Positions 1 through 64,000 of a stretch of 64,000 bases of DNA are shown here, in pieces. The notes under the pieces are model-generated. The model was not told the origin of the DNA and did no database searches. It saw only the letters and a list, made by a program, of their open reading frames with translations. Numbering within the stretch: position 1 is the first letter of the stretch; the number at the start of each line of letters is the position of its first letter. This stretch comes from Macrostomum lignano (lineage: Eukaryota), in assembly GCA_002269645.1 (NCBI GenBank), contig NIVC01002423.1:47322-111321 (forward strand), read 5' to 3'. The position numbers and the translations under genes were made by a program.

Positions 1-347
1 ATTCTCGACCCACTCGGAACAATTTGTGTCCTTGAGCAAGAGACTTAAGTCTGCATTGCTTTAGTTAACGCAGCTGTAAAATTGGAGAACGGCCAGCATT
101 AGCTGGGGTAATTGAGGGTGTTGTGTGGCGATCCCTCAGTCCTTGAACTGAGTGCCGTACGTAGCCTTCAGATGCGCCTTCAGCTAATTAGGACAGGTGT
201 AATCAATTAATAATATTGTTGAGGATTTTGAAAACAGCTTGCCTTTCTATCTGCGAATGCATTAGCATGGATTAAACATAGCATGTTCATTTTTTTAATC
301 TTTGCCGTGTTAATTACTTGTTTGCTATTTAAACATCACCAAACCAG

Positions 348-1358
348 TGTCAGTTAACGAAGTCAAGCGTCGGAATCGGGCACCAGCTCAGAGTTCAGCT
401 GGCGGCAGCGCAGGCGGCCAGATCATGACACCGCAGGCTAGGAAAGCTCGTAATAAAACTTTACAAGAAGAGCTCATGGCTCACCTGGAGCAGCAGAGAT
501 TGCTTCAGCAACAACAGCAAAGTGGTTATTCTGCAAGCGCTGGAAGCAGATTGTTCCCGCCGCAGCAACAGCCGCAGCAGCCTAGTAGCAGTACTCCGAT
601 AGCTTCGAGTCCTATTAACCATCAGCAGGTGTCACCTTCAAGACGTCTTCAGGGCGTATCCAGAACTCCATCCTATCGCGCTGCCGTAGTCGGTTCCGCT
701 AACGAATCAGCTGGCCTGTCTGGCAACTCTTCGATATCGAAATCGATTTCCGTGCCAGCTGGTCTGGTCGAAGAGACCGAAGCTGAAGCTGCTGAGCTTT
801 CCGAACAAAAAGAAGAAGACGATGGAAAATTCGATCGCCTAATGAGTAGTTTCTATGCTAGCCAGCACGATTTGACTGAGCCAGCTGATAGTAACAAAGA
901 CTCCGAGGCAGAGGAGCAAGACAAGGATAAGGATGTTTCGTCACTTCAACGAATCTCGTCAGCGCCGCAGCTGGTCGAACCAGACGAAGAGGGCGGCGCT
1001 GGCGGCGCAGTCGAGCCCGATCCGGACTATGATAGAATGCTCAGTCGATTCTACAGCTGCTTGGAAGACGACGGAGAAGCCGCCGAAGGCGGAGAGGACG
1101 AAAAGAAAGAGAATCGTGGTCGGGACTCTGACTCCAACGCAAAAGTGACGTGTTGCAGTCTGGACATAGAGAATGACAATGGCGGCAACTTAGACGAGTT
1201 GATGTCTCGTTTCTATCGTCGACAAGAAAATGATGACGATGAGGATGAGAAGCGAAGCGACGGGGAGCCACCTCGTGGGGACGCGGCGGCGGCGGCTTCG
1301 GCAGCGTCTTATCTGGAGGTGGAAGTTGCCGAAGGCAGCGTCGACGTCAATTTCGATG
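348..1358 (+). CDS. FHOD: Probable coding exon of the FHOD-like formin (Q/S/E-rich disordered linker upstream of FH1)
   Basis: Long open frame 347-1423. Candidate phase-1 donor G|GTTTGA after 1358 matches the phase-1 acceptor CCTCCAG| at 2327. The 5' boundary and membership in the formin gene are inferred. Confidence 0.5.
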
Positions 1359-1669
1359 GTTTGACGAATTATTTTGTTCTGTTTGAATACTGTTGGTTGG
1401 TTATAAATAGTACGAAATATTAGAAAAGCATGGATCCGAAGTTTGGATTGCGCTCTGCATGCGATAGGCTTGTTTGGAATTTTTTTATACTAACTTAAAA
1501 ACTGAGCAATCTAGGCAGTAGGATTGGGGCTAAATCGGGGTTGTATTTATTCTTTAGTCTCAACAATGGATCCAAAATGTTATCAAGAGTACAATCGGGT
1601 ATTCTGACAAGTACTGTGATGGCATACGGACTGCAGTGAACACTGACCTTAAGGCTATGAAGCCTCAAA

Positions 1670-2250
1670 GAGCACACAGCAACCAGATATTTTCATGAGG
1701 CCTGAAAGAAGTCACAACAAGCAGACATTGTCATGAAGCCTCAAAGAACTCACAACAATCAGACATTGCCATTAAACCTCAAAGAGCACACAACAATCAG
1801 ACATTGTTATGAAGCCTCAAAGGACACACAATCGTGCATTGTTATGAAGCCTCAAAGGACACACAATCATGCATTGTCATAAAGCCTCAAAGAACTCACA
1901 ACAATCAGACATTGTCATGAAGCCTCAAAGAACTCACAATAATCAGACATTGTCATGAAGCCTCAAAGAACTCACAACAATCAGACATTGCCATGAAACC
2001 TCAAAGAGCACACAACAATCAGACATTGTTATGAAGCCTCAAAGAACTCACAACAATCAGACATTGTCATGAAGCCTCAAAGAACTCACAACAATCAGAC
2101 ATTGCCATGAAACCTCAAAGAGCACACAACAATCAGACATTGTCATGAAGCCTCAAAGAGCACACAGCAACCAGATATTTCCATGAAGCCTCAAAGAGCA
2201 CACAACAATCAGACATTGTTATGAAGCCTCAAAGAGCACACAAAAATCAG
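1670..2250. repeat. 38-bp minisatellite, about 15 copies (intronic)
   Basis: Repeated AAAGA(A/G)C(T/A)CACAACAATCAGACATTGTCATGAAGCCTC. Confidence 0.95.
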
Positions 2251-2327
2251 ACGTAGCTCGAAATACCACTATGACGCAAAAGTGGTCATTGCTCCAAAAC
2301 AGTCACCCGTCATTTCACCCCCTCCAG

Positions 2328-3022
2328 CCGCCCAGTCGCTATCGGTCCCGCTCGGCCCACCGCCAGCGCCCGGCAGCGGTTCCGTTGCTGCCTCGGTGAA
2401 GACATCCGACACGCCTCAGCAGCCTCCGCCGAAGATTGCCAAGCCCAAGACCGACCTGGAGCTGCTCTGGGAAGCCCTAGAAGAGGAGTGCCGCAAGTCG
2501 CACCGGTTGCACGTCAAAGATCGCGACTTTGCCGACTTGCACTCCTCCGACGAGGAGGACGTCACCAAGCCCAAGCTCGGCGGAGTCGCTGGCGGGGCTG
2601 CTGGCGGCCCGCCGCCTCCGCCTCCTGGCTTTGGGCCGCCTCCTCCGCCGCCTCCGCCTCCGCCCCCACCTCCTCCGGGCGGATTCCGCGGTGGACCGCC
2701 ACCTCCTCCTCCCCCTCCTCCTCCGCCGCCGCCGCCGCCAGGACCTGGTGGCGCTCGACCTCCAAAAGCGCCAGCTGGTCCAGGCGGCGCCCTTGGCGGC
2801 TGGCACGTTGGCCGTCAGGGCCCGCCGCCGCCGGGGGCCGGGCTGGCCAAGTCGCGCAAAACTGTCCGCCTGCACTGGCGCGAGTTGGCGCACAATCTGC
2901 GCCAGCCGGTGGCGGGCAGGCCAGCTGCGGACACGCTGTGGGATCGCCTGATGCAGGTCCAGTTGGAGCCAGACAAACTCGAACTTCTGTTCGAAGCTAA
3001 GGTCAACGAGGTCAAGGTTAAG
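2328..3022 (+). CDS. FHOD: FHOD-like formin exon: FH1 polyproline and start of FH2
   Basis: DFADLHSSDEEDV precedes long poly-Pro runs, then KSRKTVRLHWREL...TLWDRL...LELLFEAK. Donor AAG|GTAAGG at 3022/3023. Confidence 0.88.
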
Positions 3023-5479
3023 GTAAGGCACATCGATCGATCTGTTTGTCATTATTATCTCAAATAATCTATTAATATCCTGTCGCGTTTTAATCGATTT
3101 GCATATTTGTTAGAAGTTTGTGCAGTAGAAGATAGCAGGAGGGCTGTGAGGGTTCCTGGAACAACGCCTTCGACGAAATCGTCCCACAGCCAGGCACGCA
3201 CTCATACAACGCTCAAACAGGGTGTACAGCGATCCTGACTTTCTAGTCCTGTCAGGCTTGTACACTCTCTGTGCCTTGGGGGTCATTGCAAACAACTTAT
3301 TAGCGACTCTAGCGACTTTCGGGCGGATTCTTGTGACTTTTTAACGACTTAAACGACGACTGTTATAATGCGACTGAGAGGCGACTGTTGAGTCACGAGT
3401 GCATCGCGTGATTTGCAGAATCGTAAAACAGGCGCGAAAAAGTTATCCATGAGTCGCTGGGTTAGCGCTCAACTTTCTACAGGATTAGGTGGACTACTAA
3501 ATAGAGTTTTTATAAATGCGAAATTCGATTTTAAATTCATAAAGTAACGCAGATGCGCTTTAGAATGCAAAAACTCAGGGATACGACGTCACACTTGCGT
3601 CACACTTTCGTCACCTCAGAGTCGTTTCAGAGTCGCAGACAATAAAACGCCTCAAATTGAGTCTTTAGCGACTCTTTGACCACTTTTTGGTGACTTGTAC
3701 CGTGACATCTGGTCATTTAAGAGTCGTCTAGAGTCACTTCTTTCCTATTTTACCGGTGTTACCTGCAAAGACCTTGAAACGTCTGGGGCGACGCAAGTGA
3801 CTCTGGGAGTCTCTTCTTGGCCTGGGTACCGTTTTGATCGGGCTCGTCATTGGGGAATTCCTATAAACAATTTGTCAGTCTTGTAGTGGTGCACGCACAC
3901 AGGATCACGATTTCAACTAACTGTTTTTAAACGCTAATGTGGCAGCTTATGTAGAATATTTCTTAATCGATTGTTGTTTGCATCGCTAAAAGCTTTGTTT
4001 AAAATGCTTTAATTGTTTTTGTTAAAAGAATGCTTAAATCTTTTTTGGCCTTTTCGTAGCTTTATCTTTATACGCAAGGCTTGTCATTTAGTGCATGTGC
4101 ACTTCACGACGGCGGGCTTCTGAAGTTGTTTATGTCATCAGGGAAGAATGATTCAGGCTTGTTATGCATACAAATAATTATGTCAGGGTCGTGTTTATAA
4201 TATGTGGGTCATAATGATCATTTAAAGATTTACATGTAGGGCCGCGGTAATCATTAAATGTACATGTTGGTCTTAGGGATCATGATTCCTATATAAAGGT
4301 CATGATGTTCATATAGCAATCATGAGGCTTATTTATAGGTCATGGAGGTCATATATTATAGAAAGTGTGGTGCTTATGTAAAGGCATGGCGCCTATAAAA
4401 AGGTCATGATTGTCATATTAGGGTCTTGTTAGTTGGTCATGTTGGGCACGTAGAGCCATAAATTTCTATCCTTGTCCTATGCGGTGTTTAAATTTAGTCA
4501 GATATTCCCTTCTGTAACGTAATTAACAATTTGATAATTAAACTAACTGTTTACGTAAACAAAGTAGTTTTTTACCGTATTACATATTTACTCTATTGTT
4601 TTTGCTTCGACCTATAAATCTTTTAAAATTATTAACTAACTTTCAGAACGAATTTGTGAGGTGTGTAAATATGATATTGCTATACTGCTATACAGAAATT
4701 TCGATTCTCATAAGCCATTGAAATTGATTAGCTATAGATTTTTTTTCAAAAGCGTGCTTCAATTACAAGCAATAATATTTTTGTTATTCCGAATCATTGG
4801 AGGAATCGCCGTTTAATTCATATTGATTAAAAACTGAAATTTAATTCTAAACTTTGGCTTGTAAAATCTGCAGATTATTTCACGCAATTTTGGTAAAGAA
4901 AAAGAATTGAATTAATTTCTTATATTAAATTATTGCTAATTGTTTTACGTATGTACTTACGCTTAGTTTAGTTGCGTTTGCATTATTATGAAAAATTAAG
5001 TTGGACTCTACTAGTAGATTCTGAACCTTTTTATTTTGGAATTATTATCTAAGCGATTAAATTTAATGCATTCATATTAGTTTATGTGTTGTTATAAATG
5101 AATTATCATTACTGTTGAACTTTTAGCATCTAAGTAATAATCCCACTCAGAATTAAGTAGTATGATTTTCGAACGAATTATTTTTCTATTTTTTCTGTTG
5201 TTAAAGTCCTACTACCAAAGTTACTTATGAAACATTTTTAAATTCTTCCAATTTAATTCAGCAATCCCGGGTAGGTACCTGACTATGTACTTCGTCAAGT
5301 ACATAATTTTTTTTTGCAATTTTTGTCATAACAGGAATTCTATCAATAACTGAGGTGGCTTATGCACGCTTGAAAACTTTCACCCTCTAATAACAGCAGC
5401 TTACTTTTAAAACACTTAAATAAAAATTAACGTTTGTTTTAAACCTCAAAATACAATCCCTAAAACAAATGCATTTGTT

Positions 5480-5889
5480 ACGTATGAAACATTCGCCGAC
5501 ACTTATTCAGACACTTATTCAGACACTTCTACAGATACTTTGGTTTCTGTCGAACGAATCGTTGGAACAAGCATTGAATTTGTTTATTCCTAACAAACTA
5601 CCAGTAAATTGCTTTATTTTGAGCTTTTTTGCTTTATTTTATTAAATATGAATCATGAAATTTGTTATTCTGCATAGATTCTCTTCACGTGAAGAAGAAT
5701 GTTAAATTTGTCCAGGACACTTCCTAATTCATATTTAATAAAATAAAGCAAAAAAAGCTTAAAATAAAGAATTTTACTGATAGTTTGTTAGGAATAAACA
5801 AATTTTATGCTTGTTCCTACGATTCGTACGACAGAAACTAAAGTGTCTGTAGAAGTGTCTGAATAAGTGTCGGCGAATGTTTAGTACGT
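5480..5889. mobile_element. Foldback MITE-like element with about 180-bp imperfect terminal inverted repeats
   Basis: AAACATTCGCCGACACTTATTCAGACAC...TTTATTTTATTAAATATGAAT on the left is mirrored by ATTCATATTTAATAAAATAAAG...GTGTCTGAATAAGTGTCGGCGAATGTTT on the right. Confidence 0.8.
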
Positions 5890-7034
5890 CATTTGTTTTA
5901 AAATTGTAAAATACTCACTAATGCTCTTCTAGCTAACGTATAACTCTGCATTTTCTAAGCGTCGCTGCTAAAAAAATGTCGGGATTCCAAAGAAGTTAGT
6001 GTGTCATGACACAAGTTTTGACGCAGCAACCCATATTAAGACACTTAACTTAAGTATTCCTATTTCATAGATATTTATAGACGGGTAATTTTTCATTTTT
6101 TCCAGTTTTTTTGGCTCAAATTTACTTGTCCTTGTAGTTAAGTAAATATTTAAATGTTGGATTTGCTCTTCAATGCTTGATAGTTTTACAGCTACCCAAA
6201 TTTTATCAAACTTATGCCTCTCTTACCGGATAATTGTTTTGTGTTAGTGCTATTCATGCTACTTATTGGTTTCTGTTTCAGTAGTGCAACGGGCTGGAAA
6301 GTATTTTTATATTTATTTAGCTCAAAAGCTCATTCCGATTATTTATAACACTTTTAACCATTTAACCCAATGAAAAATTTTTTGTTAAATTTCACCCGTT
6401 TTAAACAAATTTATATTTGTTTTACCTACTAAAGTCTATTTAAGATTTGTCTAAACCTGCAAATTTTTACTTTTCAGGACGTCGTAAGTATTGCTGATGT
6501 TTTGAGTTTAACTTTAACCATTTTCGCACCCACGAATATCAATAACTAAATGGAATTCGACATAATAAACAATTTTACAAAAAGCATATGCGATGTTACG
6601 TTTTCTTAAAGCCTTAAACGAAAACTTGCATTTATTTGCAAGAGAAAAAAATTAACATTCTTGTTTATTTAACATATTTTTCTTTATTTATTTTCTTTCA
6701 ACTGTGATTTATTATATGTTTCTATTGTCTTTACTGCAAAACTGGCTTTTGCAAAAAAATCTTTAATTTTGGTTGTCAAGGTTTTAATTTACATATCTTC
6801 TGGTACAAGATTTGACACCAAAATTCTAATGATTGTTAGGATTGAATAATTTTTTTACTAATTAATGTAACTCTGCTTTTCTACCATACTTTCTTATCGG
6901 AAGGGATTTGGAGCGAGATTTAAATTTGGATTACACTATTATACATGTATGCGCTATTCAGCTACTGAGAGTAGACAACTACAGAATATAATCGTCCTAA
7001 ACTATTTTACTTGTGCTTAACTATTAATTTACAG

Positions 7035-7190
7035 AAAGCAGAAGCCACCAGTCGCAAGGAGATACTAATTCTGGATCCGAAGCGATCCAACGCCATCAAC
7101 ATCGGCATGACGGTGCTGCCGCCGCCTAGGACTATCAAAGTGGCCATTGTCAATATGGACAGCTCAGTTATAAATAAGGAGGGCATCGAG
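7035..7190 (+). CDS. FHOD: FHOD-like formin exon, FH2 domain
   Basis: KEILILDPKRSNAINIGMTVLPPPRTIKVAIVNMDSSVINKEGIE is the FHOD FH2 signature. TTTACAG| acceptor; 156 nt, phase 0-0. Confidence 0.92.
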
Positions 7191-7261
7191 GTTTGAACTT
7201 GTCAATATTACTTCAAATTTCTATGCTTTTGTTCAACCAACTTAAAGCTAGGTGGCGTTCT

Positions 7262-7760
7262 TTAAGTTGGGTGTCAGATTCTGTTAGTTGGGTGTCAGGT
7301 TCTGTTAGTTGGGTGTCAGGTTCTGTTAGTTGGGTGTCAGGTTCTTCAAGTTGGGTGTCAGGCTCCGTTAGTTGGGTGTCAGGCTCCGTTAGTTGGGTGT
7401 CAGGTTCTTCAAGTTGGGTGTCAGGCTCCGTTAGTTGGGTGTCAGGTTCTGTTAGTTGGGTGTCAGGTTCTTCAAGTTGGGTGTCAGGCTCCGTTAGTTG
7501 GGTGTCAGGTTCTTCAAGTTGGGTGTTAGGCTCTTCAAGTTGGGTGTCAGGTTCTTCAAGTTGGGTGTCAGGTTCTGTTAGTTGGGTGTCAGGTTCTTCA
7601 AGTTGGGTGTCAGGCTCTTCAAGTTGGGTTTCAGGTTCTTCAAGTTGGGTTTCAGGCTCCGTTAGTTGGGTGTCAGGTTCTTCAAGTTGGGTGTCAGGTT
7701 CTGTTAATTGGGTGTCAGGTTCTTCAAGTTGGGTGTCAGGTTCTGTTAATTGGATGTCAG
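7262..7760. repeat. 21-bp minisatellite, about 24 copies (intronic)
   Basis: AGTTGGGTGTCAGGTTC(TGTT/TTCA) repeated. Confidence 0.95.
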
Positions 7761-7846
7761 CTTCTTCAATAGATCCCCTGTCTACCCCACTCTATCTCCC
7801 CTATCTATCTGTATCCCCTATCTACCCTTCCTCAACCTCCTTGCAG

Positions 7847-8074
7847 AAGCTGCTGTACTCCATGCTGCCAACCGAAGAGGAGAAGGAGGCCATTGTGGAG
7901 GCGCAGATAAACGACCCGGATACGCCTCTGGGCAATGCTGAGCAGTTCCTGCTCACCCTGTCCTCAATCAGCGAGCTGCGGCCACGGCTGCAGTTGTGGC
8001 TGTTCCGTCTGGAATACGAGGCCATCGAGACTGAGATCACGGACGCGTTGAATGATTTGAAACTCGCCATACAG
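7847..8074 (+). CDS. FHOD: FHOD-like formin exon, FH2 domain
   Basis: KLLYSMLPTEEEKEAIVEAQ...PLGNAEQFLLTLSSISELRPRLQLWLFRLEY. TTGCAG| acceptor, |GTGAGA donor; 228 nt. Confidence 0.92.
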
Positions 8075-8089
8075 GTGAGACTGGAATGC

Positions 8090-8270
8090 CGAATCAGGCA
8101 GATCTAGCTGCCATTCCCTAATCAGGCAGATCTAGCTGCCATTCCCTAATCAGGCAGATCTAGCTGCCATTCCCTAATCAGGCAGATCTAGCTGCCATTC
8201 CCTAATCAGGCAGATCTAGCTGCCATTCCCTAATCAGGCAGATCTAACTGCCATTCCCTAATCAGGCAGC
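8090..8270. repeat. 28-bp minisatellite, about 6 copies (intronic)
   Basis: AATCAGGCAGATCTAGCTGCCATTCCCT repeated; each unit holds a GGCAG/CTGCC hairpin. Confidence 0.95.
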
Positions 8271-8359
8271 TTAAATAGATCTAAATAGCCTTAACTACAG
8301 AAAGTCTTTAATCCGCATTTGATCCAAAATCTCATTTTAAATCCCCACCAAATTGCCAG

Positions 8360-8860
8360 GAAATCCGTCAATGCGAAACACTACGCTGCGTATTCTCAGT
8401 AATCGTTGCTATGGGCAATTTTCTCAACGATTCAACAGCGCGCGGTTTCAATTTGGACTATTTAGCCAAGGTGCCAGAGGTTCGGGACACGGTGCACAAG
8501 CACACGCTGCTGCACCACGTGTGCCACATGGTTCAGGAGCAGTTTCCTAATAGCGGCGACCTCTACTCGGAACTGGGAGCCGTTACCCGCTGTTCGAAGC
8601 TGGATTGGGATGAAGTGCAAGCTAGATTGGACAGATTGGAGCGCGACTGCATGTCCGGCTTTGAGCACCACAAGGCGCTGTGCAAACACGCCGATTTCGG
8701 GCAAGATTTGCGACGCAAACTAGAATCCTTCCTGCGCGATGCGGCCTCGCGTATTGTGGCTATGAAAATCGTGCGCGACAGGGTTATGAATCGGTTTAGA
8801 AAGCTGCTGCTGTTTCTTGGGATGACGCCCGCTACTATTGCCGATGCCAAGGTTACCGAG
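8360..8860 (+). CDS. FHOD: FHOD-like formin exon, FH2 domain
   Basis: AMGNFLNDSTARGFNLDYLAKVPEVRDTVHKHTLLHHVC...RFRKLLLFLG. CCAG| acceptor, |GTGAGT donor; 501 nt. Confidence 0.93.
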
Positions 8861-8904
8861 GTGAGTGCGAGATGTGGATGATCTGATATCTATTTTGGCA
8901 CACC

Positions 8905-9850
8905 TTAGCAGCATGATATCTGATCTTCTGGCGCCCCTAGCAACCTGTTTGGCGCCCCTAGCAACTTATTCTGGCGCCCCTAGCAACCTGTTTGGCGCCC
9001 CTAGCAACTTATTCTGGTGCCCCTAGTAACCTATTCTAGCATTCCTAACAACCTACTCTGGCGCCCCTAGCAACCTATTCTAGCATCCCTAGCAACATAC
9101 TCAGACGCCCCTAGCAACCTATTCTAGCATTCCTAACAACCTACTCTGGCGCCCCTAGCAACCTATTCTAGCATCCCTAGCAACATACTCAGGCGCCCCT
9201 AGCAACCTATTCTAGCATCCCTAGCAACATACTCAGGCGCCCCTAGCAACCTATTCTAGCATCCCTAGCAACATACTCAGGCGCCCCTAGCAACCTATTC
9301 TAGCATCCCTAGCAACATACTCAGGCGCCCCTAGCAACCTATTCTAGCATCCCTAGCAACATACTCAGGCGCCCCTAGCAACCTATTCTAGCATCCCTAG
9401 CAACATACTCAGGCGCCCCTAGCAACCTATTCTAGCATCCCTAGCAACCTATTATGGCGCCCCTAGCAGCCTGTTCTAGCATCCATAGCAACCTATTCTA
9501 GCATCCCTAGCAACCTACTCTGGTGCCCCTAGCAACCTACTCTGGTGCCCCTGGCAACCTACTCTGGCACATCTTAGCAACCTATTCTGGCGTCCCTAAC
9601 AAGTTATCCTGGCGTCCTTAACTAAATATTCTGGTACACATGAGCAACCTTTTTGGCGCCCCTAGCAACCTACTTTTCCGCCCCTAGCAACTTAATTAGT
9701 CGCCCTATAGCAACCTACTTTGTCGCCCCTAGCAACCTGCTTTGTCGCCCCTAGCAACCTACTTTGTCGTCCCTAGCAACATGCTTTATCTGCCCTAGAA
9801 TCCTAGTTTGTCGCCCCTAGCAGCCTAATTTTGCGCTCCCTAGCAACCTA
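8905..9850. repeat. 22-bp minisatellite with a homogenised 44-bp dimer core (intronic)
   Basis: GGCGCCCCTAGCAACCTATTCT alternates with AGCATCCCTAGCAACATACTCA at about 9050-9450; copies degenerate toward the edges. Confidence 0.93.
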
Positions 9851-9871
9851 TGTATTGGCATTACTTCTCAG

Positions 9872-10421
9872 GTGATGCACCTGCTCAGCAACTTCGCCCT
9901 GGAGTACCGCACCAACCGCGAGAAAGTTCGCCAGCAAATCTCGAAGAAGCAGAACGCCGCCAAGCGTCGGGAGACTCGCGGCAAACTCATTGTCGATCTG
10001 GACGGTTCCGAGGTGTCCACCAGCGCGCAGCCGGCTCAGCTGCAAGCTCCGACATCTTCGTCGACTCTGTCGTTGAATCGTCGCAAATCGGGCCCGTCGC
10101 CTGCGGCGGCAGCCCAGCAGCAGCGTCAGCAGCAGCAGCAACAGCAGGAGGCGGACGATGCTTTGAAAATCTTGCTTAGCTCGCATCGCCGGTCGAGTTC
10201 GGACTATTCGTCTGTTATCAGCGGAGCGCGGGGGCCCCGGGCTAAGGCCGGAGGCGGCGGCTCGCAGGTGTCCATTCCGGGCTCGGTGGCGGCCGCCGGC
10301 GGCGGTCGCGGAAGCAGCATCCCGCCAGATGAAGAGGAGATGCTGGACGCCTGTCTGCAGCAGACGAAACCGGCTGTACCGTTGAAGGAGCGACGGAAGT
10401 CGAAGAATCAGAGAAAGTCGT
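9872..10421 (+). CDS. FHOD: FHOD-like formin exon, end of FH2 and DAD region
   Basis: VMHLLSNFALEYRTNREKV...KRRETRGKLIVD...EEMLDACL...RRKSKNQRKS. Phase-1 donor T|GTAAGC. Confidence 0.9.
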
Positions 10422-10519
10422 GTAAGCTGTTGCTGGGTGGGGCGTTGTTGGGTTTGTTACTATGACATGGGGCAGTGCTGACTCTTTAGCTATTAGAATG
10501 CTGCGCAGTCATTCTATGT

Positions 10520-10880
10520 AGGTCACTCCTTGAAACCATCATCATGGGCTTTTTATTCACTCCTAAACCATGATTAGGTTTCTTGTCACTCCTAAGATAT
10601 CATTGTTAGGGCAGCTCTCGTCACTCCTAACCCATGGTCATTGTGTGATGAGAGTTATCTAGTCACTCCTAAACCATGGTCATTGTGTGATGAGAGTTAT
10701 CTAGTCACTCCTAAACCATGGTCATTGTGTGATGAGAGTTATCTAGTCACTCCTAAACCATGGTCATTGTGTGATGAGAGTTATCTAGTCACTCCTAAAC
10801 CATGGTCATTGTGTGATGAGAGTTATCTAGTCACTCCTAAACCATGGTCATTGTGTGATGAGAGTTATCTAGTCACTCGT
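10520..10880. repeat. 42-bp minisatellite, 6 perfect copies plus degenerate 5' copies (intronic)
   Basis: GTCACTCCTAAACCATGGTCATTGTGTGATGAGAGTTATCTA repeated. Confidence 0.95.
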
Positions 10881-11429
10881 AAACGATCCAAATGATTCAT
10901 GATTAATCTGTCACTTATTCATTTTATATTCATTTATTTGCATTTATTTTATATTATTGTATCATATTTCTGATCACAGAATGCAAACCGTGATGTACAT
11001 GCACACATTCGACTTTCACCGTTTTTTGAACGCAGAAAAGGCCTATAATGAAAACTAATAATTCGTCACTTCGAGTGTTTCACCGTATTTTCATTGAATC
11101 AACGATGAAAAGTATTCTAAAATCAGTTGGTACACTCGAGCTTTGAAACTGTTTCAAAATGTTTCCAGTGTGACGTGTCATCCAGTGCATGATTTAGTTA
11201 ATTAGTAAGTTGCAGACTGGTGCTTGTTAAGAAAAGGCATGGTTTGTTAAGGATTTCAGCATGCGTTCTGCAAGATTTTCAATGTGACACTAAGCCCAAC
11301 ACCAGGACAGTAGGCGTATTCACAAATATGCTGTAGGAAGAAACAACTACTTTAACTGGTTGTGATGCTAAAGGTTTTTGGCTCTCGAACAACTTTTAGA
11401 AAGATCCCGTCAAATGACTGTCGATAATT

Positions 11430-11852
11430 TAGGTTTAGGCTTGGGTTTAAATGTAAGTTTAGGTTTAGGTTTGTGCTTAGATTTAGCTTTTGGTTTTATT
11501 CTAGGTTTGGATTTTTGTCCAGTTTTGGGTTTAGGTTAATGTTTAGGTTTGGGTTTAGGTTTAGGTAAATGTATCTCTATCAGGTTTGGGTTTATATTTA
11601 GGTTAATGTTTAGGTTTAGGTTTGGGTTTAGGTTAACGTTTTGGTTGGGTTTAGTTTTATGTTTAAGTTTTTGTTTAGCTTAATGTGTAGGTTTTGGTTT
11701 AGGTTAATGTTTAGGTTTAGGATTGGGTTTAGGTTAATGTTTAGGTTTGGGTTTGGGTTTAGATTAATGTTTAGGTTTAGGTTGGGTTTAGGTTAATGTT
11801 TAGGTTTGGGTTTAGGTTAATTTTTAGGTTTGGGTTTAGGTTAATGTTTAGG
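11430..11852 (+). repeat. Degenerate telomere-like hexamer tract (TTAGGT/TTGGGT/TAATGT, about 24-bp higher-order unit)
   Basis: GGTTTGGGTTTAGGTTAATGTTTA repeated, with strong G/T strand skew. Confidence 0.85.
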
Positions 11853-12060
11853 TGTTCAATTTTTTAAGAAGATGCTCTATTGGTTCGAGCGATTTTAATC
11901 AAACCAAATCTATTTTTTGAAATTCTATTTGCTCCAGGCTTGCAGAGAGAGTTGAATTCAAAGACCATAAATGCATGAACTCTGCTGTTTTTTTTTAAAA
12001 TATAAATGGTTAATTTTGCTGACTTAGTAATTAATATAATTGCGTGTACTTTTGTTTCAG

Positions 12061-12134
12061 TGCGACACAAAACTTTACTGATCGGCCTGACAGAAGAGGA
12101 GATGGCTACTGTGAAGACTATGGCTCAGTTATGA
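12061..12134 (+). CDS. FHOD: Terminal formin exon (L)RHKTLLIGLTEEEMATVKTMAQL*
   Basis: TTTGTTTCAG| acceptor. Phase matches the previous donor and completes an RKSLR-TL-GLT-EE motif like the FHOD C-terminus. Confidence 0.8.
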
Positions 12135-12674
12135 CCCGATTTCAACTCTGTGCCTTGTTCAGTTTCTACCTGTGTCGGTGGTCCGCGTGTCACTTTCTTA
12201 CCTCTGACTGAAAGTTTTTGTATTCAATTTGAAATTTTTGACTATAGTTGTTGGTAATGTTAGCAGAAAATCCGCAGAATGCTAAGTTGAAATTAAAGTT
12301 TAAATTAAAATGCTAAGCAGCCTACTGCTCTCTGGTGAAAGGAATTAGTAGGAATGCTAGTAAATTGATGTGAATCAGGGGTTAGCGAATTCCGGCCCAC
12401 GAGTCACATGCTGCCCTCGGGTGCTTTGAAACTTCACGGTTCCAGGTAATTGCTCTCTTCTCATCTCTGTTCTCACTCTTGTCTCTCTTCTCTCCCCTCC
12501 TCTGGCCCGTAGTCATAGGCTGGGTTCTCCATCTGAGGTAAAATAAAAGTTTTCCTAGCCCCGATGAATAGATAAGGCTCAAGCAATTCTGTCTATGGCA
12601 CATACTACTGTTCCCTATCTTCACCCAAAGAGTAGTTTAAGCGCAAATGCTTTTTTATTCTAATAGTATGGTGC

Positions 12675-13300
12675 CATGGATGAATGAATAGAATGGATTG
12701 CTGTTCTGGCTCTGGCTATTTTCGTTTTTGACTCTTTTGCATCCGGTTCCCCCCCCCGTGCCTTTTCATTGGTTGATGATTGCCACGGACAGTTTTCGGC
12801 CTTTGCCCCTTTCTTTCGATGCACAAGCGCTTTCGCTCGTGTTTTGAAATAAAGGGGGAAGACCTACAAGCACGATTCGAGAGTCGATTCGTCTACAATA
12901 AAAAGGAAAGAAAGGGGCGAAAGCCGAAAATTGTCTATGGCAATCATCAACCAATGAAAAGGCACGGGGGGGAACCGGATGCAAAAGAGTCAACAACGAA
13001 AATAGACAGAGCCAGAATAGCAATCCATTCTATTCCGATAGAATGCTTTATATAGATAGATCCTTTCTTTCGATGCACAAGCGCTTTCGCTCGTGTTTTG
13101 AAATAAAGGGGGAAGACCTACAAGCACGATTCGAGAGTCGATTCGTCTACAATAAAAAGGAAAGAAAGGGGCGAAGGCCGAAAATTGTCTATGGCAATCA
13201 TCAACCGGTGAAAAGGCACGGGGGGGAACCGGATGCAAAAGAGTCAAAAACGAAAATAGCCAGAGCCAGAATAGCAATCCATTCTATTCATTCATCCATG
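12675..13300. mobile_element. MITE-like foldback element with about 140-bp TIRs, an internal duplication and about 87-bp flanking direct repeats
   Basis: CATGGATGAATGAATAGAATGG... on the left and ...CCATTCTATTCATTCATCCATG on the right. The core plus right arm is duplicated. 12587-12673 is repeated at 13301-13387. Confidence 0.75.
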
Positions 13301-16063
13301 TTCTGTCTATGGCACATACTACTGTTCCCTTTCTTTACCCAAAGAGTAGTTTAAGCGCAAATGCTTTTTTATTCTAATAGTATAGTGTAAATAGAAACTA
13401 ATGAGCATTCTGTGAAATTTCTGTGCTCATGTCTAATAATTTAGGCACCGTTTTCTTAGCTAGTTTATTCGACAATGTAATGTTTTAAAGTAGCTTTATT
13501 TTTTCACCATTTTGACCTTAATTTGTTTAATCTCCACTTTTAATTAATGGATACTGCGATAGTTTAAAACATCGAAATGTTTGTAGTTTCAGGTTCAATA
13601 GGTGTTGTTTGAAACTTTTACAAAAGGATTTCAGATTTGTTATAACTATATTTATGTTTCTATTATGACAAGAGAACGTTTTATTATAAATGCCTTGGAA
13701 AGTATACGGACCATTTAAAGCTTTTTACTTTCTTGAATTTTTTAATTATTTATTCAATATTAGCTGGCTTAAAATACTATTTTCAACACAGCTGTGTTTC
13801 GCCATGTCTGCATGTAAAACCTGAGTTGTGCCTTTCACGCACTGGTTTCTTCAAACTTTAGTTATTTGTGTCTAGAATTTCCTTTTTTGATTGAAATATT
13901 GAGGACTTATTTTTTTCTCTGAATGACAAAAAACGATAGCAATACCCGTGATAGCCTACTTCTTTTCGCTTTTTCATATTCAGTAGTTTGCTGGAAATTA
14001 AGACAGCTTTCGTTGTACGCATAACAAAAATTATTTTCTAATTTTCGATGACTTTCTGGTGTTTATATTCTAAAAATAGCTATTTCTACTTATTTTAAAA
14101 GTTGAAGAATGAAGCGCTCTTTTTCTTGAAAAAAGTTTGAAAGCTTGCTGGTTGTTTTAAATCTGCACATTAATACTTTTTTGAATTTTCACTGCACATA
14201 TGTAAATCGTTTTTTGAGCATGAGACAATAATTGATTCATTTAAAATTCTAAGAAACAATAACTTTTCATCCTTTTACTTGTAGTAGTAATTTTACATAT
14301 TGTTGACAGACAACTTGCTTTACTAGTATTTTGTCATGAATATTTATCTGCGCCATCGAGATGCAATTTCTTGATCAATGGCACAGAGTCTATATCTATA
14401 TATGGTATAAACGCATATATATAGGCTTGGCTATTTTATAAAACGTCTAAATATTATGCATCACTGAAAGCTGTGCTCATATCGACTGAAAATTTGTATA
14501 AAAAAACTTTGTAAGTGCTCATGCTCAATAATGATTACTTTACTATTGAATGTCAAAATTTTCACGACATCTGTTTTGTTACTTTGCCAGTCATTTTATT
14601 CGCCTGTTAAACTTTGCATGCTACTATCCATAAATAAAATGGGGCAGTAGGTGACATGATTTTGCAAATAATTAATAAAGTACTCATATTTGCCTTTACT
14701 GAAAGCGTTAAATGTTTAATTGTAAATTTCATGTTTTAGCGTTCTAACAATGTTTGCGTATCTTCAACTATGCTATGGTATACAACTATGATATGTACAT
14801 GTAGATAGATACACCTAGAGTAGTAATAAGCAGCTACGTCGTATTCTGCGTACATCTATACATTTTTGCTCTATTGACGATAGACTATAGCCCATATACG
14901 AGCAGCTACCGCTTGGGGGCTGCAGTGGAAATAATATTTTTAACGGTAAAATAAAGGATGGTTTAATTAAGTAGGACCCGAAACATTCCTCTTAAAAAAC
15001 ATTTTTAAGGACCAGCTTTGCGAACAAGACAATTCAGAGGAAAGAAAACTATTTTTCTACGGCACAAAAACTGTTACATGCCTTTTTCGGAAGCAGATAG
15101 ATAGTGATGGGTTTCGGCCTTTTCGGCATTAAAGCTTCAGGGCCTCAGGCCTCAGAAATGAATCAATTAGAGTCCTGACCTCTCCACTCCTGTCAGATGG
15201 TCAGCCCCAAGGTAGCTTGATCTGTGGCGAGCAGTCTAGGTCCTATAGCTAAGAGAGGGACAGCGAGAGACAAGCAGGGAGAATTTTAAAGGTAGAGATT
15301 GGCTAATCCACAGATAACTGACCCGCCGCCATGCACCAGCCCGTGCACCGGCTCACCAAACCGGAGCTTTCGAAATCGGGCTTCCGACTAGAAAGGGGGC
15401 TTTGCACTTACTTGCCAACTAGTGCCTTTTTGTCGTCATTCTCGAAGTCATAGCCGATGATAATTGGGACACTGCTGGGATTCGATCGTATTGGCCATGC
15501 GGGGACAGAGGGGACTTGTGCAGAGGGTTCTTACGCTGGCGAGACTAGCTACATGTACTATTAATTTGCTAAATAAGAAAGATATTGTACAATTCTAGCC
15601 TGCAACTTGCTAACCAGCCTTCTTGTAGCACTGATGATAGACTACATGTAACCTGAAATTTTAGAGATCGCATAGTGATTTACTACCCGAGCCGGCCCGC
15701 TTGGCAGATCTTTGTCCGTGACAATTTTACACGAATACGCTCGTAAGGTGATTTTTAAAAGTGAAGAAGGAATGGGTTCTTAAGAAAATCTGCTTTTTTA
15801 ATTGTTTTCCATTTACTGTTTTTGCTCCTTTCTTATTGGGCGCCCCGAAGGGTGGCCGCACTAGATTGCTAGTCAGACTACTATCAGTATATTATTGAAT
15901 GATTTCTGCCTCAAATATACATGTATGTACAGCACTGCTAAGCAAACTGAACAAAAAGTATGCGCCTAATCCTGCAGCTACTGAAAGAGAGCTATATCGA
16001 GGGGACAGATTAGTGGGTAGTGGGTTAGCATCAGAATCCTGCCGAACCCTGCCGAGATAGGAG

Positions 16064-16330
16064 GGCAGAGTGGCGATGGGCGGGGTGGAGGTGAGGCCGG
16101 CGCAAGGAGTTGGGGTGGGTAGGCAGAGTGGCGATGGGCGGGGTGGAGGTGAGGCCGGCGCAAGGAGTTGGGGTGGGTAGGCAGAGTGGCGATGGGCGGG
16201 GTGGAGATGAGGCCGGCGCAAGGAGTTGGGGTGGGTGGGCAGAGTGGCGATGGGCGGGGTGGAGATGAGGTCGGCGCAAGGAGTTGGGGTGGGTGGGCAG
16301 AGTGGCGATGGGCGGGGTGGAGGTGAGGCC
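16064..16330 (+). repeat. 58-bp G-rich minisatellite, about 4.6 copies
   Basis: GGCAGAGTGGCGATGGGCGGGGTGGAGGTGAGGCCGGCGCAAGGAGTTGGGGTGGGT(A/G), starting at 16064, 16122, 16180, 16238 and 16296. Confidence 0.95.
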
Positions 16331-17020
16331 AAGGGCGACTTAAGTAACTGAAACTTAACTGAAACGGATATTTTGTCAACTAAATCATGTTTTCTTGCTT
16401 GACTATAAAATACACTGCCTTGAATAAATTTGCGGTACAGGGAGATTCGAAGATGTGAGCTTCACACTCATAACAGGACCCTTAGAGGCCAGTGTGTTCG
16501 AAAGTCTTTCTGTCTTGTGAGCAGAAGATAGCAGGAATAAAAACTGTTATACTTGCGGCGAATTTTCGGCTTGCCACTCGCGGGCCGCTATCCGATTGTG
16601 TGACACCCCGACATTAGGCCCGACAGCGGCCCTTGGGTGGCAGCCGCTAGCATTTTTCCAGTGGGATATAGGCTACCCATGCACCCTCGTTTAACAACAA
16701 CTAAAGTATACCAGCTGAAGAAAACGTGGGTTTCTGACATTTAAACATGTTTTTAACACTGTTTCCTGTTAATTAAGTAAAAAATCTATTTTACATGGCT
16801 GAATGAAGACTTAAGAAAGATTTTGCAACCATCCTTAAGTAAAAATTATTACGAGCTATAGCGAGAAAATTGAGAGGAAAAAGTTTAAATTAAAAAGTCC
16901 CACCTTAAAAATATAAGATTCTTAAAGAAATTTTCTATTTTAAATAAATTGCAGGTAAGTTGCTCGCTTGTCAAGTACGATGAATAGGGAGGCAAAAATC
17001 AACATTAAATTAATTAATTT

Positions 17021-17060
17021 GAACGACGCGTTTCGCACGATACTGTGCATCTTCAGGTTT
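17021..17060 (-). ncRNA. Minimal type I hammerhead ribozyme motif (PLE-type)
   Basis: Minus strand reads CUGAAGA-U-GCAC agtatc GUGC-GAAA-CGCG-UC: intact catalytic boxes, 4-bp stem II and palindromic stem III. Stem I has only 3 bp. Confidence 0.75.
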
Positions 17061-17490
17061 ATTTTTGAGCGAAAGAAACGAGAGTGAGATCGGCAGTAAA
17101 TAAATACAAAATTTTGGGGTGTAAATCAATATTTGAAGTACATGTTTGTTGGTCTAAAAGTCAAGAGGCAATGTCCAGGGATGGAATGATAGCGATATAG
17201 TTAGAAGTATATAATGTAACATCCAGTGTCCCCAGCTCCCTCAGAACACACGGAGAACATGTCCCGCGCCACTGTGTTGGAGTTGAGTGTTGAGGTTGGG
17301 GGGAATGCGCTTTAATGTACAACGCTTCACGTATCTGGAGTTTGGAGTCAAATGAGCATTGATCAATGACTTTGAAGCGCGCTCTTCGGGTTTGCAGTTG
17401 GAGCAACTACTCAGCAACAGTCAAAAGTTCTACCCCACTAAGCGAAATTATTTTTTCAGGGGACGCGCAAAGCTTATTGCCGCTTGGGGG
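17021..17490 (-). mobile_element. Penelope-like element 3' fragment (GIY-YIG endonuclease C-terminus plus pseudo-LTR)
   Basis: FKVIDQCSFDSKLQIREALYIK, then in a shifted frame PNLNTQLQHSGAGHVLRVF*, followed by a hammerhead motif. Confidence 0.8.
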
Positions 17491-20400
17491 TGGCTTGGGT
17501 CTGCTTAATGGTCCAGGCCTGGACATTAAGCAGACCCAAGCCCAGGAACAACGCCGCCACACCAAGCCGATGCTGTTAGTCAACTGAAGGAACAGCTACA
17601 GCTGCGCACTCTGCGCTGGCCTTCCCGGTCCCCAGACTAACAGGCTTGATGCTCTGCAGCTGTAGACTCAGGATGATGCTGTCACAGTCTTCGCAGATAG
17701 CTAGCAGGTGATGATCTTAACTTTGATGTTCGCTGCTGATGACCGGGGGATTCGTCCTTGATGATGATGGGGGGAAGTCGCAATCCGCGGGGATCAAGAA
17801 ACGACGGTCAGTTCCTGGCCGGTGGAGCAGGAACCAGGAAAGTTGAGGTCCGAGCGGGCCAAAAACACCGGTTTAAATAACCGCCAACTGGACCGCAGTT
17901 TGTTATAATGGAAGACGTCGATTCTGATTGGCTGAGCCGTTTTGTTAAAATGAGTGCCGAATTTTTTGATTGGCTATAAGCTTGTTGCTACCCAGAATCA
18001 CGTGACCGGGAGATCCTTACAGGGTTTACAGGGTCGTAAAAAGATGACAGGTGCGGTCATAAATCAATCAAAATCGCAACAAAATGATTTATGACTTTTC
18101 GCGTAGGATTGACAGAAATTAATGAAATATATACATTAGAAAGCTCTTATTAAATAGAAAGTGAAGATAATGAAGAGAAATCACTAATCGCTAATCCCAA
18201 AGTACTTTTAGCCTAGGGGTAAAATGCATAGCTGTCAAAGCTGTCACACGCTTGAGTGAACACGAACAATAGGCTCTGACCTCATAAATCTTGATGGCCT
18301 GTCAAAACGATAAGAAAAAAGCTGCTATTCGCATCCCCTCAGGCCATCTGGCGCCAGCCTCAACACTGAGTGAGGCGCAGTGGCTGTCAGACAAACTTTG
18401 AAAGCGATGATTTACGACCCAAAAAGCTGCGCCTATGTTATTATGACTACTAGTATGACCAAACATTATATCTAGTATAGATTCTAGGACAATTCGCAGA
18501 AAAAGAATAAAAATGCCCTTAGCCTGCTGTCAGTAGGCTAGTAAGTTCAGAGCCCATGTGCTAGCGCGGGATTTGGGAAAAAGTGCGTCCTCATCAATTG
18601 AAGCTTACCAGAAAACACATTTTGAACTGTCTTCAGTTATGTCCAATTTGTTTTAATGTGTAATGTGAAAGGCGAGCGGGGCGTGTTTGAGGTGAGGTGG
18701 GGCGGAGAAAGAAAAAATAAAATTGGAAACTGATAAAACTTGGGGTTTTCAATTGGGGTTTCTTCGAAACCGGTCGACGTTGCGTTCGCACGAATAAAGC
18801 CGGAAATTATCGCGCAGACGAATCACAACGGAATTTTTCTCCTGTTTTACTCCGACTGCCGGGGTCCTCAAGTCCGGGGGGAGGGTATAGTCGTAATCGT
18901 AGCGGCCGGAGCGCGGTCGTGTAGCGGCGCGGTCGTTCAAATGATAAGACACCGTAGATTCAGACACCGAAATTGAGCGTGTCGATTTTTCTAAGCTTGT
19001 TAATTCCAGTAGGGTAGAGCTGCCACCACCGTAATTTACGTATTATGGAACGAATAGGTCTCTGAGCTTTCTTGAGCTGAGAACTTTAATTGGTTGTTTT
19101 ACGCCCCACGGGCAAATAACTCAAGATAGGCTATGGCTTAACGTCAACGAATAAATATGGCTGTTACGTTTATTGATTTATTAGTATCTTTATTAATATA
19201 ACGGAGAGAATGTTAAATTGATGTTGTTAATCGTTTACGTCGAGTTGATTCTGCGGGCCGCGCGGTGCTAACGGCTAATTAAGATAAATAAACTGGATAG
19301 GCGCACAAGTAAATCGAATGACAAAACTAGAAACAGAAAACTAAGAAAAGGACGAGGAGGCGGAGAAGGATGCAGTTTACACCGAAACGAACATCAATAT
19401 ATAATTGCCTCAAACTCTACCTCGGCTGGACCACAAAAAGGAAAAATTAAACACGCACAGGGACCAGCCGCGGTAGGAAAAGCAAAAGTATTGAATTAAG
19501 GGTCTTACGAAGTATAATAAGCAACTGGAAACAATTATACGCAAAAGGGAGATTAGCACTCCCATTACGGGACGGGGAGCGTGACGGAAAACGTCCCGGC
19601 GTGGGAGAACAATTCCGGGTTGGGACAACACGATCACGTAAAGGTAAACCGATTTAAAGTTTTATTAAAATAATAACTATATATTAATGTAAAATTTAAT
19701 AGACCAAATTGATAAAGGGGCAGCCACCTGCCACAGAGGGAGACCCGTTGGATTATTAATTTCTCGCGATGTGTTTTTGAATGAAAAAAATATCGTCTCC
19801 TATTCATGACGAGACCGCAAAAAGCGTCCGAGGTTGAGGTTGCTTTTATTTTCTCTCGACAGTAGTCTCGCAGCTTTTGCTTTCATTCGTTACAGTTCAC
19901 AGTTGCAGGTAAGTTTTCTTTCTCAAATGAATTTGTCTTATTTGTGACTAATTCTGGCCATCAGGCCATCCTAAGATTCAAGTCTTCGGACTAGCTTAAT
20001 TTGCAAGTCTAACCTAAGGTGCCTAGCCTACCAAGGTGCAAGTCAATTAGCAGTTAGGCGACTAGGCGTTAGCCGTTAAGACTAAGCATAAGCATCAAAA
20101 TGTTTGGTTACTCTTAACTCTACACTGTCATTTACATTAATCCTTTAATTCACAGTACCATAGTAGGCTACTAAGACCTAAGTGCTACTAGCATAAAGTA
20201 GGACTAACACTGGGCTAGACTTCTTAAGTCTAGGCCTAGGCCTATAAATAAACTGGGCCTAGCCATCTATCTATTCTATTGCATTAATTTTATATGCTAA
20301 TTCAAGTGGCAATCCTGAAGATTCCCACATTTAATTATTTTATGGAATTAAAGCAATCCAATAAAAAAAGTCTGTCAGTGTTACACTACTGGCACGGGTA

Positions 20401-20796
20401 ATAGTATCTAATCCAGTATAGGATATTGCCAAACTGATGGTCTAGGAAGGCCCGGCGCCACATGAACTATTGCAGGTATGTGCTAAAAAAGGCATCCGAA
20501 GTCCCGTGCATGGCCTGGAATTTCATAGCAGCCTATACTTGGCCAGCCATTGGATGCCTGTCTCATTAGTTAGAGCCATCAATTCACAATGGTTGATGCT
20601 AAGTTCAGCTAGTTCAATAGTCAGTGTAACTTCTTGAGGATCCACGATTGTCTGGGGTGCTGGAGGTTGCCCTGCCATAATTCTATGGCTGAAATGTGTA
20701 TAAAAATGCGTAAAATAATTAAATGCGGGAATCTTCAGGATTGCCTTTCAAGTTACTATACAGTCATGTTTAGTAACTTTTTACCTTTTTACTATA

Positions 20797-21000
20797 ATCT
20801 CTACCTATAAAAGTCAAAACTCTGTCTGTGTGTGGACAATTTTGATCGCTATGGACTCCCAAACCGCTCAACCAAATGACACCAAATTTTACACCCACCC
20901 TAAACTCACTACGGAGAATGTCTTAGGCTACCTTTAAATTTCCTAAATTTGAGTCTTCCTACCTAAAAGTGCAAAAAACTGCTCAAAATGCGCGATTTTT
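20797..21000 (+). mobile_element. Possible non-autonomous Helitron 5' end
   Basis: A|TCTCTACCTATAAAAG...CTGTCTGTGTGT...ACCAAATTTTACACC resembles animal Helitron-N 5' termini. No hairpin-CTAG 3' end was found. Confidence 0.3.
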
Positions 21001-21959
21001 TTTACTAAAGCCTCCTTAGCACCGCTCCACTTCTACCGATCCTCTTCAAATTTGACACAATCAATTTTCAACTATTTTGACACAATCGTGTAAAATTTCG
21101 AGTCTCAAAGTTAATCCTGAACGGCGCTGTGCACTTTTAAAGTTTGGCTGTTTTTTTCAGCGAGACAGCCACCCCAACCTCCGCCCGCCTGCCTCTTTCC
21201 CGATCTGGGCAAAGGGTGTAAATGGGTTTTAAAATGACTAACTTTCGGCTGCCATAAGTTTGCTCCAAATTAAGTGATTGACTTCAAATTTGACACAATT
21301 CTTTATTGACTCATTCTCTGCCTACATGTAAAGTCTCAACTCTATATCTCAATCAGGACAGAAACTGAAAGCATGTGAATTTTGTCTGCTTTTTCTGTTG
21401 TTTGTGCCTCTCACTCACTCATTCCCCCAGCCCAGACGAAGGGTCAGGCGATAGGACTGAATGTACATAGCAAATGTACAGTGTTTTGGAATAACTTTAT
21501 TTATAGCCTTCTCTGCACCTCAAGAGTGGAGAGGCTACGTTTAGCCACAACATTTTAGTGAGAAATTCTAACCACTGCCCTCCCCTCTGTATTGGCAAAC
21601 TCTGCAGCAGTTTAACACTGGATGGCAATTGGCAAATCGAGGGAATCCAGCATGGTTTGTAAAAGCGAAAGATTTATGAAAAGGCGATGCAATGCAATGA
21701 AATACAACCCTACTAAATTAGGCACACCATTGAAATTTTAAGTTTCTCTTAAAAGTACTTTGAAATTTAAATGGCCTAAGAAATGCGTATTTCATTTGTT
21801 GTTAGACTGATGCAGACTGCAGTGGAGCTGAAGATACACAAATTCCTTTCAGGGCTGCAAATTGGCAAGAAAGATGACGTGATCAAAGCATGAGAATAAC
21901 GATGAGAGTAGTACGTCCCACAAACTGGCTTTGAAAGCAGGGATCGGCAGACTTTTACT

Positions 21960-23455
21960 TCAAAAGCCAGATAAAGAATCCAGCTTATGTGCGGGCCAGA
22001 TGAGAGTGGAAAGGAAGGAATAGACTATTAGAAGAGAGGAGAGGCGAGACGGGGATAAGAGAAAACATGGAAGATAAGAGGAGAGACAAGTGGTGAGGAG
22101 AGAGCAGAGAAGAAGGGAGGAAGAAGCGAGAGGAGGGGAGAAAGGAGGGAGAGGAAAGAGTAAAGGTGAGAAGAGGGGAGAGATGAGACAGAGGATCGAT
22201 GAGAGAGGAGAGTAGAGAAGAGTGAGATGAGAGAACAAAGAGGAGATGAGAGTATCGAGAGGGGGGATTAGAAAGGATAGAGGGGAGGAGATAAAAGGGG
22301 GAGAGACGAGTGAGAAGAGAGAAGATAGAGATGAGAGAGAGAGAGAGTTGAGAAAGAAGAGAGGACAAAGGAGAGATGATAGAGTAAAGGGAAGAGGAGG
22401 AGAGAGGAAAGAGATGAGATTGTAGAGATGAGTGAGATGAAAGGAAATATGAGAGAGTAGAGTAGAGATGAGAGATGAAGGAAGAGAGAGCAGAGTGCGG
22501 AGAGACGAGAAAAGAGAATAGAGGGGAGAGAGTATAGAAAAGGGAAGAGAAGAGAGGAGTAAGGAAAGAGAGGAGTCAGAAGAGGGGAAAGAGAAGAGTA
22601 CACAGTAGAGAGGAGAGTAGAGATGACAGAAGAGAGAGGGAAATGAGAGAGCAAAGATGAGAGTGAACAGACGATATAAGAGAGGAGAGAGGAGAGTGAG
22701 AGAGAAGAGAGAAGACAAGAGAGGGAGAGTATAGAAGAGAGAAGAGAAGAGATGAGAAGAAAGAAGAAAGGATCGAGTCCTCCTGAGTCAAAAAGGGGAA
22801 AGAGAGGAGTACAAGGGAAGAGAGGTGAGAGAACATATGAGAGTAAAGATGACAGATAAGAGAGGGGAGATGAGAGCAGAAACGAGAGTGAACAGACGAG
22901 AGATAGGGGAATAGAGAGAAAAGAGGAGAGATGAGAAGTGAGTGAGGAGAGAGGAGGGGAAGGGAGAGAATCGAGAGGACAGGGGAAATTGGTGAAAAGG
23001 ACGAGGGAGGAGAGGAAAGAGGGGAGAGAAGAGAGAGAAGAGAGATAGGATAGGAGAGAGCAGAGAGATGAGAGGAGAGAGTGGACAGAGGAGAGGAAAG
23101 AGTTGAGAGAAGAGAGGAAAAAGGAGAGAGTAGAGATAAGGAAAGTGTTGAGAGAGGGTAGAGTAAGGAGTGAGAAGAGAGGTGAGGGAAGAGAGAGTAG
23201 AGAGCAGAGAGAAATGAGAAAAGATAAAACAGGAGAAAGGAGATATGAGAGACCAGAGACCAGAGCGAAGAGAGAAGAGAGAGAAAAGAATAGAGTGGAG
23301 AGGGAAGAGATGAGAGAAGAGATGAGAGAAGAGATGAGAGAAGAGACGAGAGAGGAGAGAAGAAAGAAGAGATAAGAGGGGAGAAAAAGAAGAGACGAGA
23401 GAGAAGATAAGAAACAGAAAAGAAGATGGAAGTTTCAAAGGATGCAAAGGACATA
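21960..23455 (+). repeat. About 1.5-kb polypurine (GA-rich) low-complexity tract
   Basis: Almost only A/G on the + strand, with GAGA, GAGGAGA and AGAGATG motifs. Confidence 0.95.
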
Positions 23456-24693
23456 GGGAGAGGCAGAGGTACGTAAAGGCCAGAGTTTGCCTGACATTCT
23501 GCGCAGCACCCCAGCCAACAATATCAATGTTTGCCTCAAATCCTAATTTTACATGAATGTGCACTACTTTATGTTTAACTCTATCCTAACTATTAACAAG
23601 GGAACAAGTTTTTGTTTAAGTTTTACCTTAGATTTTAGAATACATGCAAAAATAATTCCGGGAAATGGAGTTCCCCGGGTTCAAAATCCGCGGGTTTCAA
23701 CAGCTTGTTTATTATAATTCATTCTATGAAAATTATTGTAACTTGAAGTAGTCTACAACTTCTTTATTAGGATAAGGACTTCACTAAGATTTTGAAAGTT
23801 TTTTTTGTATTTTTATACATACATTTGATAAAGCCAGAGGAGAGTGTTAGAATTATAAATTTTTATTTTTTCTATATCATTTTCAACTTTCAAAATCTTA
23901 TTGAAGTCCTTAATTAGGGCCTGCCCTAAAAGAAGGCAAAATCCAAAAATTAACCGGGCAAGTTTTTTCAAATTCATTTTTGGCAATTTTAAAGCAATAA
24001 ATAGCATAGGGACTTTAGTGAGAATACCATAAGGTAAAAATTGTATAAAAACAAATATATGTGCAACTTTGAGAATAAATTACTCAATATTAGGTTTTAT
24101 AAAAATCGGAAATATACCTAATAAAATACCATAGTCAGGAAGGTATACCATGTGCGCTAGAATAAACTTCTCCCATTTTTTTCTAATGCACCATGCACTA
24201 AAACAATTTTTTTGTTATACCATATGCCGGTGCTTGGAATAGTTAAAAATGCTTTTTATAAATTTGTTACAATGTTACTCCTGGACTAAAATCAATTTTT
24301 GTCCAAGCCTTCTAGCACAGATCTTGCAGAACATTACTTTTTGTTAAAACTTTTGAGCTTAAGGATAATTATTTTGAAAGATAGATTCGATAATTTTTTT
24401 TCAGGATTTTCTTTAGACATTTTAAATGAAAATTAAAAAACTAACAAAAATTTTAGGGTGGTCACTCTCAAGTGACGTGTAAAGTATAAGGAATTACTGC
24501 TGTAATAAGAAGCAGATTCTGTTCTATTTTGTATTCACATCCAAAATATTGTAAATCCTGCTTTATGCAGTGTCATGATGGCTTTAACAATTTCTGATTT
24601 GCTAATTTCGTCAACAGATTCATCAACTGATGGACAACTACCCATTCCTTCTCCAATTCTCACTCCTTTTTTTCTAGCAATTTTCTCCATCTC

Positions 24694-24942
24694 TCATTGA
24701 TGTGCACTGTCATTGGAAGCCTTCACAGCTGATGCAACTCTGCTGGCTACACCTCCTGCGGAACCAAGAGCGCCTACTAGGATGGGGATTAGAGTTGCCA
24801 AAGGAAGAATCTTGCCAGTCTTCTCATCAGTGATATTATGTGTTGGATCTACTTTGACATTAACACCTTTAATTGACACAACACCTGGCTTCTTTGATTC
24901 GATAATTCTGTTGATTTTATTCACGGATCTGGTTTCAATCAT
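24694..24942 (-). pseudogene. Polinton/adintovirus-type small hydrophobic core-like protein remnant
   Basis: GKILPLATLIPILVGALGSAGGVASRVASAVKASND resembles the G-x-LP-x-LIP...G-A-GG-A-AV motif recalled from invertebrate Maverick hypothetical proteins. Confidence 0.6.
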
Positions 24943-24984
24943 TTTATTTAAAAAAAGTATTTATTTCTGTATCATGTGGAATTA

Positions 24985-25840
24985 CTAGAAGCTCAGCCTT
25001 TGTGAATGATCATGTGGGGCTTTTGAATTTAAGGCTTGGGATAGAAAATAGTAATCACTGGATGCTGATGTGAAATTCCTATCTATCTTATGTACATCAA
25101 GACTTAAGTATGGGTATGTTGCTCTTCTCTTTGTGTCCTTTTCTAGCTCTCCTGGTAAGTAAAGGAGGCGAACGAATTCAGAGTAAGTAAGAATTTCTGG
25201 AGAATATATTCCTATCTGATGTTTTGATTTAACTGTGTCTTGTTTGATGGCAGTAATTGGTTTCAGGTTTGTCACTTGAGATGCTTCATTGTTCAGTTGA
25301 TTTATTTCAGTGGGGAGTCTTTCTGTCCACTTGGTATAGGATCTTTCCACAAAAGCCTGGTCTCTGTAGAGCTCAGTTCTTCTGTAGCACATTTTCGTAT
25401 TGTTTTTTCCAAAAGAGATTTGACTGCACCCATGAATTATTTTCTAGGATCAGTCATAAAGGTTTGGGGGTATGTGAGCGGAGAGTTTTAATTTCTTGGA
25501 GGGCAGCTGCAACTGCTTCTGACTTCTTTGTCTTGAGTAGTCTCGCTTCCTTATATCTGGAGGCAATGTATATAACTATGAGAGCATACTTGTAGCCTCA
25601 GTCATTGGGGAGAAACAAGATCTGCTTGGTACGCCTCATTAGGTTTATAATGCTAAAGTGAGGTGTTGTAAATTGAAGAGGTAGGAAGTAGACTTCTTGG
25701 TAGACTGCTTGCTTGGAAAGCCATCTTTTAACTATTTGCTTTGATTCATTACTTAGTTCTGCGAGTTTGGTGACTGCATTTTTTCCTAAAAAGAATGCTT
25801 TGTTGCTGTAGTAGAGCTTTTAAAGTCTCTGCTCTGTCAT
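24985..25840 (-). pseudogene. Polinton/Maverick retroviral-type (rve) integrase, degenerate
   Basis: KLYY...VKRWLSKQAVY...GYKYALIVIYIASRYKEARLLKTKKSEAVAAA (catalytic D region eroded), and C-terminal LLYLPGELEKDTKRRATYPYLSLDVHKI. Contains stops and frameshifts. Confidence 0.8.
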
Positions 25841-25864
25841 TTTTTAAAGAAGATTTTTAATAAA

Positions 25865-26430
25865 ATGCAACGCTCTGGTGGTAACTTAGATTCACATGGA
25901 CTGATAGAAAAGCTTCCTCATCCAAACGAAGGCTGGACAATTCCCAGCTACAAATATTGCGAGTCTTTGAATCCGCTTGAAATTCAGTTAGATAAAAACA
26001 ATAATCAAAATCCTGGGCATGAGCCGGTGAACAAGCTAGACTCTGTCTGCATGTGGCACGACGTTAAGTATAGGGATTTTTCAGAGAAGAATTGCTGGGA
26101 CAAAGAAATGCTTAGGAGACTAGACAATATGGGGACTTCAAGCGGGTGGATGGAATCGATCACTCGGAAGCTAGTTAAAGCTGTTATTTTTCGTGGGACA
26201 AATCTGGGATTGGGGATTGGCGGCTGTTGGGAGAAGGGGTGGGTTTTGTATTGCATGCTCCTAATGAAGAACTAGGAAGACTGCTGAGAGAGCTGGGGGT
26301 TGAAAGAGCAGAATTATTCAAGCCAAAAAATAGGGCTCATTTTTTTGGATTGGAGGGGTGTTTGGGAGAAAGGTTAGGTTTTCTATTGCACGCGCCCAGT
26401 AAAAAAACAGGCAGACTGCTGCAACAGTGA
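25865..26430 (+). pseudogene. Parvovirus-VP1u-type phospholipase A2 domain protein (adintovirus PLA2X-like)
   Basis: IPSYKYCESLNPL...PVNKLDSVCMWHDVKY...DKEML...NLGLG. HDxxY is intact and the Ca-binding GP is altered. Frameshift near 26230 leads into a duplicated GFxLHAP motif. Confidence 0.75.
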
Positions 26431-27047
26431 AGAGTTTGTATTGATGTTGATCATTGAGAGAATGTGAGCTGCTTAAACATAGCTGTCGCTGTTGTAGCCT
26501 GCTATGTGCAAATGCTTTTTTAAGCAGTGTACAAATTATGCTTAGTTGAGCAGATGGAGAATATGTTGGGGGGGGGGTGCCAAGTGTGGATTTGAGTAAG
26601 GACAGTTTTTTATTCCCTAAAGAGTTGCGCACAATAGGGATTCTCTCATTCTCCCAGAAAAGCAGAAAAGGAAAAAATCAACCGCTTCGCCGCCATTAGC
26701 ATGCATGGACTGTGTATGTTGGGATTCTCTCCTTGACTGATATTGATTAATTGCCAAATTGCGAGGCCAGTTGGCCTGCCTATTCGGCCTCAGCCTCGGA
26801 ATTTGGTCCGCCTAGTTTGCCTCTATGAATATTTAAAAATAGTCATGACAGCAATTTTTTCTTCTAGAACTTTCTATAGTCTTCTTTATTAAATTCAAGG
26901 AAGAATTGTGCATGTCTCTTCTGCCAAAACATGCCGTCTCTTTCGACTCTCAAGGAACGCATTGTTGCATTGAAACAGAAACAAAGAAGTAAACTTATAC
27001 CCCCCCCCACATCCAGCCACAGAAAATCTGACTTAAGAAGGATAAAT

Positions 27048-27740
27048 ATGGAAGTATTTCTTCAAGAAGACGAGCCGCAATATAAGGAAAATGAACTGTT
27101 TTTGCAACGTCTTCGGGGGTATTGATCCTTGCGAAATAAGATTCACTGGTTGGTCAAACGTTCTTAATGTGACGGCAGCAAATAATAAGTTTTATTACAA
27201 ATGGAAAGGTGTGGCAGCAGAAGCTGTGGTATTCCCTGTGAGCACGCAAAGTGTGGATATTTACAATTACTTTCTAGAAAACGTCTTTACTAAAAGAGGC
27301 CATTTTAAGACACCTGATCTGAGTAGGCCAGAACTGTTCCCTGTCAAACTAGCCTATGATCTCACTGTAATGAGAGTTCACAAAGATGCGGAGGTTGAGT
27401 TTAAAGATGACACTTGGTATAGGGAATTGGGATTTGAGCAGAAAGCTTAGGGTAGAATCCACGGCGCGGACTGGAACTGAAGCGCCAGAATCATCGTGGG
27501 TTGTTAGCATGGCCCGGGAAAGTGTAAGCGGTTTGTTCTTAGCACCCAATATTGCAGACATTGTAAAAGGTTTGAATATTCGAATCAGAAGTAATCTCAG
27601 TCTTGATTGGGTTTTTTTACGGGAAAGCGAACGAATATTAAGGGAAAGCGAAACGAGTAATAAGGAGATTCACGAGATTGTGCTACAGTTCCAGACTGAA
27701 GATGTGATCCCTATTGCAGCGCATGGCTTAAGTACGCCAG
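27048..27740 (+). pseudogene. Polinton minor capsid (penton-like) protein, frameshifted
   Basis: GWSNVLNVTAANNKFYY...FP...DIYNY...EVEF...RELGF, then DIVKGLNIRIRSNL...EIHEIVLQFQTEDVIPI. This follows the single jelly-roll penton pattern. Confidence 0.65.
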
Positions 27741-27742
27741 AC

Positions 27743-29560
27743 TTAAGTAGCTGCACTGATTGCCGGTGTCTTACGAAAAACGCCACTAGCTTTTCGCAGC
27801 CACTCCTTGGCTATCGCAGTCACTGTCTGTGGCATTGAACTGACGGACGGCGGCAAATGCCACGCCAGCCTTGCCCGCAGCTCCAGCGTCTCGTCCAGCT
27901 GAATGGCGCCCTGCTGGCACTGGCGCTTCATGCTGGTGTAGACGCTCTCAACGATTGCCTCGGGACCGCGCTTCGCCAATGCCCAGTCGTATAGGGCGCA
28001 CAGCTTCGTCCCAAATTTTTCGTAGACGGCGGGCTCTCGATAAATAGCAGCACAGAACGCTCCTTCACTAACTCGTAAAGGCACTGGACCATCGCCGAAA
28101 TCTACCATGAAGTCGGACTCGGAGGAATCTGATGAGGCCGACATCATCATTACGCGGTCATCTGGGCAATCTGTGCCGAATATTGCCTGTGAGATGTAGT
28201 AAAGCTGAGCTGAGACTAGATCGGAATTCAAAACAATTTAAAAAACCAAAATATAATAATATATCTTTTTTCACCTGCCGGCAGCACCTGGCAGCAGCGT
28301 CATCTTCCCAGACTATGGCCCACAGGGCGTCACGCCAGGCCCGATGGAGCTGCAGTGCGTTGGAGTCGGCCAGCAGCTCGCGAATGCATTGCCTTGTTCT
28401 TGCTGCGCCGACCGCTGCGCAGAAGGCCTGCTGGCCGTGGACAAGGAAGGCCCCTTCGAAGCGCAGCCGCACCATTCCTTGCCGCCGACTGCCGCAAAGT
28501 GCTCGCAGGTAGCCGTGGAGCCCGAAAGACGCCTCTAACAGGTGAAGAAAATTCGGCACGGATTCCGAGCTCCGGCGGCTTAAAGACTCGCAAAGTCTGT
28601 TCACCATGGCCAGCGACGCCTTGAGGGCTGCTTCCACCGTGTGGTCGCAAGATTCGCAAGACTGGCCTTCATCATGGGAGCCTGGAAGTTGCGGTCGAAT
28701 CGGAAAATTTACGGTAAAAATTTAATCATTACAGTAATACACCACAGTGCCACACACTGCCTCACTTACCTGCGTCCGCAGCGTCCTCGGAGTCGGTGGA
28801 CTCTGTATCCGAATCTGCCGACTCTTCGCCGTCGACGTCGTTGCCAGTGGTGGGGAATGGAATGACCGCCGAAGTGGTAACCTCCAGGCTACGGAAGCGA
28901 CCATTCCGCAGCTCTTGCAGGTGACGGCCGATGTAGTGTAAGTGCAACTGATTGCCGTGATTCGCGTCGGGCTGGTTCAGGCCCTGCATTCCTATCTTTA
29001 TTTGCTCCAGCGTAACAGCCAGTGCCGACAGGTCGCCGATTACGTGCCAACCGGGCAGCTGAAGATTTTGCCCGCGCAGCATGACTGCGCAAATCGGCTT
29101 TAGCACATCATGCAGCACGAGCAGCTCAACTATGCATGGGGCCGACTGCAGGTAGGCCAGGCGGTCGCGATCTTTTCTCGACAGTCGGCGGCTGGTCCCG
29201 GAAAGGGTTGCCAACCAAATGGGCAGCTCCGACACGGTCTTCTCGACCACTGCAAAGTTTGAAGACGCAAAGCGCGTGGCGCTGAAGGACTGCGTCTTTC
29301 GCGCCTTGCGATCTTCCAACATGGCCGCAAATTGGTCGGCTGCCACGGTCATCTTGCCGCGCTGCAACTTTTTGTGTAGCCAGCGAAGGGCGGCTACAGT
29401 GCGCTGCATTGCTGGGCTCAACCGCAGCACATCACGTACCATGAGGTCTAACCAGTGCGGCGGATCCCACACGACGTCAAAAAAGGCCAGGTCAACTTCA
29501 TCATATTCATTCCCGAATGTTAACTTTGTTATAATTCAATAGAACTTTCCAGAAGTTTCC
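27743..29560 (-). mobile_element. hAT-like DDE transposase gene fragment with short spliceosomal introns, 5'-truncated
   Basis: WDPPHWLDLMV (CxxH-equivalent), TRFASS and PEAIVES motifs. Introns at about 28769-28684 (GTAAGT...TTCCAG) and about 28274-28190 (GTGAAA...TCACAG). No TIRs were found. Confidence 0.65.
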
Positions 29561-29759
29561 GTTGGACACTATAAATACACGTAGCCAAGGCGTGCAACCT
29601 CCAAGGCTCTTTTCCTTTCCTTCTCGTCGCTCAATCATACGATTAATGAACGACCAAAAACCACCGCCTTTGCTCTACGATTCATTCTGATTCCGTTACA
29701 GCATCAGTCAGCAGGCAGTCGATGTAGCGTTGAGTACGCGCCTGTCCTCGCCGGTAGGG

Positions 29760-30010
29760 TGCCTGCACCGTGAGCAGCAGCACGGTGCTGCAACTTCCGA
29801 CACACCGCGCCGCACCTCTCCCACTGCACAGTGCCTCCTTGCCGTGCCGTGCCTCCCGCCGCGCTGCACCTCCCACTGCGCCGCGCCTCCCACCGCGCCG
29901 CACCTCGCCACCGCGCTGCACCCCCCACCGCGCCGCACCTCCCAGTTGCGCCACGCCACATCGCGCCGCGCCGCACCAATGCTGCGCCGCGCAGGCTGAT
30001 CCGCGCCGGA
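29760..30010. repeat. GC-rich degenerate CCGCG/CCGCA short-period repeat
   Basis: Runs of CCGCGCCGCACC and variants; these produce many spurious ORFs. Confidence 0.8.
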
Positions 30011-30171
30011 CGCCGTCCGCCAAAATGCCCATGCGCTGCAATCAGGGATGTGATGGGTGTTGATTTCAATGGTGAAGAGCTTGTATTGACGTTCATCATT
30101 GAGAGAATGTAAGAAAAAATTACAATTACAAAAGTTGAAATCAATATAGATTATAGTAAATTCTTTCTTCT

Positions 30172-30207
30172 GACGCGTTTCGGCCCAACAATGACCATCT
30201 TCAGGGT
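30172..30207 (-). ncRNA. Second minimal hammerhead ribozyme motif (isolated PLE pseudo-LTR fragment)
   Basis: Minus strand reads CUGAAGA-U-GGUC auuguug GGCC-GAAA-CGCG-UC. No stem I partner 3' of the cleavage site. Confidence 0.65.
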
Positions 30208-30390
30208 CTGGTGTATTTTTAACTCACACAACAGCTTTATAAGTGAACAAATGTTAACTGTACAGTCCAAAGGGCATGTCATGGGCAGATTATAAGTGAA
30301 CAAAAATGTTAACTGTACAGTCCAAAGGGCATGTAATGGGCAGATTATAAGTGAACAAATAATTTGGACCGCGCATTTTCTCTACATTAA

Positions 30391-32822
30391 GCGAAAACCC
30401 GTATGGTCAGGCTGACCATAGACTACTGCTATGTAAAATTATAGTGCTGCTTTAACATCGCCAAAACCCGTTACTTGAGAGAGTGTGTTTGGAACACTCT
30501 GTGACCTGCTTTGGGGTTTCAGCCATAGAACCTATCACTGTGGACTGCTTCTGCCCTTCCTTCCTCGTACCTACTAAGTCACTATCCCTAGAAAGATTTT
30601 TCTCCTTTACATTCAATCTAGATTGTTTGCCTCTTCATTTTAAGAAGAATTGTCATATAATTTGCTATTTCGACGGATAAGTAATAATGAGTCTTCATCA
30701 ACTTCTTACAAGCGACGAGTCCAACAGCTCATCGACTGAGTCAGATCAGGACTCAGTTTTTGAAGTAATTGAGGAGCCAACCTTGGAGATGAAGGATGAG
30801 GAAAACGAATGGACAATTGTCAACGACGGAGAAGATGACAGAGCTGGGCAGCTTCCCGAGTTTCTCGGAGTCCACGGTATGAATCCTGGTGTTCAAGCAC
30901 CAGCAAATGAGCCGTTACTCTTTTTCAACTTATTCACGAAGGACATTATTAGTCATTTGAAAGAATTCACCAATGCTCGCGCATGGGAGGAGCTGCGAAT
31001 CTTTGAGAACGAAGAGGATGACCAGCAGCTGCCACCGAGATTGACCGATTGGAGAGACTGTGCAGATGATGAGATAAAAAAGACCATCGCAATAATATTT
31101 TACATGGGAATCGTGCGCAAGCCAGAGATAAAAAACTACTGGGCCACTGGAAAGTTTTATGACAACCAGTTGTTCCTGAGTGAAAACTGCCTGTCTCGAA
31201 ACCGGTTCCAACAAATCTTATCTTTTCTGAGGTTCTACGACTGTCGCGTTGGTGACAATGACGATCCGCTTCGCAAAATCCGCCCGTTCTTGAACTCAGT
31301 AAAGGAAGTTTGTCAGCAGAATTTTCAGCCTGACAGGGACATCGCTGTTGACGAGGAGCTTGTTCAGCACAAAGGACGACTAGCGTTCAAACAGTATATT
31401 CCCAGCAAGCGGGCTAGATATGGAATTAAGGCCTATTGTCTTTGTGACTCCAAGACCGGTTACTTATGGAGCGTCCTCGTTCATTCGACAGCTGAGGAAA
31501 ACAGCAAGTTTGGCAGCGAATTCGTCGACTACAACCTGTCCATCAGCGAGCGAATAGTGGTGGAGCTTCGAAGGACCTGCTAAATCTTGGCTACAGGGTG
31601 TTTGTTGGCAGTTATTTCTCCTCCCGACGACTGGCCGAGTTTCTACTAGCTCACAGTACCTTACTAACAGGCACCGTTCGCTGTGACCGCGGCATTCCAG
31701 TCGAGCTCCGGCAGATGCCAGCAGTGCCTCCATCCCACTGCTACATGCGAAGCGGTGATGTTTTGGCAGTGAAGCTGACAGACAGAAAAGCAAGCGGTAT
31801 TAAGACAGTCTACCTGCTTGACACCTTCGGTACGGCCCAGAGCACTGCGCGACAACGGTACAGACGAGGTGGACAAATGGAGGTTGTTCGAAAGCCGGTG
31901 ACTGTGACGGACTACTCAAAGTCCATGGGTGGTGTCGACCGCCTTGACTCTGCGCTGCAGCCCTACCACCCAAGCAGAAAGATGTACCGCTGGCACCAGA
32001 AGCTCGGAATTCATTTCCTATTGCAGCTGTCGCAAAATGCCTGGATTTTGTTCCGGCACTCCGGCGGCTCACTGACTTTTCTGAAGTTCATGGAACAACT
32101 GATCGTTGCCCTGATAGACAGCTCAGGGCCTGGAAAAAGACGGTGCGTCCACCCATCGCGTCCTGTTGCCGATGCTGTTCACTTGCCCAGTAACACGTCG
32201 CTGCAGAGTCTGCTATCGCAATGGCATCACCAAACGTACCGTCTTCGTCTGTCAGCAGTGCCCGGGTCAGCCCGGCTTGTGCATCCCTGACTGCTTTCGA
32301 GCCTGGCACTCGTAGGCTGAGAGGAGAGTTGTTCGTTTTACTCCTGCCGACTACCTGTTATTGTCTTGCCTCACATTGCATAAAAGTTAGGTAGTGTAAT
32401 AGCAACAGAAGTAAAGCTACATTTACTGGATCTTTTGCAAAATTTATTAGAAAAGAACTCAAAGCAATGCTACATCTGGAAGCTAGAAATTCAAAATATT
32501 GAGACCATTTCAAAGTTTTAACTACTAAGAACTTGAAAAAGTTTCAAAAAGTCGAAAACAGAACGTTATTTACTAGTTCAGCACCCTACTATTCAGGTGC
32601 GATTGAGCAGACAGCTTCGAGCTATGCTCTTTCACCCGTTTAGCAGAGTGAGAAAAGGAATTTTAGTAATTCATGTTTTTTGTGAAAATTTTTTCATGTT
32701 TTTGATATTTTTGACGATATTTTTGAGTTTTTGACATGCTTGAATGCATGTTTTCTCGTTATTATACTTCATATAGACTACTTACAGCCATGGTCAGCCA
32801 AGCTGACCATATGGGTTTTCGC
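30391..32822 (+). mobile_element. piggyBac element with a decayed PGBD4-like transposase (30687 to about 32315)
   Basis: AVDEELV...YIPSKRARYGIK, MGGVDRLD, and a shifted-frame CRVC...CQQC...LC..DCF..WH zinc finger. TTAA|GCGAAAACCCGTATGGTCAG is inverted at 32803-32822. Two frameshifts; DNY reads GSY. True ends are uncertain. Confidence 0.88.
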
Positions 32823-33026
32823 GATATGCTGTTAAGTGAAGACAAAAGTTAAGTCTATGGCCATAAAGAGTTGGATTTTAGCTAAAGTGATGCATGGTCA
32901 GCCACGCTGACCATCGGATTTGAAGATGTTCCAAAGGATGGTAAAATGTGAAAATATGATGGCATCGAGCATGTGTTAATAATGTTGCTTGGAAGGGTTA
33001 TTATTTGATTGGGTTTCCTAGTCTAC

Positions 33027-33716
33027 TTAATTAACTGGCCTGAGATTTAAAGTATTCTGAGCAGACAGGTAAAGTAGTCCGTTTACTGGGATTAGTTGGC
33101 GGACGGGGTCGAACCGACTGGCGATAAATTCGAGCTGTTCGGCGGTCGCCCTCATGCAAGTTGGACCCCGCGCCTTCCCTTCTGCGTATTGTAGGCAGTA
33201 CGAGCAGGTGATTTCGAAACACCTAATTGCCTCTTCTGGCGTTGCCGTGGTTAGGAACTGGACGCAGGCCTCCGGTAACTGGGCCTCGAACCGCCCCGTT
33301 CTTCCCGTGGCCAGGATAAATTGTTTCAGGTCGCGATGGCACTTGCGGAACTTCCACGCCTGTGTACCGGGGCTATCCTGTCGTCCGGTTTTGGTCTCCT
33401 CAGGGGCCGGCTTGTCGCCCAAGTCCACCCTGAGCAGCGTCGCATAATCTATGAGCGAATCTGATGCAGGCTCAAGCTGGCTCTGCTCTGGCTGGCACTG
33501 CTCTGGCTGATACTGCTCCAGCTGGCACGTCGGTTGGTCTGTGGCCGTCTCCTCCGGTTCGTCGATGGGATCCACCCCTTCCTCCTGCTGCCGAATTTCC
33601 TCCATGAATCTTGCCATCTCATCCCTAAACTCGACCTCCTTTCTCTCAGTCTCTTTTTCCAACTCCTCCAGATATACGCCGACAACTAGTCTTCCTTCCG
33701 GATCGCCTTCCTCCAT
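33027..33716 (-). CDS. Orphan 229-aa ORF (acidic coiled-coil N-terminus), unknown function
   Basis: Open frame from ATG with non-random composition; no family recognised. Confidence 0.35.
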   Translation of the reverse strand: MEEGDPEGRLVVGVYLEELEKETERKEVEFRDEMARFMEEIRQQEEGVDPIDEPEETATDQPTCQLEQYQPEQCQPEQSQLEPASDSLIDYATLLRVDLGDKPAPEETKTGRQDSPGTQAWKFRKCHRDLKQFILATGRTGRFEAQLPEACVQFLTTATPEEAIRCFEITCSYCLQYAEGKARGPTCMRATAEQLEFIASRFDPVRQLIPVNGLLYLSAQNTLNLRPVN

Positions 33717-34429
33717 TCTGCTGCCCTAACTTTGATTTTGCACTGGCATTAACTGCTCATTATGTTGATTTTGCACTGGCAGAAACTGCACCGCATCTTC
33801 GTACTCATATTCGCTCTCTGAGTCGTGGTACATATTCGGCTGACTATTGGCTAACTGTTCCCTAATGCACTGCTTCTTCTGCTCTTTTAGCTTAGTACTA
33901 GTAATGAAGGCTCAAGCTGTACATAAGGTCGGAGCGCTAACATAGTGAAGCATAGAGTCCAGTTCTAAAAAAAACGAGCGACCCAAGACCAGCGACCCAT
34001 TCAACAGCAGAGTGGAAAATGACGACGGCTTCACACCAGTACAATATGGTAATATTGCGGTTCCCACGGCTACGGAATACGAAGAATCACTTCGGGTGTG
34101 TCAAAGTAATGTCATAAGCAACCTTTCATGGTCAAACAGGCCGCGTTGCAGTGTTTCTGGCAGATGACGGACAAACATACAAGCTGAGATGGAGAAGCTC
34201 TATGAGCACTACCAGTGTGTGATTGATATTGGGAGATGTTGTTGATTGATACAATTTTGTTTATCTACGATTGCAAGTTCGTCTGCTTTTATATCAGTGC
34301 ATTGCTTATGACACGCCCGAAGTAAACTCCTGCATTAGTCTTCTGCGCTAAACAAACAGCTGGCATCTATGTATAACAAAGTTTCCATTTTTTAGCCCCT
34401 ACATGATTCGTAAGAACTGTTCATTCCGC

Positions 34430-34500
34430 TACTGCTGCTGCTTCTGCTGTTGTTGCTGCTGCTGCTGCTGTTGTTGTTGTTGTTGTTGTTGTTGTTGCTC
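34430..34500. repeat. (CAG/CAA)n trinucleotide microsatellite
   Basis: CTGCTG/TTGTTG run on the + strand. Confidence 0.9.
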
Positions 34501-34826
34501 ATCTTGCTGATGCCGCTGTTGCTTTTGCTCGTTAGGAGCTGCGTGTGGCAGAGTTTTTGGGGGTTGCCTTGGAGAAATTACGTTGAAAATAATTATTAAA
34601 TGCGTGTACACGAAGGTGGACAAGCGTGGTACTTGCAGTCTAGGCTTACTGGTTTTTTCTACTTTAGAACTTAGTGGATTTTCGGGGTATATTGGTAGAT
34701 TTCGCTGCCACCAGTTTCCTGCTTTCCCTAATTCTGGTATTTAGAGTTAAAGAATTGAGTCAGGATACCAATGAGATTTCTAGCAACACAAGTTTTACTA
34801 ATAATAATAAAATGTTTTAACGTACA

Positions 34827-34926
34827 AGTAGTAGTATGTTATAAGGGGCTGCGCCACACTTGATTGCTCGGGCGCATTGCGCGCCAGCTCGCTGGATGAC
34901 TCAGCCCCTTATAACATACTACTACT
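34827..34926. other. 100-bp unit bounded by perfect 25-bp inverted repeats starting AGTAGTAGT
   Basis: AGTAGTAGTATGTTATAAGGGGCTG (34827-34851) and CAGCCCCTTATAACATACTACTACT (34902-34926). Confidence 0.85.
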
Positions 34927-35781
34927 ACCAGGAGGTCAGAGTTGCAAGTGGTGTGTGATAAATATAAAAATACATAAATATACATATATCTGTGAGTGAG
35001 GGTGTTGAGGGTGAGGGCATGTGGGGGCATTGGCATGTGGAATTTCACAGAACACAGATTTTCCGGAATTTTTATACTTTTTAAAAAGGGGGGTGCCCTT
35101 GCCCTCATGCCCTCACTCATTTTGAAAATCACTAAAAATAAGTGAAAAATTGACTAAAAACAGGTGAAAATGGTCTGAAAACAGCGATTTTTTGTGATTT
35201 TCAAAAAATTGAAAAAGTGCAATTTTCACGATTCCAACTCTAAAACCATGAGAAAAGTTGGATTCACGGGTCAATTTAATGCAATTTCAGGTATATACAA
35301 TATGAAAGTGTCATCCAATTCAACGATAGGAAATTTTATATATTATAAAATGGCCTTCAGTAAACCAATATTTCTAGGAAATGCCTTAGATATTCAGTCA
35401 GCTATAACAAAACTACCACCCATCTTTTCCAGTGGAAAGTATCCTGGCGAATTTCATATACGAGGGTATTCTTTTGCAAGCCAACAGCTCTGACTCACAA
35501 TGCTGATGATGTATCAGAACCCCTTAACGTGGCACATTTTTGTCTATTTTTAGAATTAGAAAAAAATAAATGAAGCAAACACAAAAGACTCTCAGACACA
35601 CAGAGTGGGTGGCTCCACTGGAGCACAAAGGCAGCCTTTATTTCAAAGAGTTGTTTTCAAGGTATATACTAAGGTAAGTAGCGCGGAGTGAATGTTTGAA
35701 TGATAATTGTCACTTTAAGTAGTAGCATGTCAATTTTTCTGGACGTCCAGAAAAAATTCTGGATATTTGTCTGTCATGTGT

Positions 35782-36254
35782 TTATTCATCAATAGAAGCG
35801 CTTCCCATTTCGCTAGTGGCTGCTTCAATCGTGTCGTTCTCTTCTTCATCAAGCATGCTGTCATCCTCTCCTTCAAAGTGCAGTACGATGTCGAGTTCGA
35901 GGCGGCATGCGAAATTCTCATCTTCTGATGCTCTTTGTTCAATTGCCTTCTTGAACGTCAGAAGGGTCTCAAAGCAATATCCAGAAATTACCAGACTCGG
36001 GTACTTTGTTGTTAGCTTGTAGAATGTAAATAGTCGCTGGGCAAACTTCACATCTATATCTAGCTTTCTCGCAACTCCTTCAATGCTCAGTCCGAGTTTT
36101 TCTTGCAACGCAGCAATTACTTCTGCTTCTTCTTACTGGCAATACAACCCAGCACTTCAAGGTCGGCGATGAAACCCTCCAGTTGATTGAACCGTTGGAT
36201 CATGCGAGTCTCATCATCGCCAATGATAGATGTGCACACCTTTGCGTTGTAGAA
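35782..36254 (-). pseudogene. Exon 2 of an unknown spliced gene whose exon 1 lies at 43587-43296
   Basis: Removing the Chapaev and LINE insertions restores ...IKTR|FYNAKVCTS... across a 74-bp GTAAGT...TAG intron (39774-39701). One frameshift near 36130 leads to ...FTFYKLTTKYPSL... Confidence 0.7.
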
Positions 36255-39200
36255 CACGGTTGGGCTGGAATAAGATTTCGGGGTAAAAAAATGCCCAATA
36301 AAACGACCACTGCAGTGTGATAGAGGAACATCTCAGCTGCTAGGGGAATATTTTCCTAAAATGAAATCGGTTTGTCCTGACCAGTTATGCCTAATTATGT
36401 TAATTAGCTAGCATAATTAATTTATGTACTCGAAATTAGGCGCTTCCTTCGTGTGAAATCGCCTAAAAACTGCTTTTATGAGCTGTGTTCGTATTAAAAT
36501 CTGTAGCTATTTAATATCAATATATATTAGTATTAGTTATAGAAAGTGAGCACTTTGTAGTTCATATTATTAGTACTCAAAAATTATAAGAAAAAAATAG
36601 AAATATCCAGCGTTTCAGAGAAAGGGTCTTTTCAAAACTGAGCAGCAGGTTGGACATTTGGATAGCACCTATTAAAATTTATATCAATAAAATTAAATAT
36701 ATGATTATAATATAACTTATATAGCAATTCATGATCAGTTTATGTTTTAGCATGCAGGTACTGCGAGATACATGTCACAGATGAAGAAGAGAATATTGCT
36801 AATCTGAGCAGAAAAGTCTGGGTCAAAAGTTTTTTTAGATATTGAATATTTCTTTTGAATTACTTCCATTGCCAATAGAATCAATATTCAAACTTTTGGA
36901 TGTTGAACTTTGAGACAGATCCCTTCACAAATAGTCATGGAAGTATTGCTCCTATTATACTGTTTTTCTTCATCCATGTAGTAGTGCTGGTAACAACAGC
37001 ATGCAGCAAAGTAGGCTGCACAACACGACAGTAAATTTAGTCAAATGAAAAGCCATCACCGCATTAAATATGTCACTGCATTAGATATGCCAGCTGTTAT
37101 ACGCCACTGTTGCCTGCAGCAGCCTATTGCCGAACTGTGGGTGATCGGCTGGCAGCCTGTAGCGTTGCCAAGTCCGCTGGAAATCCGAGTGTGCGCTCTC
37201 TACTGCCTGTTCGCTACAAGTTCCAAGTGCACGACCAGTGCGATGGCAGAAGTCGCTCACGTGGCAAAGGAGAACATGCACTTTGGGCGTGACAGTCAAT
37301 CCCAGTGCCAGGTATGCAGCTCCAAAATTTTCGATTCGCTCACCAAAATCCGGGGCCAATTCCTGGCCAAATGCTCCATTAACAACGCTGTTGAAGCAAA
37401 TCAAGCACTGGGCGAAGGGCTGTAGTTCATGAGGAACGTCTTCAAGAAGAACCTCAGCCATCAGCAGCAATTTGCGACAAGCGTTGCCTTCCATTGTGCC
37501 GCCGCGGTACCCCGCTCGCACGATGCCGTGAGATTGTAGCCATGCAAATCCGCGGTCTTCGCCCCAAGCTTCGTTCAAAGAATCAAGCAATTTGTTACTG
37601 ATTCCGAGCAGAAGATGCAGTTCAGGAGGGGGCAGCAGCATCAGCACTTCCTCGTCATCATCACCAGCCAGCAGCGGCAGATTGACACAGTTCATGAACT
37701 GCTTCGCTCTGCTCCAAACTCGTCCAGCAGAATTGAACTCCTGCACTTTCTGCCGAATTCTACCGAGGGTTCGTGGCCTGCCGCTTGTCGTCAGTGGTGC
37801 AGTAGACTCGCAGTACGGACATGGGTGAGCACACGAGTGAGGCTGGAGTCCGCAGAGAATGTTTGCTAGCTTCATGTCTGTGACAGTCACAGCAGACAGC
37901 TCCACCACAGAAACAGCCTGTAGCAGTGTTTTTACATTTTTGTACGTTTCTGAGATGTCGTTGACGATTGCGAGAACTATAATTTTTTTCACTCCGGCGT
38001 CATTGAACTGTGAGTGGCGTCGCACACTTTCGTGAACTGCAGCAGCACCGCCGTGCGCCTGATGGTCAGACGTGGACGCAACGACAGACACGCAAATCTT
38101 AAAAAAACCTCCGCCACCATCAAGCCCCAGCCGGCATTCGAAGTTAGAGGCTCCTCGCTGTTGGACAATAAATTCAATGAGGCGCGAAGCATCAGTGCAG
38201 AGGACAGCAGCACGATCACCAATGGCAGAAGATGACAGCTCGAATTGAAGTGTCTGAAGTTTAAAAAAGTCTTCCAATACACGATTCTGAGTCACTAATG
38301 AATCTTTCAGCCTAGATTCAACTGCTCGCGAAGAGCTCGCACCAGCTCTCAGTACCTGCGCGACCTGCAGCGTCTGATTGTTGCTAAGATTCAGCACACC
38401 TTTCAGTGTCTTCATTGTGCTGATAGAAGTTGCAGGAAAGCTGGTTGCTCCATTGCCCACACTAGCACCAACAGTCACGCGCATTGGGCGACCACCTTCC
38501 ATCCGTGACAAGGAAACACAGCTGGAGCCACTTGCTGCAGCCTTTGTTGATATGCAGCTGCTGGCCAGCATGTCCTGCGTATCAGGACTGACGCCCTGCT
38601 GCAGATTAGTCAGTCGCGTTGCTCTTGAGCAGTTGTGTTTCTTGCCACGGCCAATTTCTGATCGACAAAACGAGCAAATGAACTGTGGTTGTGCTGCATC
38701 AGCTGCCGACAATGGATGTTTTCGAGGTCGTCCTGGACGAGATGCAGCAGCGCCAGTACTGTAAGAGCTGACAGAAGTTGTCAACTTGCTGCTGTTCTTC
38801 GATCTGGCAAGCTCGCACAGTTCGCAAGAGCAATGCGGATTATTTCTTGTGGACGGAGGCAGACTCTGCAGGTCGGCAACCATCTGCTCATAGTTTAGCC
38901 TTGGTGGCAACTCACGAGGCGCTGGACCAGATAGAGATGAAATGATGCGTCGACACCCGTCACACAAGCCGGTCGGCAGAATGTACTGTACAGAGGCGAA
39001 ATTCGGCACCAAATCCTCAGCAGGAAAATTGGCTACCGACCAAATTGAGCGCGAGGCTTTCCGCAAACAGAGCAAACACAGACTCTCTCTGCACTCCTCA
39101 TGTGATTTTTTTGCATTCGGCATATTCTGAAATTCTGAAATTGATCGCTGGCCACCGATGCAAGAGACAAATGTTTTGAATTTGGCCCTGACTTGAGTAT

Positions 39201-39695
39201 TGGTTGTGATATTTATTTGAGTGCTGCTATGAGTTGGCTATGAAAGTAGCAATCAATGTACATCTGACAGTCTGACGCATATGAAATAGTTCATACGTAC
39301 GTTCATTTGCTAATTTCAATATTGAGCAGAGAGAGTGCGTGGGACCTAGAGCACAACAGTTAAAATCGAAGCTTGAGCAGAGCATTGGCTGCTGCATACA
39401 TTCTGATTAGCAACTGCTCATCCAGTATAATAGCAGTTTATATCATAAAAACATAAAAGCAGACCAGGCCATAAAAGCAGTTTTTAGGCGATTTCACACG
39501 AAGGAAGCGCCTAATTTCGAGTACATAAATTAATTATGCTAGCTAATTAACATAATTAGGCATAACTGGTCAGGACAAACCGATTTCATTTTAGGAAAAT
39601 ATTCCCCTAGCAGCTGAGATGTTCCTCTATCACACTGCAGTGGTCGTTTTATTGGGCATTTTTTTACCCCGAAATCTTATTCCAGCCCAACCGTG
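36255..39695 (-). mobile_element. Full-length Chapaev (CMC/Transib-related) DNA transposon
   Basis: 226-bp TIRs (36255-36480 and 39470-39695) starting CACGGTT, an AGAA 4-bp TSD on both sides and one intact transposase ORF. Confidence 0.92.
37081..39123 (-). CDS. Chapaev transposase, 680 aa, intact
   Basis: N-terminal HEECRESLCLLC Chapa motif. GLDGGGG, TDMKLANILCG, PPPELHLLLG and SEQAVESAH give a complete DDE triad. Confidence 0.9.
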   Translation of the reverse strand: MPNAKKSHEECRESLCLLCLRKASRSIWSVANFPAEDLVPNFASVQYILPTGLCDGCRRIISSLSGPAPRELPPRLNYEQMVADLQSLPPSTRNNPHCSCELCELARSKNSSKLTTSVSSYSTGAAASRPGRPRKHPLSAADAAQPQFICSFCRSEIGRGKKHNCSRATRLTNLQQGVSPDTQDMLASSCISTKAAASGSSCVSLSRMEGGRPMRVTVGASVGNGATSFPATSISTMKTLKGVLNLSNNQTLQVAQVLRAGASSSRAVESRLKDSLVTQNRVLEDFFKLQTLQFELSSSAIGDRAAVLCTDASRLIEFIVQQRGASNFECRLGLDGGGGFFKICVSVVASTSDHQAHGGAAAVHESVRRHSQFNDAGVKKIIVLAIVNDISETYKNVKTLLQAVSVVELSAVTVTDMKLANILCGLQPHSCAHPCPYCESTAPLTTSGRPRTLGRIRQKVQEFNSAGRVWSRAKQFMNCVNLPLLAGDDDEEVLMLLPPPELHLLLGISNKLLDSLNEAWGEDRGFAWLQSHGIVRAGYRGGTMEGNACRKLLLMAEVLLEDVPHELQPFAQCLICFNSVVNGAFGQELAPDFGERIENFGAAYLALGLTVTPKVHVLLCHVSDFCHRTGRALGTCSEQAVESAHSDFQRTWQRYRLPADHPQFGNRLLQATVAYNSWHI

Positions 39696-39787
39696 AGAAC
39701 CTATAATGAAAATAGACTCAAGTTATGATATTTGCTTTTATTCAATGAAATTATGGAGAATGAAACTGAAACTTACCGAGTCTTGAT

Positions 39788-42700
39788 TGACTTGACTTAG
39801 CTGCAGGGCTGTCCCGGAGGGGACACAGCGGGAAGGCGCGGGCGCCCATTCCGCTAGTCCCTGAACGGCCGACGCGTCGCTATGGACGGAGGGTTGGCGC
39901 CGCCCAGGGAGGTCCCCCAGTGTCGCCAGCAGCTATGGTGCTCTCTGGAAAGGAGAGTTCAGCCCTGCGGGTGGCCCGAAGGTAGCGCATGAGCTGATTA
40001 AAGTTTTCGGGTTTGCACGCTTCAGTAATAGATGTGTGTGGCCCGAGGTAAGTGAGTCTGGCCCGCGTGAAGGCGGGACAGATGCTGACAAAATGCTCAG
40101 CGGTTTCGTCACCTGAGTTGCAGAAACTACAGGTGGCGTTGGTGGCGTTGCCCTGCAGGTACTGGTGCCTGGAGAAGCAGCCGTGACCAGAGAGGGTCAT
40201 GGTGGCAGCCCGGGTGTCTCTGCGCGAGAGGCGCAAGAGGAGCTTCCGGAGCTGGTGAGAGGGCTGAGGGACAGCGCCTCTGGATTGTCTGCAGTTCGTG
40301 CGGTTCGCCCAAGTCTGCTGAGTCCTGATCCACGCTTTGATGCGCGAGTCGATGACACAGCCAGGAATCGGGACAAGAGGTTCGGGGCCGAGAGAGGAGC
40401 CGGAGGCACCAACTTTTGCAAGGGTGTCAGCCAACTCATTTCCTCGGATCCCCACATGCCCCGAAACCCACTTAAGGGTAATTTTGTTGGCGGAACCCAA
40501 CACGTTGAGAAGTTTGATACAGTCGAGGACTGTAGCAGAGTTGGTGCTGCAGCCACTGATGGCGTGCAAGGCAGCTAGGCTGTCCGAATGGAAAATGATG
40601 TTCTTACCAGTAACGCCAGTGGCGAGAAGCTCTGCAGTGCAGGAGCTGATGGCCAGAACTTCATTTTGGAAAACACTGGAGTTGACCCCAGTGTATTGAG
40701 CGTGGGTAGCGATGACCCTCCCGTTCAGAAAGATTCCAACACCAAAGCCGGTGTTGGCTGACTGCTTAAAACCGTCGGTGTAGCAATGAAGCTCACCAGG
40801 GTTCCATTGGTCATTGATGTTATCGCGCGAGTCGATAGCTACGGAGTAGCGCTGTCTCAGGTTGAGCGTTGAGGCAATGCCATCGGTGAAGACGCGATTG
40901 GCCTGACACTCGTTGAGAAAGTTGAGGCACAGATCGCTATGCGGGACAAGGTTCCGCTTAGCAGGTGCTCTCATGTAAATGAATTTGACGCCGGCATCAA
41001 TTAGACGCCGCGTCGTTCTAGCCGCCTCACCCCTGATGAAGAGGTCAAGAGGCGGAATATTAAGGAAGGCCCCCATGCCAGCAAAGGGCGTGGACCTGGT
41101 GGCGTTGCAGATGAGCCTACACGCTCTGCCTTGGATCGTGTTGAGCAGGTCTGCATGGCTTTTTACCTGGGTAGCGCTAATCCAGACAACAGAGGCGTAC
41201 GTAATGGCAGGTCTAACTACGGAAGTATAGATCCACCAAAGCCGCTTTGGGGATAGACCCCAAGAAGTGCCAAGTGCTCGTCGGAGCTGGGCCAGGATGG
41301 CTGAGGCACGCTTGGCTTTTGCTTTCACGTGGGAGGACCAGTTGAGCCGGTGGTCAAGTATGACCCCGAGGCATCTGGTCTGGTGCGCGAAGGCAATATC
41401 TCTGCCGTAGAGCTGCAGAGGACGTATGTTCCAGCGTAGTCTGCTGGTAAACATAATGGCAATGGTTTTGGGCTCAGAGAGTTCCAGACCATTGTCATTG
41501 GCCCAGGATTCTGCTTTGCGGATAAAGCTCTGCATCAGATCCCTGAGCGTGCTGGGAGACGGTCCTGCCACAATGGCCGTGACGTCATCAGCATACCCGA
41601 CTTTGAAGACGGGGTCGGGTCGGGAGTCACTCAAAAGAGCGTCCATGACCAGGTTCCAGAGCGTCGGGGTGAGGACTCCGCCTTGGGGTCCACCCTTACA
41701 GACTCTGGTGGAGGCAGTTTGCCCAAGAAGTTGGGCAGTGACCGTACGGTTGGAGATCATGTACATGATCCACCGTATGAGGGTAGCATGAGCTTTGCGA
41801 TTTTGAAGGGCCCTCTGAAACGCTTCAAAGATAACGTTGTCGAAGGCGCCAACAATGTCAAGAAAGAGAGCCAGAGCGTAACCGTCACCCAGTACCGCCC
41901 TTTCAATCTTCTCGACAATCGCATGCAGGGCGCTGTCAGTCGACCTCCCGGTATGGAAGGCGTGCTGATTATTGCTGAGGGGCATCGCTGTCAGCTCGCA
42001 GGACAGCAGCCGCCAGAGAATAAGCCTCTCAGTGAGCTTAAGCATTGCTGACGTTAAGCTAATAGGCCGGAAGGCCTTGACGCTTTGGTAGTCACCCTTC
42101 CCAGGTTTGGGAATAAAGACTACCCAAGCTTCAGTCCAGCATTTGGGAACGTATCCCAGCTGGATAGAGGCCCGCATAAGATTGCGGGTGAGTCTCAGGA
42201 ACGAGGGTATCTTGGCTGCTTCACGAAGGAGAACAGGGTAGATACCATCAGGTCCAGGAGATTTGAAGGGTTTGAAGGTTTTGACCGCACGAGCGATTAG
42301 GTCTTCAGTGACAATGCCCGCCGCTAGGGTGGCTCCATCCATCGAATGGTTGGGCTCCGGTCTAGCAGTAGGTACCCTCGGGAAGAATGTGCTGAGCATA
42401 TGCTGTAGCACTTCTTCAGGGTCTTTAGTAAGAGAGCCATCATCTTTTTTGATCATGGCTAATTTGGACATTTTGTCCATTGTAAGGGCCTTGACAAGCC
42501 TAGAAGTAGGTCTGTCTTGATCTAATTCATTGCAGAATTGGCGCCACTTACATTCCTTGGCCTTGCGCACTTCAGATTTGAAGTTGCGGGAGGCTTGCCG
42601 GAAAAGCTCCATGTCCTCCGGGTTTCCGGTCTTCATGGCACGGCGATGAAGGCTTTTGGCCTTCCGCCTGAGTTTCCCCAGTTCCGGGTTCCACCACGGC

Positions 42701-43292
42701 GCCGAGGTCTTGCCTTTGTAGGCGCGAGCAGGACAAGCCGCTACGTAGGCTGCAATAATGCAACCTGTCAGCGTCTCAGCCATATGATCCACATCCTCGC
42801 AGGTCTCAATCGGACGTAAGTCCGTGAGTTCCTGCAGGTGCAGATCAAGGGCAGCCTTGTAGGCCGCCCAATCAGTGTTGCGGATATTGCGCCTCCAAGT
42901 GATCGGAGACTGGGTTTTAGTGTCCGCGATGTTAAAGGCGATAAAGCAGTGGTCAGACCGGGAGGGCTCCTCAGACCAGACTCTCCACTCCTCAACTCTG
43001 TCAAAGAGTCTTGGGGTAACGAGTGTGGCGTCGAGGACCTCGGTCCATCTGCCATTATTAAAGGTAGGAGTGCTGCCGCGGTTGCAGAGCATGAGGTTTG
43101 TGTTAAAGATGAGGGCCAGAAGCTCCTCTCCTCTAGTGTTGGTATCTTTGCTGCCCCAGTGCTTGTGGTGCGCGTTAAGGTCGCCCCCTAAGCACAGCTC
43201 AGCGTTCTGGGACTCGCAGTACTGCGCGAGGCGCAGTAAACTCTCAGGAGCAGGGTCTCTGTCCCCTGGGATATAAACCGAGGCAACAAGAC
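39788..43292 (-). mobile_element. 5'-truncated I-group (Loa/Lian-like) LINE: partial APE, RT, RNase H, CCHC
   Basis: GDLNAHH and SDH (APE); PQGGVLTP and YADD (RT); YTDG...HVGIRGNELAD (RNase H). AAGTC-type tail. 13-bp TSD ACCGAGTCTTGAT at 39775-39787 and 43293-43305. Confidence 0.92.
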
Positions 43293-43743
43293 ACCGAGTC
43301 TTGATAGTTGTTACTTCGTTTGTCACTCCTCTCATTTTTTCGATAAGGCGTCCAATAAATCGGCTTTCTCTAATAGATTTAGAATCGCTCTCTTTGCTCT
43401 TCTCTTCCTTCTTATCCTTCTTGAAGGACTCACATTCAATCTTTCGCAGTTTTTCCAGTAATGAGTTCTGCTCCTCGCTAGACAAGCGACTAACTGCAAC
43501 TGCTGAACTTGATTGGTCTTTTGAGCTAATACTCTTAATCGTGGAAACTATCTTAGATGGAAGCTTTCTATCGCTGGAAGAAGCCATTTGAAATATGTTG
43601 TATAGATAGAATTCTAGACCTAAAGTAAATTTTCTCTTGCTCTTGCTTGCTAAGCTAAATAAAACTAATATAGCGATGGAGGGGAGGGTCGCAGTCAGCC
43701 GATAACAGGTTACAACTAGCAAAAGTGTGTGGGTGTGAGCCAT
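39880..43743 (-). CDS. Chimeric 1287-aa ORF: resident exon fused in frame to the LINE RT-RNase H
   Basis: Uninterrupted frame across the TSD junction EVTTIKTR|CLVASVY. ATGs at 43743 and 43587. Confidence 0.75.
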   Translation of the reverse strand: MAHTHTLLLVVTCYRLTATLPSIAILVLFSLASKSKRKFTLGLEFYLYNIFQMASSSDRKLPSKIVSTIKSISSKDQSSSAVAVSRLSSEEQNSLLEKLRKIECESFKKDKKEEKSKESDSKSIRESRFIGRLIEKMRGVTNEVTTIKTRCLVASVYIPGDRDPAPESLLRLAQYCESQNAELCLGGDLNAHHKHWGSKDTNTRGEELLALIFNTNLMLCNRGSTPTFNNGRWTEVLDATLVTPRLFDRVEEWRVWSEEPSRSDHCFIAFNIADTKTQSPITWRRNIRNTDWAAYKAALDLHLQELTDLRPIETCEDVDHMAETLTGCIIAAYVAACPARAYKGKTSAPWWNPELGKLRRKAKSLHRRAMKTGNPEDMELFRQASRNFKSEVRKAKECKWRQFCNELDQDRPTSRLVKALTMDKMSKLAMIKKDDGSLTKDPEEVLQHMLSTFFPRVPTARPEPNHSMDGATLAAGIVTEDLIARAVKTFKPFKSPGPDGIYPVLLREAAKIPSFLRLTRNLMRASIQLGYVPKCWTEAWVVFIPKPGKGDYQSVKAFRPISLTSAMLKLTERLILWRLLSCELTAMPLSNNQHAFHTGRSTDSALHAIVEKIERAVLGDGYALALFLDIVGAFDNVIFEAFQRALQNRKAHATLIRWIMYMISNRTVTAQLLGQTASTRVCKGGPQGGVLTPTLWNLVMDALLSDSRPDPVFKVGYADDVTAIVAGPSPSTLRDLMQSFIRKAESWANDNGLELSEPKTIAIMFTSRLRWNIRPLQLYGRDIAFAHQTRCLGVILDHRLNWSSHVKAKAKRASAILAQLRRALGTSWGLSPKRLWWIYTSVVRPAITYASVVWISATQVKSHADLLNTIQGRACRLICNATRSTPFAGMGAFLNIPPLDLFIRGEAARTTRRLIDAGVKFIYMRAPAKRNLVPHSDLCLNFLNECQANRVFTDGIASTLNLRQRYSVAIDSRDNINDQWNPGELHCYTDGFKQSANTGFGVGIFLNGRVIATHAQYTGVNSSVFQNEVLAISSCTAELLATGVTGKNIIFHSDSLAALHAISGCSTNSATVLDCIKLLNVLGSANKITLKWVSGHVGIRGNELADTLAKVGASGSSLGPEPLVPIPGCVIDSRIKAWIRTQQTWANRTNCRQSRGAVPQPSHQLRKLLLRLSRRDTRAATMTLSGHGCFSRHQYLQGNATNATCSFCNSGDETAEHFVSICPAFTRARLTYLGPHTSITEACKPENFNQLMRYLRATRRAELSFPESTIAAGDTGGPPWAAPTLRP

Positions 43744-44702
43744 GCGTTAAACTTGATATGTGTGTGAGTGTATTTGTTTCAACAAAGAATCTCTAACAAT
43801 TACTCACGCGTTCGTTGTGCGAGTTGAGATAGAGAGTATCTTTTAATAAACACACACAAATAACTAGCATAACGTTTGAGAGTTGGTGAGTGTGCCAGTC
43901 CTGCATCAGCCTATAAATTGTTGTGAAAGACAGCTAGCATGAGGGGTGCCCCTAGTGTCTTTTATGGGTTGAATAAGGGGGTTTGATGAAGATGAAAAAA
44001 CACTGAACTCCTGTGAGAGTCTCGGAGAGTGGCAGCGGAGTGTGGTGTGAGTCAGTCTCAATCTCTCAATCAGCGAAACCAGAATTCAAAAACCAGATTG
44101 TAACTGCTAATTTTTCTTAGAAAAATTGGAAGCTAATAACCCAAATGTTCGAAATGCTCTGCCACAAAAATACTATGATTCTATTGTAAGTTTCTCTCAA
44201 ATAAAACACCCACTCGAAAGGCTCGACTAATTGAAGAAATTGATAAAGCTTACGATGAATATAAAGTAGAAATATTAAAACACACCGATTGTAAATGCCC
44301 CCATAATTGTATTCATTCAGAGTATATCTTGCACATGTTGATAAATGGGCATTGATTTCGAGACAGCACATAAGGAATGATGAATTTTTCGTCATGCTGA
44401 AACTGAACATTTTTAAACTCCCCATAACCCGTGAGAAGTACATTGAAACCGATAAATTACAATATATTGTTAAATTTATTTTTAATAAAATGGAAAGAAA
44501 AAATCAGAATGATTCAAGTGTCTCTCCTGTGATCGTACAGGATCCGCTTCAAAACCATGATGCCCCACCACCAAGATTGACAAATTTAAAACAAACAAAA
44601 TCTTACGATTAACTAATTAATCTCTATAGAGAACTTAATTTTAGATTCGGAAGTTGCAGTATAACATGGAATAGTAAAACAAAGAAAAAAATACCGTCAG
44701 GA

Positions 44703-46020
44703 ATGCCAACCAAAGCAGATAGGAATTCAACCTCCCCACCATTTCGACCAGAGGCAGACAACATGATTTGGATAGATACGAAAATCTCAAATATAACCGT
44801 AATCGATATTGATAATGCTGACCTATGCCCTGAGTTGATTGAACTGTGTATGACTCATTGTGATTGGATTGTTCAGACAAACAAGGGTCATCACTTTTAC
44901 TTTAACAAGGTAGATGGATTAAAAGTAACGATTCAACAAAGTGTGGGTTTTGATATTCCGGCTTTAGTATTTGCTCCACCAGGTTTCTATTATGTGGATG
45001 GTGAAATGAAGGAATACAAACGTACAAAGTGCGAGGGACAGATGTAATTCTTGATGAGATAAATAGATTAATTAAGCCACAGGATAAAAAAGAAAACCAA
45101 GAACCCGATAAACAGGCACTAAAAAGCACCGTTCCACCCCCCACTTGTGAAGGAGCTTCAAAGTTGTTAAGTATAATACAACACAAAAACCAAGACTATG
45201 GTTCTTGGTACAAGGTAGCACTTATACTCCGCGACATAGACAGTGGTGATGAAATGTACAAAGTATTCACTAATTGGTCAAAAGCAAATTATAATAGGTT
45301 CGATTCCGAGGCATGTGAGAAGCTGTGGAATAGCACCAGTGCCAGCTCTGCTGATGCACAGGACAGACTTACTATCGGTACACTAAAGAAATGGGCAAGT
45401 GAAGAAAACTATAACAAATATAAGGAATGGAAAAGCAAATATGATTATTATGGTAGAATTGAGTATCTTGATGATAATTTCACTGACGTTAACATAACCA
45501 ACTTTGTTTATGAATATAAGAAAAATAATATAATTTACAATAGCGATGGTATTTACTATTTTGATGATGATGAGTGGAGAGAACTAAGTAGTATAAATGA
45601 CATATTTCTTAAAATATCAGACCTTGTTAGCAGTGAGTTAAACCACCGAAAGACTAGACTCGAAATTGCAATTGAGAAGGCGGCTGATGATAAAGAGAAG
45701 TTAAAAGCACTTGAAAAGAAACTACAGAGTACAATGAAGAATATAAATTCAATACAAGGAGCCAACAAGCTCAAACAGGTAACTACTTTGTTCAAAGAGA
45801 GGTTTACTAACAATGAAATTGAATTCGATATGAAATGGAATTTGCTAGGGTTTAACGATGGAGTAAATGATCTCGCTACAGGTGAGTTTCGCGAGTATAG
45901 ATACGACGATTACGTTACTAAATCGGTGGAATATAATTACTCGGATGTACTTGGAGTGAGTGATTACGACTATAGCTTCATTGTTAATCTGCATAACCAA
46001 ATTCATCCCGATCCAGAAAA
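44703..46020 (+). pseudogene. Viral primase-helicase 5' part: PrimPol (bifunctional primase-polymerase), PriCT-2 and D5_N
   Basis: ITVIDID, VQTNKGHHFYF and GFDI..LVFAPPG; DYGSWYKV...WSK...C.KLW...LTIGTLKKWA; LLGFNDGV.DLATGEFR...DDYVTKS. Frameshift near 45030. Confidence 0.82.
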
Positions 46021-46673
46021 CAAGTGTCTATCTGTTTGGGATTCTGTTTGGGATAAGAAGGGCCCTAATAGGGGAAAATAATATTCGGGAAATGCGTTTG
46101 TTTATCGTTTCCAATGCCAACCGTTTCCGTGGATTTAACAGTAGCAGAATTGGGGATGAACTGGTCGCTGTATTTTCAATATTTTTCTTTTCGCGAATTT
46201 TGCTACTCTCTTCTTTAAATACTCATTTGACGTACGAAAATCTTGATGCGTAGTAAATTATACAATTTACTACGTTTATTTTTTGCTACCCTTCTTTTGA
46301 CGATGTCTTTTACGTATGAAAATCTTGTTGCGTAGCAAAATTATGCAATTTACTACGTTTATTTTTTGCTACCCTTCTTTTGACGATGTCTTTTACGTAT
46401 GAATGTTTTTATGCGTAGTTAAATTCAATATTTTGCTACCCTCTACCTTACGTCCCTGCTTGACGTAGGATGATTTCAAAACGTTGTGAAATTCTACAAT
46501 TTACGATGCTCGAATTTACTACACAAGTCTAATCTACATATCTTGTTGAAGTGCTGAAATTCGATGTGCAGTACTTTCTTAATGTTGCAATCGCAGAACT
46601 TTCTTAAAAAAAGCATCAGGAAGCAGTAGACACGAGAGTCAAGTTGGAATTTTATGTATTTTTTATTCACACT

Positions 46674-47560
46674 AGCTAAATTCAATGCGCTGCTTACGAT
46701 GCAGACCTTTTCGGCGTCTGAATTTGTGTGTAGACCAAAAATGAATTTCCTACCTAAGAATTGGGTACACTGGGTGTGTATTTATTTCAGATACATAGTA
46801 AAATCATTTTACTACCATACACGTTGCTACACAAGATGTGTACGAAATTCTGAAGCGTAGCAAAATATCCTATTTCGTCCCTGAGACCTCAGGGAAGTAC
46901 TTTAAGCGGGGCCAGTCGAAGCAGCGCCTGCTGGGCTGATATCCAGTCGATTGAGCTAGTCGCCGGGCAATTTTAATTTTCTTGAATTCACAGACTTTGC
47001 CAAAATTCGAGTTTGACTTGCAGATCCGCGTCAGTTTTTCACAACTGCACATTGGCCGCCAGGCAGTCGGGGTGGGTAACTTATTTCCATAGGAAATTAG
47101 TCACAATAGCTAAATTCAATGCGCTGATTACGATGGAGACCTTTTCGGCGCCTGAAGAGTTTTTAGGCCAAAATTGAATTTCCTAGCTAAGAGTTGGGTA
47201 CACTGGGTGTGTATTTATTTCACATACGTAGCAAAATCATTTTACTACCCATAGAGTTTGCTACATAAGATGTGTATGAAATTCGGAAGGTACCAAAATA
47301 CTCTTCTTCGTCCGTGAGACCTCTGGGAAGTACTTTGACCGGCGCCACTCAAAGTAGAGCCTGCTGGACTGATATCCAGTCGATTGAGTTAGTCGCCGGG
47401 TAATTTTAATTTTCTTGAATTCACAGACTTCGCCAAAATCTGAGTTCGACTTACCAATCCGCGTCAGTTTTTCGCAACTGCACATTGGCCGCCAAGCAGT
47501 CGGGGTGGGTAACTTATTTCCATAGGAAATTATTCCCAGTAGCTAAATTCAATGCGTAGT
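46674..47560. repeat. About 434-bp repeat unit, two tandem copies (left block)
   Basis: Units start AGCTAAATTCAATGCG at 46674, 47108 and 47541, with internal hairpins such as CCCTGAG-AC-CTCAGGG. Confidence 0.9.
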
Positions 47561-48057
47561 GAAGTTCAATATTTTGCAACGTTTGAATTTTGGTACTGAC
47601 TAATTTACATATGTTGTGGACGTGTGGAAATTTCAATGCGTAGTGAAATTCGACATTTTGCGACGTTCAAATTTCGGTACTGTGTAATTTACATATCTTG
47701 TGGACGTGTGGAAATTTCAATGCGTAGTGAAATTCTACAGTTTAGCATGCTCGAATTTACTACACAATTCAAATTTACATATCTTGTTGACGTGCTGAAA
47801 TTCGATGTGCCATACTTTTTTACTGTTCGAATCTCAGAAGTTTCTTAAAAATAGACTGTCACGAAGCAGTAGACACGAGGGTCAAGTTCGATTTACCGGT
47901 TCGTAGTTTTTTCTTTCCATTCTTTTCTTTGAGAACGAAAAGTTGCTGGAATTCTTTTTCTAATGTATTTTTTTCTTTTAAAACAGAAATTAGAACAAAA
48001 CTTGTCACGCAGAGTTGCCCAGAGTGGAGAACTTGTAAGCAAATTAGAAAAATAAAA

Positions 48058-49406
48058 TTAAATCTTTGATGTCGAACTGTCCGAGTCACTGGGGTAAACT
48101 TTTCCGCCCCGAAGCACTCTTCTTACATGCTCTCCTTCTTCCATTACTGAGTTGCTTTTGTTTTCTTTTCCCTTCATGGTGCGAAACTCGCGCCTCCTTT
48201 TTTCCGTTACTTGTGGCACCGAGTCAGAACCAGACCTCTTGCGTATCGTGATCCCCCTAGCAGCGCTTTCTGAAGCGGAGGCGTCGGAGGTGCCGGCAGC
48301 AGAGGCGCCAGCGGAGGCGCCAGCGGAGGCGCCAGCGGAGGTGCGGGCAGCAGAGGCGCCAGCGGAGGCGCCAGCGGAGGCGCCAGCGGAGGCGCCAGCG
48401 GAGGTGCGGGCAGCAGAGGCGCCAGCGGAAGCGCCAGCAGAGGCGCCAGCAGGGGCGCCAGCGGCGATGTCGGCGGGCGTTTTACTGGCACCGGAAGCGG
48501 CGGTGTCCGTAGCAGCCGTGTTACCGCGCCTTGTAGCAGCCCTCGTATTCATTGAGCCTGCTGCTGCTGCTGCTGCTGCTGAGGCAGCGGCGGCACCGGA
48601 AGCGGTGGTTGTTGCAGCAGTGTCGGCGCATAAAGCCGACTCGGCAGCCTGTGTGTAGTGATTGTGGGGGTATATTACAAGTTGAATTTAGGAATATCGT
48701 AAAATGTTTCTATCTTGCAGGGTTCTAATTTTAAAGGATATTGAATTTTGGTACACTATAATTTACATACGTTGCGGACGTGTGGAAATTTCAATACGTA
48801 GTTAAATTTAATATCTTGCGAAATTCGAGTTTCAGTCTCTTACATCGATAGCGCTCTTAGAAGGCACGGCCGGTGTCTCCGCAGTACGACCTCCCGGCGA
48901 AGACGGCGCACCAGAATCGGAAGCGGCGGCGCCCCTAGCAGCCGTCTTGCCGCGCCTTTTATTGGCCTTCGGAATAGTTGAGGCTGCTGCTGCTGCTGCT
49001 GCTGCTGGGGCAGTGCCGGCACCCGAAGCGGTGGTTGTTGCAGCAGTGTCGGCGCATAAAGCCGACTCGGCAGCCTGTGTGTAGTGATTGTGGGGGTATA
49101 TTACAAGTTGAATTTAGGAATATCGTAAAATGTTTCTATCTTGCAGGGTTCTAATTTTAAAGGGTATTGAATTTTGGTACACTATAATTTACATACGTTG
49201 CGGACGTGTGGAAATGTCAATACGTAGTTAAATTTAATATCTTGCGAAATTCGAGTTTCAGTCTCTTACATCGATAGCGCTCTTAGAAGGCACGGCCGGT
49301 GTCTCCGCAGTACGACCTCCCGGGGAAGACGGCGCACCGGAATCGGAAGCGGCGGCGCCCCTAGCAGCCGTCTTGCCGCGCCTTTTATTGGCCTTCGGAA
49401 TAGTTG

Positions 49407-49440
<34 letters not shown>

Positions 49441-52400
49441 GGCAGTGCCGGCACCCGAAGCGGTGGTTGTTGCAGCAGTGTCGGCGCATAAAGCCGACTC
49501 GGCAGCCTGTGTGTAGTGATTGTGGGGGTATATTACAAGTTGAATTTAGGAATATCGTAAAATGTTTCTATCTTGCAGGGTTCTAATTTTAAAGGATATT
49601 GAATTTTGGTACACTATAATTTACATACGTTGCGGACGTGTGGAAATGTCAATACGTAGTTAAATTTAATATCTTGCGAAATTCAAGTTTCAGTCTCTTA
49701 CATCGATAGCGCTCTTAGAAGGCACGGCCGGTGTCTCCGCAGTACGACCTCCCGGCGAAGACGGCGCACCAGAATCGGAAGCGGCGGCGCCCCTAGCAGC
49801 CGTCTTGCCGCGCCTTTTATTGGCCTTCGGAATAGTTGAGGCTGCTGCTGCTGCTGCTGCTGCTGGGGCAGTGCCGGCACCCGAAGCGGTGGTTGTTGCA
49901 GCAGTGTCGGCGCATAAAGCCGACTCGGCAGCCTGTGTGTAGTGATTGTGGGGGTATATTACAAGTTGAATTTAGGAATATCGTAAAATGTTTCTATCTT
50001 GCAGGGTTCTAATTTTAAAGGATATTGAATTTTGGTACACTATAATTTACATACGTTGCGGACGTGTGGAAATGTCAATACGTAGTTAAATTTAATATCT
50101 TGCGAAATTCAAGTTTTAGTCTCTTACATCGATAGCGCTCTTAGAAGGCACGGCCGGTGTCTCCGCAGTACGACCTCCCGGCGAAGACGGCGCACCAGAA
50201 TCGGAAGCGGCGGCGCCCCTAGCAGCCGTCTTGCCGCGCCTTTTATTGGCCTTCGGAATAGTTGAGGCTGCTGCTGCTGCTGCTGCTGCTGGGGCAGTGC
50301 CGGCACCCGAAGCGGTGGTTGTTGCAGCAGTGTCGGCGCATAAAGCCGACTCGGCAGCCTGTGTGTAGTGATTGTGGGGGTATATTACTACGTTGTGAAC
50401 GTGTGGAAATTTGAATACCTAGTGAAATTCAGTATTTTGCGAATTTCGAATTTTAGTCTCTTACCTCGATGGCGCTCTTAGAGCGCACGACAGTTGTCTC
50501 CGGCTCGGCAGCAACTGGGACAGACGATGCAGGCAGCAGCGGTGGCAGCATGCTTTGGCTTTGTCGACGCATCCATTTGTCTTGTCATTGGTCTTTGGAC
50601 CACGCTGTTCTCCGATTCCTCTCCTAGATTGGGCGGAGCGCTTTTACGTCGGCTGAGACCGTTCAACCTGTGGATCAACAGACCTAAGTTTAACTCCCGG
50701 TCAAACACCATTTCGGTGTAAATCGCGTCTCGCTCCGTGATGCCGCCGAAGTTGATCCGCTGCATGCCATAGGTCCGGTGGTCCTTTCCAGCGTTGATAT
50801 AATCAAATAAGCAGCTCTGAAGTTCCTTGATGTTTCCATTCTGGCGGATAGCAAAATTAAAAAGAACCGCCAATAGGTCACATTTATCTAGGCTGTTCAG
50901 GGCGCCAGCCAGAATGGCCAGGTCATCTCGGCCGTTCTGGGTGCTGCTGTCAAACGAGGCATTCAGAGCGGCCAGGGAATCAGCGCCCTGGTCGGCATCC
51001 GGCGCCGTCATGAGCCTGGTGAGGAGGAGCCAGTCCGAGGGCAATGCGGCATCCGCAAAACTAGCCGGTGCCACCACCGGAACACCGAAACTGGCTAGTG
51101 CTGGGAGCTGCCGGTGGACGCTGACGAAAGGCGGCAACGACGAATCCATCTGTGAAAGAGAATGGTAGTTGGTTTTCAAATAAAAAATTTCAAATGAAGT
51201 ATTTGAGAAGTTCGATTAAGTTTATAGTCAAAAGTAAATTTGCAACGTACATGTAACGAACCTACTTCACGGTTAAAGTTAGATTATGTAGTAAAATACT
51301 GTAACTTGTACGTGTCGATTTTAATACTCTTGAATTTACAGCCTATTGGACGTGTTAAACTGTAGGTGAATATTAAATTAACGGAATTTACAGCATTTGG
51401 ATTTCCATACTCTCTGTTTTCACTATGTATATAACGTGTGGAATATTGCTGTAAAATAATAGATTTGGTTAAGGAACCTTCAGCAGTTTTTGGTTTGCCA
51501 CACATAATACGCATTGAATTTTGCCGTAAATGAACAACTAAATATTACAGTAAAAATTACCCCTTCAAGTGGGGCCGCGACGCCAGCCGCGATGGACGCC
51601 AATGGCGACTCCTCATCCGACGACCTGCGTTTGGCAGGGGCTGATCCTGCAGCTGCTGCCGCCGCCTTGGGCTTCTTTAGCGGTTGGAACTGTACCGTTT
51701 TCTGTGGAAATATTATGAGTGACTTAATATATATTTCTTATATATTAAAAAATGCATTAAAAAAAGCACGAAATTTTTAACTTCACTCTTTACTCACAGG
51801 CAACTGCGCTTCTGGAGACGAGTCCGTGCCGTCATCCGCCGACTGCTTCTTCTTGCGCGGCACCGGCGTTTCTGGCAGCTGGTCGACGGGCGGTGCCAGG
51901 CGACTGGGCTTCGCCTTGTTGTAGTGTTGGAACTGGCGCTTGATGAGCGCAGCCGTGGACTCCGCTAGCTCGACGACGGCTGTTTTACCGATCCGCTCCA
52001 GCTCCACCTTCTCTTCCTCGGTTATCGGCTGATACCAAGCGTCCTTTGGCGGAGCGGTCTCGCCTTTCCAAATGCTGCCATTTGCCAAGCAGTGTCTTTT
52101 GACGTTATTGGTTCGAAAACACGGACAGAGGTTCTGAGCATCGGCTCTCACGGCGCCTAGCTCGACCCACTGGGCGAATAGCCCATTGGGACACGTCAGA
52201 GACGGGGCCTCTTGGAAGGTCAGCCGAACCTTTCGAAGCATGGGGCCTTTATGGATCAAAGCCACTTTGGAATCTACCTTACGAGGCCTGTACTTCTTCC
52301 TTCGGCCTGCAGGCCCGTCAACGGGTTCTACGGCAACGCCTTCTTCAGCATCATCTTCGTCGGCAGCTTCCTCGTTGGCAGAGTCTTCGTCCAACTCAAC

Positions 52401-52569
52401 CTCAGAGTTTTCACCTTCAATGTCTTCTTCGAAGTCAACCTCCTGCTGGACTCTATCTTCATTTGACGGCCGATAATCTTTGTCATCCTCGTCGGACACT
52501 TCCTCTGCATCGGATGATTCGTCTACGTCAACGCCGGACTTTTTCTTCATGCGAGAGTTGAGCCGTTGG
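48058..52569 (-). CDS. Spliced gene of unknown function, 5' end not found, with a tandem exon array
   Basis: Exons 52569-51798, 51701-51561, 51149-50465 (one +1 frameshift near 50520), four copies of a 231/237-bp exon, and 48648-48058. GT-AG boundaries are all phase 0. Confidence 0.7.
48648..50390. repeat. 426/432-bp tandem repeat, about 4 near-identical copies (exon plus intron unit)
   Basis: Acceptors at 50358, 49932, 49506, 49074 and 48648. Units differ mainly in GCA triplet number. Confidence 0.95.
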
Positions 52570-52789
52570 CTGTAAAATATAATAGGGTTTACATTCTAAA
52601 TTTAATACGCACGCAGTGTACCAAATTTTTAGGTAGCAAAATCTGAAGCAATCAACTGCATTCTGCAATAGTTAAGAGAAAGTTATGTGCGGCAAGGAAT
52701 GTAAAATAATTAAATATTGCAATCAATCTACATTTGAAAACTCATTTCGAATATACATTCGGCCTTCTGATAGGCTTATTAAATTAATA

Positions 52790-53730
52790 AATATATATTG
52801 CGACTCTTGAATTTTGGGCACCAATGGCAGATGGTTAAAGTTTCACAATCTCATACAATATCAAATTAGTATTTCTATATGCTCATCAAGTTGTAATTTT
52901 AATATGGTTAGAGTGTCTGGAATTTCAATTTTTATATACTGATATCCTCAAACATAAGTGAGTTGCAAATTTGCTAAAGCTCTACGTATTTTAATATATA
53001 TATATATATTTGCACTCCTAAATATTCCTAAATTTTAGCCACTGCTGACAGTTGGTTGAAGTTCTATATTGTCATACAATATCACAAATATCATACAAAT
53101 TGTAATTTTAATATGCTTAGAGTGTCTCGAATTTAAATTTTCATATACTGATATCCTCAAATATAAGTGAGTTGGCAAATTTGCTAAGTCTAAGGCTCTA
53201 CCTATTTTAATATATATATAAAAATTTGCACTCCTAAATTTTAGCCACTACTGACAGTTGGTTAAAGTGCTATTTTGTCATACAAAATCACAAATATCAT
53301 ACAAATTCTAATTTTAATATGCTTAACGTGTATGGAATTTAAATTTTCATATACTGATATCCTCAAATATAACTGAGTTGCCAAATTTGCTAAGCCTAAG
53401 GCTCTACCTATTTTAATATATATATATATATATATTTGCACTCCTAAATTTTAGCCACTACTGACAGTTGGTTGAAGTGCTATATTGTCATACAAAATCA
53501 CAAATATCATACAAATTCTAATTTTAATATGCTTAGAGTGTATGGAATTTAAATTTTCATATACTGATATCCTCAAATATAAGTGAGTTGGCAAATTTGC
53601 TAAAGCTCTACCTATTTTAATATATATTTGCACTCCTAAATTTTAGCCACTGCTGACAGTTGGTTCAAGTGCTATATATCATACAATATCACAAATATCA
53701 TACAAATTGTAATTTGAATTTGCCTAGAGT
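52790..53730. repeat. About 200-bp tandem repeat, about 5 copies, each with a variable (TA)n tract
   Basis: GCACTCCTAAATTTTAGCCACTGCTGACAGTTGG...ATCATACAAAT...GATATCCTCAAATATAAGTGAGTT repeated. Confidence 0.9.
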
Positions 53731-54029
53731 GTATAGAATTTAAATTTACATATGCTGACATTCCCAAATATCAATATTCACAAAATTGTGAAATATTTAG
53801 GAGAAATAGTCAACAGAGGTCACGCACTAACGAATTGGTTCAACAAAGCGAAAAATCTCGCAACTACAAATTAAACGCATAACATTTAAAGAAATAATCT
53901 CTACAATTTTTAGCACCCTGTTTAATGGATGCAAAATGAAGAACGGCATCGAAAAATTATAGTTTCAAATATTCTGATGTTGAAATACTTAAAAAGCCAT
54001 AATTCATATAACGACGGTATTGCGTATTA

Positions 54030-54960
54030 AATTTTAGATACGTAGTAAAACATTTTACTACCCAAAGACTTTGCTGCGTAACTTGTGTACGAAATTCTGA
54101 AGCGTAGCAAAATATCTTATTTCGTCCCTGAGACCTCAGGGAAGTACTTTGAACGGAGCCAGTCGAAGCAGCGCCTGCTGGAGTGATGTCCAGTCGATTG
54201 AACTAGTCGCCACTTAATTTTAATTTTCTTGAATTCACAGACCTCGCCAAAATCTGAGCTCGACTTCCAAAATCGGCATCAGTTTTCACAACTGCGGATT
54301 GGCCGCCAAGCACTCGGGGTGGGTAACTTTTTTCCCTAGGAAATACTTCACAGTAGCTAAATTCAATGCGTAGATTACAGCAGAGAGCTTTTCGGCGTCT
54401 GAAATCGTTCGTAGGCCAAAATTGAATTTAGTACCTAAGAATTTGGTACGCTGCGTGGCTATTCATTTTAGATACGTAGTAAAATTCATTTTACTACCCA
54501 AAGACTTTGCTGCGTAACTTGTGTACGAAATTCTGAAGCGTAGCAAAATATCTTATTTCGTCCCTGAGACCTCAGGGAAGTACTTTGACCGGCGCCAGTC
54601 AAAGTAGCGCCTGCTGGACTGATATCCAGTCGATTGAGCTAGTCGCCGGGTAATTTTAATTTTCTTGAATTCACAGACTTCGCCAAAATCTGAGTTCGAC
54701 TTAGCAATCCGCGTCAGTTTTTCACAACTGCACATTGGCCGCCAAGCAGTCGGGGTGGGTAACTTATTTCCATAGGAAATTATTCACACTAGCTAAATTC
54801 AATGCGCTGATTACGATGGAGACCTTTCCGGCGTCTCAAATTGTTTGTAGGCCAAAAAGAAATTACTACCTAAGAATTGGGTACACTGGGTGTGTATTTA
54901 TTTCAGATACGTAGTAAAATCATTTTACTACCCATAGACTTTGCTACGTAATAGGTGTAT
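54030..54960. repeat. About 434-bp repeat unit, right block (partial, full, partial); a further partial copy at about 56985-57110
   Basis: Same sequence and orientation as 46674-47560; unit starts at 54355 and 54791. Confidence 0.9.
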
Positions 54961-55041
54961 GAAATTCGGAAGGTAGAAAAATATTTGTGTGAAACTCTGC
55001 AACGTAGAATAATTTTTACTACTCATCTGCAAATTTCTCAG

Positions 55042-56937
55042 ACCTGTCGCAACATCCAGCTGCTCCAATACTTTGGGGAGGGCCCGACGGCCCGACGCTG
55101 TCAAGATTTGGAGCTGCTCCCGTGCGACCATTGCAGTCCAACGCAGCCTACCGGCAGTCCGCGTCCGCGCGTGTTTGATTTCGCGCCCTTGGCCAAGGCC
55201 GTCCTTCTGATGCTGCGCAACGAGGCCGAGGCTCCATTGCATGCGCAATTAACTGCCTTCCTTGTCGGCGAGAATAATGCCATCAACAGACGGCTTGGCC
55301 GCAACACCGGAATGCTCTTCGGCTGTATGAAAGGGTTCAGCAAGGGGACCACCACCGAGTTCCTGCTTGTCCTCAGCATTAACTCTTGCACGCTTGAGTC
55401 GTGCCGCTACAGCCAAGAGCATGGCCGGCACGAGACGAGCATATCTCCTGGCCCATGCTTCCCGACGGATCTCCGGTTTCGGACCGTCGTAAGTGATCAA
55501 AAATGTCTCTTTATATTGATGTGCGTATAATTTACAATCTCTAGCAAATACCCAACTCCTACTGAAACATTCCTGAAGGAGTCTGACGCCGTCGCCTATG
55601 ACACCGCATTGTCTATGGCCGAATCATTCATGGCGTCCTTTCTGGCTTTCCCGGAAAGCGTCGACCCGGAGCCCCACTCGCAGGCTGTCGAAGGCGAAGC
55701 GGAGCGGGCAGAACAGCAAGTCCGGCCTGACACCGAGCGGCATGTGGCGCCTGTTGCGACCAGGGCGGGCAGGTGGCACTGGACGCAACACCGACAGTTC
55801 CAAAGCTTGAAGAAAAAATTTGGCCTACAGTATGGTGAGTGGAAAAGAATTTTGAAAACAATATGCACTTAAATTTGTTCTTAAATTAGCAACGCGTATG
55901 AAGTGCTAAATTTTTACTGCGTGCTAATTTATCCGAATTTGCAACGTATCAATTTCCAAGTACGTATTAAAACCGGAAGGCAGTATACAGAGAACGTATG
56001 TGAAGTAACTATTTTCCTACTCAATAAAATTTACAACTTTACGTACGTATTAACTTTACAGAGTGTAGTGAAATAACTTTTTAATACCCATACCTTACTC
56101 CCGATATTCGTACCCTTTATATTGGCCCGGCATTGTACGTATTAAACTTTTGCCTTCAAGATGTGAAACAGGTTGCTAAGTTTAAGAGTATGCTGTTTTA
56201 TGATTGTAGTAACTAATGAGAATTTAAACTAAAAGGTTGTTCCCCACTACAACTTTAAAGCCCGCCAGAGAATGCACCGTCGAAGGGCGACTATCACGGG
56301 TGCTATACGGTCGGCGTTCCGCGCAAACGCGCGCAAAACCGCTGCTCCTGCCCCTGCTGACGGTGCCTTAGCTTCCGTGTCGTCTCAGCTACAGATGACA
56401 CTGCCCAGCACATCTGGGTCGGGATCGGTGGCCTCGGCGGCCGAAGCCTCGGCGCCCGATGCCTCGGCGGCGGAAGCCTCGGCGCCCGATGCCTCGGCGC
56501 CCCCGCCTCTATCAGAATCTGCGGACGCCTTTCCAGCTACTCCGGTGATGTCCACACCCAATGGTAAGTTATATTTTTTGCATCACGACCTACATAATAA
56601 TGTTTGCTTTTACGCATTTGGGATTTCTTGAAATTAACAAGTTACTTACATCTAAACCTCGTCCAGGTGGCACTTCGCTGTTTGCACAGCGCACTTGCTG
56701 TAAACACCGCCTCTGTGGTGCAACGCTACCCTGCTTGTACAAGCTGCCAAGACCTGTTGTGCGCCATAAGTTGCCACGCTACTGCGTCTGTGACCGAACC
56801 GATTCGGAGCGGCGCCGACTGTGCAACGAAGGGCATAACTCTTGGCGGCGGGGCCTCCCTAGTTGCGACCCAATCGGGGTCCATGTTTGGACGGATGATA
56901 TGAAAGCGGCAGCACGGCTACTTTATGGATCATTATA
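55042..56937 (+). pseudogene. 5'-truncated spliced RecQ-like helicase fragment (Zn-binding plus RQC) with a novel Cys-rich tail
   Basis: Exon 55042-55488 reads TCRNIQLLQYFGE...C...CDHC...FDFAPLAKAVLLML...LTAFLVG...LFGCMK. Further GT-AG exons at about 55550-55832, about 56260-56565 and 56669-56937. Confidence 0.65.
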
Positions 56938-57489
56938 AGACACGCTTGAAGTACTTTTTGTGTGCACACAGTTGTGCGCTGATTACGTGGAGACCTTTTC
57001 GGCGTCTCAAATTGTTTGTAGGCCAAAAAGAAATTACTACCTAAGAATTGGGTACACTGGGTGTGTATTTATTTCAGATACGTAGTAAAATCATTTTACT
57101 ACCCATAGACTTGGCACTCGGCCAAGTATTTCAGGTACGTAGTAAAATGATTAGTGAAATAGAAACAAAGTAGATCCTATAATTACCACTTTTAGCCTAG
57201 GATGGTTTAGTTGCCCTGGAAACGACAGATTTACTAATATAAATGAATATTCTCCATCACAGAAAACGAAAACTTTGAAAATTGGAAAAAACGTTTCTGC
57301 AAAATTGGGGTGGAGGTGGGGTGGTGGTATTTCCAAGAAATTTGCAGGGAGTGGGGTGGGGGTGAAAGTGGGTCTATATATACAGAGGGGGGTTAGCTGG
57401 GCCCGACTGTTGGGTGGGAAAGGATAACCGAAAGCGGTTTCTAAAAAAATTCACACCTAGCAAAAAACGACACTTAAAGTAAGATAGAT

Positions 57490-58386
57490 ATATATAGCTC
57501 TAATGGGTAAGAATGTTGAAAACTTTATAATGTTTGATGGCGCCGGTGGAAATGGCAAGGGGGTTGAGGACAACCTACTTCTTAGAACTCTAGGATCTGA
57601 TTATGCAGCACCACTGAGTCCTGATGTTTTGAATTCACCAATAAGAATAGACAGGCCAAAACCAGCCCTAGCACAAATTAATAAAAAGAGGTTGGTTATC
57701 AGTCAAGAAGTAAGTGGTGTCTTGAACAATGCATCAATAAAATTACTAACTGGTGGAGGAGTTATTCAAGCTAGAACTTTATATTCAAGCAAGTGTAATG
57801 TTGTTTTACACGCAACCCTAATAGTCGAATGTAATAACAAGCCTGACTTTAGACAAAATATTGGAGATGCAGAAAAAAGACGAATTATAAATATTAATTA
57901 CTTATGTAAATATACAACAGATACCGACATCATTGATCATGAGAAACACATTTATAAAGCAGATTCATATCTTAAAACCGAGGAGTTTAAGAATAAATAT
58001 AAGTTTGCTGAGATGAAACACCTAGTAGAAATTATCAAGCAAACAGGGGGTGAAATATATCTATCTCAAAATGTTATTGAAAACACTAAGGAATTCATAC
58101 AGAATAGCAATTGGTTTGCTCACTTCTTTGAAGAGAATTATGAATTTTTAGAAACTGAGGAAAAAACATTTATGCTTGTTAGAGAAATTACACTGCCGCA
58201 ACAGAGAGTAGATACTATAGGACTCTAGCCCAGCGCGAGAAACGTGAATTCCAACAACAATACATAACAGATTTCTTTAAGAATCACAATGACTATTGTA
58301 AGTATTATAAGGATAGATATAGGCGTAGGATAGATGGTAAACAGCAAGAAACTAGAAATGTTCTGTTTTACTGTGTGAAAAAATAA
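57490..58386 (+). pseudogene. Viral primase-helicase 3' part: D5-like SF3 helicase and C-terminal domain
   Basis: FDGAGGNGKG (Walker A), KKRLVISQE (Walker B), IKLLTGGG.IQARTLY, LIVECNNKP (motif C) and RRI. Frameshift near 58195, stop at 58384-58386. Confidence 0.88.
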
Positions 58387-58398
58387 ACGAAGATGTTA

Positions 58399-59525
58399 TC
58401 AATGCGATTGAATTGGCTGATGAGGGATGGATCTTCTAGGATCCAAATAATATCTTTTATCATCTAAAGGACTCTTTGTTTGTTTCATAATATCACGAAT
58501 ATATATATTATTTTTTTCAGATACAGTCATGCTTACTCTACCTCTTTGAATATCTTTGTAATCTGTCAATAGTATGTTTTTAAATTTTCAAACTTTATAT
58601 TTGTACTGCTTTTATCAACTCCCTTGATCTTAACACGCTCCCCTGAAACTGTAGTCAAAGCATACTCCTTTGACCGCAGGAATACAGCTTCGGAAATTAT
58701 TGAGCCATTCATTGTATCTTTCAACTTTCCAATGACTTTCTTGTTCGTCTCGGAGTATAGTGGATGCTCTGTTGGATAATCCGATGTGTCTAAGTGTTCT
58801 TTAATTTTTTCAAGATCCTCATAAACATCCTGAGTAATCACTGAGAATATCAGAGAATCACAATCAGAATAGTGCAACTGACAGCTGTTCCAATTCTTCT
58901 CAATAACATTGTAATAGCAATCGTACATTAGCATTTTTGCATAATCCAGAATAGCCATTCCTAAATAAATTGGCTTGTCACACGCAATTGTCTTTTTGTA
59001 CATTTGGATACCAACCGCATCCTCACTAAACATAATGAAATCTTTGAAATTTGGTTTAGAAAAATAACGCCTTGCAGTTTTTTCTTCAGCTACAAGATGA
59101 AAGTTCGACCTATTCTTTACATTTTCGATTGTTTTACCGTAGAATGAGTTGTTTAGTAGTTTCCACAGGTCTTTCTCAAATTTAGTTTTTGCTTCCATTC
59201 TCCGCCTGGTATTAAATTCGATGTATTTACTCAACCAGTTTGATTCTTTGAATGAAATAATTCTATGAACTCTCCTAACTCGCATGCCCATCTTCTCATA
59301 AAACTCAAATAGTCTGTGATGTAAAACATATTTCTCCTTGTTGTAAAATGTCAACATCAACTTTGACTGGACAAACTTTTTCTTTTCGACTTCGAGGTAT
59401 TGCTTCTGTATGTTAGATTAATCCTCAAATCTAGTTGTTCGTTTCTCAGGAGCCAGTAAATATTTACTTGTAGCTTTCTTACACTCCTCTGTATATTCAA
59501 GGTCAACTTCAAGGAATCGTACTGA
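58399..59525 (-). pseudogene. Protein-primed family B DNA polymerase (Polinton/Maverick pPolB), 3' half
   Basis: FLEVDLEY...LAPE, KYVLH, EKDLWKLLNNSFYGKTIEN, KPIYLGMAILD, YSDCDS, KKVIGKLKD, LRSKEY, KIKGV, and after a frameshift LDDKRY. Confidence 0.92.
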
Positions 59526-59529
59526 CATT

Positions 59530-62500
59530 ATGATGAAGAGCAGCGGTGAGAGGACACCACCCTGAGGAACGCCTGCAGCGGGCTTGAACCCTTTGCTGAT
59601 CGCCCCCCCCCCAGCCTGGATGGAGATTTCCCTATCTTCTAGGTAGCTGGACAACGTCCTGATCATGTTGTGTGGCAGGTCACTCTCCAGGGAACGATAC
59701 CTGAGGTAGCTGTGCCAGACACCGTCGAAGGCACCTTTGACGTCAAAGAAGACTCCTAGTGACACATGTCTCCATTGCTTTATTTTTAGTATATCGTCTG
59801 TGAGTCGCACAATGTTGTCAAACGTACAGTGATCTTGTCTGTACGCACATTGGTCTTCATTTATAATACCCTTGTTTTCTAAGATAATTCTAAGATTCCT
59901 AGCAATAATCTTTTCATAAAGTTTACCCAAGCAGGAGGTTAAGCTGATTGGTCTGTAGTTGTTGATTTCGTGCCTTGATTTCTTAGGTTTAGGAATCATT
60001 TGGATGGTTGCCCGCTTCCAGGCCTTGGGAAAATAGCCCAGAAGAAAGCTTGAATTGAAAATTTTTGCGATAAATCTAACAGAGTCCGGACTAAGCCCCC
60101 GTTTGAGGACAATATTTGGGATCTGGTCAGGGCCAGGGGCTCCTCCAGATCTCAGATTTCTAGTTTCCATGAGGACATCAATATCTAGGATGTTGAGGAT
60201 GTCAGATTCTATATCTTCCTTGTCAAGATCTTCAAGGTCAGCCCTATCTCTGTGGTAGGTCAGAGCTCTGACCGTGCAGTCATGGGGCCGGAAATTCTCA
60301 TGATTTTCCTTTGAAATGACCTTTTTGTAGAGAAAGGAATTGGTGTCCGGGTGAGGCTGCATTTGGTCCTCGAGGAAGTTTTGAAACAAATTTGCAGTTT
60401 CTTGCTCAGTTTCAGCAGTCACCCCTTTGTAGCTAATGGTAGGGAAAGAGACTGGTTTAATGGATTGTCCGGTCATTTTCTTGATGTCAATCCAAAATTG
60501 ACGCGGTTCTTTCCTATAGCTAGTTTTAGCAATTTTCTGACATAAATTCTCAAATTTTCTATACCTATGCATTCTAATAGCATTTCTAATTTCTTTAGCA
60601 GCTTGATTTGCCTGTACTCTAAAAGCGTCAATTCTGGTTTTTTAAAAAGTTTTCGAAGCTTTCTTCTGTTCTTGATTTTTTCTTCGATGTCTGGAGGTAG
60701 TTGTTCCCTCGAGTCTCTATCTGGGACCACCTCTTCAATTGTTTCATGTATTTTTTCCGTAAGCTTGTCAACCGCGTTGTCTAGATCCTTGGGTGTAGAG
60801 ATTCGGGAACAAATCATGCTACAGTTTTCTAGCTTATCTTGAAGAGTATACTTAAATGTCTCCCAATCAGTATGCCAAAAACTCTTAGGAGGCCTGGGTT
60901 TAACTTTGGAACTGGGGTCAATATAGACCCTAATGATAATAGGTAGGTGGTCACTGTCGAGGTCGTCGCCCACAAGGACATAACTGACAGAGTTAATAAA
61001 GTCAGGAGAACAAATTCCTAGATCTAGGACATTACCAATCGTGTTGCCCCCTCTATTATAAATCCTGGTGCATTCACCAAAGGAATTAAGGATAAAAGGG
61101 GGTTCGGGTGATTGTCGAGCCATTCATACAGCTGTTTGCCCGGGTAGTTATCTACACTATCTCCACCTAGCATAGCGTGTCTACAGTTGAGATCACCAAT
61201 AATTAAGGATCTGGGTTGAGAGAGCAGCTGCTCAAGCAAAGCAATGCTGATGTTGTCAGGGTTGGGGGCTCTGTAGAGAAGGGAGATCTTAAGGTGCTAC
61301 ATGGATTATTATTGGGAGTGACATCGAGGCTGACAAGCTCATGGTGAGAATTGTCATAATATTTATAAGCATTTGAGATTTTTAGAGTATTTTTGTAGAC
61401 GATAGCCAGTCCCCTTCTACAGTCAGGAGTGTCATACCTGATAATGGCATATCCTTGAACGTAAAACTTGTTATAGTTTTTAAGATCAGTTTCTGAGAAT
61501 AGACCAATGTCAATATCATCACTGTGCAACCACATGATAATCTCATGCATTTTATTGCTTAGTTTGTTACAGTTCAGGTGTCCTATATTAAGAGCACTAT
61601 TGGGAGATTTGTTATCGAAAGCCATAACGTAGTAATAAATTTTACTTCAGGGCTCAGATCTGCCTCCGCTCACCGAAGTGGCTTTGGCTTCACCTGCCCT
61701 GACAGCGGGCACTCTTCCCGGATTCATGAAGGTCGTCAGGACCTCCGTCACTACCCGAATAGCAAGCTGGCTTGCTTCCCAGGCAGTGAGCAGACGTCCC
61801 GGCTCGATATCCATGATCCAGTTGAGTGCCCCGAGAACTACCTCGAGCACGTCCCCCTGAGTGAAGCCCCTCTCACCGTTTCCAGCAGAAGTGGCGGCAT
61901 TATCAGAGTTAGTTGGATCAGCCTTGCTTGGATTGATCGTGGAAGCTGAGGTATCAAGCGGCGCTGTTGGTTGGGCGCAGCGGCAGCAGCAGCAGCAGTT
62001 GGCAATGCTGATTGGACAGAAGCGGCAGCAACAGCTGTAGGCGGCACTGCTGATTGGACGGCGGCAGCGGCGGCAGCGGCTTTGGACGCTTTGTTCTCAT
62101 ACGCGATTGGTCCTAGAGTTGGCGCCTTATTGACAGCCTCCGCATATGATGTGGGGCCAGGCATGCCAAAAGTCTGTCTCAACTAATGTCTGGGTATGTT
62201 CTACTTTTCTAGACTGTTCTAGTTTTAATTTTAGAGTTTGAACCCTGTGGTGCTCTCTCTCAGTTGCCCTCTCATTAGCGTGCTGTACCGCTGGGCATTT
62301 GTAGGAGAAGGCCGGGTGTTCACCTCCACAATTCGCACACTTGAAACCCGTGTCCTTCGGGCAGTCACCGGAATAGTGCGCCCCGGCACATTTGTTGCAA
62401 ACGAAGCCGGCGTTGCACCTGCTTTCAGTGTGCCCGAGGCCTTGGCACCTTTGGCACTGGATCTCCTTAACCGGTGGAAGATTGTGCGATTCTTCGCACC

Positions 62501-63410
62501 GGAATTTTAGCGCCCCAGCCTAATGCCGTTCTCCAGGCAGGTGTCATACGTAGCCCTAGATTTCGTGAACATTCTAATTAGCTGTGTCGGTTGGCCTGAG
62601 GCCTTAGAAATAATGCGTGCCGCACCATCAAATTGTAGATGTGCTTGGTTCTCGTCTAGGTATTGAAGCAGTTCCTCAGCTTCCACGGCTAGAGGAACGC
62701 CTTTGACGATGAAGGAACGGACCTGCGGCGACTTGAGAGGCTTTCGCAGCCGATCATCACCTTGGTGCAGTGGCCTATTCGACGGCAGGCGCCTAGTGAC
62801 AGAGTGCCCGTTTATTTCAGTGACTTTTAATGTAGATGTTAGTAAGCTGTTCATGTCGCTTGGTGAGTTAGTGAATACATAGTATCCAGAGCTATGGTAC
62901 AGCTCTTTTACCGACACGATGCGAGTGTTCGGAAAGTTGGCTTTTAAAAAACTTTCAAATTTAATTGGATTTTTGGCCTCAACAGGCATTTCAAATACTA
63001 CAGGCGAGATTTTGGTTAATTGTTAATGGTTAATAATGGTTAATAATTAATAATGGTTAATTAACCAAATGGTTAATTTGGTTAAGTATCTAATTTTGCA
63101 GTTGCTAAGTGGATAGCTAGTTTTGTTATCAGTGAGATCTGGACTTGGTAGACTAAATTGCATTCTTGTCGTTTTCCCTGTGTCTGCTAATTCACTACTC
63201 ATTACAGGCTGGTTTTCACCGACGTTGACCACCTGAGGTTCTTCGGTCACTGTTTGCACACAAGTCGTCGCATTACTGGGAGCCACAGGTCAGGACCTTT
63301 GGTCTGGACCGGAAGAAGACCGGTTGTTAGCCTTTTTGTTGCAGACCGGAGGTGAATCGGTGTCCCTTGACGCGCTTCTTTTGCTGTTGGCTTCTACTTC
63401 CATTGAAATT
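59530..63410 (-). mobile_element. Decayed Jockey/I-group LINE: ORF1, then ORF2 APE-RT, 3'-truncated
   Basis: ORF1 remnants 63404-61640. APE motifs HLNC, FSET, GDLNCRH and SDHLP. RT motifs APGPD, NYRPISLTSCLGK, FFDVKGAFD and GVPQGGVLSPLLF. Several frameshifts; no YADD. Confidence 0.88.
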
Positions 63411-63619
63411 AATTGCTATTACTAAAAGATTACAAAAAAAGCCTTGAAAACAGTAGGCTATTAAAACTATTATTTTAAAACTAATAAAACTGAATTAATA
63501 GTATAAAGCAAATAGGCCTACTAATAGTAGTGGATAGCTACCAAAATACAAGAAAAGACCCTAAGTGATTACTACACACTAAATTCTATAACTCGGGGGA
63601 GCCTGGCGCTGAGCTGCAG

Positions 63620-63852
63620 ACCTGCGCGAGGTGCCTGGCGCCGCCGCCGCCGCCGCCCAGCCGCGCCGCCGACGCCGCAGCCGCCGCAGACAAGCAGGAA
63701 CCGCCGCCGCACCCGCCGAGCACCAGACCGCGAAGCCGCCGAAGCCGCAGCCGCCGAGTCGCAGACGAAGACGACGCCCGGAGTCGCTGAAGCCGCGAAG
63801 TCGCGCCGAAGTCGCCGCAGAGAGCCGACGCAGAAGCCGATGCCAACGCCAG
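63620..63852 (+). other. GC-rich GCC/GAAGCC low-complexity stretch ending at a splice donor
   Basis: GCCGCC and GAAGCC runs, then CAG|GTAAGT at about 63852. Confidence 0.35.
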
Positions 63853-64000
63853 GTAAGTCGCCATCCACATTTTGCTTTCCAAAGAGCCCGACTGCTCTGT
63901 AGTTCTAAAGGAACCCCAATTTTAGCTACTTACCCCTGCTCTAATTATTTCCCGGTTGAAACTACTGATAGTAGGCAAAAAGCATATTTGAACCCGCATT

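What the first reader, a model, noticed from the sequence alone, without database searches (positions are those of the whole stretch)
39880..43743. In-frame fusion of a resident exon to an endonuclease-truncated RT-RNase H
A 5'-truncated LINE inserted at a splice donor, changing GTAAGT to the weak GTGTCT and staying in frame. The resident promoter and ATG (43587) could now produce a protein of about 1235 aa: about 98 Ser/Lys/Glu-rich residues, an APE lacking its N-terminal catalytic motifs, then intact YADD RT, RNase H and CCHC. This is a ready-made route to a re-promotered or domesticated reverse transcriptase, possibly of viral-gene origin. In-frame joining has a one-in-three chance, so selection is not shown.
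Basis: partly seen in the sequence, partly recalled or inferred. Interest (0 to 1): 0.7.

Follow-up and report, generated by a model that had tools for sequence, protein, structure and literature searches.

The report
Truncated LINE inserted in decaying gene
A front-truncated LINE retrotransposon recently landed exactly on the first splice donor of a small gene of the flatworm Macrostomum lignano and happens to read in frame with it. That gene copy carries two more fresh lesions and nothing shows the fusion is used, so this is an ordinary transposon insertion.

Summary
A 3,505-bp, 5'-truncated LINE (43292..39788, minus strand) lies between perfect 13-bp target-site duplications. It was inserted at the exon 1 / intron 1 boundary of a two-exon gene. 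The upstream donor now reads GTGTCT, and the original GTAAGT survives in the downstream duplication. The reading frame runs from ATG 43587 through 98 resident codons into 1,137 LINE codons: an endonuclease lacking its first ~105 residues, then YADD reverse transcriptase, RNase H and CCHC.

New findings:
- The host is Macrostomum lignano or a very close relative.
- The resident gene is real. It belongs to a ~250-aa flatworm family with the intron at the same position and long-term purifying selection.
- No viral origin was found for the resident gene.
- This gene copy has two further lesions: a 3.4-kb DNA transposon 5 nt into exon 2, and a 1-nt frameshift.
- The LINE copy carries changes at three invariant RNase H positions. 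Two are shown to be private to this copy.

No transcript, conservation or selection evidence could be obtained. The best reading is an incidental in-frame insertion (1-in-3 chance) into a dispensable paralog in a repeat-rich, partly duplicated genome. Domestication is not excluded but is unsupported.

The parts
43588..43743 (-). In-frame upstream extension of the ORF (52 codons). Probably 5' UTR/promoter-proximal sequence, not coding.
   Evidence: Similarity to the paralog (L006) and to P0058 starts at ATG 43587. A TATA-like GCTATATTAG lies about 90 nt upstream of that ATG. Calling it a promoter element is inference.
43295..43587 (-). Exon 1 coding part of the resident gene (293 nt, 97 codons + 2 nt; MASSSDRK...TTIKTR).
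   Evidence: 66% identical to aa 1-97 of M. lignano BOX15_Mlig020038g4 (P0058/P0067), ending exactly at the junction. Several ORF-call fragments of the family end in ..KTR.
43293..43305 (-). 5' copy of the 13-bp target-site duplication ATCAAGACTCGGT. Its last GT is the former donor GT, now followed by GTCT.
39788..43292 (-). 5'-truncated LINE body (3,505 bp): ORF2 from about codon 105 to the stop at 39882..39880, plus a 92-nt 3' UTR. It lacks the 5' UTR, ORF1 and the N-terminal endonuclease.
   Evidence: Alignment A1. The full-length relative L007 has ORF1 (525 aa) plus ORF2 (1232 aa). Both share the 3' end ...CCCTGCAGCTAAGTCAA. Other M. lignano copies carry the missing N-terminus.
42940..43290 (-). 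C-terminal remnant of the AP-type endonuclease (aa 152-268).
   Evidence: Pfam Exo_endo_phos_2. Exo_endo_phos matches profile positions 124-225/225 only. TRAS1 EN matches at residues 147-242/245 only.
41389..42114 (-). Reverse transcriptase domain, with YADD at 41584..41595.
   Evidence: Pfam RVT_1, E 2.4e-26. Matches to R2 and LINE-1 ORF2p structures. Coordinates.
40405..40791 (-). RNase H domain. The catalytic D/E/D/D columns are kept, but it has F992 (TDGS->TDGF), L1056 (DSQ->DSL) and S1094 (PGH->SGH).
   Evidence: Pfam RNase_H. Invariant columns and deviations. Other M. lignano copies have S and Q at the first two positions.
40078..40131 (-). C-terminal CCHC zinc-knuckle motif (CSFCNSGDETAEHFVSIC).
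39775..39787 (-). 3' copy of the 13-bp target-site duplication. It keeps the original donor context ACTCG|GTAAGT.
   Evidence: The paralog has ATCAAAACTCG|GTAAGT at the same codon.
39701..39776 (-). Resident intron 1 (76 nt, GTAAGT...TATAG). It contains AATAAA at 39742.
   Evidence: The paralog has a 72-nt intron at the identical position.
36255..39695 (-). Second insertion: a 3,441-bp DNA transposon with about 230-bp terminal inverted repeats and a 680-aa ORF (37081..39123), 5 nt into exon 2. Its 4-bp TSD TTCT lies at 39699..39696 and 36254..36251.
35782..36254 (-). Rest of exon 2 of the resident gene, with a 1-nt deletion in a Gln codon (residual AA at 36128..36127). This gives a premature TAA at 36119..36117. 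The old frame stays open to the natural TAA at 35784..35782, which overlaps AATAAA.

Best explanation
This is a young, incidental insertion of a 5'-truncated LINE. The LINE is an APE-type non-LTR retrotransposon with RNase H and a C-terminal CCHC. It inserted into the sense strand of a small two-exon Macrostomum lignano gene by target-primed reverse transcription, which left a 13-bp target-site duplication spanning the last 11 nt of exon 1 and the GT of the donor. Reverse transcription or 5' joining stopped about 105 codons into ORF2. The copy therefore lacks the 5' UTR, ORF1 and the metal-binding N-terminal part of the endonuclease.

The truncation point falls in phase with exon 1, so one 1235-codon frame runs from the resident ATG to the LINE stop. 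This gene copy is a dispensable, decaying paralog or duplicate: a DNA transposon sits 5 nt into exon 2 and a 1-nt deletion shifts the frame further on.

Shown: the anatomy, the TSDs, the truncation, the reality and intron of the host gene, the extra lesions, and the multicopy nature of both transposons.

Inferred: that the in-frame join is chance, that no functional fusion protein is made or selected, and that genome redundancy makes the loss tolerable.
For: TSD and junction sequences.

Truncation of the LINE:
- It was measured against full-length relatives and TRAS1 EN.
- The full-length relative has ORF1 + ORF2.
- Other M. lignano copies of the family are 87-99% identical and carry the N-terminus missing here.

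The host gene is real:
- Relatives of 239-254 aa span the exon 1/exon 2 join.
- The paralog locus has its only intron at the same codon, with GTAAGT.
- pN is 0.21 against pS 0.70 versus the paralog.

Extra lesions:
- The TIR element has five other copies at 98.3-98.5% identity and 4-bp TSDs.
- The frameshift is seen by comparison with P0058 and L006.

Three deviations from invariant columns lie in RNase H. Two of them are absent from other M. lignano copies.

Against: - Nothing tested here rules out transcription from the resident promoter. Exon 1, its ATG and a TATA-like element are intact.
- The LINE sense strand has no AATAAA/ATTAAA that would end a transcript early.
- The two extra lesions lie downstream of the LINE stop codon, so they do not damage the fusion ORF. 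They could simply follow from the LINE having already killed the gene.
- The 1-nt frameshift could be an assembly error.
- The order of the three events is unknown.
- The third RNase H change (S1094) could be a family trait, because no other M. lignano copy covers that position.
Confidence: 0.85

Rival explanations
1. The fusion is a working chimeric gene. The resident promoter drives a 1235-aa protein: a coiled-coil N-terminus, then an endonuclease-dead RT-RNase H. That protein is either on its way to domestication or mobilises its own mRNA without endonuclease, carrying exon 1 along.
For: - One open frame runs from ATG 43587 to 39880.
- The RT YADD motif, the RNase H catalytic columns and CCHC are kept.
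- The donor is weakened to GTGTCT, so read-through is plausible (donor strength is judged from general knowledge of U1 pairing).
- The LINE sense strand has no poly(A) signal.
- The LINE 3' end needed for priming is present.
Against: - In-frame joining is expected in 1 of 3 insertions.
- The insertion is too young to show selection: perfect TSD and about 1% private amino-acid changes.
- Two private changes hit invariant RNase H positions.
- No such protein is on record. This is weak evidence, because repeat-overlapping transcripts were excluded from the GenBank annotation and this assembly seems not to be in the collection.
- The retained donor and intron lie about 105 nt downstream of the stop, a layout that triggers nonsense-mediated decay in many animals (general knowledge).
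Confidence: 0.08
2. The 98 N-terminal residues are not a host exon. They would be part of the LINE itself (5' UTR/ORF1 remnant) or of a viral or mobile element that also holds the neighbouring primase-like gene.
For: - A Prim-Pol/PriCT_2/D5_N gene fragment lies 1.1 kb upstream on the other strand.
- Both regions are AT-rich.
- UniRef names two family members 'Endonuclease-reverse transcriptase'.
Against: - The TSD places the LINE boundary at 43292.
- ORF1 of the full-length relative has no similarity to the resident protein.
- The family has a conserved spliceosomal intron, and its similarity is confined to the CDS.
- The paralog locus has no primase-like sequence upstream and no adjacent ORF2.
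- No significant viral or PDB fold match was found.
- UniRef names for this family are mutually inconsistent.
Confidence: 0.04
3. The arrangement is an assembly artefact: a chimeric join of a LINE copy and a gene.
For: The genome is highly repetitive and hard to assemble. The window's own ORFs are not on record in the annotated Mlig_3_7 assembly.
Against: A perfect 13-bp duplication of the exon/donor sequence flanks the LINE on both sides. Joining the flanks restores an exon-intron junction like that of the paralog. A mis-join would not create a TSD.
Confidence: 0.02

Closest known systems
5'-truncated LINE insertions into genes by target-primed reverse transcription (for example human LINE-1 insertions in exons or at splice sites; own knowledge)
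   Same: Sense-oriented, 5'-truncated copy flanked by a perfect 13-bp target-site duplication. It disrupts a splice donor, and the LINE 3' end is intact.
   Different: The tail is not poly(A). It ends in ...CTAAGTCAAGTCA, which shares TCAAG with the target ATCAAG. This suggests priming by microhomology (inference). The host is a flatworm.
RNase H-bearing APE-type LINE clades (I, Nimb, Ingi, LOA, Tad1 group; own knowledge). By sequence, the nearest solved parts are the TRAS1 endonuclease and the R2 / LINE-1 ORF2p RTs.
   Same: Domain order is APE, RT (YADD), RNase H, then C-terminal CCHC. A separate ORF1 lies upstream in the full-length relative.
   Different: The exact clade was not determined. 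ORF1 of the relative has no Pfam hit on record and no evident zinc knuckles. This copy lacks ORF1 and the N-terminal endonuclease.
Host-transposon fusion genes and domesticated reverse transcriptases (transposase-capture fusions, rvt genes, RTL/PEG genes; own knowledge)
   Same: A host exon and promoter are joined in frame to a transposon-derived catalytic domain.
   Different: Known cases are conserved across species, under purifying selection and transcribed. None of this is shown here. The copy is young, its host gene is decaying, and its RNase H carries changes at invariant sites.
Endonuclease-independent LINE retrotransposition and 5' transduction (described for LINE-1; own knowledge)
   Same: An RT-competent, endonuclease-defective ORF2 with an intact LINE 3' end, transcribed from an upstream foreign promoter, is the substrate such pathways use.
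   Different: There is no ORF1 in cis, no evidence of transcription, and no daughter copies carrying exon 1. No second match to exon 1 was found in the window or the fetched loci.

Membership tests
APE-type LINE (non-LTR retrotransposon), RNase H-bearing branch | Reverse transcriptase with the Y/F-x-D-D motif | tested here: met
   Pfam RVT_1 E 2.4e-26; YADD at aa 717-720; matches to R2 and LINE-1 ORF2p RT structures
APE-type LINE (non-LTR retrotransposon), RNase H-bearing branch | Complete AP-like endonuclease N-terminal to the RT | tested here: not met
   Only the C-terminal part is present in this copy (Exo_endo_phos profile 124-225/225; TRAS1 EN 147-242/245). Relatives and other M. lignano copies have the full domain. 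The family has the feature; this copy is truncated.
APE-type LINE (non-LTR retrotransposon), RNase H-bearing branch | RNase H domain after the RT, with its catalytic acidic residues | tested here: met
   Pfam RNase_H E 4e-8; D990, E1028, D1054 and D1106 are invariant columns. Neighbouring invariant residues are changed, so activity is uncertain.
APE-type LINE (non-LTR retrotransposon), RNase H-bearing branch | Target-site duplication, variable 5' truncation and a conserved 3' end | tested here: met
   13/13 TSD. 5' truncation relative to L007 and other copies. 3' end shared with L007.
APE-type LINE (non-LTR retrotransposon), RNase H-bearing branch | Assignment to a named clade (I, Nimb, Ingi, LOA, Tad1...) by RT phylogeny | not tested
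   No reference set of clade RTs was available in these tools.
Domesticated RT / functional host-TE fusion gene | Transcript and protein spanning the junction | not testable with these tools
   No read-level RNA data. Exact-protein look-ups of the 1287-aa and 1235-aa products found nothing. The annotation excluded repeat-overlapping transcripts.
Domesticated RT / functional host-TE fusion gene | Orthologous conservation or fixation of the insertion | not testable with these tools
   The locus could not be found in another assembly.
Domesticated RT / functional host-TE fusion gene | Purifying selection on the TE-derived part after insertion | tested here: inconclusive
   About 5 private amino-acid changes in about 517 comparable positions. 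Two of them are at positions invariant across the clade. This leans neutral, but the numbers are too small and no DNA of sister copies was available.
Resident gene family (M. lignano BOX15_Mlig020038g4-like, ~250 aa, function unknown) | Full-length similarity and shared intron position | tested here: met
   E 1.5e-41 and 66% identity over aa 1-141. The C-terminal 121 aa match at 60% in the shifted frame. The intron is at the identical codon. Alignment A2.
Resident gene family (M. lignano BOX15_Mlig020038g4-like, ~250 aa, function unknown) | Intact reading frame | tested here: not met
   LINE at the donor, DNA transposon in exon 2, and a 1-nt deletion with premature TAA at 36119..36117.
Cut-and-paste DNA transposon (second insertion; CMC/Chapaev-like suggested from memory) | Terminal inverted repeats, fixed-length TSD, multiple copies with the same ends | tested here: met
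   231-nt arms, 99% complementary. Six copies have identical CACGGTTGGGCTGG tips. Five of the six have perfect 4-bp TSDs; L004 matches at 3 of 4.
Cut-and-paste DNA transposon (second insertion; CMC/Chapaev-like suggested from memory) | Recognisable DDE transposase of a named superfamily | tested here: not met
   The 680-aa protein has no Pfam hit and no PDB sequence match. The superfamily is left open.

The most novel reading that the evidence does not exclude
The resident promoter transcribes through the weakened donor. The worm would then make a 1235-aa coiled-coil / endonuclease-dead RT-RNase H protein. This would be a caught-in-the-act first step of reverse-transcriptase capture by a host gene, or a source of endonuclease-independent retrotransposition that carries exon 1 as a 5' transduction.
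Probability: 0.05. Interest if true: 0.5.

Novelty: new member of a known kind. Interest (0 to 1): 0.2.

Why it matters
It matters little beyond annotation. It is a clean, base-resolved example of how a 5'-truncated LINE can create an in-frame host-RT reading frame by chance. It also shows how one small gene copy in a repeat-rich, partly duplicated flatworm genome collects three independent lesions within about 8 kb. The locus warns gene predictors and readers that long chimeric ORFs of this kind arise easily in M. lignano: several UniRef models of this species are LINE-host chimeras. If the fusion were expressed, it would be a convenient natural case for studying the earliest stage of RT capture. 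There is no evidence for that.

Tried and rejected
1. A word-index protein search with the reconstructed resident protein found nothing. This was a false negative. The exhaustive HMMER search found nine relatives, including a 66%-identical M. lignano protein that is in the same collection.
2. Pfam gave no family for the resident protein or its relatives.
3. A structure prediction of the resident protein had usable confidence (pLDDT 74; C-terminal helical domain >90). It gave no PDB or viral fold match better than E 0.3, only ~40-residue helix-turn-helix-like local hits.
4. I tried to find this locus, an empty site or an intact allele elsewhere. Exact look-ups covered the 1287-aa and 1235-aa fusion products, the window's 680-aa transposase, a neighbouring 229-aa ORF and ten guessed intact or unspliced products. 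All were negative.
5. The five M. lignano loci fetched through the transposase share only the transposon with the window.
6. I considered that the resident exon is LINE ORF1 or part of a primase-bearing element, and rejected it.
7. I considered an intron instead of a frameshift at 36128. I rejected it because the paralog gene has a single intron and the homology is continuous across the site.
8. dN/dS of the LINE copy against sister copies could not be computed, because only protein fragments of other copies were available.


Full report
**What is in the sequence.** The minus strand carries one open frame from 43743 to 39880, 1287 codons. Pfam places three domains in it:
- an endonuclease/exonuclease/phosphatase remnant at aa 152-268;
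- a reverse transcriptase at aa 544-785;
- an RNase H at aa 985-1113.

The general endonuclease model matches only its last 100 positions (124-225 of 225). The silkworm TRAS1 endonuclease structure matches only at residues 147-242 of 245. YADD lies at 41584..41595 and a CX2CX9HX4C knuckle at 40078..40131.

**The insertion and its borders.**
- The 5' border reads ...ACTATCAAGACTCGGT|GTCTTGTTGCC.
- The 3' border reads ...GCTAAGTCAAGTCA|ATCAAGACTCGGTAAGTTTCAG.
- The 13-nt ATCAAGACTCGGT is present twice, 13/13 identical, at 43305..43293 and 39787..39775.
- It brackets a 3,505-bp body, 43292..39788.

Joining the flanks in a script restores exon ...ACTCG|GTAAGT, followed by a 76-nt intron ending TATAG. 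So the LINE landed on a splice donor. The upstream copy of the donor now reads GTGTCT, and the downstream copy keeps GTAAGT. From general knowledge of U1 pairing, GTGTCT loses the +4 and +5 matches and is a poor donor.

**How much of the LINE is missing.**
- Protein relatives of 1232-1235 aa (57% identity) start with M..CLQINLHHC...LVQEPW. They align with the window copy only from LVASVYIPGD onward. About 100-105 N-terminal residues are therefore gone, including the conserved Asn and Glu of the QINL and QEPW motifs. From knowledge of APE-type endonucleases, these bind the metal.
- A full-length relative on a 6.5-kb contig has a 525-aa ORF1 followed by ORF2. The copy here thus lacks roughly 2.5 kb: 5' UTR, ORF1 and the start of ORF2.
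- The two elements share the 3' end ...CCCTGCAGCTAAGTCAA.
- The tail shares TCAAG with the target ATCAAG. This fits priming by microhomology, which is an inference.

**The host.** Fragments of the same LINE family at 87-99% identity sit inside chimeric UniRef gene models of Macrostomum lignano. These also show the N-terminal endonuclease part that is missing here. The neighbouring transposon is 98.3-98.5% identical to five copies in the M. lignano assembly GCA_002269645.1. The window is therefore M. lignano or a very close relative. Its exact ORFs are not on record, so it probably comes from another assembly or line.

**The resident gene is real.** The first word-index search found nothing. 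The exhaustive HMMER search found nine relatives.
- The best relative is M. lignano BOX15_Mlig020038g4 (254 aa). It is 66% identical over residues 1-141 and so spans the reconstructed exon 1/exon 2 join.
- Its genomic locus has a single 72-nt intron at the very same codon: ATCAAAACTCG|GTAAGT ... TTTTAG|GTTCGACAACGC.
- Similarity between the two loci begins at the ATG (43589..43587).
- Several short family members in the library end in ..KTR. This is what an ORF caller yields when it reads into the GTAA of this donor.
- Against the paralog, pN is 0.21 and pS is 0.70 (saturated), so the family has long been under purifying selection.
- The family has no Pfam domain.
- A model of usable confidence (pLDDT 74) shows long helices and a compact helical C-terminal domain. 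It has no significant match to solved or viral structures.
- UniRef names for the family members contradict each other and carry no information.

**This gene copy is otherwise broken.**
- Five nucleotides after the acceptor, exon 2 is interrupted by a 3,441-bp element (36255..39695). It has ~230-bp near-perfect inverted ends, a 680-aa ORF and a 4-bp duplication, TTCT.
- Five other copies of that element have the same ends. Four have perfect 4-bp duplications and the fifth matches at 3 of 4.
- After this element the exon resumes.
- At 36128 a Gln codon has lost one base relative to the paralog (AAG AAG AA- GCA GAA GTA). This gives TAA at 36119..36117.
- The old frame stays open for 113 more codons, to the natural TAA at 35784..35782 that overlaps AATAAA.
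- All three lesions look recent, and their order cannot be told. The indel could be an assembly error.

**State of the LINE copy.** Over about 517 residues covered by other M. lignano copies, the window copy has about five private changes. Two of them, TDGS to TDGF (aa 992) and DSQ to DSL (aa 1056), hit columns that are invariant in all seven relatives down to 24% identity. A third such deviation, PGH to SGH (aa 1094), has no sister copy for comparison. All three lie in RNase H, next to catalytic residues. This leans towards relaxed constraint, but the numbers are small.

**Could the fusion be made?**
- The frame is open.
- Of the two other phases, the one tested stops after 15 codons.
- The LINE sense strand has no AATAAA or ATTAAA.
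- A TATA-like element sits about 90 nt upstream of the ATG, as in the paralog.
- Read-through is therefore possible.
- Such a transcript would still meet the intact donor and intron about 105 nt after the LINE stop, and then the second transposon. In many animals this layout marks a message for decay (general knowledge).
- No protein of this sequence is on record. The GenBank annotation of this species deliberately dropped transcripts overlapping repeats (PMC5730564), so this absence says little.

**Comparison with known things.** This is a textbook 5'-truncated LINE insertion with a target-site duplication. Its domain order places it among the RNase H-bearing APE-type LINEs; the exact clade was not determined. 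It resembles the starting material of host-transposon fusion genes and of endonuclease-independent retrotransposition. It meets none of the criteria that define a domesticated gene (expression, conservation, constraint), and none of these could be tested or met here.

**The viral-origin idea.** It probably stems from the frameshifted Prim-Pol/PriCT_2/D5_N gene fragment 1.1 kb upstream on the other strand. The paralog of the resident gene has no such neighbour, and the family carries a spliceosomal intron.

**Verdict.** In a genome that is more than half repeats, with 180 Mb of near-identical duplicated blocks, an in-frame LINE hit on a redundant small gene is expected now and then. Interest is low.

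Noticed in passing
window 36255..39695: A 3,441-bp DNA transposon with ~230-bp near-perfect terminal inverted repeats (tips CACGGTTGGGCTGG), 4-bp target duplications and a 680-aa ORF (37081..39123, minus strand). The ORF is 99% identical to M. lignano BOX15_Mlig012838g9. There are at least five more copies in Mlig_3_7. The protein has no Pfam or PDB match, so the superfamily is open (CMC/Chapaev-like by TSD length and tips, from memory).
   Followed up: partly
window 44703..46081 (+): Two overlapping ORFs with Prim-Pol (weak), PriCT_2 and D5_N domains: a frameshifted primase-helicase-like gene of virus or mobile-element type, with no helicase part seen. It is divergent from the resident gene and AT-rich (36% GC). 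It is not found next to the paralog in L006.
   Followed up: partly
window 46226..47802 and 48274..50000: Tandem arrays. Units of 83/84 bp and 433 bp lie directly after the primase-like fragment. GC-rich units of 12/63/426 bp follow and give Ala/Ser/Gly-rich ORFs on both strands.
   Followed up: no
window ~22000..24000: A degenerate purine-rich (GA) low-complexity tract with extreme strand skew (GC skew 0.66, AT skew 0.46). The long ORFs listed there are artefacts of composition.
   Followed up: partly
window 30687..32290 (+): A piggyBac-like transposase (DDE_Tnp_1_7) split over two ORFs.
   Followed up: no
window 58566..61123 (-): A second, unrelated reverse-transcriptase element (31% identity to the LINE RT over 205 aa). 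A 65%-similar stretch lies 4.6 kb downstream of the paralog in L006.
   Followed up: no
window 7193..8107 (+): An ORF with a Formin Homology 2 domain segment, probably an exon of a host formin gene.
   Followed up: no
proteins P0006, P0008, P0009, P0013 (UniRef, M. lignano): Published gene models of this species stitch ORF1 and ORF2 pieces of this LINE family to kinase, GPCR or piggyBac parts. LINE-host chimeric ORFs are thus common annotation products in this genome.
   Followed up: partly
tool behaviour, vs 27/29: The word-index protein search returned no hit for the resident protein, although a 66%-identical protein with long shared words is in the same collection. Negatives from that tool for short, low-complexity queries should not be trusted.
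   Followed up: yes
window 35781..35786 and L006 ~1675: The natural stop of the resident gene overlaps an AATAAA signal. The paralog has a CTATAAAAA box ~95 nt upstream of its ATG, and the window copy has GCTATATTAG ~90 nt upstream.
   Followed up: no

What the first reader, a model, noticed from the sequence alone, without database searches (positions are those of the whole stretch)
44703..59525. Full PrimPol-PriCT2-D5 primase-helicase tail-to-tail with a protein-primed PolB
The two helicase halves (PDPE at about 46015 and YIALMGKNVENF at about 57490) join into one NCLDV-style primase-helicase. Its stop (58384-58386) lies 12 bp from the pPolB stop (58399-58401), which is virus-like packing and indicates one genome. 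Protein-primed polymerases need no primase, so a complete AEP primase with DxD and H motifs suggests a hybrid replication mode or gene capture from a large DNA virus. SF3 helicases are known beside pPolB in Mavirus and some Polintons; whether this full architecture is described in this host group I cannot verify.
Basis: partly seen in the sequence, partly recalled or inferred. Interest (0 to 1): 0.8.

Follow-up and report, generated by a model that had tools for sequence, protein, structure and literature searches.

The report
Proofreading-less Polinton with own primase-helicase
This is a broken copy of a virus-like element (a Maverick/Polinton) in a flatworm genome whose sister copies always pair a primase-helicase gene with a DNA polymerase that has lost its proofreading motifs, while related elements in the same genome without the helicase keep them, so the helicase likely took over DNA unwinding from the polymerase.

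Summary
Observation confirmed, with corrections. The two halves are one Prim-Pol/PriCT-2/D5_N/SF3 gene: four sister copies carry it as a single frame of about 820 aa, and 24 of 27 fetched copies show it tail-to-tail with a PolB. The element is a recently active 18-kb Maverick/Polinton family of Macrostomum lignano; the window copy is dead. The paired polymerase keeps its terminal-protein region, vOTU and palm motifs but lacks the Exo I aspartate and the whole Exo III segment (18 of 18 copies covering it). Among 106 outside homologues, 105 keep that segment, as do two other polymerase types in this genome, which have no helicase. One of these rides on a 99-100% identical capsid. Primase core, helicase and palm are all under purifying selection. 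Best reading: protein-primed initiation, helicase-driven unwinding, primase as helper. Exonuclease loss with helicase gain is known from mavirus, and D5-like genes from some Polintons. An independent animal case with a full primase and an in-genome control was not found in eight searches. No biochemistry was done and the donor is unresolved.

The parts
34827..35419 (+). Left terminal inverted repeat of the Polinton copy (about 590 bp, begins with AGT repeats)
   Evidence: 93-95% identical to both termini of complete copies; 6-bp target-site duplications flank complete copies C2232, C2696, C4788
35420..36069 (+). Left arm of the element, continuing after a 7.8-kb nested insertion
   Evidence: 34827-36069 and 43837-44572 are adjacent in copy C2232
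36070..43836 (.). Foreign nested insertion in the left arm: a transposon with 231-bp inverted arms (36255-39695) and a LINE (39880-43746, endonuclease-RT-RNase H)
44102..44489 (+). Start of the invertible replication block; holds a small ORF (about 118 codons in a sister copy) upstream of the primase-helicase, no Pfam family
   Evidence: block boundary; ORF
44490..46022 (+). Primase-helicase, 5' half: Prim-Pol (AEP) domain with DxD, H and D motifs, PriCT-2, D5_N; broken by a stop at 44610-44612 and a frameshift near 45040
46023..57495 (.). 11.5-kb low-copy repeat element inserted in the helicase gene; not part of the Polinton
   Evidence: absent from sister copies; tandem units of 433, 426 and 206 bp; related pieces on C471 and C538; junction bridged in independent runs
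57496..58386 (+). Primase-helicase, 3' half: SF3 helicase (Walker A, Walker B, motif C, arginine finger) and C-terminal winged-helix-like domain; frameshift near 58190
58399..59516 (-). C-terminal third of the Polinton PolB (motif B 59133-59162, motif C with Cys for Thr 58854-58871); stop at 59418-59420, frameshift near 58580; the exonuclease region is not in the window
59517..63022 (-). LINE fragment (gag-like zinc knuckle ORF, endonuclease, part of RT) joined directly to the polymerase remnant; the rest of the Polinton is lost
   Evidence: no element genes in 28 kb beyond this point in the twin contig C2967

Best explanation
The window holds a dead copy of a Maverick/Polinton family whose replication block pairs a primase-helicase with a PolB that lacks two catalytic exonuclease aspartates; the helicase likely unwinds DNA for a polymerase that can no longer displace strands well on its own, and the primase likely primes the displaced strand or restarts stalled synthesis. 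Steps: (1) shown: the block (small ORF, primase-helicase, PolB, 256-aa ORF) is flanked by the element's termini and capsid module and occurs in both orientations. (2) shown: the PolB keeps the N-terminal region, the vOTU Cys/His pair and polymerase motifs A, B, C, and has lost the Exo I Asp and a segment of about 70-75 residues with the KGxxPY motif and Exo III. (3) inferred: initiation is still protein-primed at the terminal repeats. (4) inferred from phi29, where the exonuclease domain is one wall of the tunnel that splits the duplex: strand displacement is weakened and the SF3 ring unwinds ahead of the polymerase. (5) inferred: the primase is active and useful; its exact job is the least certain step. 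(6) shown: copies integrate with 6-bp duplications and then decay.
For: Exonuclease loss is fixed: Exo I Asp is Ile in 20 of 20 covering copies; the short junction is in 18 of 18 covering contigs. It is unique in the sample: segment 33 aa against 101-146 aa in 105 of 106 outside homologues; Exo I and Exo III Asp kept in 104 of 106 each (the best 120 of 467 hits were examined). It is derived: the polymerase nests among exonuclease-intact polymerases of the same genome (FastTree support 0.98 and 0.94). In-genome control: the same capsid gene (99-100% aa) rides with a different terminal repeat and an exonuclease-intact 1275-aa PolB and no helicase on C2071, C3459, C176, C25; a second Polinton family (capsid about 26% identical) is likewise intact and helicase-free; a helicase search that scored 70 of 70 candidates hit none of these elements. 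All 25 contigs with this polymerase also have a helicase hit. Selection on variants shared by two or more copies, transition-corrected: primase core 0.33 (p 0.007), D5_N 0.38, SF3 0.15, palm 0.21, capsid 0.16; the linker is neutral (1.16). Primase DxD and His invariant in 24 of 24 covering copies, third Asp in 23 of 23. The pairing is older than the family: relics on C2974 (primase-helicase 37-54% identical over three stretches, primase domain the best kept of these at 54%) and C538 keep the convergent arrangement with this polymerase type. Parallel in print: exonuclease loss accompanies helicase gain in mavirus and Tlr1-like elements (PMC11071308, passages). Tunnel: PMC4974454, passages.
Against: No enzyme was assayed. 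The correlation rests on one loss event, so many copies are one data point. Krupovic et al. read the exonuclease-helicase link as a fidelity effect, not a displacement effect. The TPR2 region is of normal length, so displacement may persist. Motif C has Cys for Thr in 21 of 21 copies against Thr in 106 of 106 homologues, an unexplained change. The primase region (39-205) is less constrained than the helicase (Fisher p 0.003-0.02); PriCT-2 is not significantly constrained (0.61, p 0.21); terminal-protein and vOTU regions are borderline (0.45, p 0.07 and 0.095 at two carriers). The nearest helicase relative (P0255/P0391) begins at PriCT-2 with no primase domain, so the primase may be dispensable. 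Shared variants include duplicated loci of this assembly, so the counts are not independent. The terminal-protein fold was not modelled, and Pfam DNA_pol_B_2 does not hit this polymerase directly; it hits a 41% identical homologue. The relics do not cover the exonuclease region, so the order of gain and loss is unknown.
Confidence: 0.55

Rival explanations
1. Replicase turnover caught midway: a mobile primase-helicase entered the element next to a terminal repeat, can copy the genome by itself, and the PolB is decaying (exonuclease first) or is kept only to supply the terminal protein for ends, packaging or integration.
For: Barth et al. describe multi-replicase genomes and propose this path (10.64898/2026.10.13.758929, sections 11 and 13 read; PMC11296320, passages). 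In type A copies the gene sits beside the terminal repeat; the block inverts and swaps on one capsid. Related primase-helicases stand without a protein-primed PolB in 203 of 203 viral and metagenomic loci as far as tested. The primase domain has the pRN1 primase-polymerase fold.
Against: The palm is under strong purifying selection (0.21, p 1e-11), as is the remnant region between vOTU and palm (0.22); all polymerase motif aspartates are invariant; no copy of this family has the helicase without the polymerase except at contig ends or truncations (24 of 27 linked); the pairing persists in relics that are far diverged.
Confidence: 0.17
2. Mavirus-like state in the making: only the helicase matters; the primase came along with it and is being lost slowly.
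For: Weaker constraint on the primase region than on SF3; nearest helicase relative lacks the primase domain; the mavirus helicase is described as having no other recognisable domain (PMC3671162, passages).
Against: Primase core under purifying selection (0.24-0.33, p 0.002-0.007), catalytic residues invariant, and in the C2974 relic the primase domain (54%) is better kept than the PriCT-2 and D5_N stretches (37-40%).
Confidence: 0.18
3. The two changes are unrelated: the exonuclease was lost for another reason (mutator benefit, drift) and the primase-helicase does a separate job, such as amplifying the integrated copy in place or uncoating, as poxvirus D5 does.
For: One event only; an integrated copy has no free ends or terminal protein, so an internal start would be useful (reasoning, not tested); PDB names D5 an uncoating factor.
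Against: The same pairing of loss and gain is reported in independent lineages (PMC11071308, PMC13215967, passages); sister elements integrate and multiply in this genome without the gene.
Confidence: 0.1

Closest known systems
Mavirus and mavirus-related elements (low-GC EMALEs, pMVRE group 1)
   Same: PolB that lost most of its exonuclease, separate SF3 helicase gene, rve integrase, terminal repeats (PMC11071308, PMC8547959, PMC13215967, passages); the mavirus helicase is a structural hit.
   Different: Polinton-type capsid, not virophage; polymerase nests among animal Polinton polymerases, so the loss is independent; only part of the exonuclease is deleted; the helicase carries a conserved primase domain; animal host.
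Maverick/Polinton (adintovirus) with the divergent OTU-PolB ('Beta' class of Starrett et al.)
   Same: Terminal repeats, 6-bp duplications, rve integrase, double-jelly-roll capsid, A32 ATPase, OTU-bearing PolB not matched by PF03175, PLA2-like domain (PMC8502044, section 3.1 and passages).
   Different: Extra primase-helicase; exonuclease-less polymerase; the PLA2-like domain is in the integrase frame; an Eco47II-like nuclease gene. Class assignment is by description, not by alignment to the reference viruses.
Polintons with D5-like primase-helicases and multi-replicase polisuviruses
   Same: PolB and AEP-SF3 in one element (PMC4405056, passage; 10.64898/2026.10.13.758929, section 13).
   Different: Those are noted as gene lists or read as recent acquisitions; the passages read do not report a fixed, selected pairing with exonuclease loss. 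Their figures and supplements were not seen.
AEP-SF3 replicases of polinton-like viruses and virophages; ASFV C962R PrimPol; poxvirus D5/E5
   Same: Domain order and folds; relatives on virophage and giant-virus contigs.
   Different: In the small viruses it normally replaces the protein-primed PolB (10.64898/2026.06.19.733378, PMC10120064, passages); in giant viruses it serves a primer-dependent PolB. The primase domain here best matches pRN1 ORF904 (Z 10.7, rmsd 3.7, 158 aligned).
Nematode Polintons with swapped pPolB1/pPolB2
   Same: Different polymerases on near-identical capsid modules within one genome (PMC10748475, passages).
   Different: There both polymerases keep all exonuclease motifs and the paper has no mention of helicase or primase (0 occurrences).

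Membership tests
Maverick/Polinton | Terminal inverted repeats and 6-bp target-site duplication | tested here: met
   About 585-bp repeats; exact 6-bp duplications in 3 of 3 complete type A/B copies checked; only the left repeat is in the window
Maverick/Polinton | rve integrase | tested here: met
   PF00665 E 7.5e-11 in sister copies; lost from the window copy
Maverick/Polinton | Protein-primed-type family B polymerase | tested here: met
   Motifs A, B, C and vOTU Cys/His; 41% identical to a PF03175-positive homologue; direct Pfam hit absent; protein priming itself not testable
Maverick/Polinton | Double-jelly-roll capsid and A32-like ATPase | tested here: met
   PF21738 E 2.1e-13; PF04665 E 6.9e-6
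Maverick/Polinton | Adenain-like protease and penton | tested here: inconclusive
   ORFs of the right size and place; His, Asp and Gln-Cys motifs seen by eye (motif recalled); no Pfam or PHROG hit
Maverick/Polinton | Proofreading exonuclease motifs I-III in the polymerase (usual, not definitional) | tested here: not met
   Exo I Asp replaced, Exo III deleted
AEP (Prim-Pol) primase | Motifs DxD, H, D on a Prim-Pol fold | tested here: met
   fold match to pRN1 ORF904 in two models (Z 10.7 and 9.1); Pfam score below cut-off
AEP (Prim-Pol) primase | Primer synthesis | not testable with these tools
   needs an assay
D5-like SF3 helicase | D5_N, Walker A/B, motif C, arginine finger, D5 fold | tested here: met
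   vaccinia D5 Z 31.4, rmsd 6.9, 412 aligned
NCLDV core D5 lineage (capture from a giant virus) | Nests within giant-virus D5 in a tree | tested here: inconclusive
   support 0.66 and 0.0 beyond the four-member clade; 182 sequences, few with known origin
Mavirus-type virophage | Virophage capsid and mavirus-type PolB | tested here: not met
   capsid hits PF21738 and not the Sputnik families that the same library found elsewhere; polymerase nests among animal Polinton enzymes (no mavirus sequence in that tree)

The most novel reading that the evidence does not exclude
This family has left pure strand-displacement replication and runs a real fork: terminal-protein start, its own ring helicase, its own primase for the second strand, and a polymerase stripped of proofreading. 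It would be a living small-virus model of the step from protein-primed Polintons to primase-dependent giant viruses, with the ancestral mode still present on the same capsid in the same animal genome.
Probability: 0.25. Interest if true: 0.87.

Novelty: new variant of a known kind. Interest (0 to 1): 0.64.

Why it matters
Protein-primed polymerases are held to need neither helicase nor primase (PMC4889955, passages), and small eukaryotic DNA viruses usually carry one replication system or the other. A proposed rule says exonuclease loss goes with helicase gain, but it rests on ancient lineages. Here an independent case sits beside its own control: two natural polymerases from one genome and one capsid background, one intact and alone, one exonuclease-less and paired. 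That makes the rule, and the reason behind it (unwinding or fidelity), directly testable with purified natural proteins. It also gives a case for asking what a primase does beside a protein-primed polymerase, a question central to models of giant-virus origin (PMC4405056, passage).

Tried and rejected
Chance juxtaposition or assembly artefact: rejected. A second case elsewhere: none found. No protein-primed PolB beside related primase-helicases in 203 loci (2 + 78 + 43 viral, 80 metagenomic) by a profile of this polymerase group and motif patterns; Pfam was run on 59 of 217 and 62 of 98 large ORFs and found one ordinary PolB (L275). Only 54 of the first 160 loci had 3 kb on both sides, and these collections hold few animal elements, so this is weak. 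Viral-contig scans with the polymerases and with P0226 found nothing. The ESM Atlas gave no result. Expression: no RNA holder listed; runs only guessed to be RNA cover both genes, which copy number alone could explain. The second structure model was poor (mean pLDDT 47) and was used only for the primase domain; the polymerase was not modelled. IQ-TREE did not run as called, so both trees are FastTree. The insert's ORFs have no convincing family. No complex prediction was run. Literature: eight searches; 'Macrostomum lignano' with 'polinton' gave one unrelated paper (listing only). Repbase, subscription journals, figures and supplements were not seen and may list this family.
Full report
Setting. 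The window is animal DNA: an intron-split formin whose FH2 exon is 100% identical to a protein labelled Macrostomum lignano by its source, LINEs and DNA transposons. It is the last 64 kb of contig C2423 of a 764-Mb assembly and has a near-identical twin on C2967.

Observation. A search of the own genome gave 85 matches from 100 scored candidates. Copies on C2232, C412, C2696 and C4665 hold the gene as one open frame, 822 aa from the Met in the C2232 copy, with the same four Pfam families. The gene starts at window 44490. The window copy has a stop, two frameshifts and an 11.5-kb insertion in this gene, and only the last third of the polymerase, itself broken. Independent runs show both the joined form and the insert's right junction. 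The 12-bp gap is real but is a variant; 15 of 19 measurable copies have 21 bp.

The element. Complete copies are about 18 kb, with terminal repeats of about 585 bp and exact 6-bp duplications. They encode an Eco47II-like nuclease, a PLA2-like/rve integrase frame, a double-jelly-roll capsid protein, an A32 ATPase, probable penton and protease, a fibre-like protein with F5/8-C domains, a PolB with an endonuclease VII domain, and the primase-helicase. Nine contigs have a capsid protein identical to the query, itself included, so the family was active recently; median synonymous distance between copies is 0.04-0.10. Of 27 fetched copies of the primase-helicase, 24 show the PolB tail-to-tail; two end at a contig end and one is truncated. 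The replication block occurs in two orientations: beside the left repeat (9 copies, the window among them, twin not counted) or inverted (16 copies), one copy unassigned; the inverted junction is seen in independent runs.

The control. A third configuration carries the same capsid gene (99-100% aa; synonymous distance 0.003-0.049 from the C2232 copy) with a different 902-bp terminal repeat, a different 1275-aa PolB and no helicase: complete on C2071, partial views on C3459 (two copies), C176 and C25. A second, more numerous Polinton family (capsid about 26% identical) also has no helicase in the two copies read. A search with the SF3 domain scored 70 of 70 candidates and hit none of these elements.

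The polymerase. Aligned with these sisters, the paired PolB (1021 aa) keeps the N-terminal region, the vOTU Cys and His, the endonuclease VII insert, Exo II, and motifs A, B and C, but has Ile for the first Exo I Asp and lacks the KGxxPY motif and Exo III. The stretch is 33 aa against 108 and 121 aa in the sisters and 101-146 aa in 105 of 106 outside homologues; the exception is a gene model that lacks the whole region (120 of 467 hits were listed, and 14 short or partial ones were dropped before the count). The state is fixed in the family: 20 of 20 and 18 of 18 covering copies. Motif C has Cys for Thr in 21 of 21 copies and in a relic. In a palm tree of 122 sequences it is sister to the second family (0.98) within a clade of this genome's polymerases (0.94), so the loss is derived. 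The names of the motifs and of the terminal-protein region follow PMC11071308 and PMC10748475 (passages) and my recall; the terminal-protein fold was not modelled.

The primase-helicase. AlphaFold gave mean pLDDT 80.9. Whole-chain matches are ASFV PrimPol and poxvirus E5/D5, and giant-virus, virophage, phage and mavirus proteins among predicted structures. Residues 37-205 match the pRN1 ORF904 primase-polymerase domain (Z 10.7, rmsd 3.7, 158 aligned; top hit again). Catalytic residues are invariant where covered. Variants shared by at least two copies give nonsynonymous/synonymous ratios of 0.33 for the primase core (p 0.007), 1.16 for the linker, 0.61 for PriCT-2 (not significant), 0.38 for D5_N, 0.15 for SF3, 0.21 for the palm, 0.16 for the capsid and 0.11 for the integrase. 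The core boundary (40-172) was chosen after seeing that changes cluster at 174-201; the wider region 39-205 gives 0.52 (p 0.027). Copies are not independent, so p values are indicative. Diverged relics on C2974 and C538 keep the primase motifs in whole or part and the convergent polymerase of the same type.

Origin. The nearest relatives are unnamed proteins P0226 (38% over the alignment, with primase), P0238 and P0255; P0255 and its cluster mate begin at PriCT-2. Deeper branches have no support. Related genes lie on giant-virus bins and on virophage and PLV-sized contigs, none with a detected protein-primed PolB, within the limits given under Tried and rejected. Capture from a large DNA virus is possible but not shown.

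Mechanism. In phi29 the exonuclease domain, TPR2, palm and fingers form the tunnel that splits the duplex, and no helicase is needed (PMC4974454, passages; PMC4889955, passages). A deletion in that domain would plausibly weaken displacement, and the SF3 ring would supply it. Retained vOTU residues, terminal repeats that differ with the polymerase type, and integrase shared between types fit continued protein priming at the ends. The primase is kept by selection, so it likely primes the displaced strand or restarts synthesis. I put 0.55 on this reading, 0.18 on helicase-only with a fading primase, 0.17 on replicase turnover and 0.10 on unrelated changes.

What is known. [quoted passage not shown] Eight searches found no report of an animal Polinton with a primase-helicase and an exonuclease-less polymerase, nor of this family; figures, supplements and Repbase were not seen. 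Earlier scan notes held nothing on this sequence or genome.

Verdict. Real feature, member of a known kind of element, with a new variant of its replication module and an unusual natural control. Interest 0.64.

Noticed in passing
window 46023-57495; G000 C538 about 49600-51500; C471 about 76100-80200: The low-copy repeat element that splits the helicase has related pieces on C538, where they also lie inside a diverged copy of the same primase-helicase gene, and on C471, where no Polinton gene was found in 19 kb. Two of three main loci are in this gene; a target preference is possible.
   Followed up: partly
G000 C2232 against C2696 (L015, L024, L025): The replication block occurs in both orientations relative to the capsid module; a small ORF near it differs between the two types (about 40% identical) and some inverted-type copies carry a RING-finger ORF there.
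   Followed up: partly
L024:1314-2024: An Eco47II-like restriction endonuclease gene lies at one end of the helicase-bearing elements and is absent from the helicase-free type on the same capsid.
   Followed up: no
window 24574-26272: Relic of another, more distant Polinton: 29% match to a small element gene and a PLA2-like domain.
   Followed up: no
window 36255-39695: Transposon with 231-bp inverted arms and a 718-codon ORF without a Pfam family, nested in the Polinton's left arm.
   Followed up: no
G000 C543 406302-414140: A further divergent Polinton (polymerase 35-38%, capsid 19% identical) abuts a truncated copy of this family; a possible site for module exchange.
   Followed up: no
window 30681-32287: Broken piggyBac-like transposase (DDE_Tnp_1_7).
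   Followed up: no
P0165: One listed homologue, from a snake annotation, has lost vOTU Cys and exonuclease acids but keeps the segment length.
   Followed up: no
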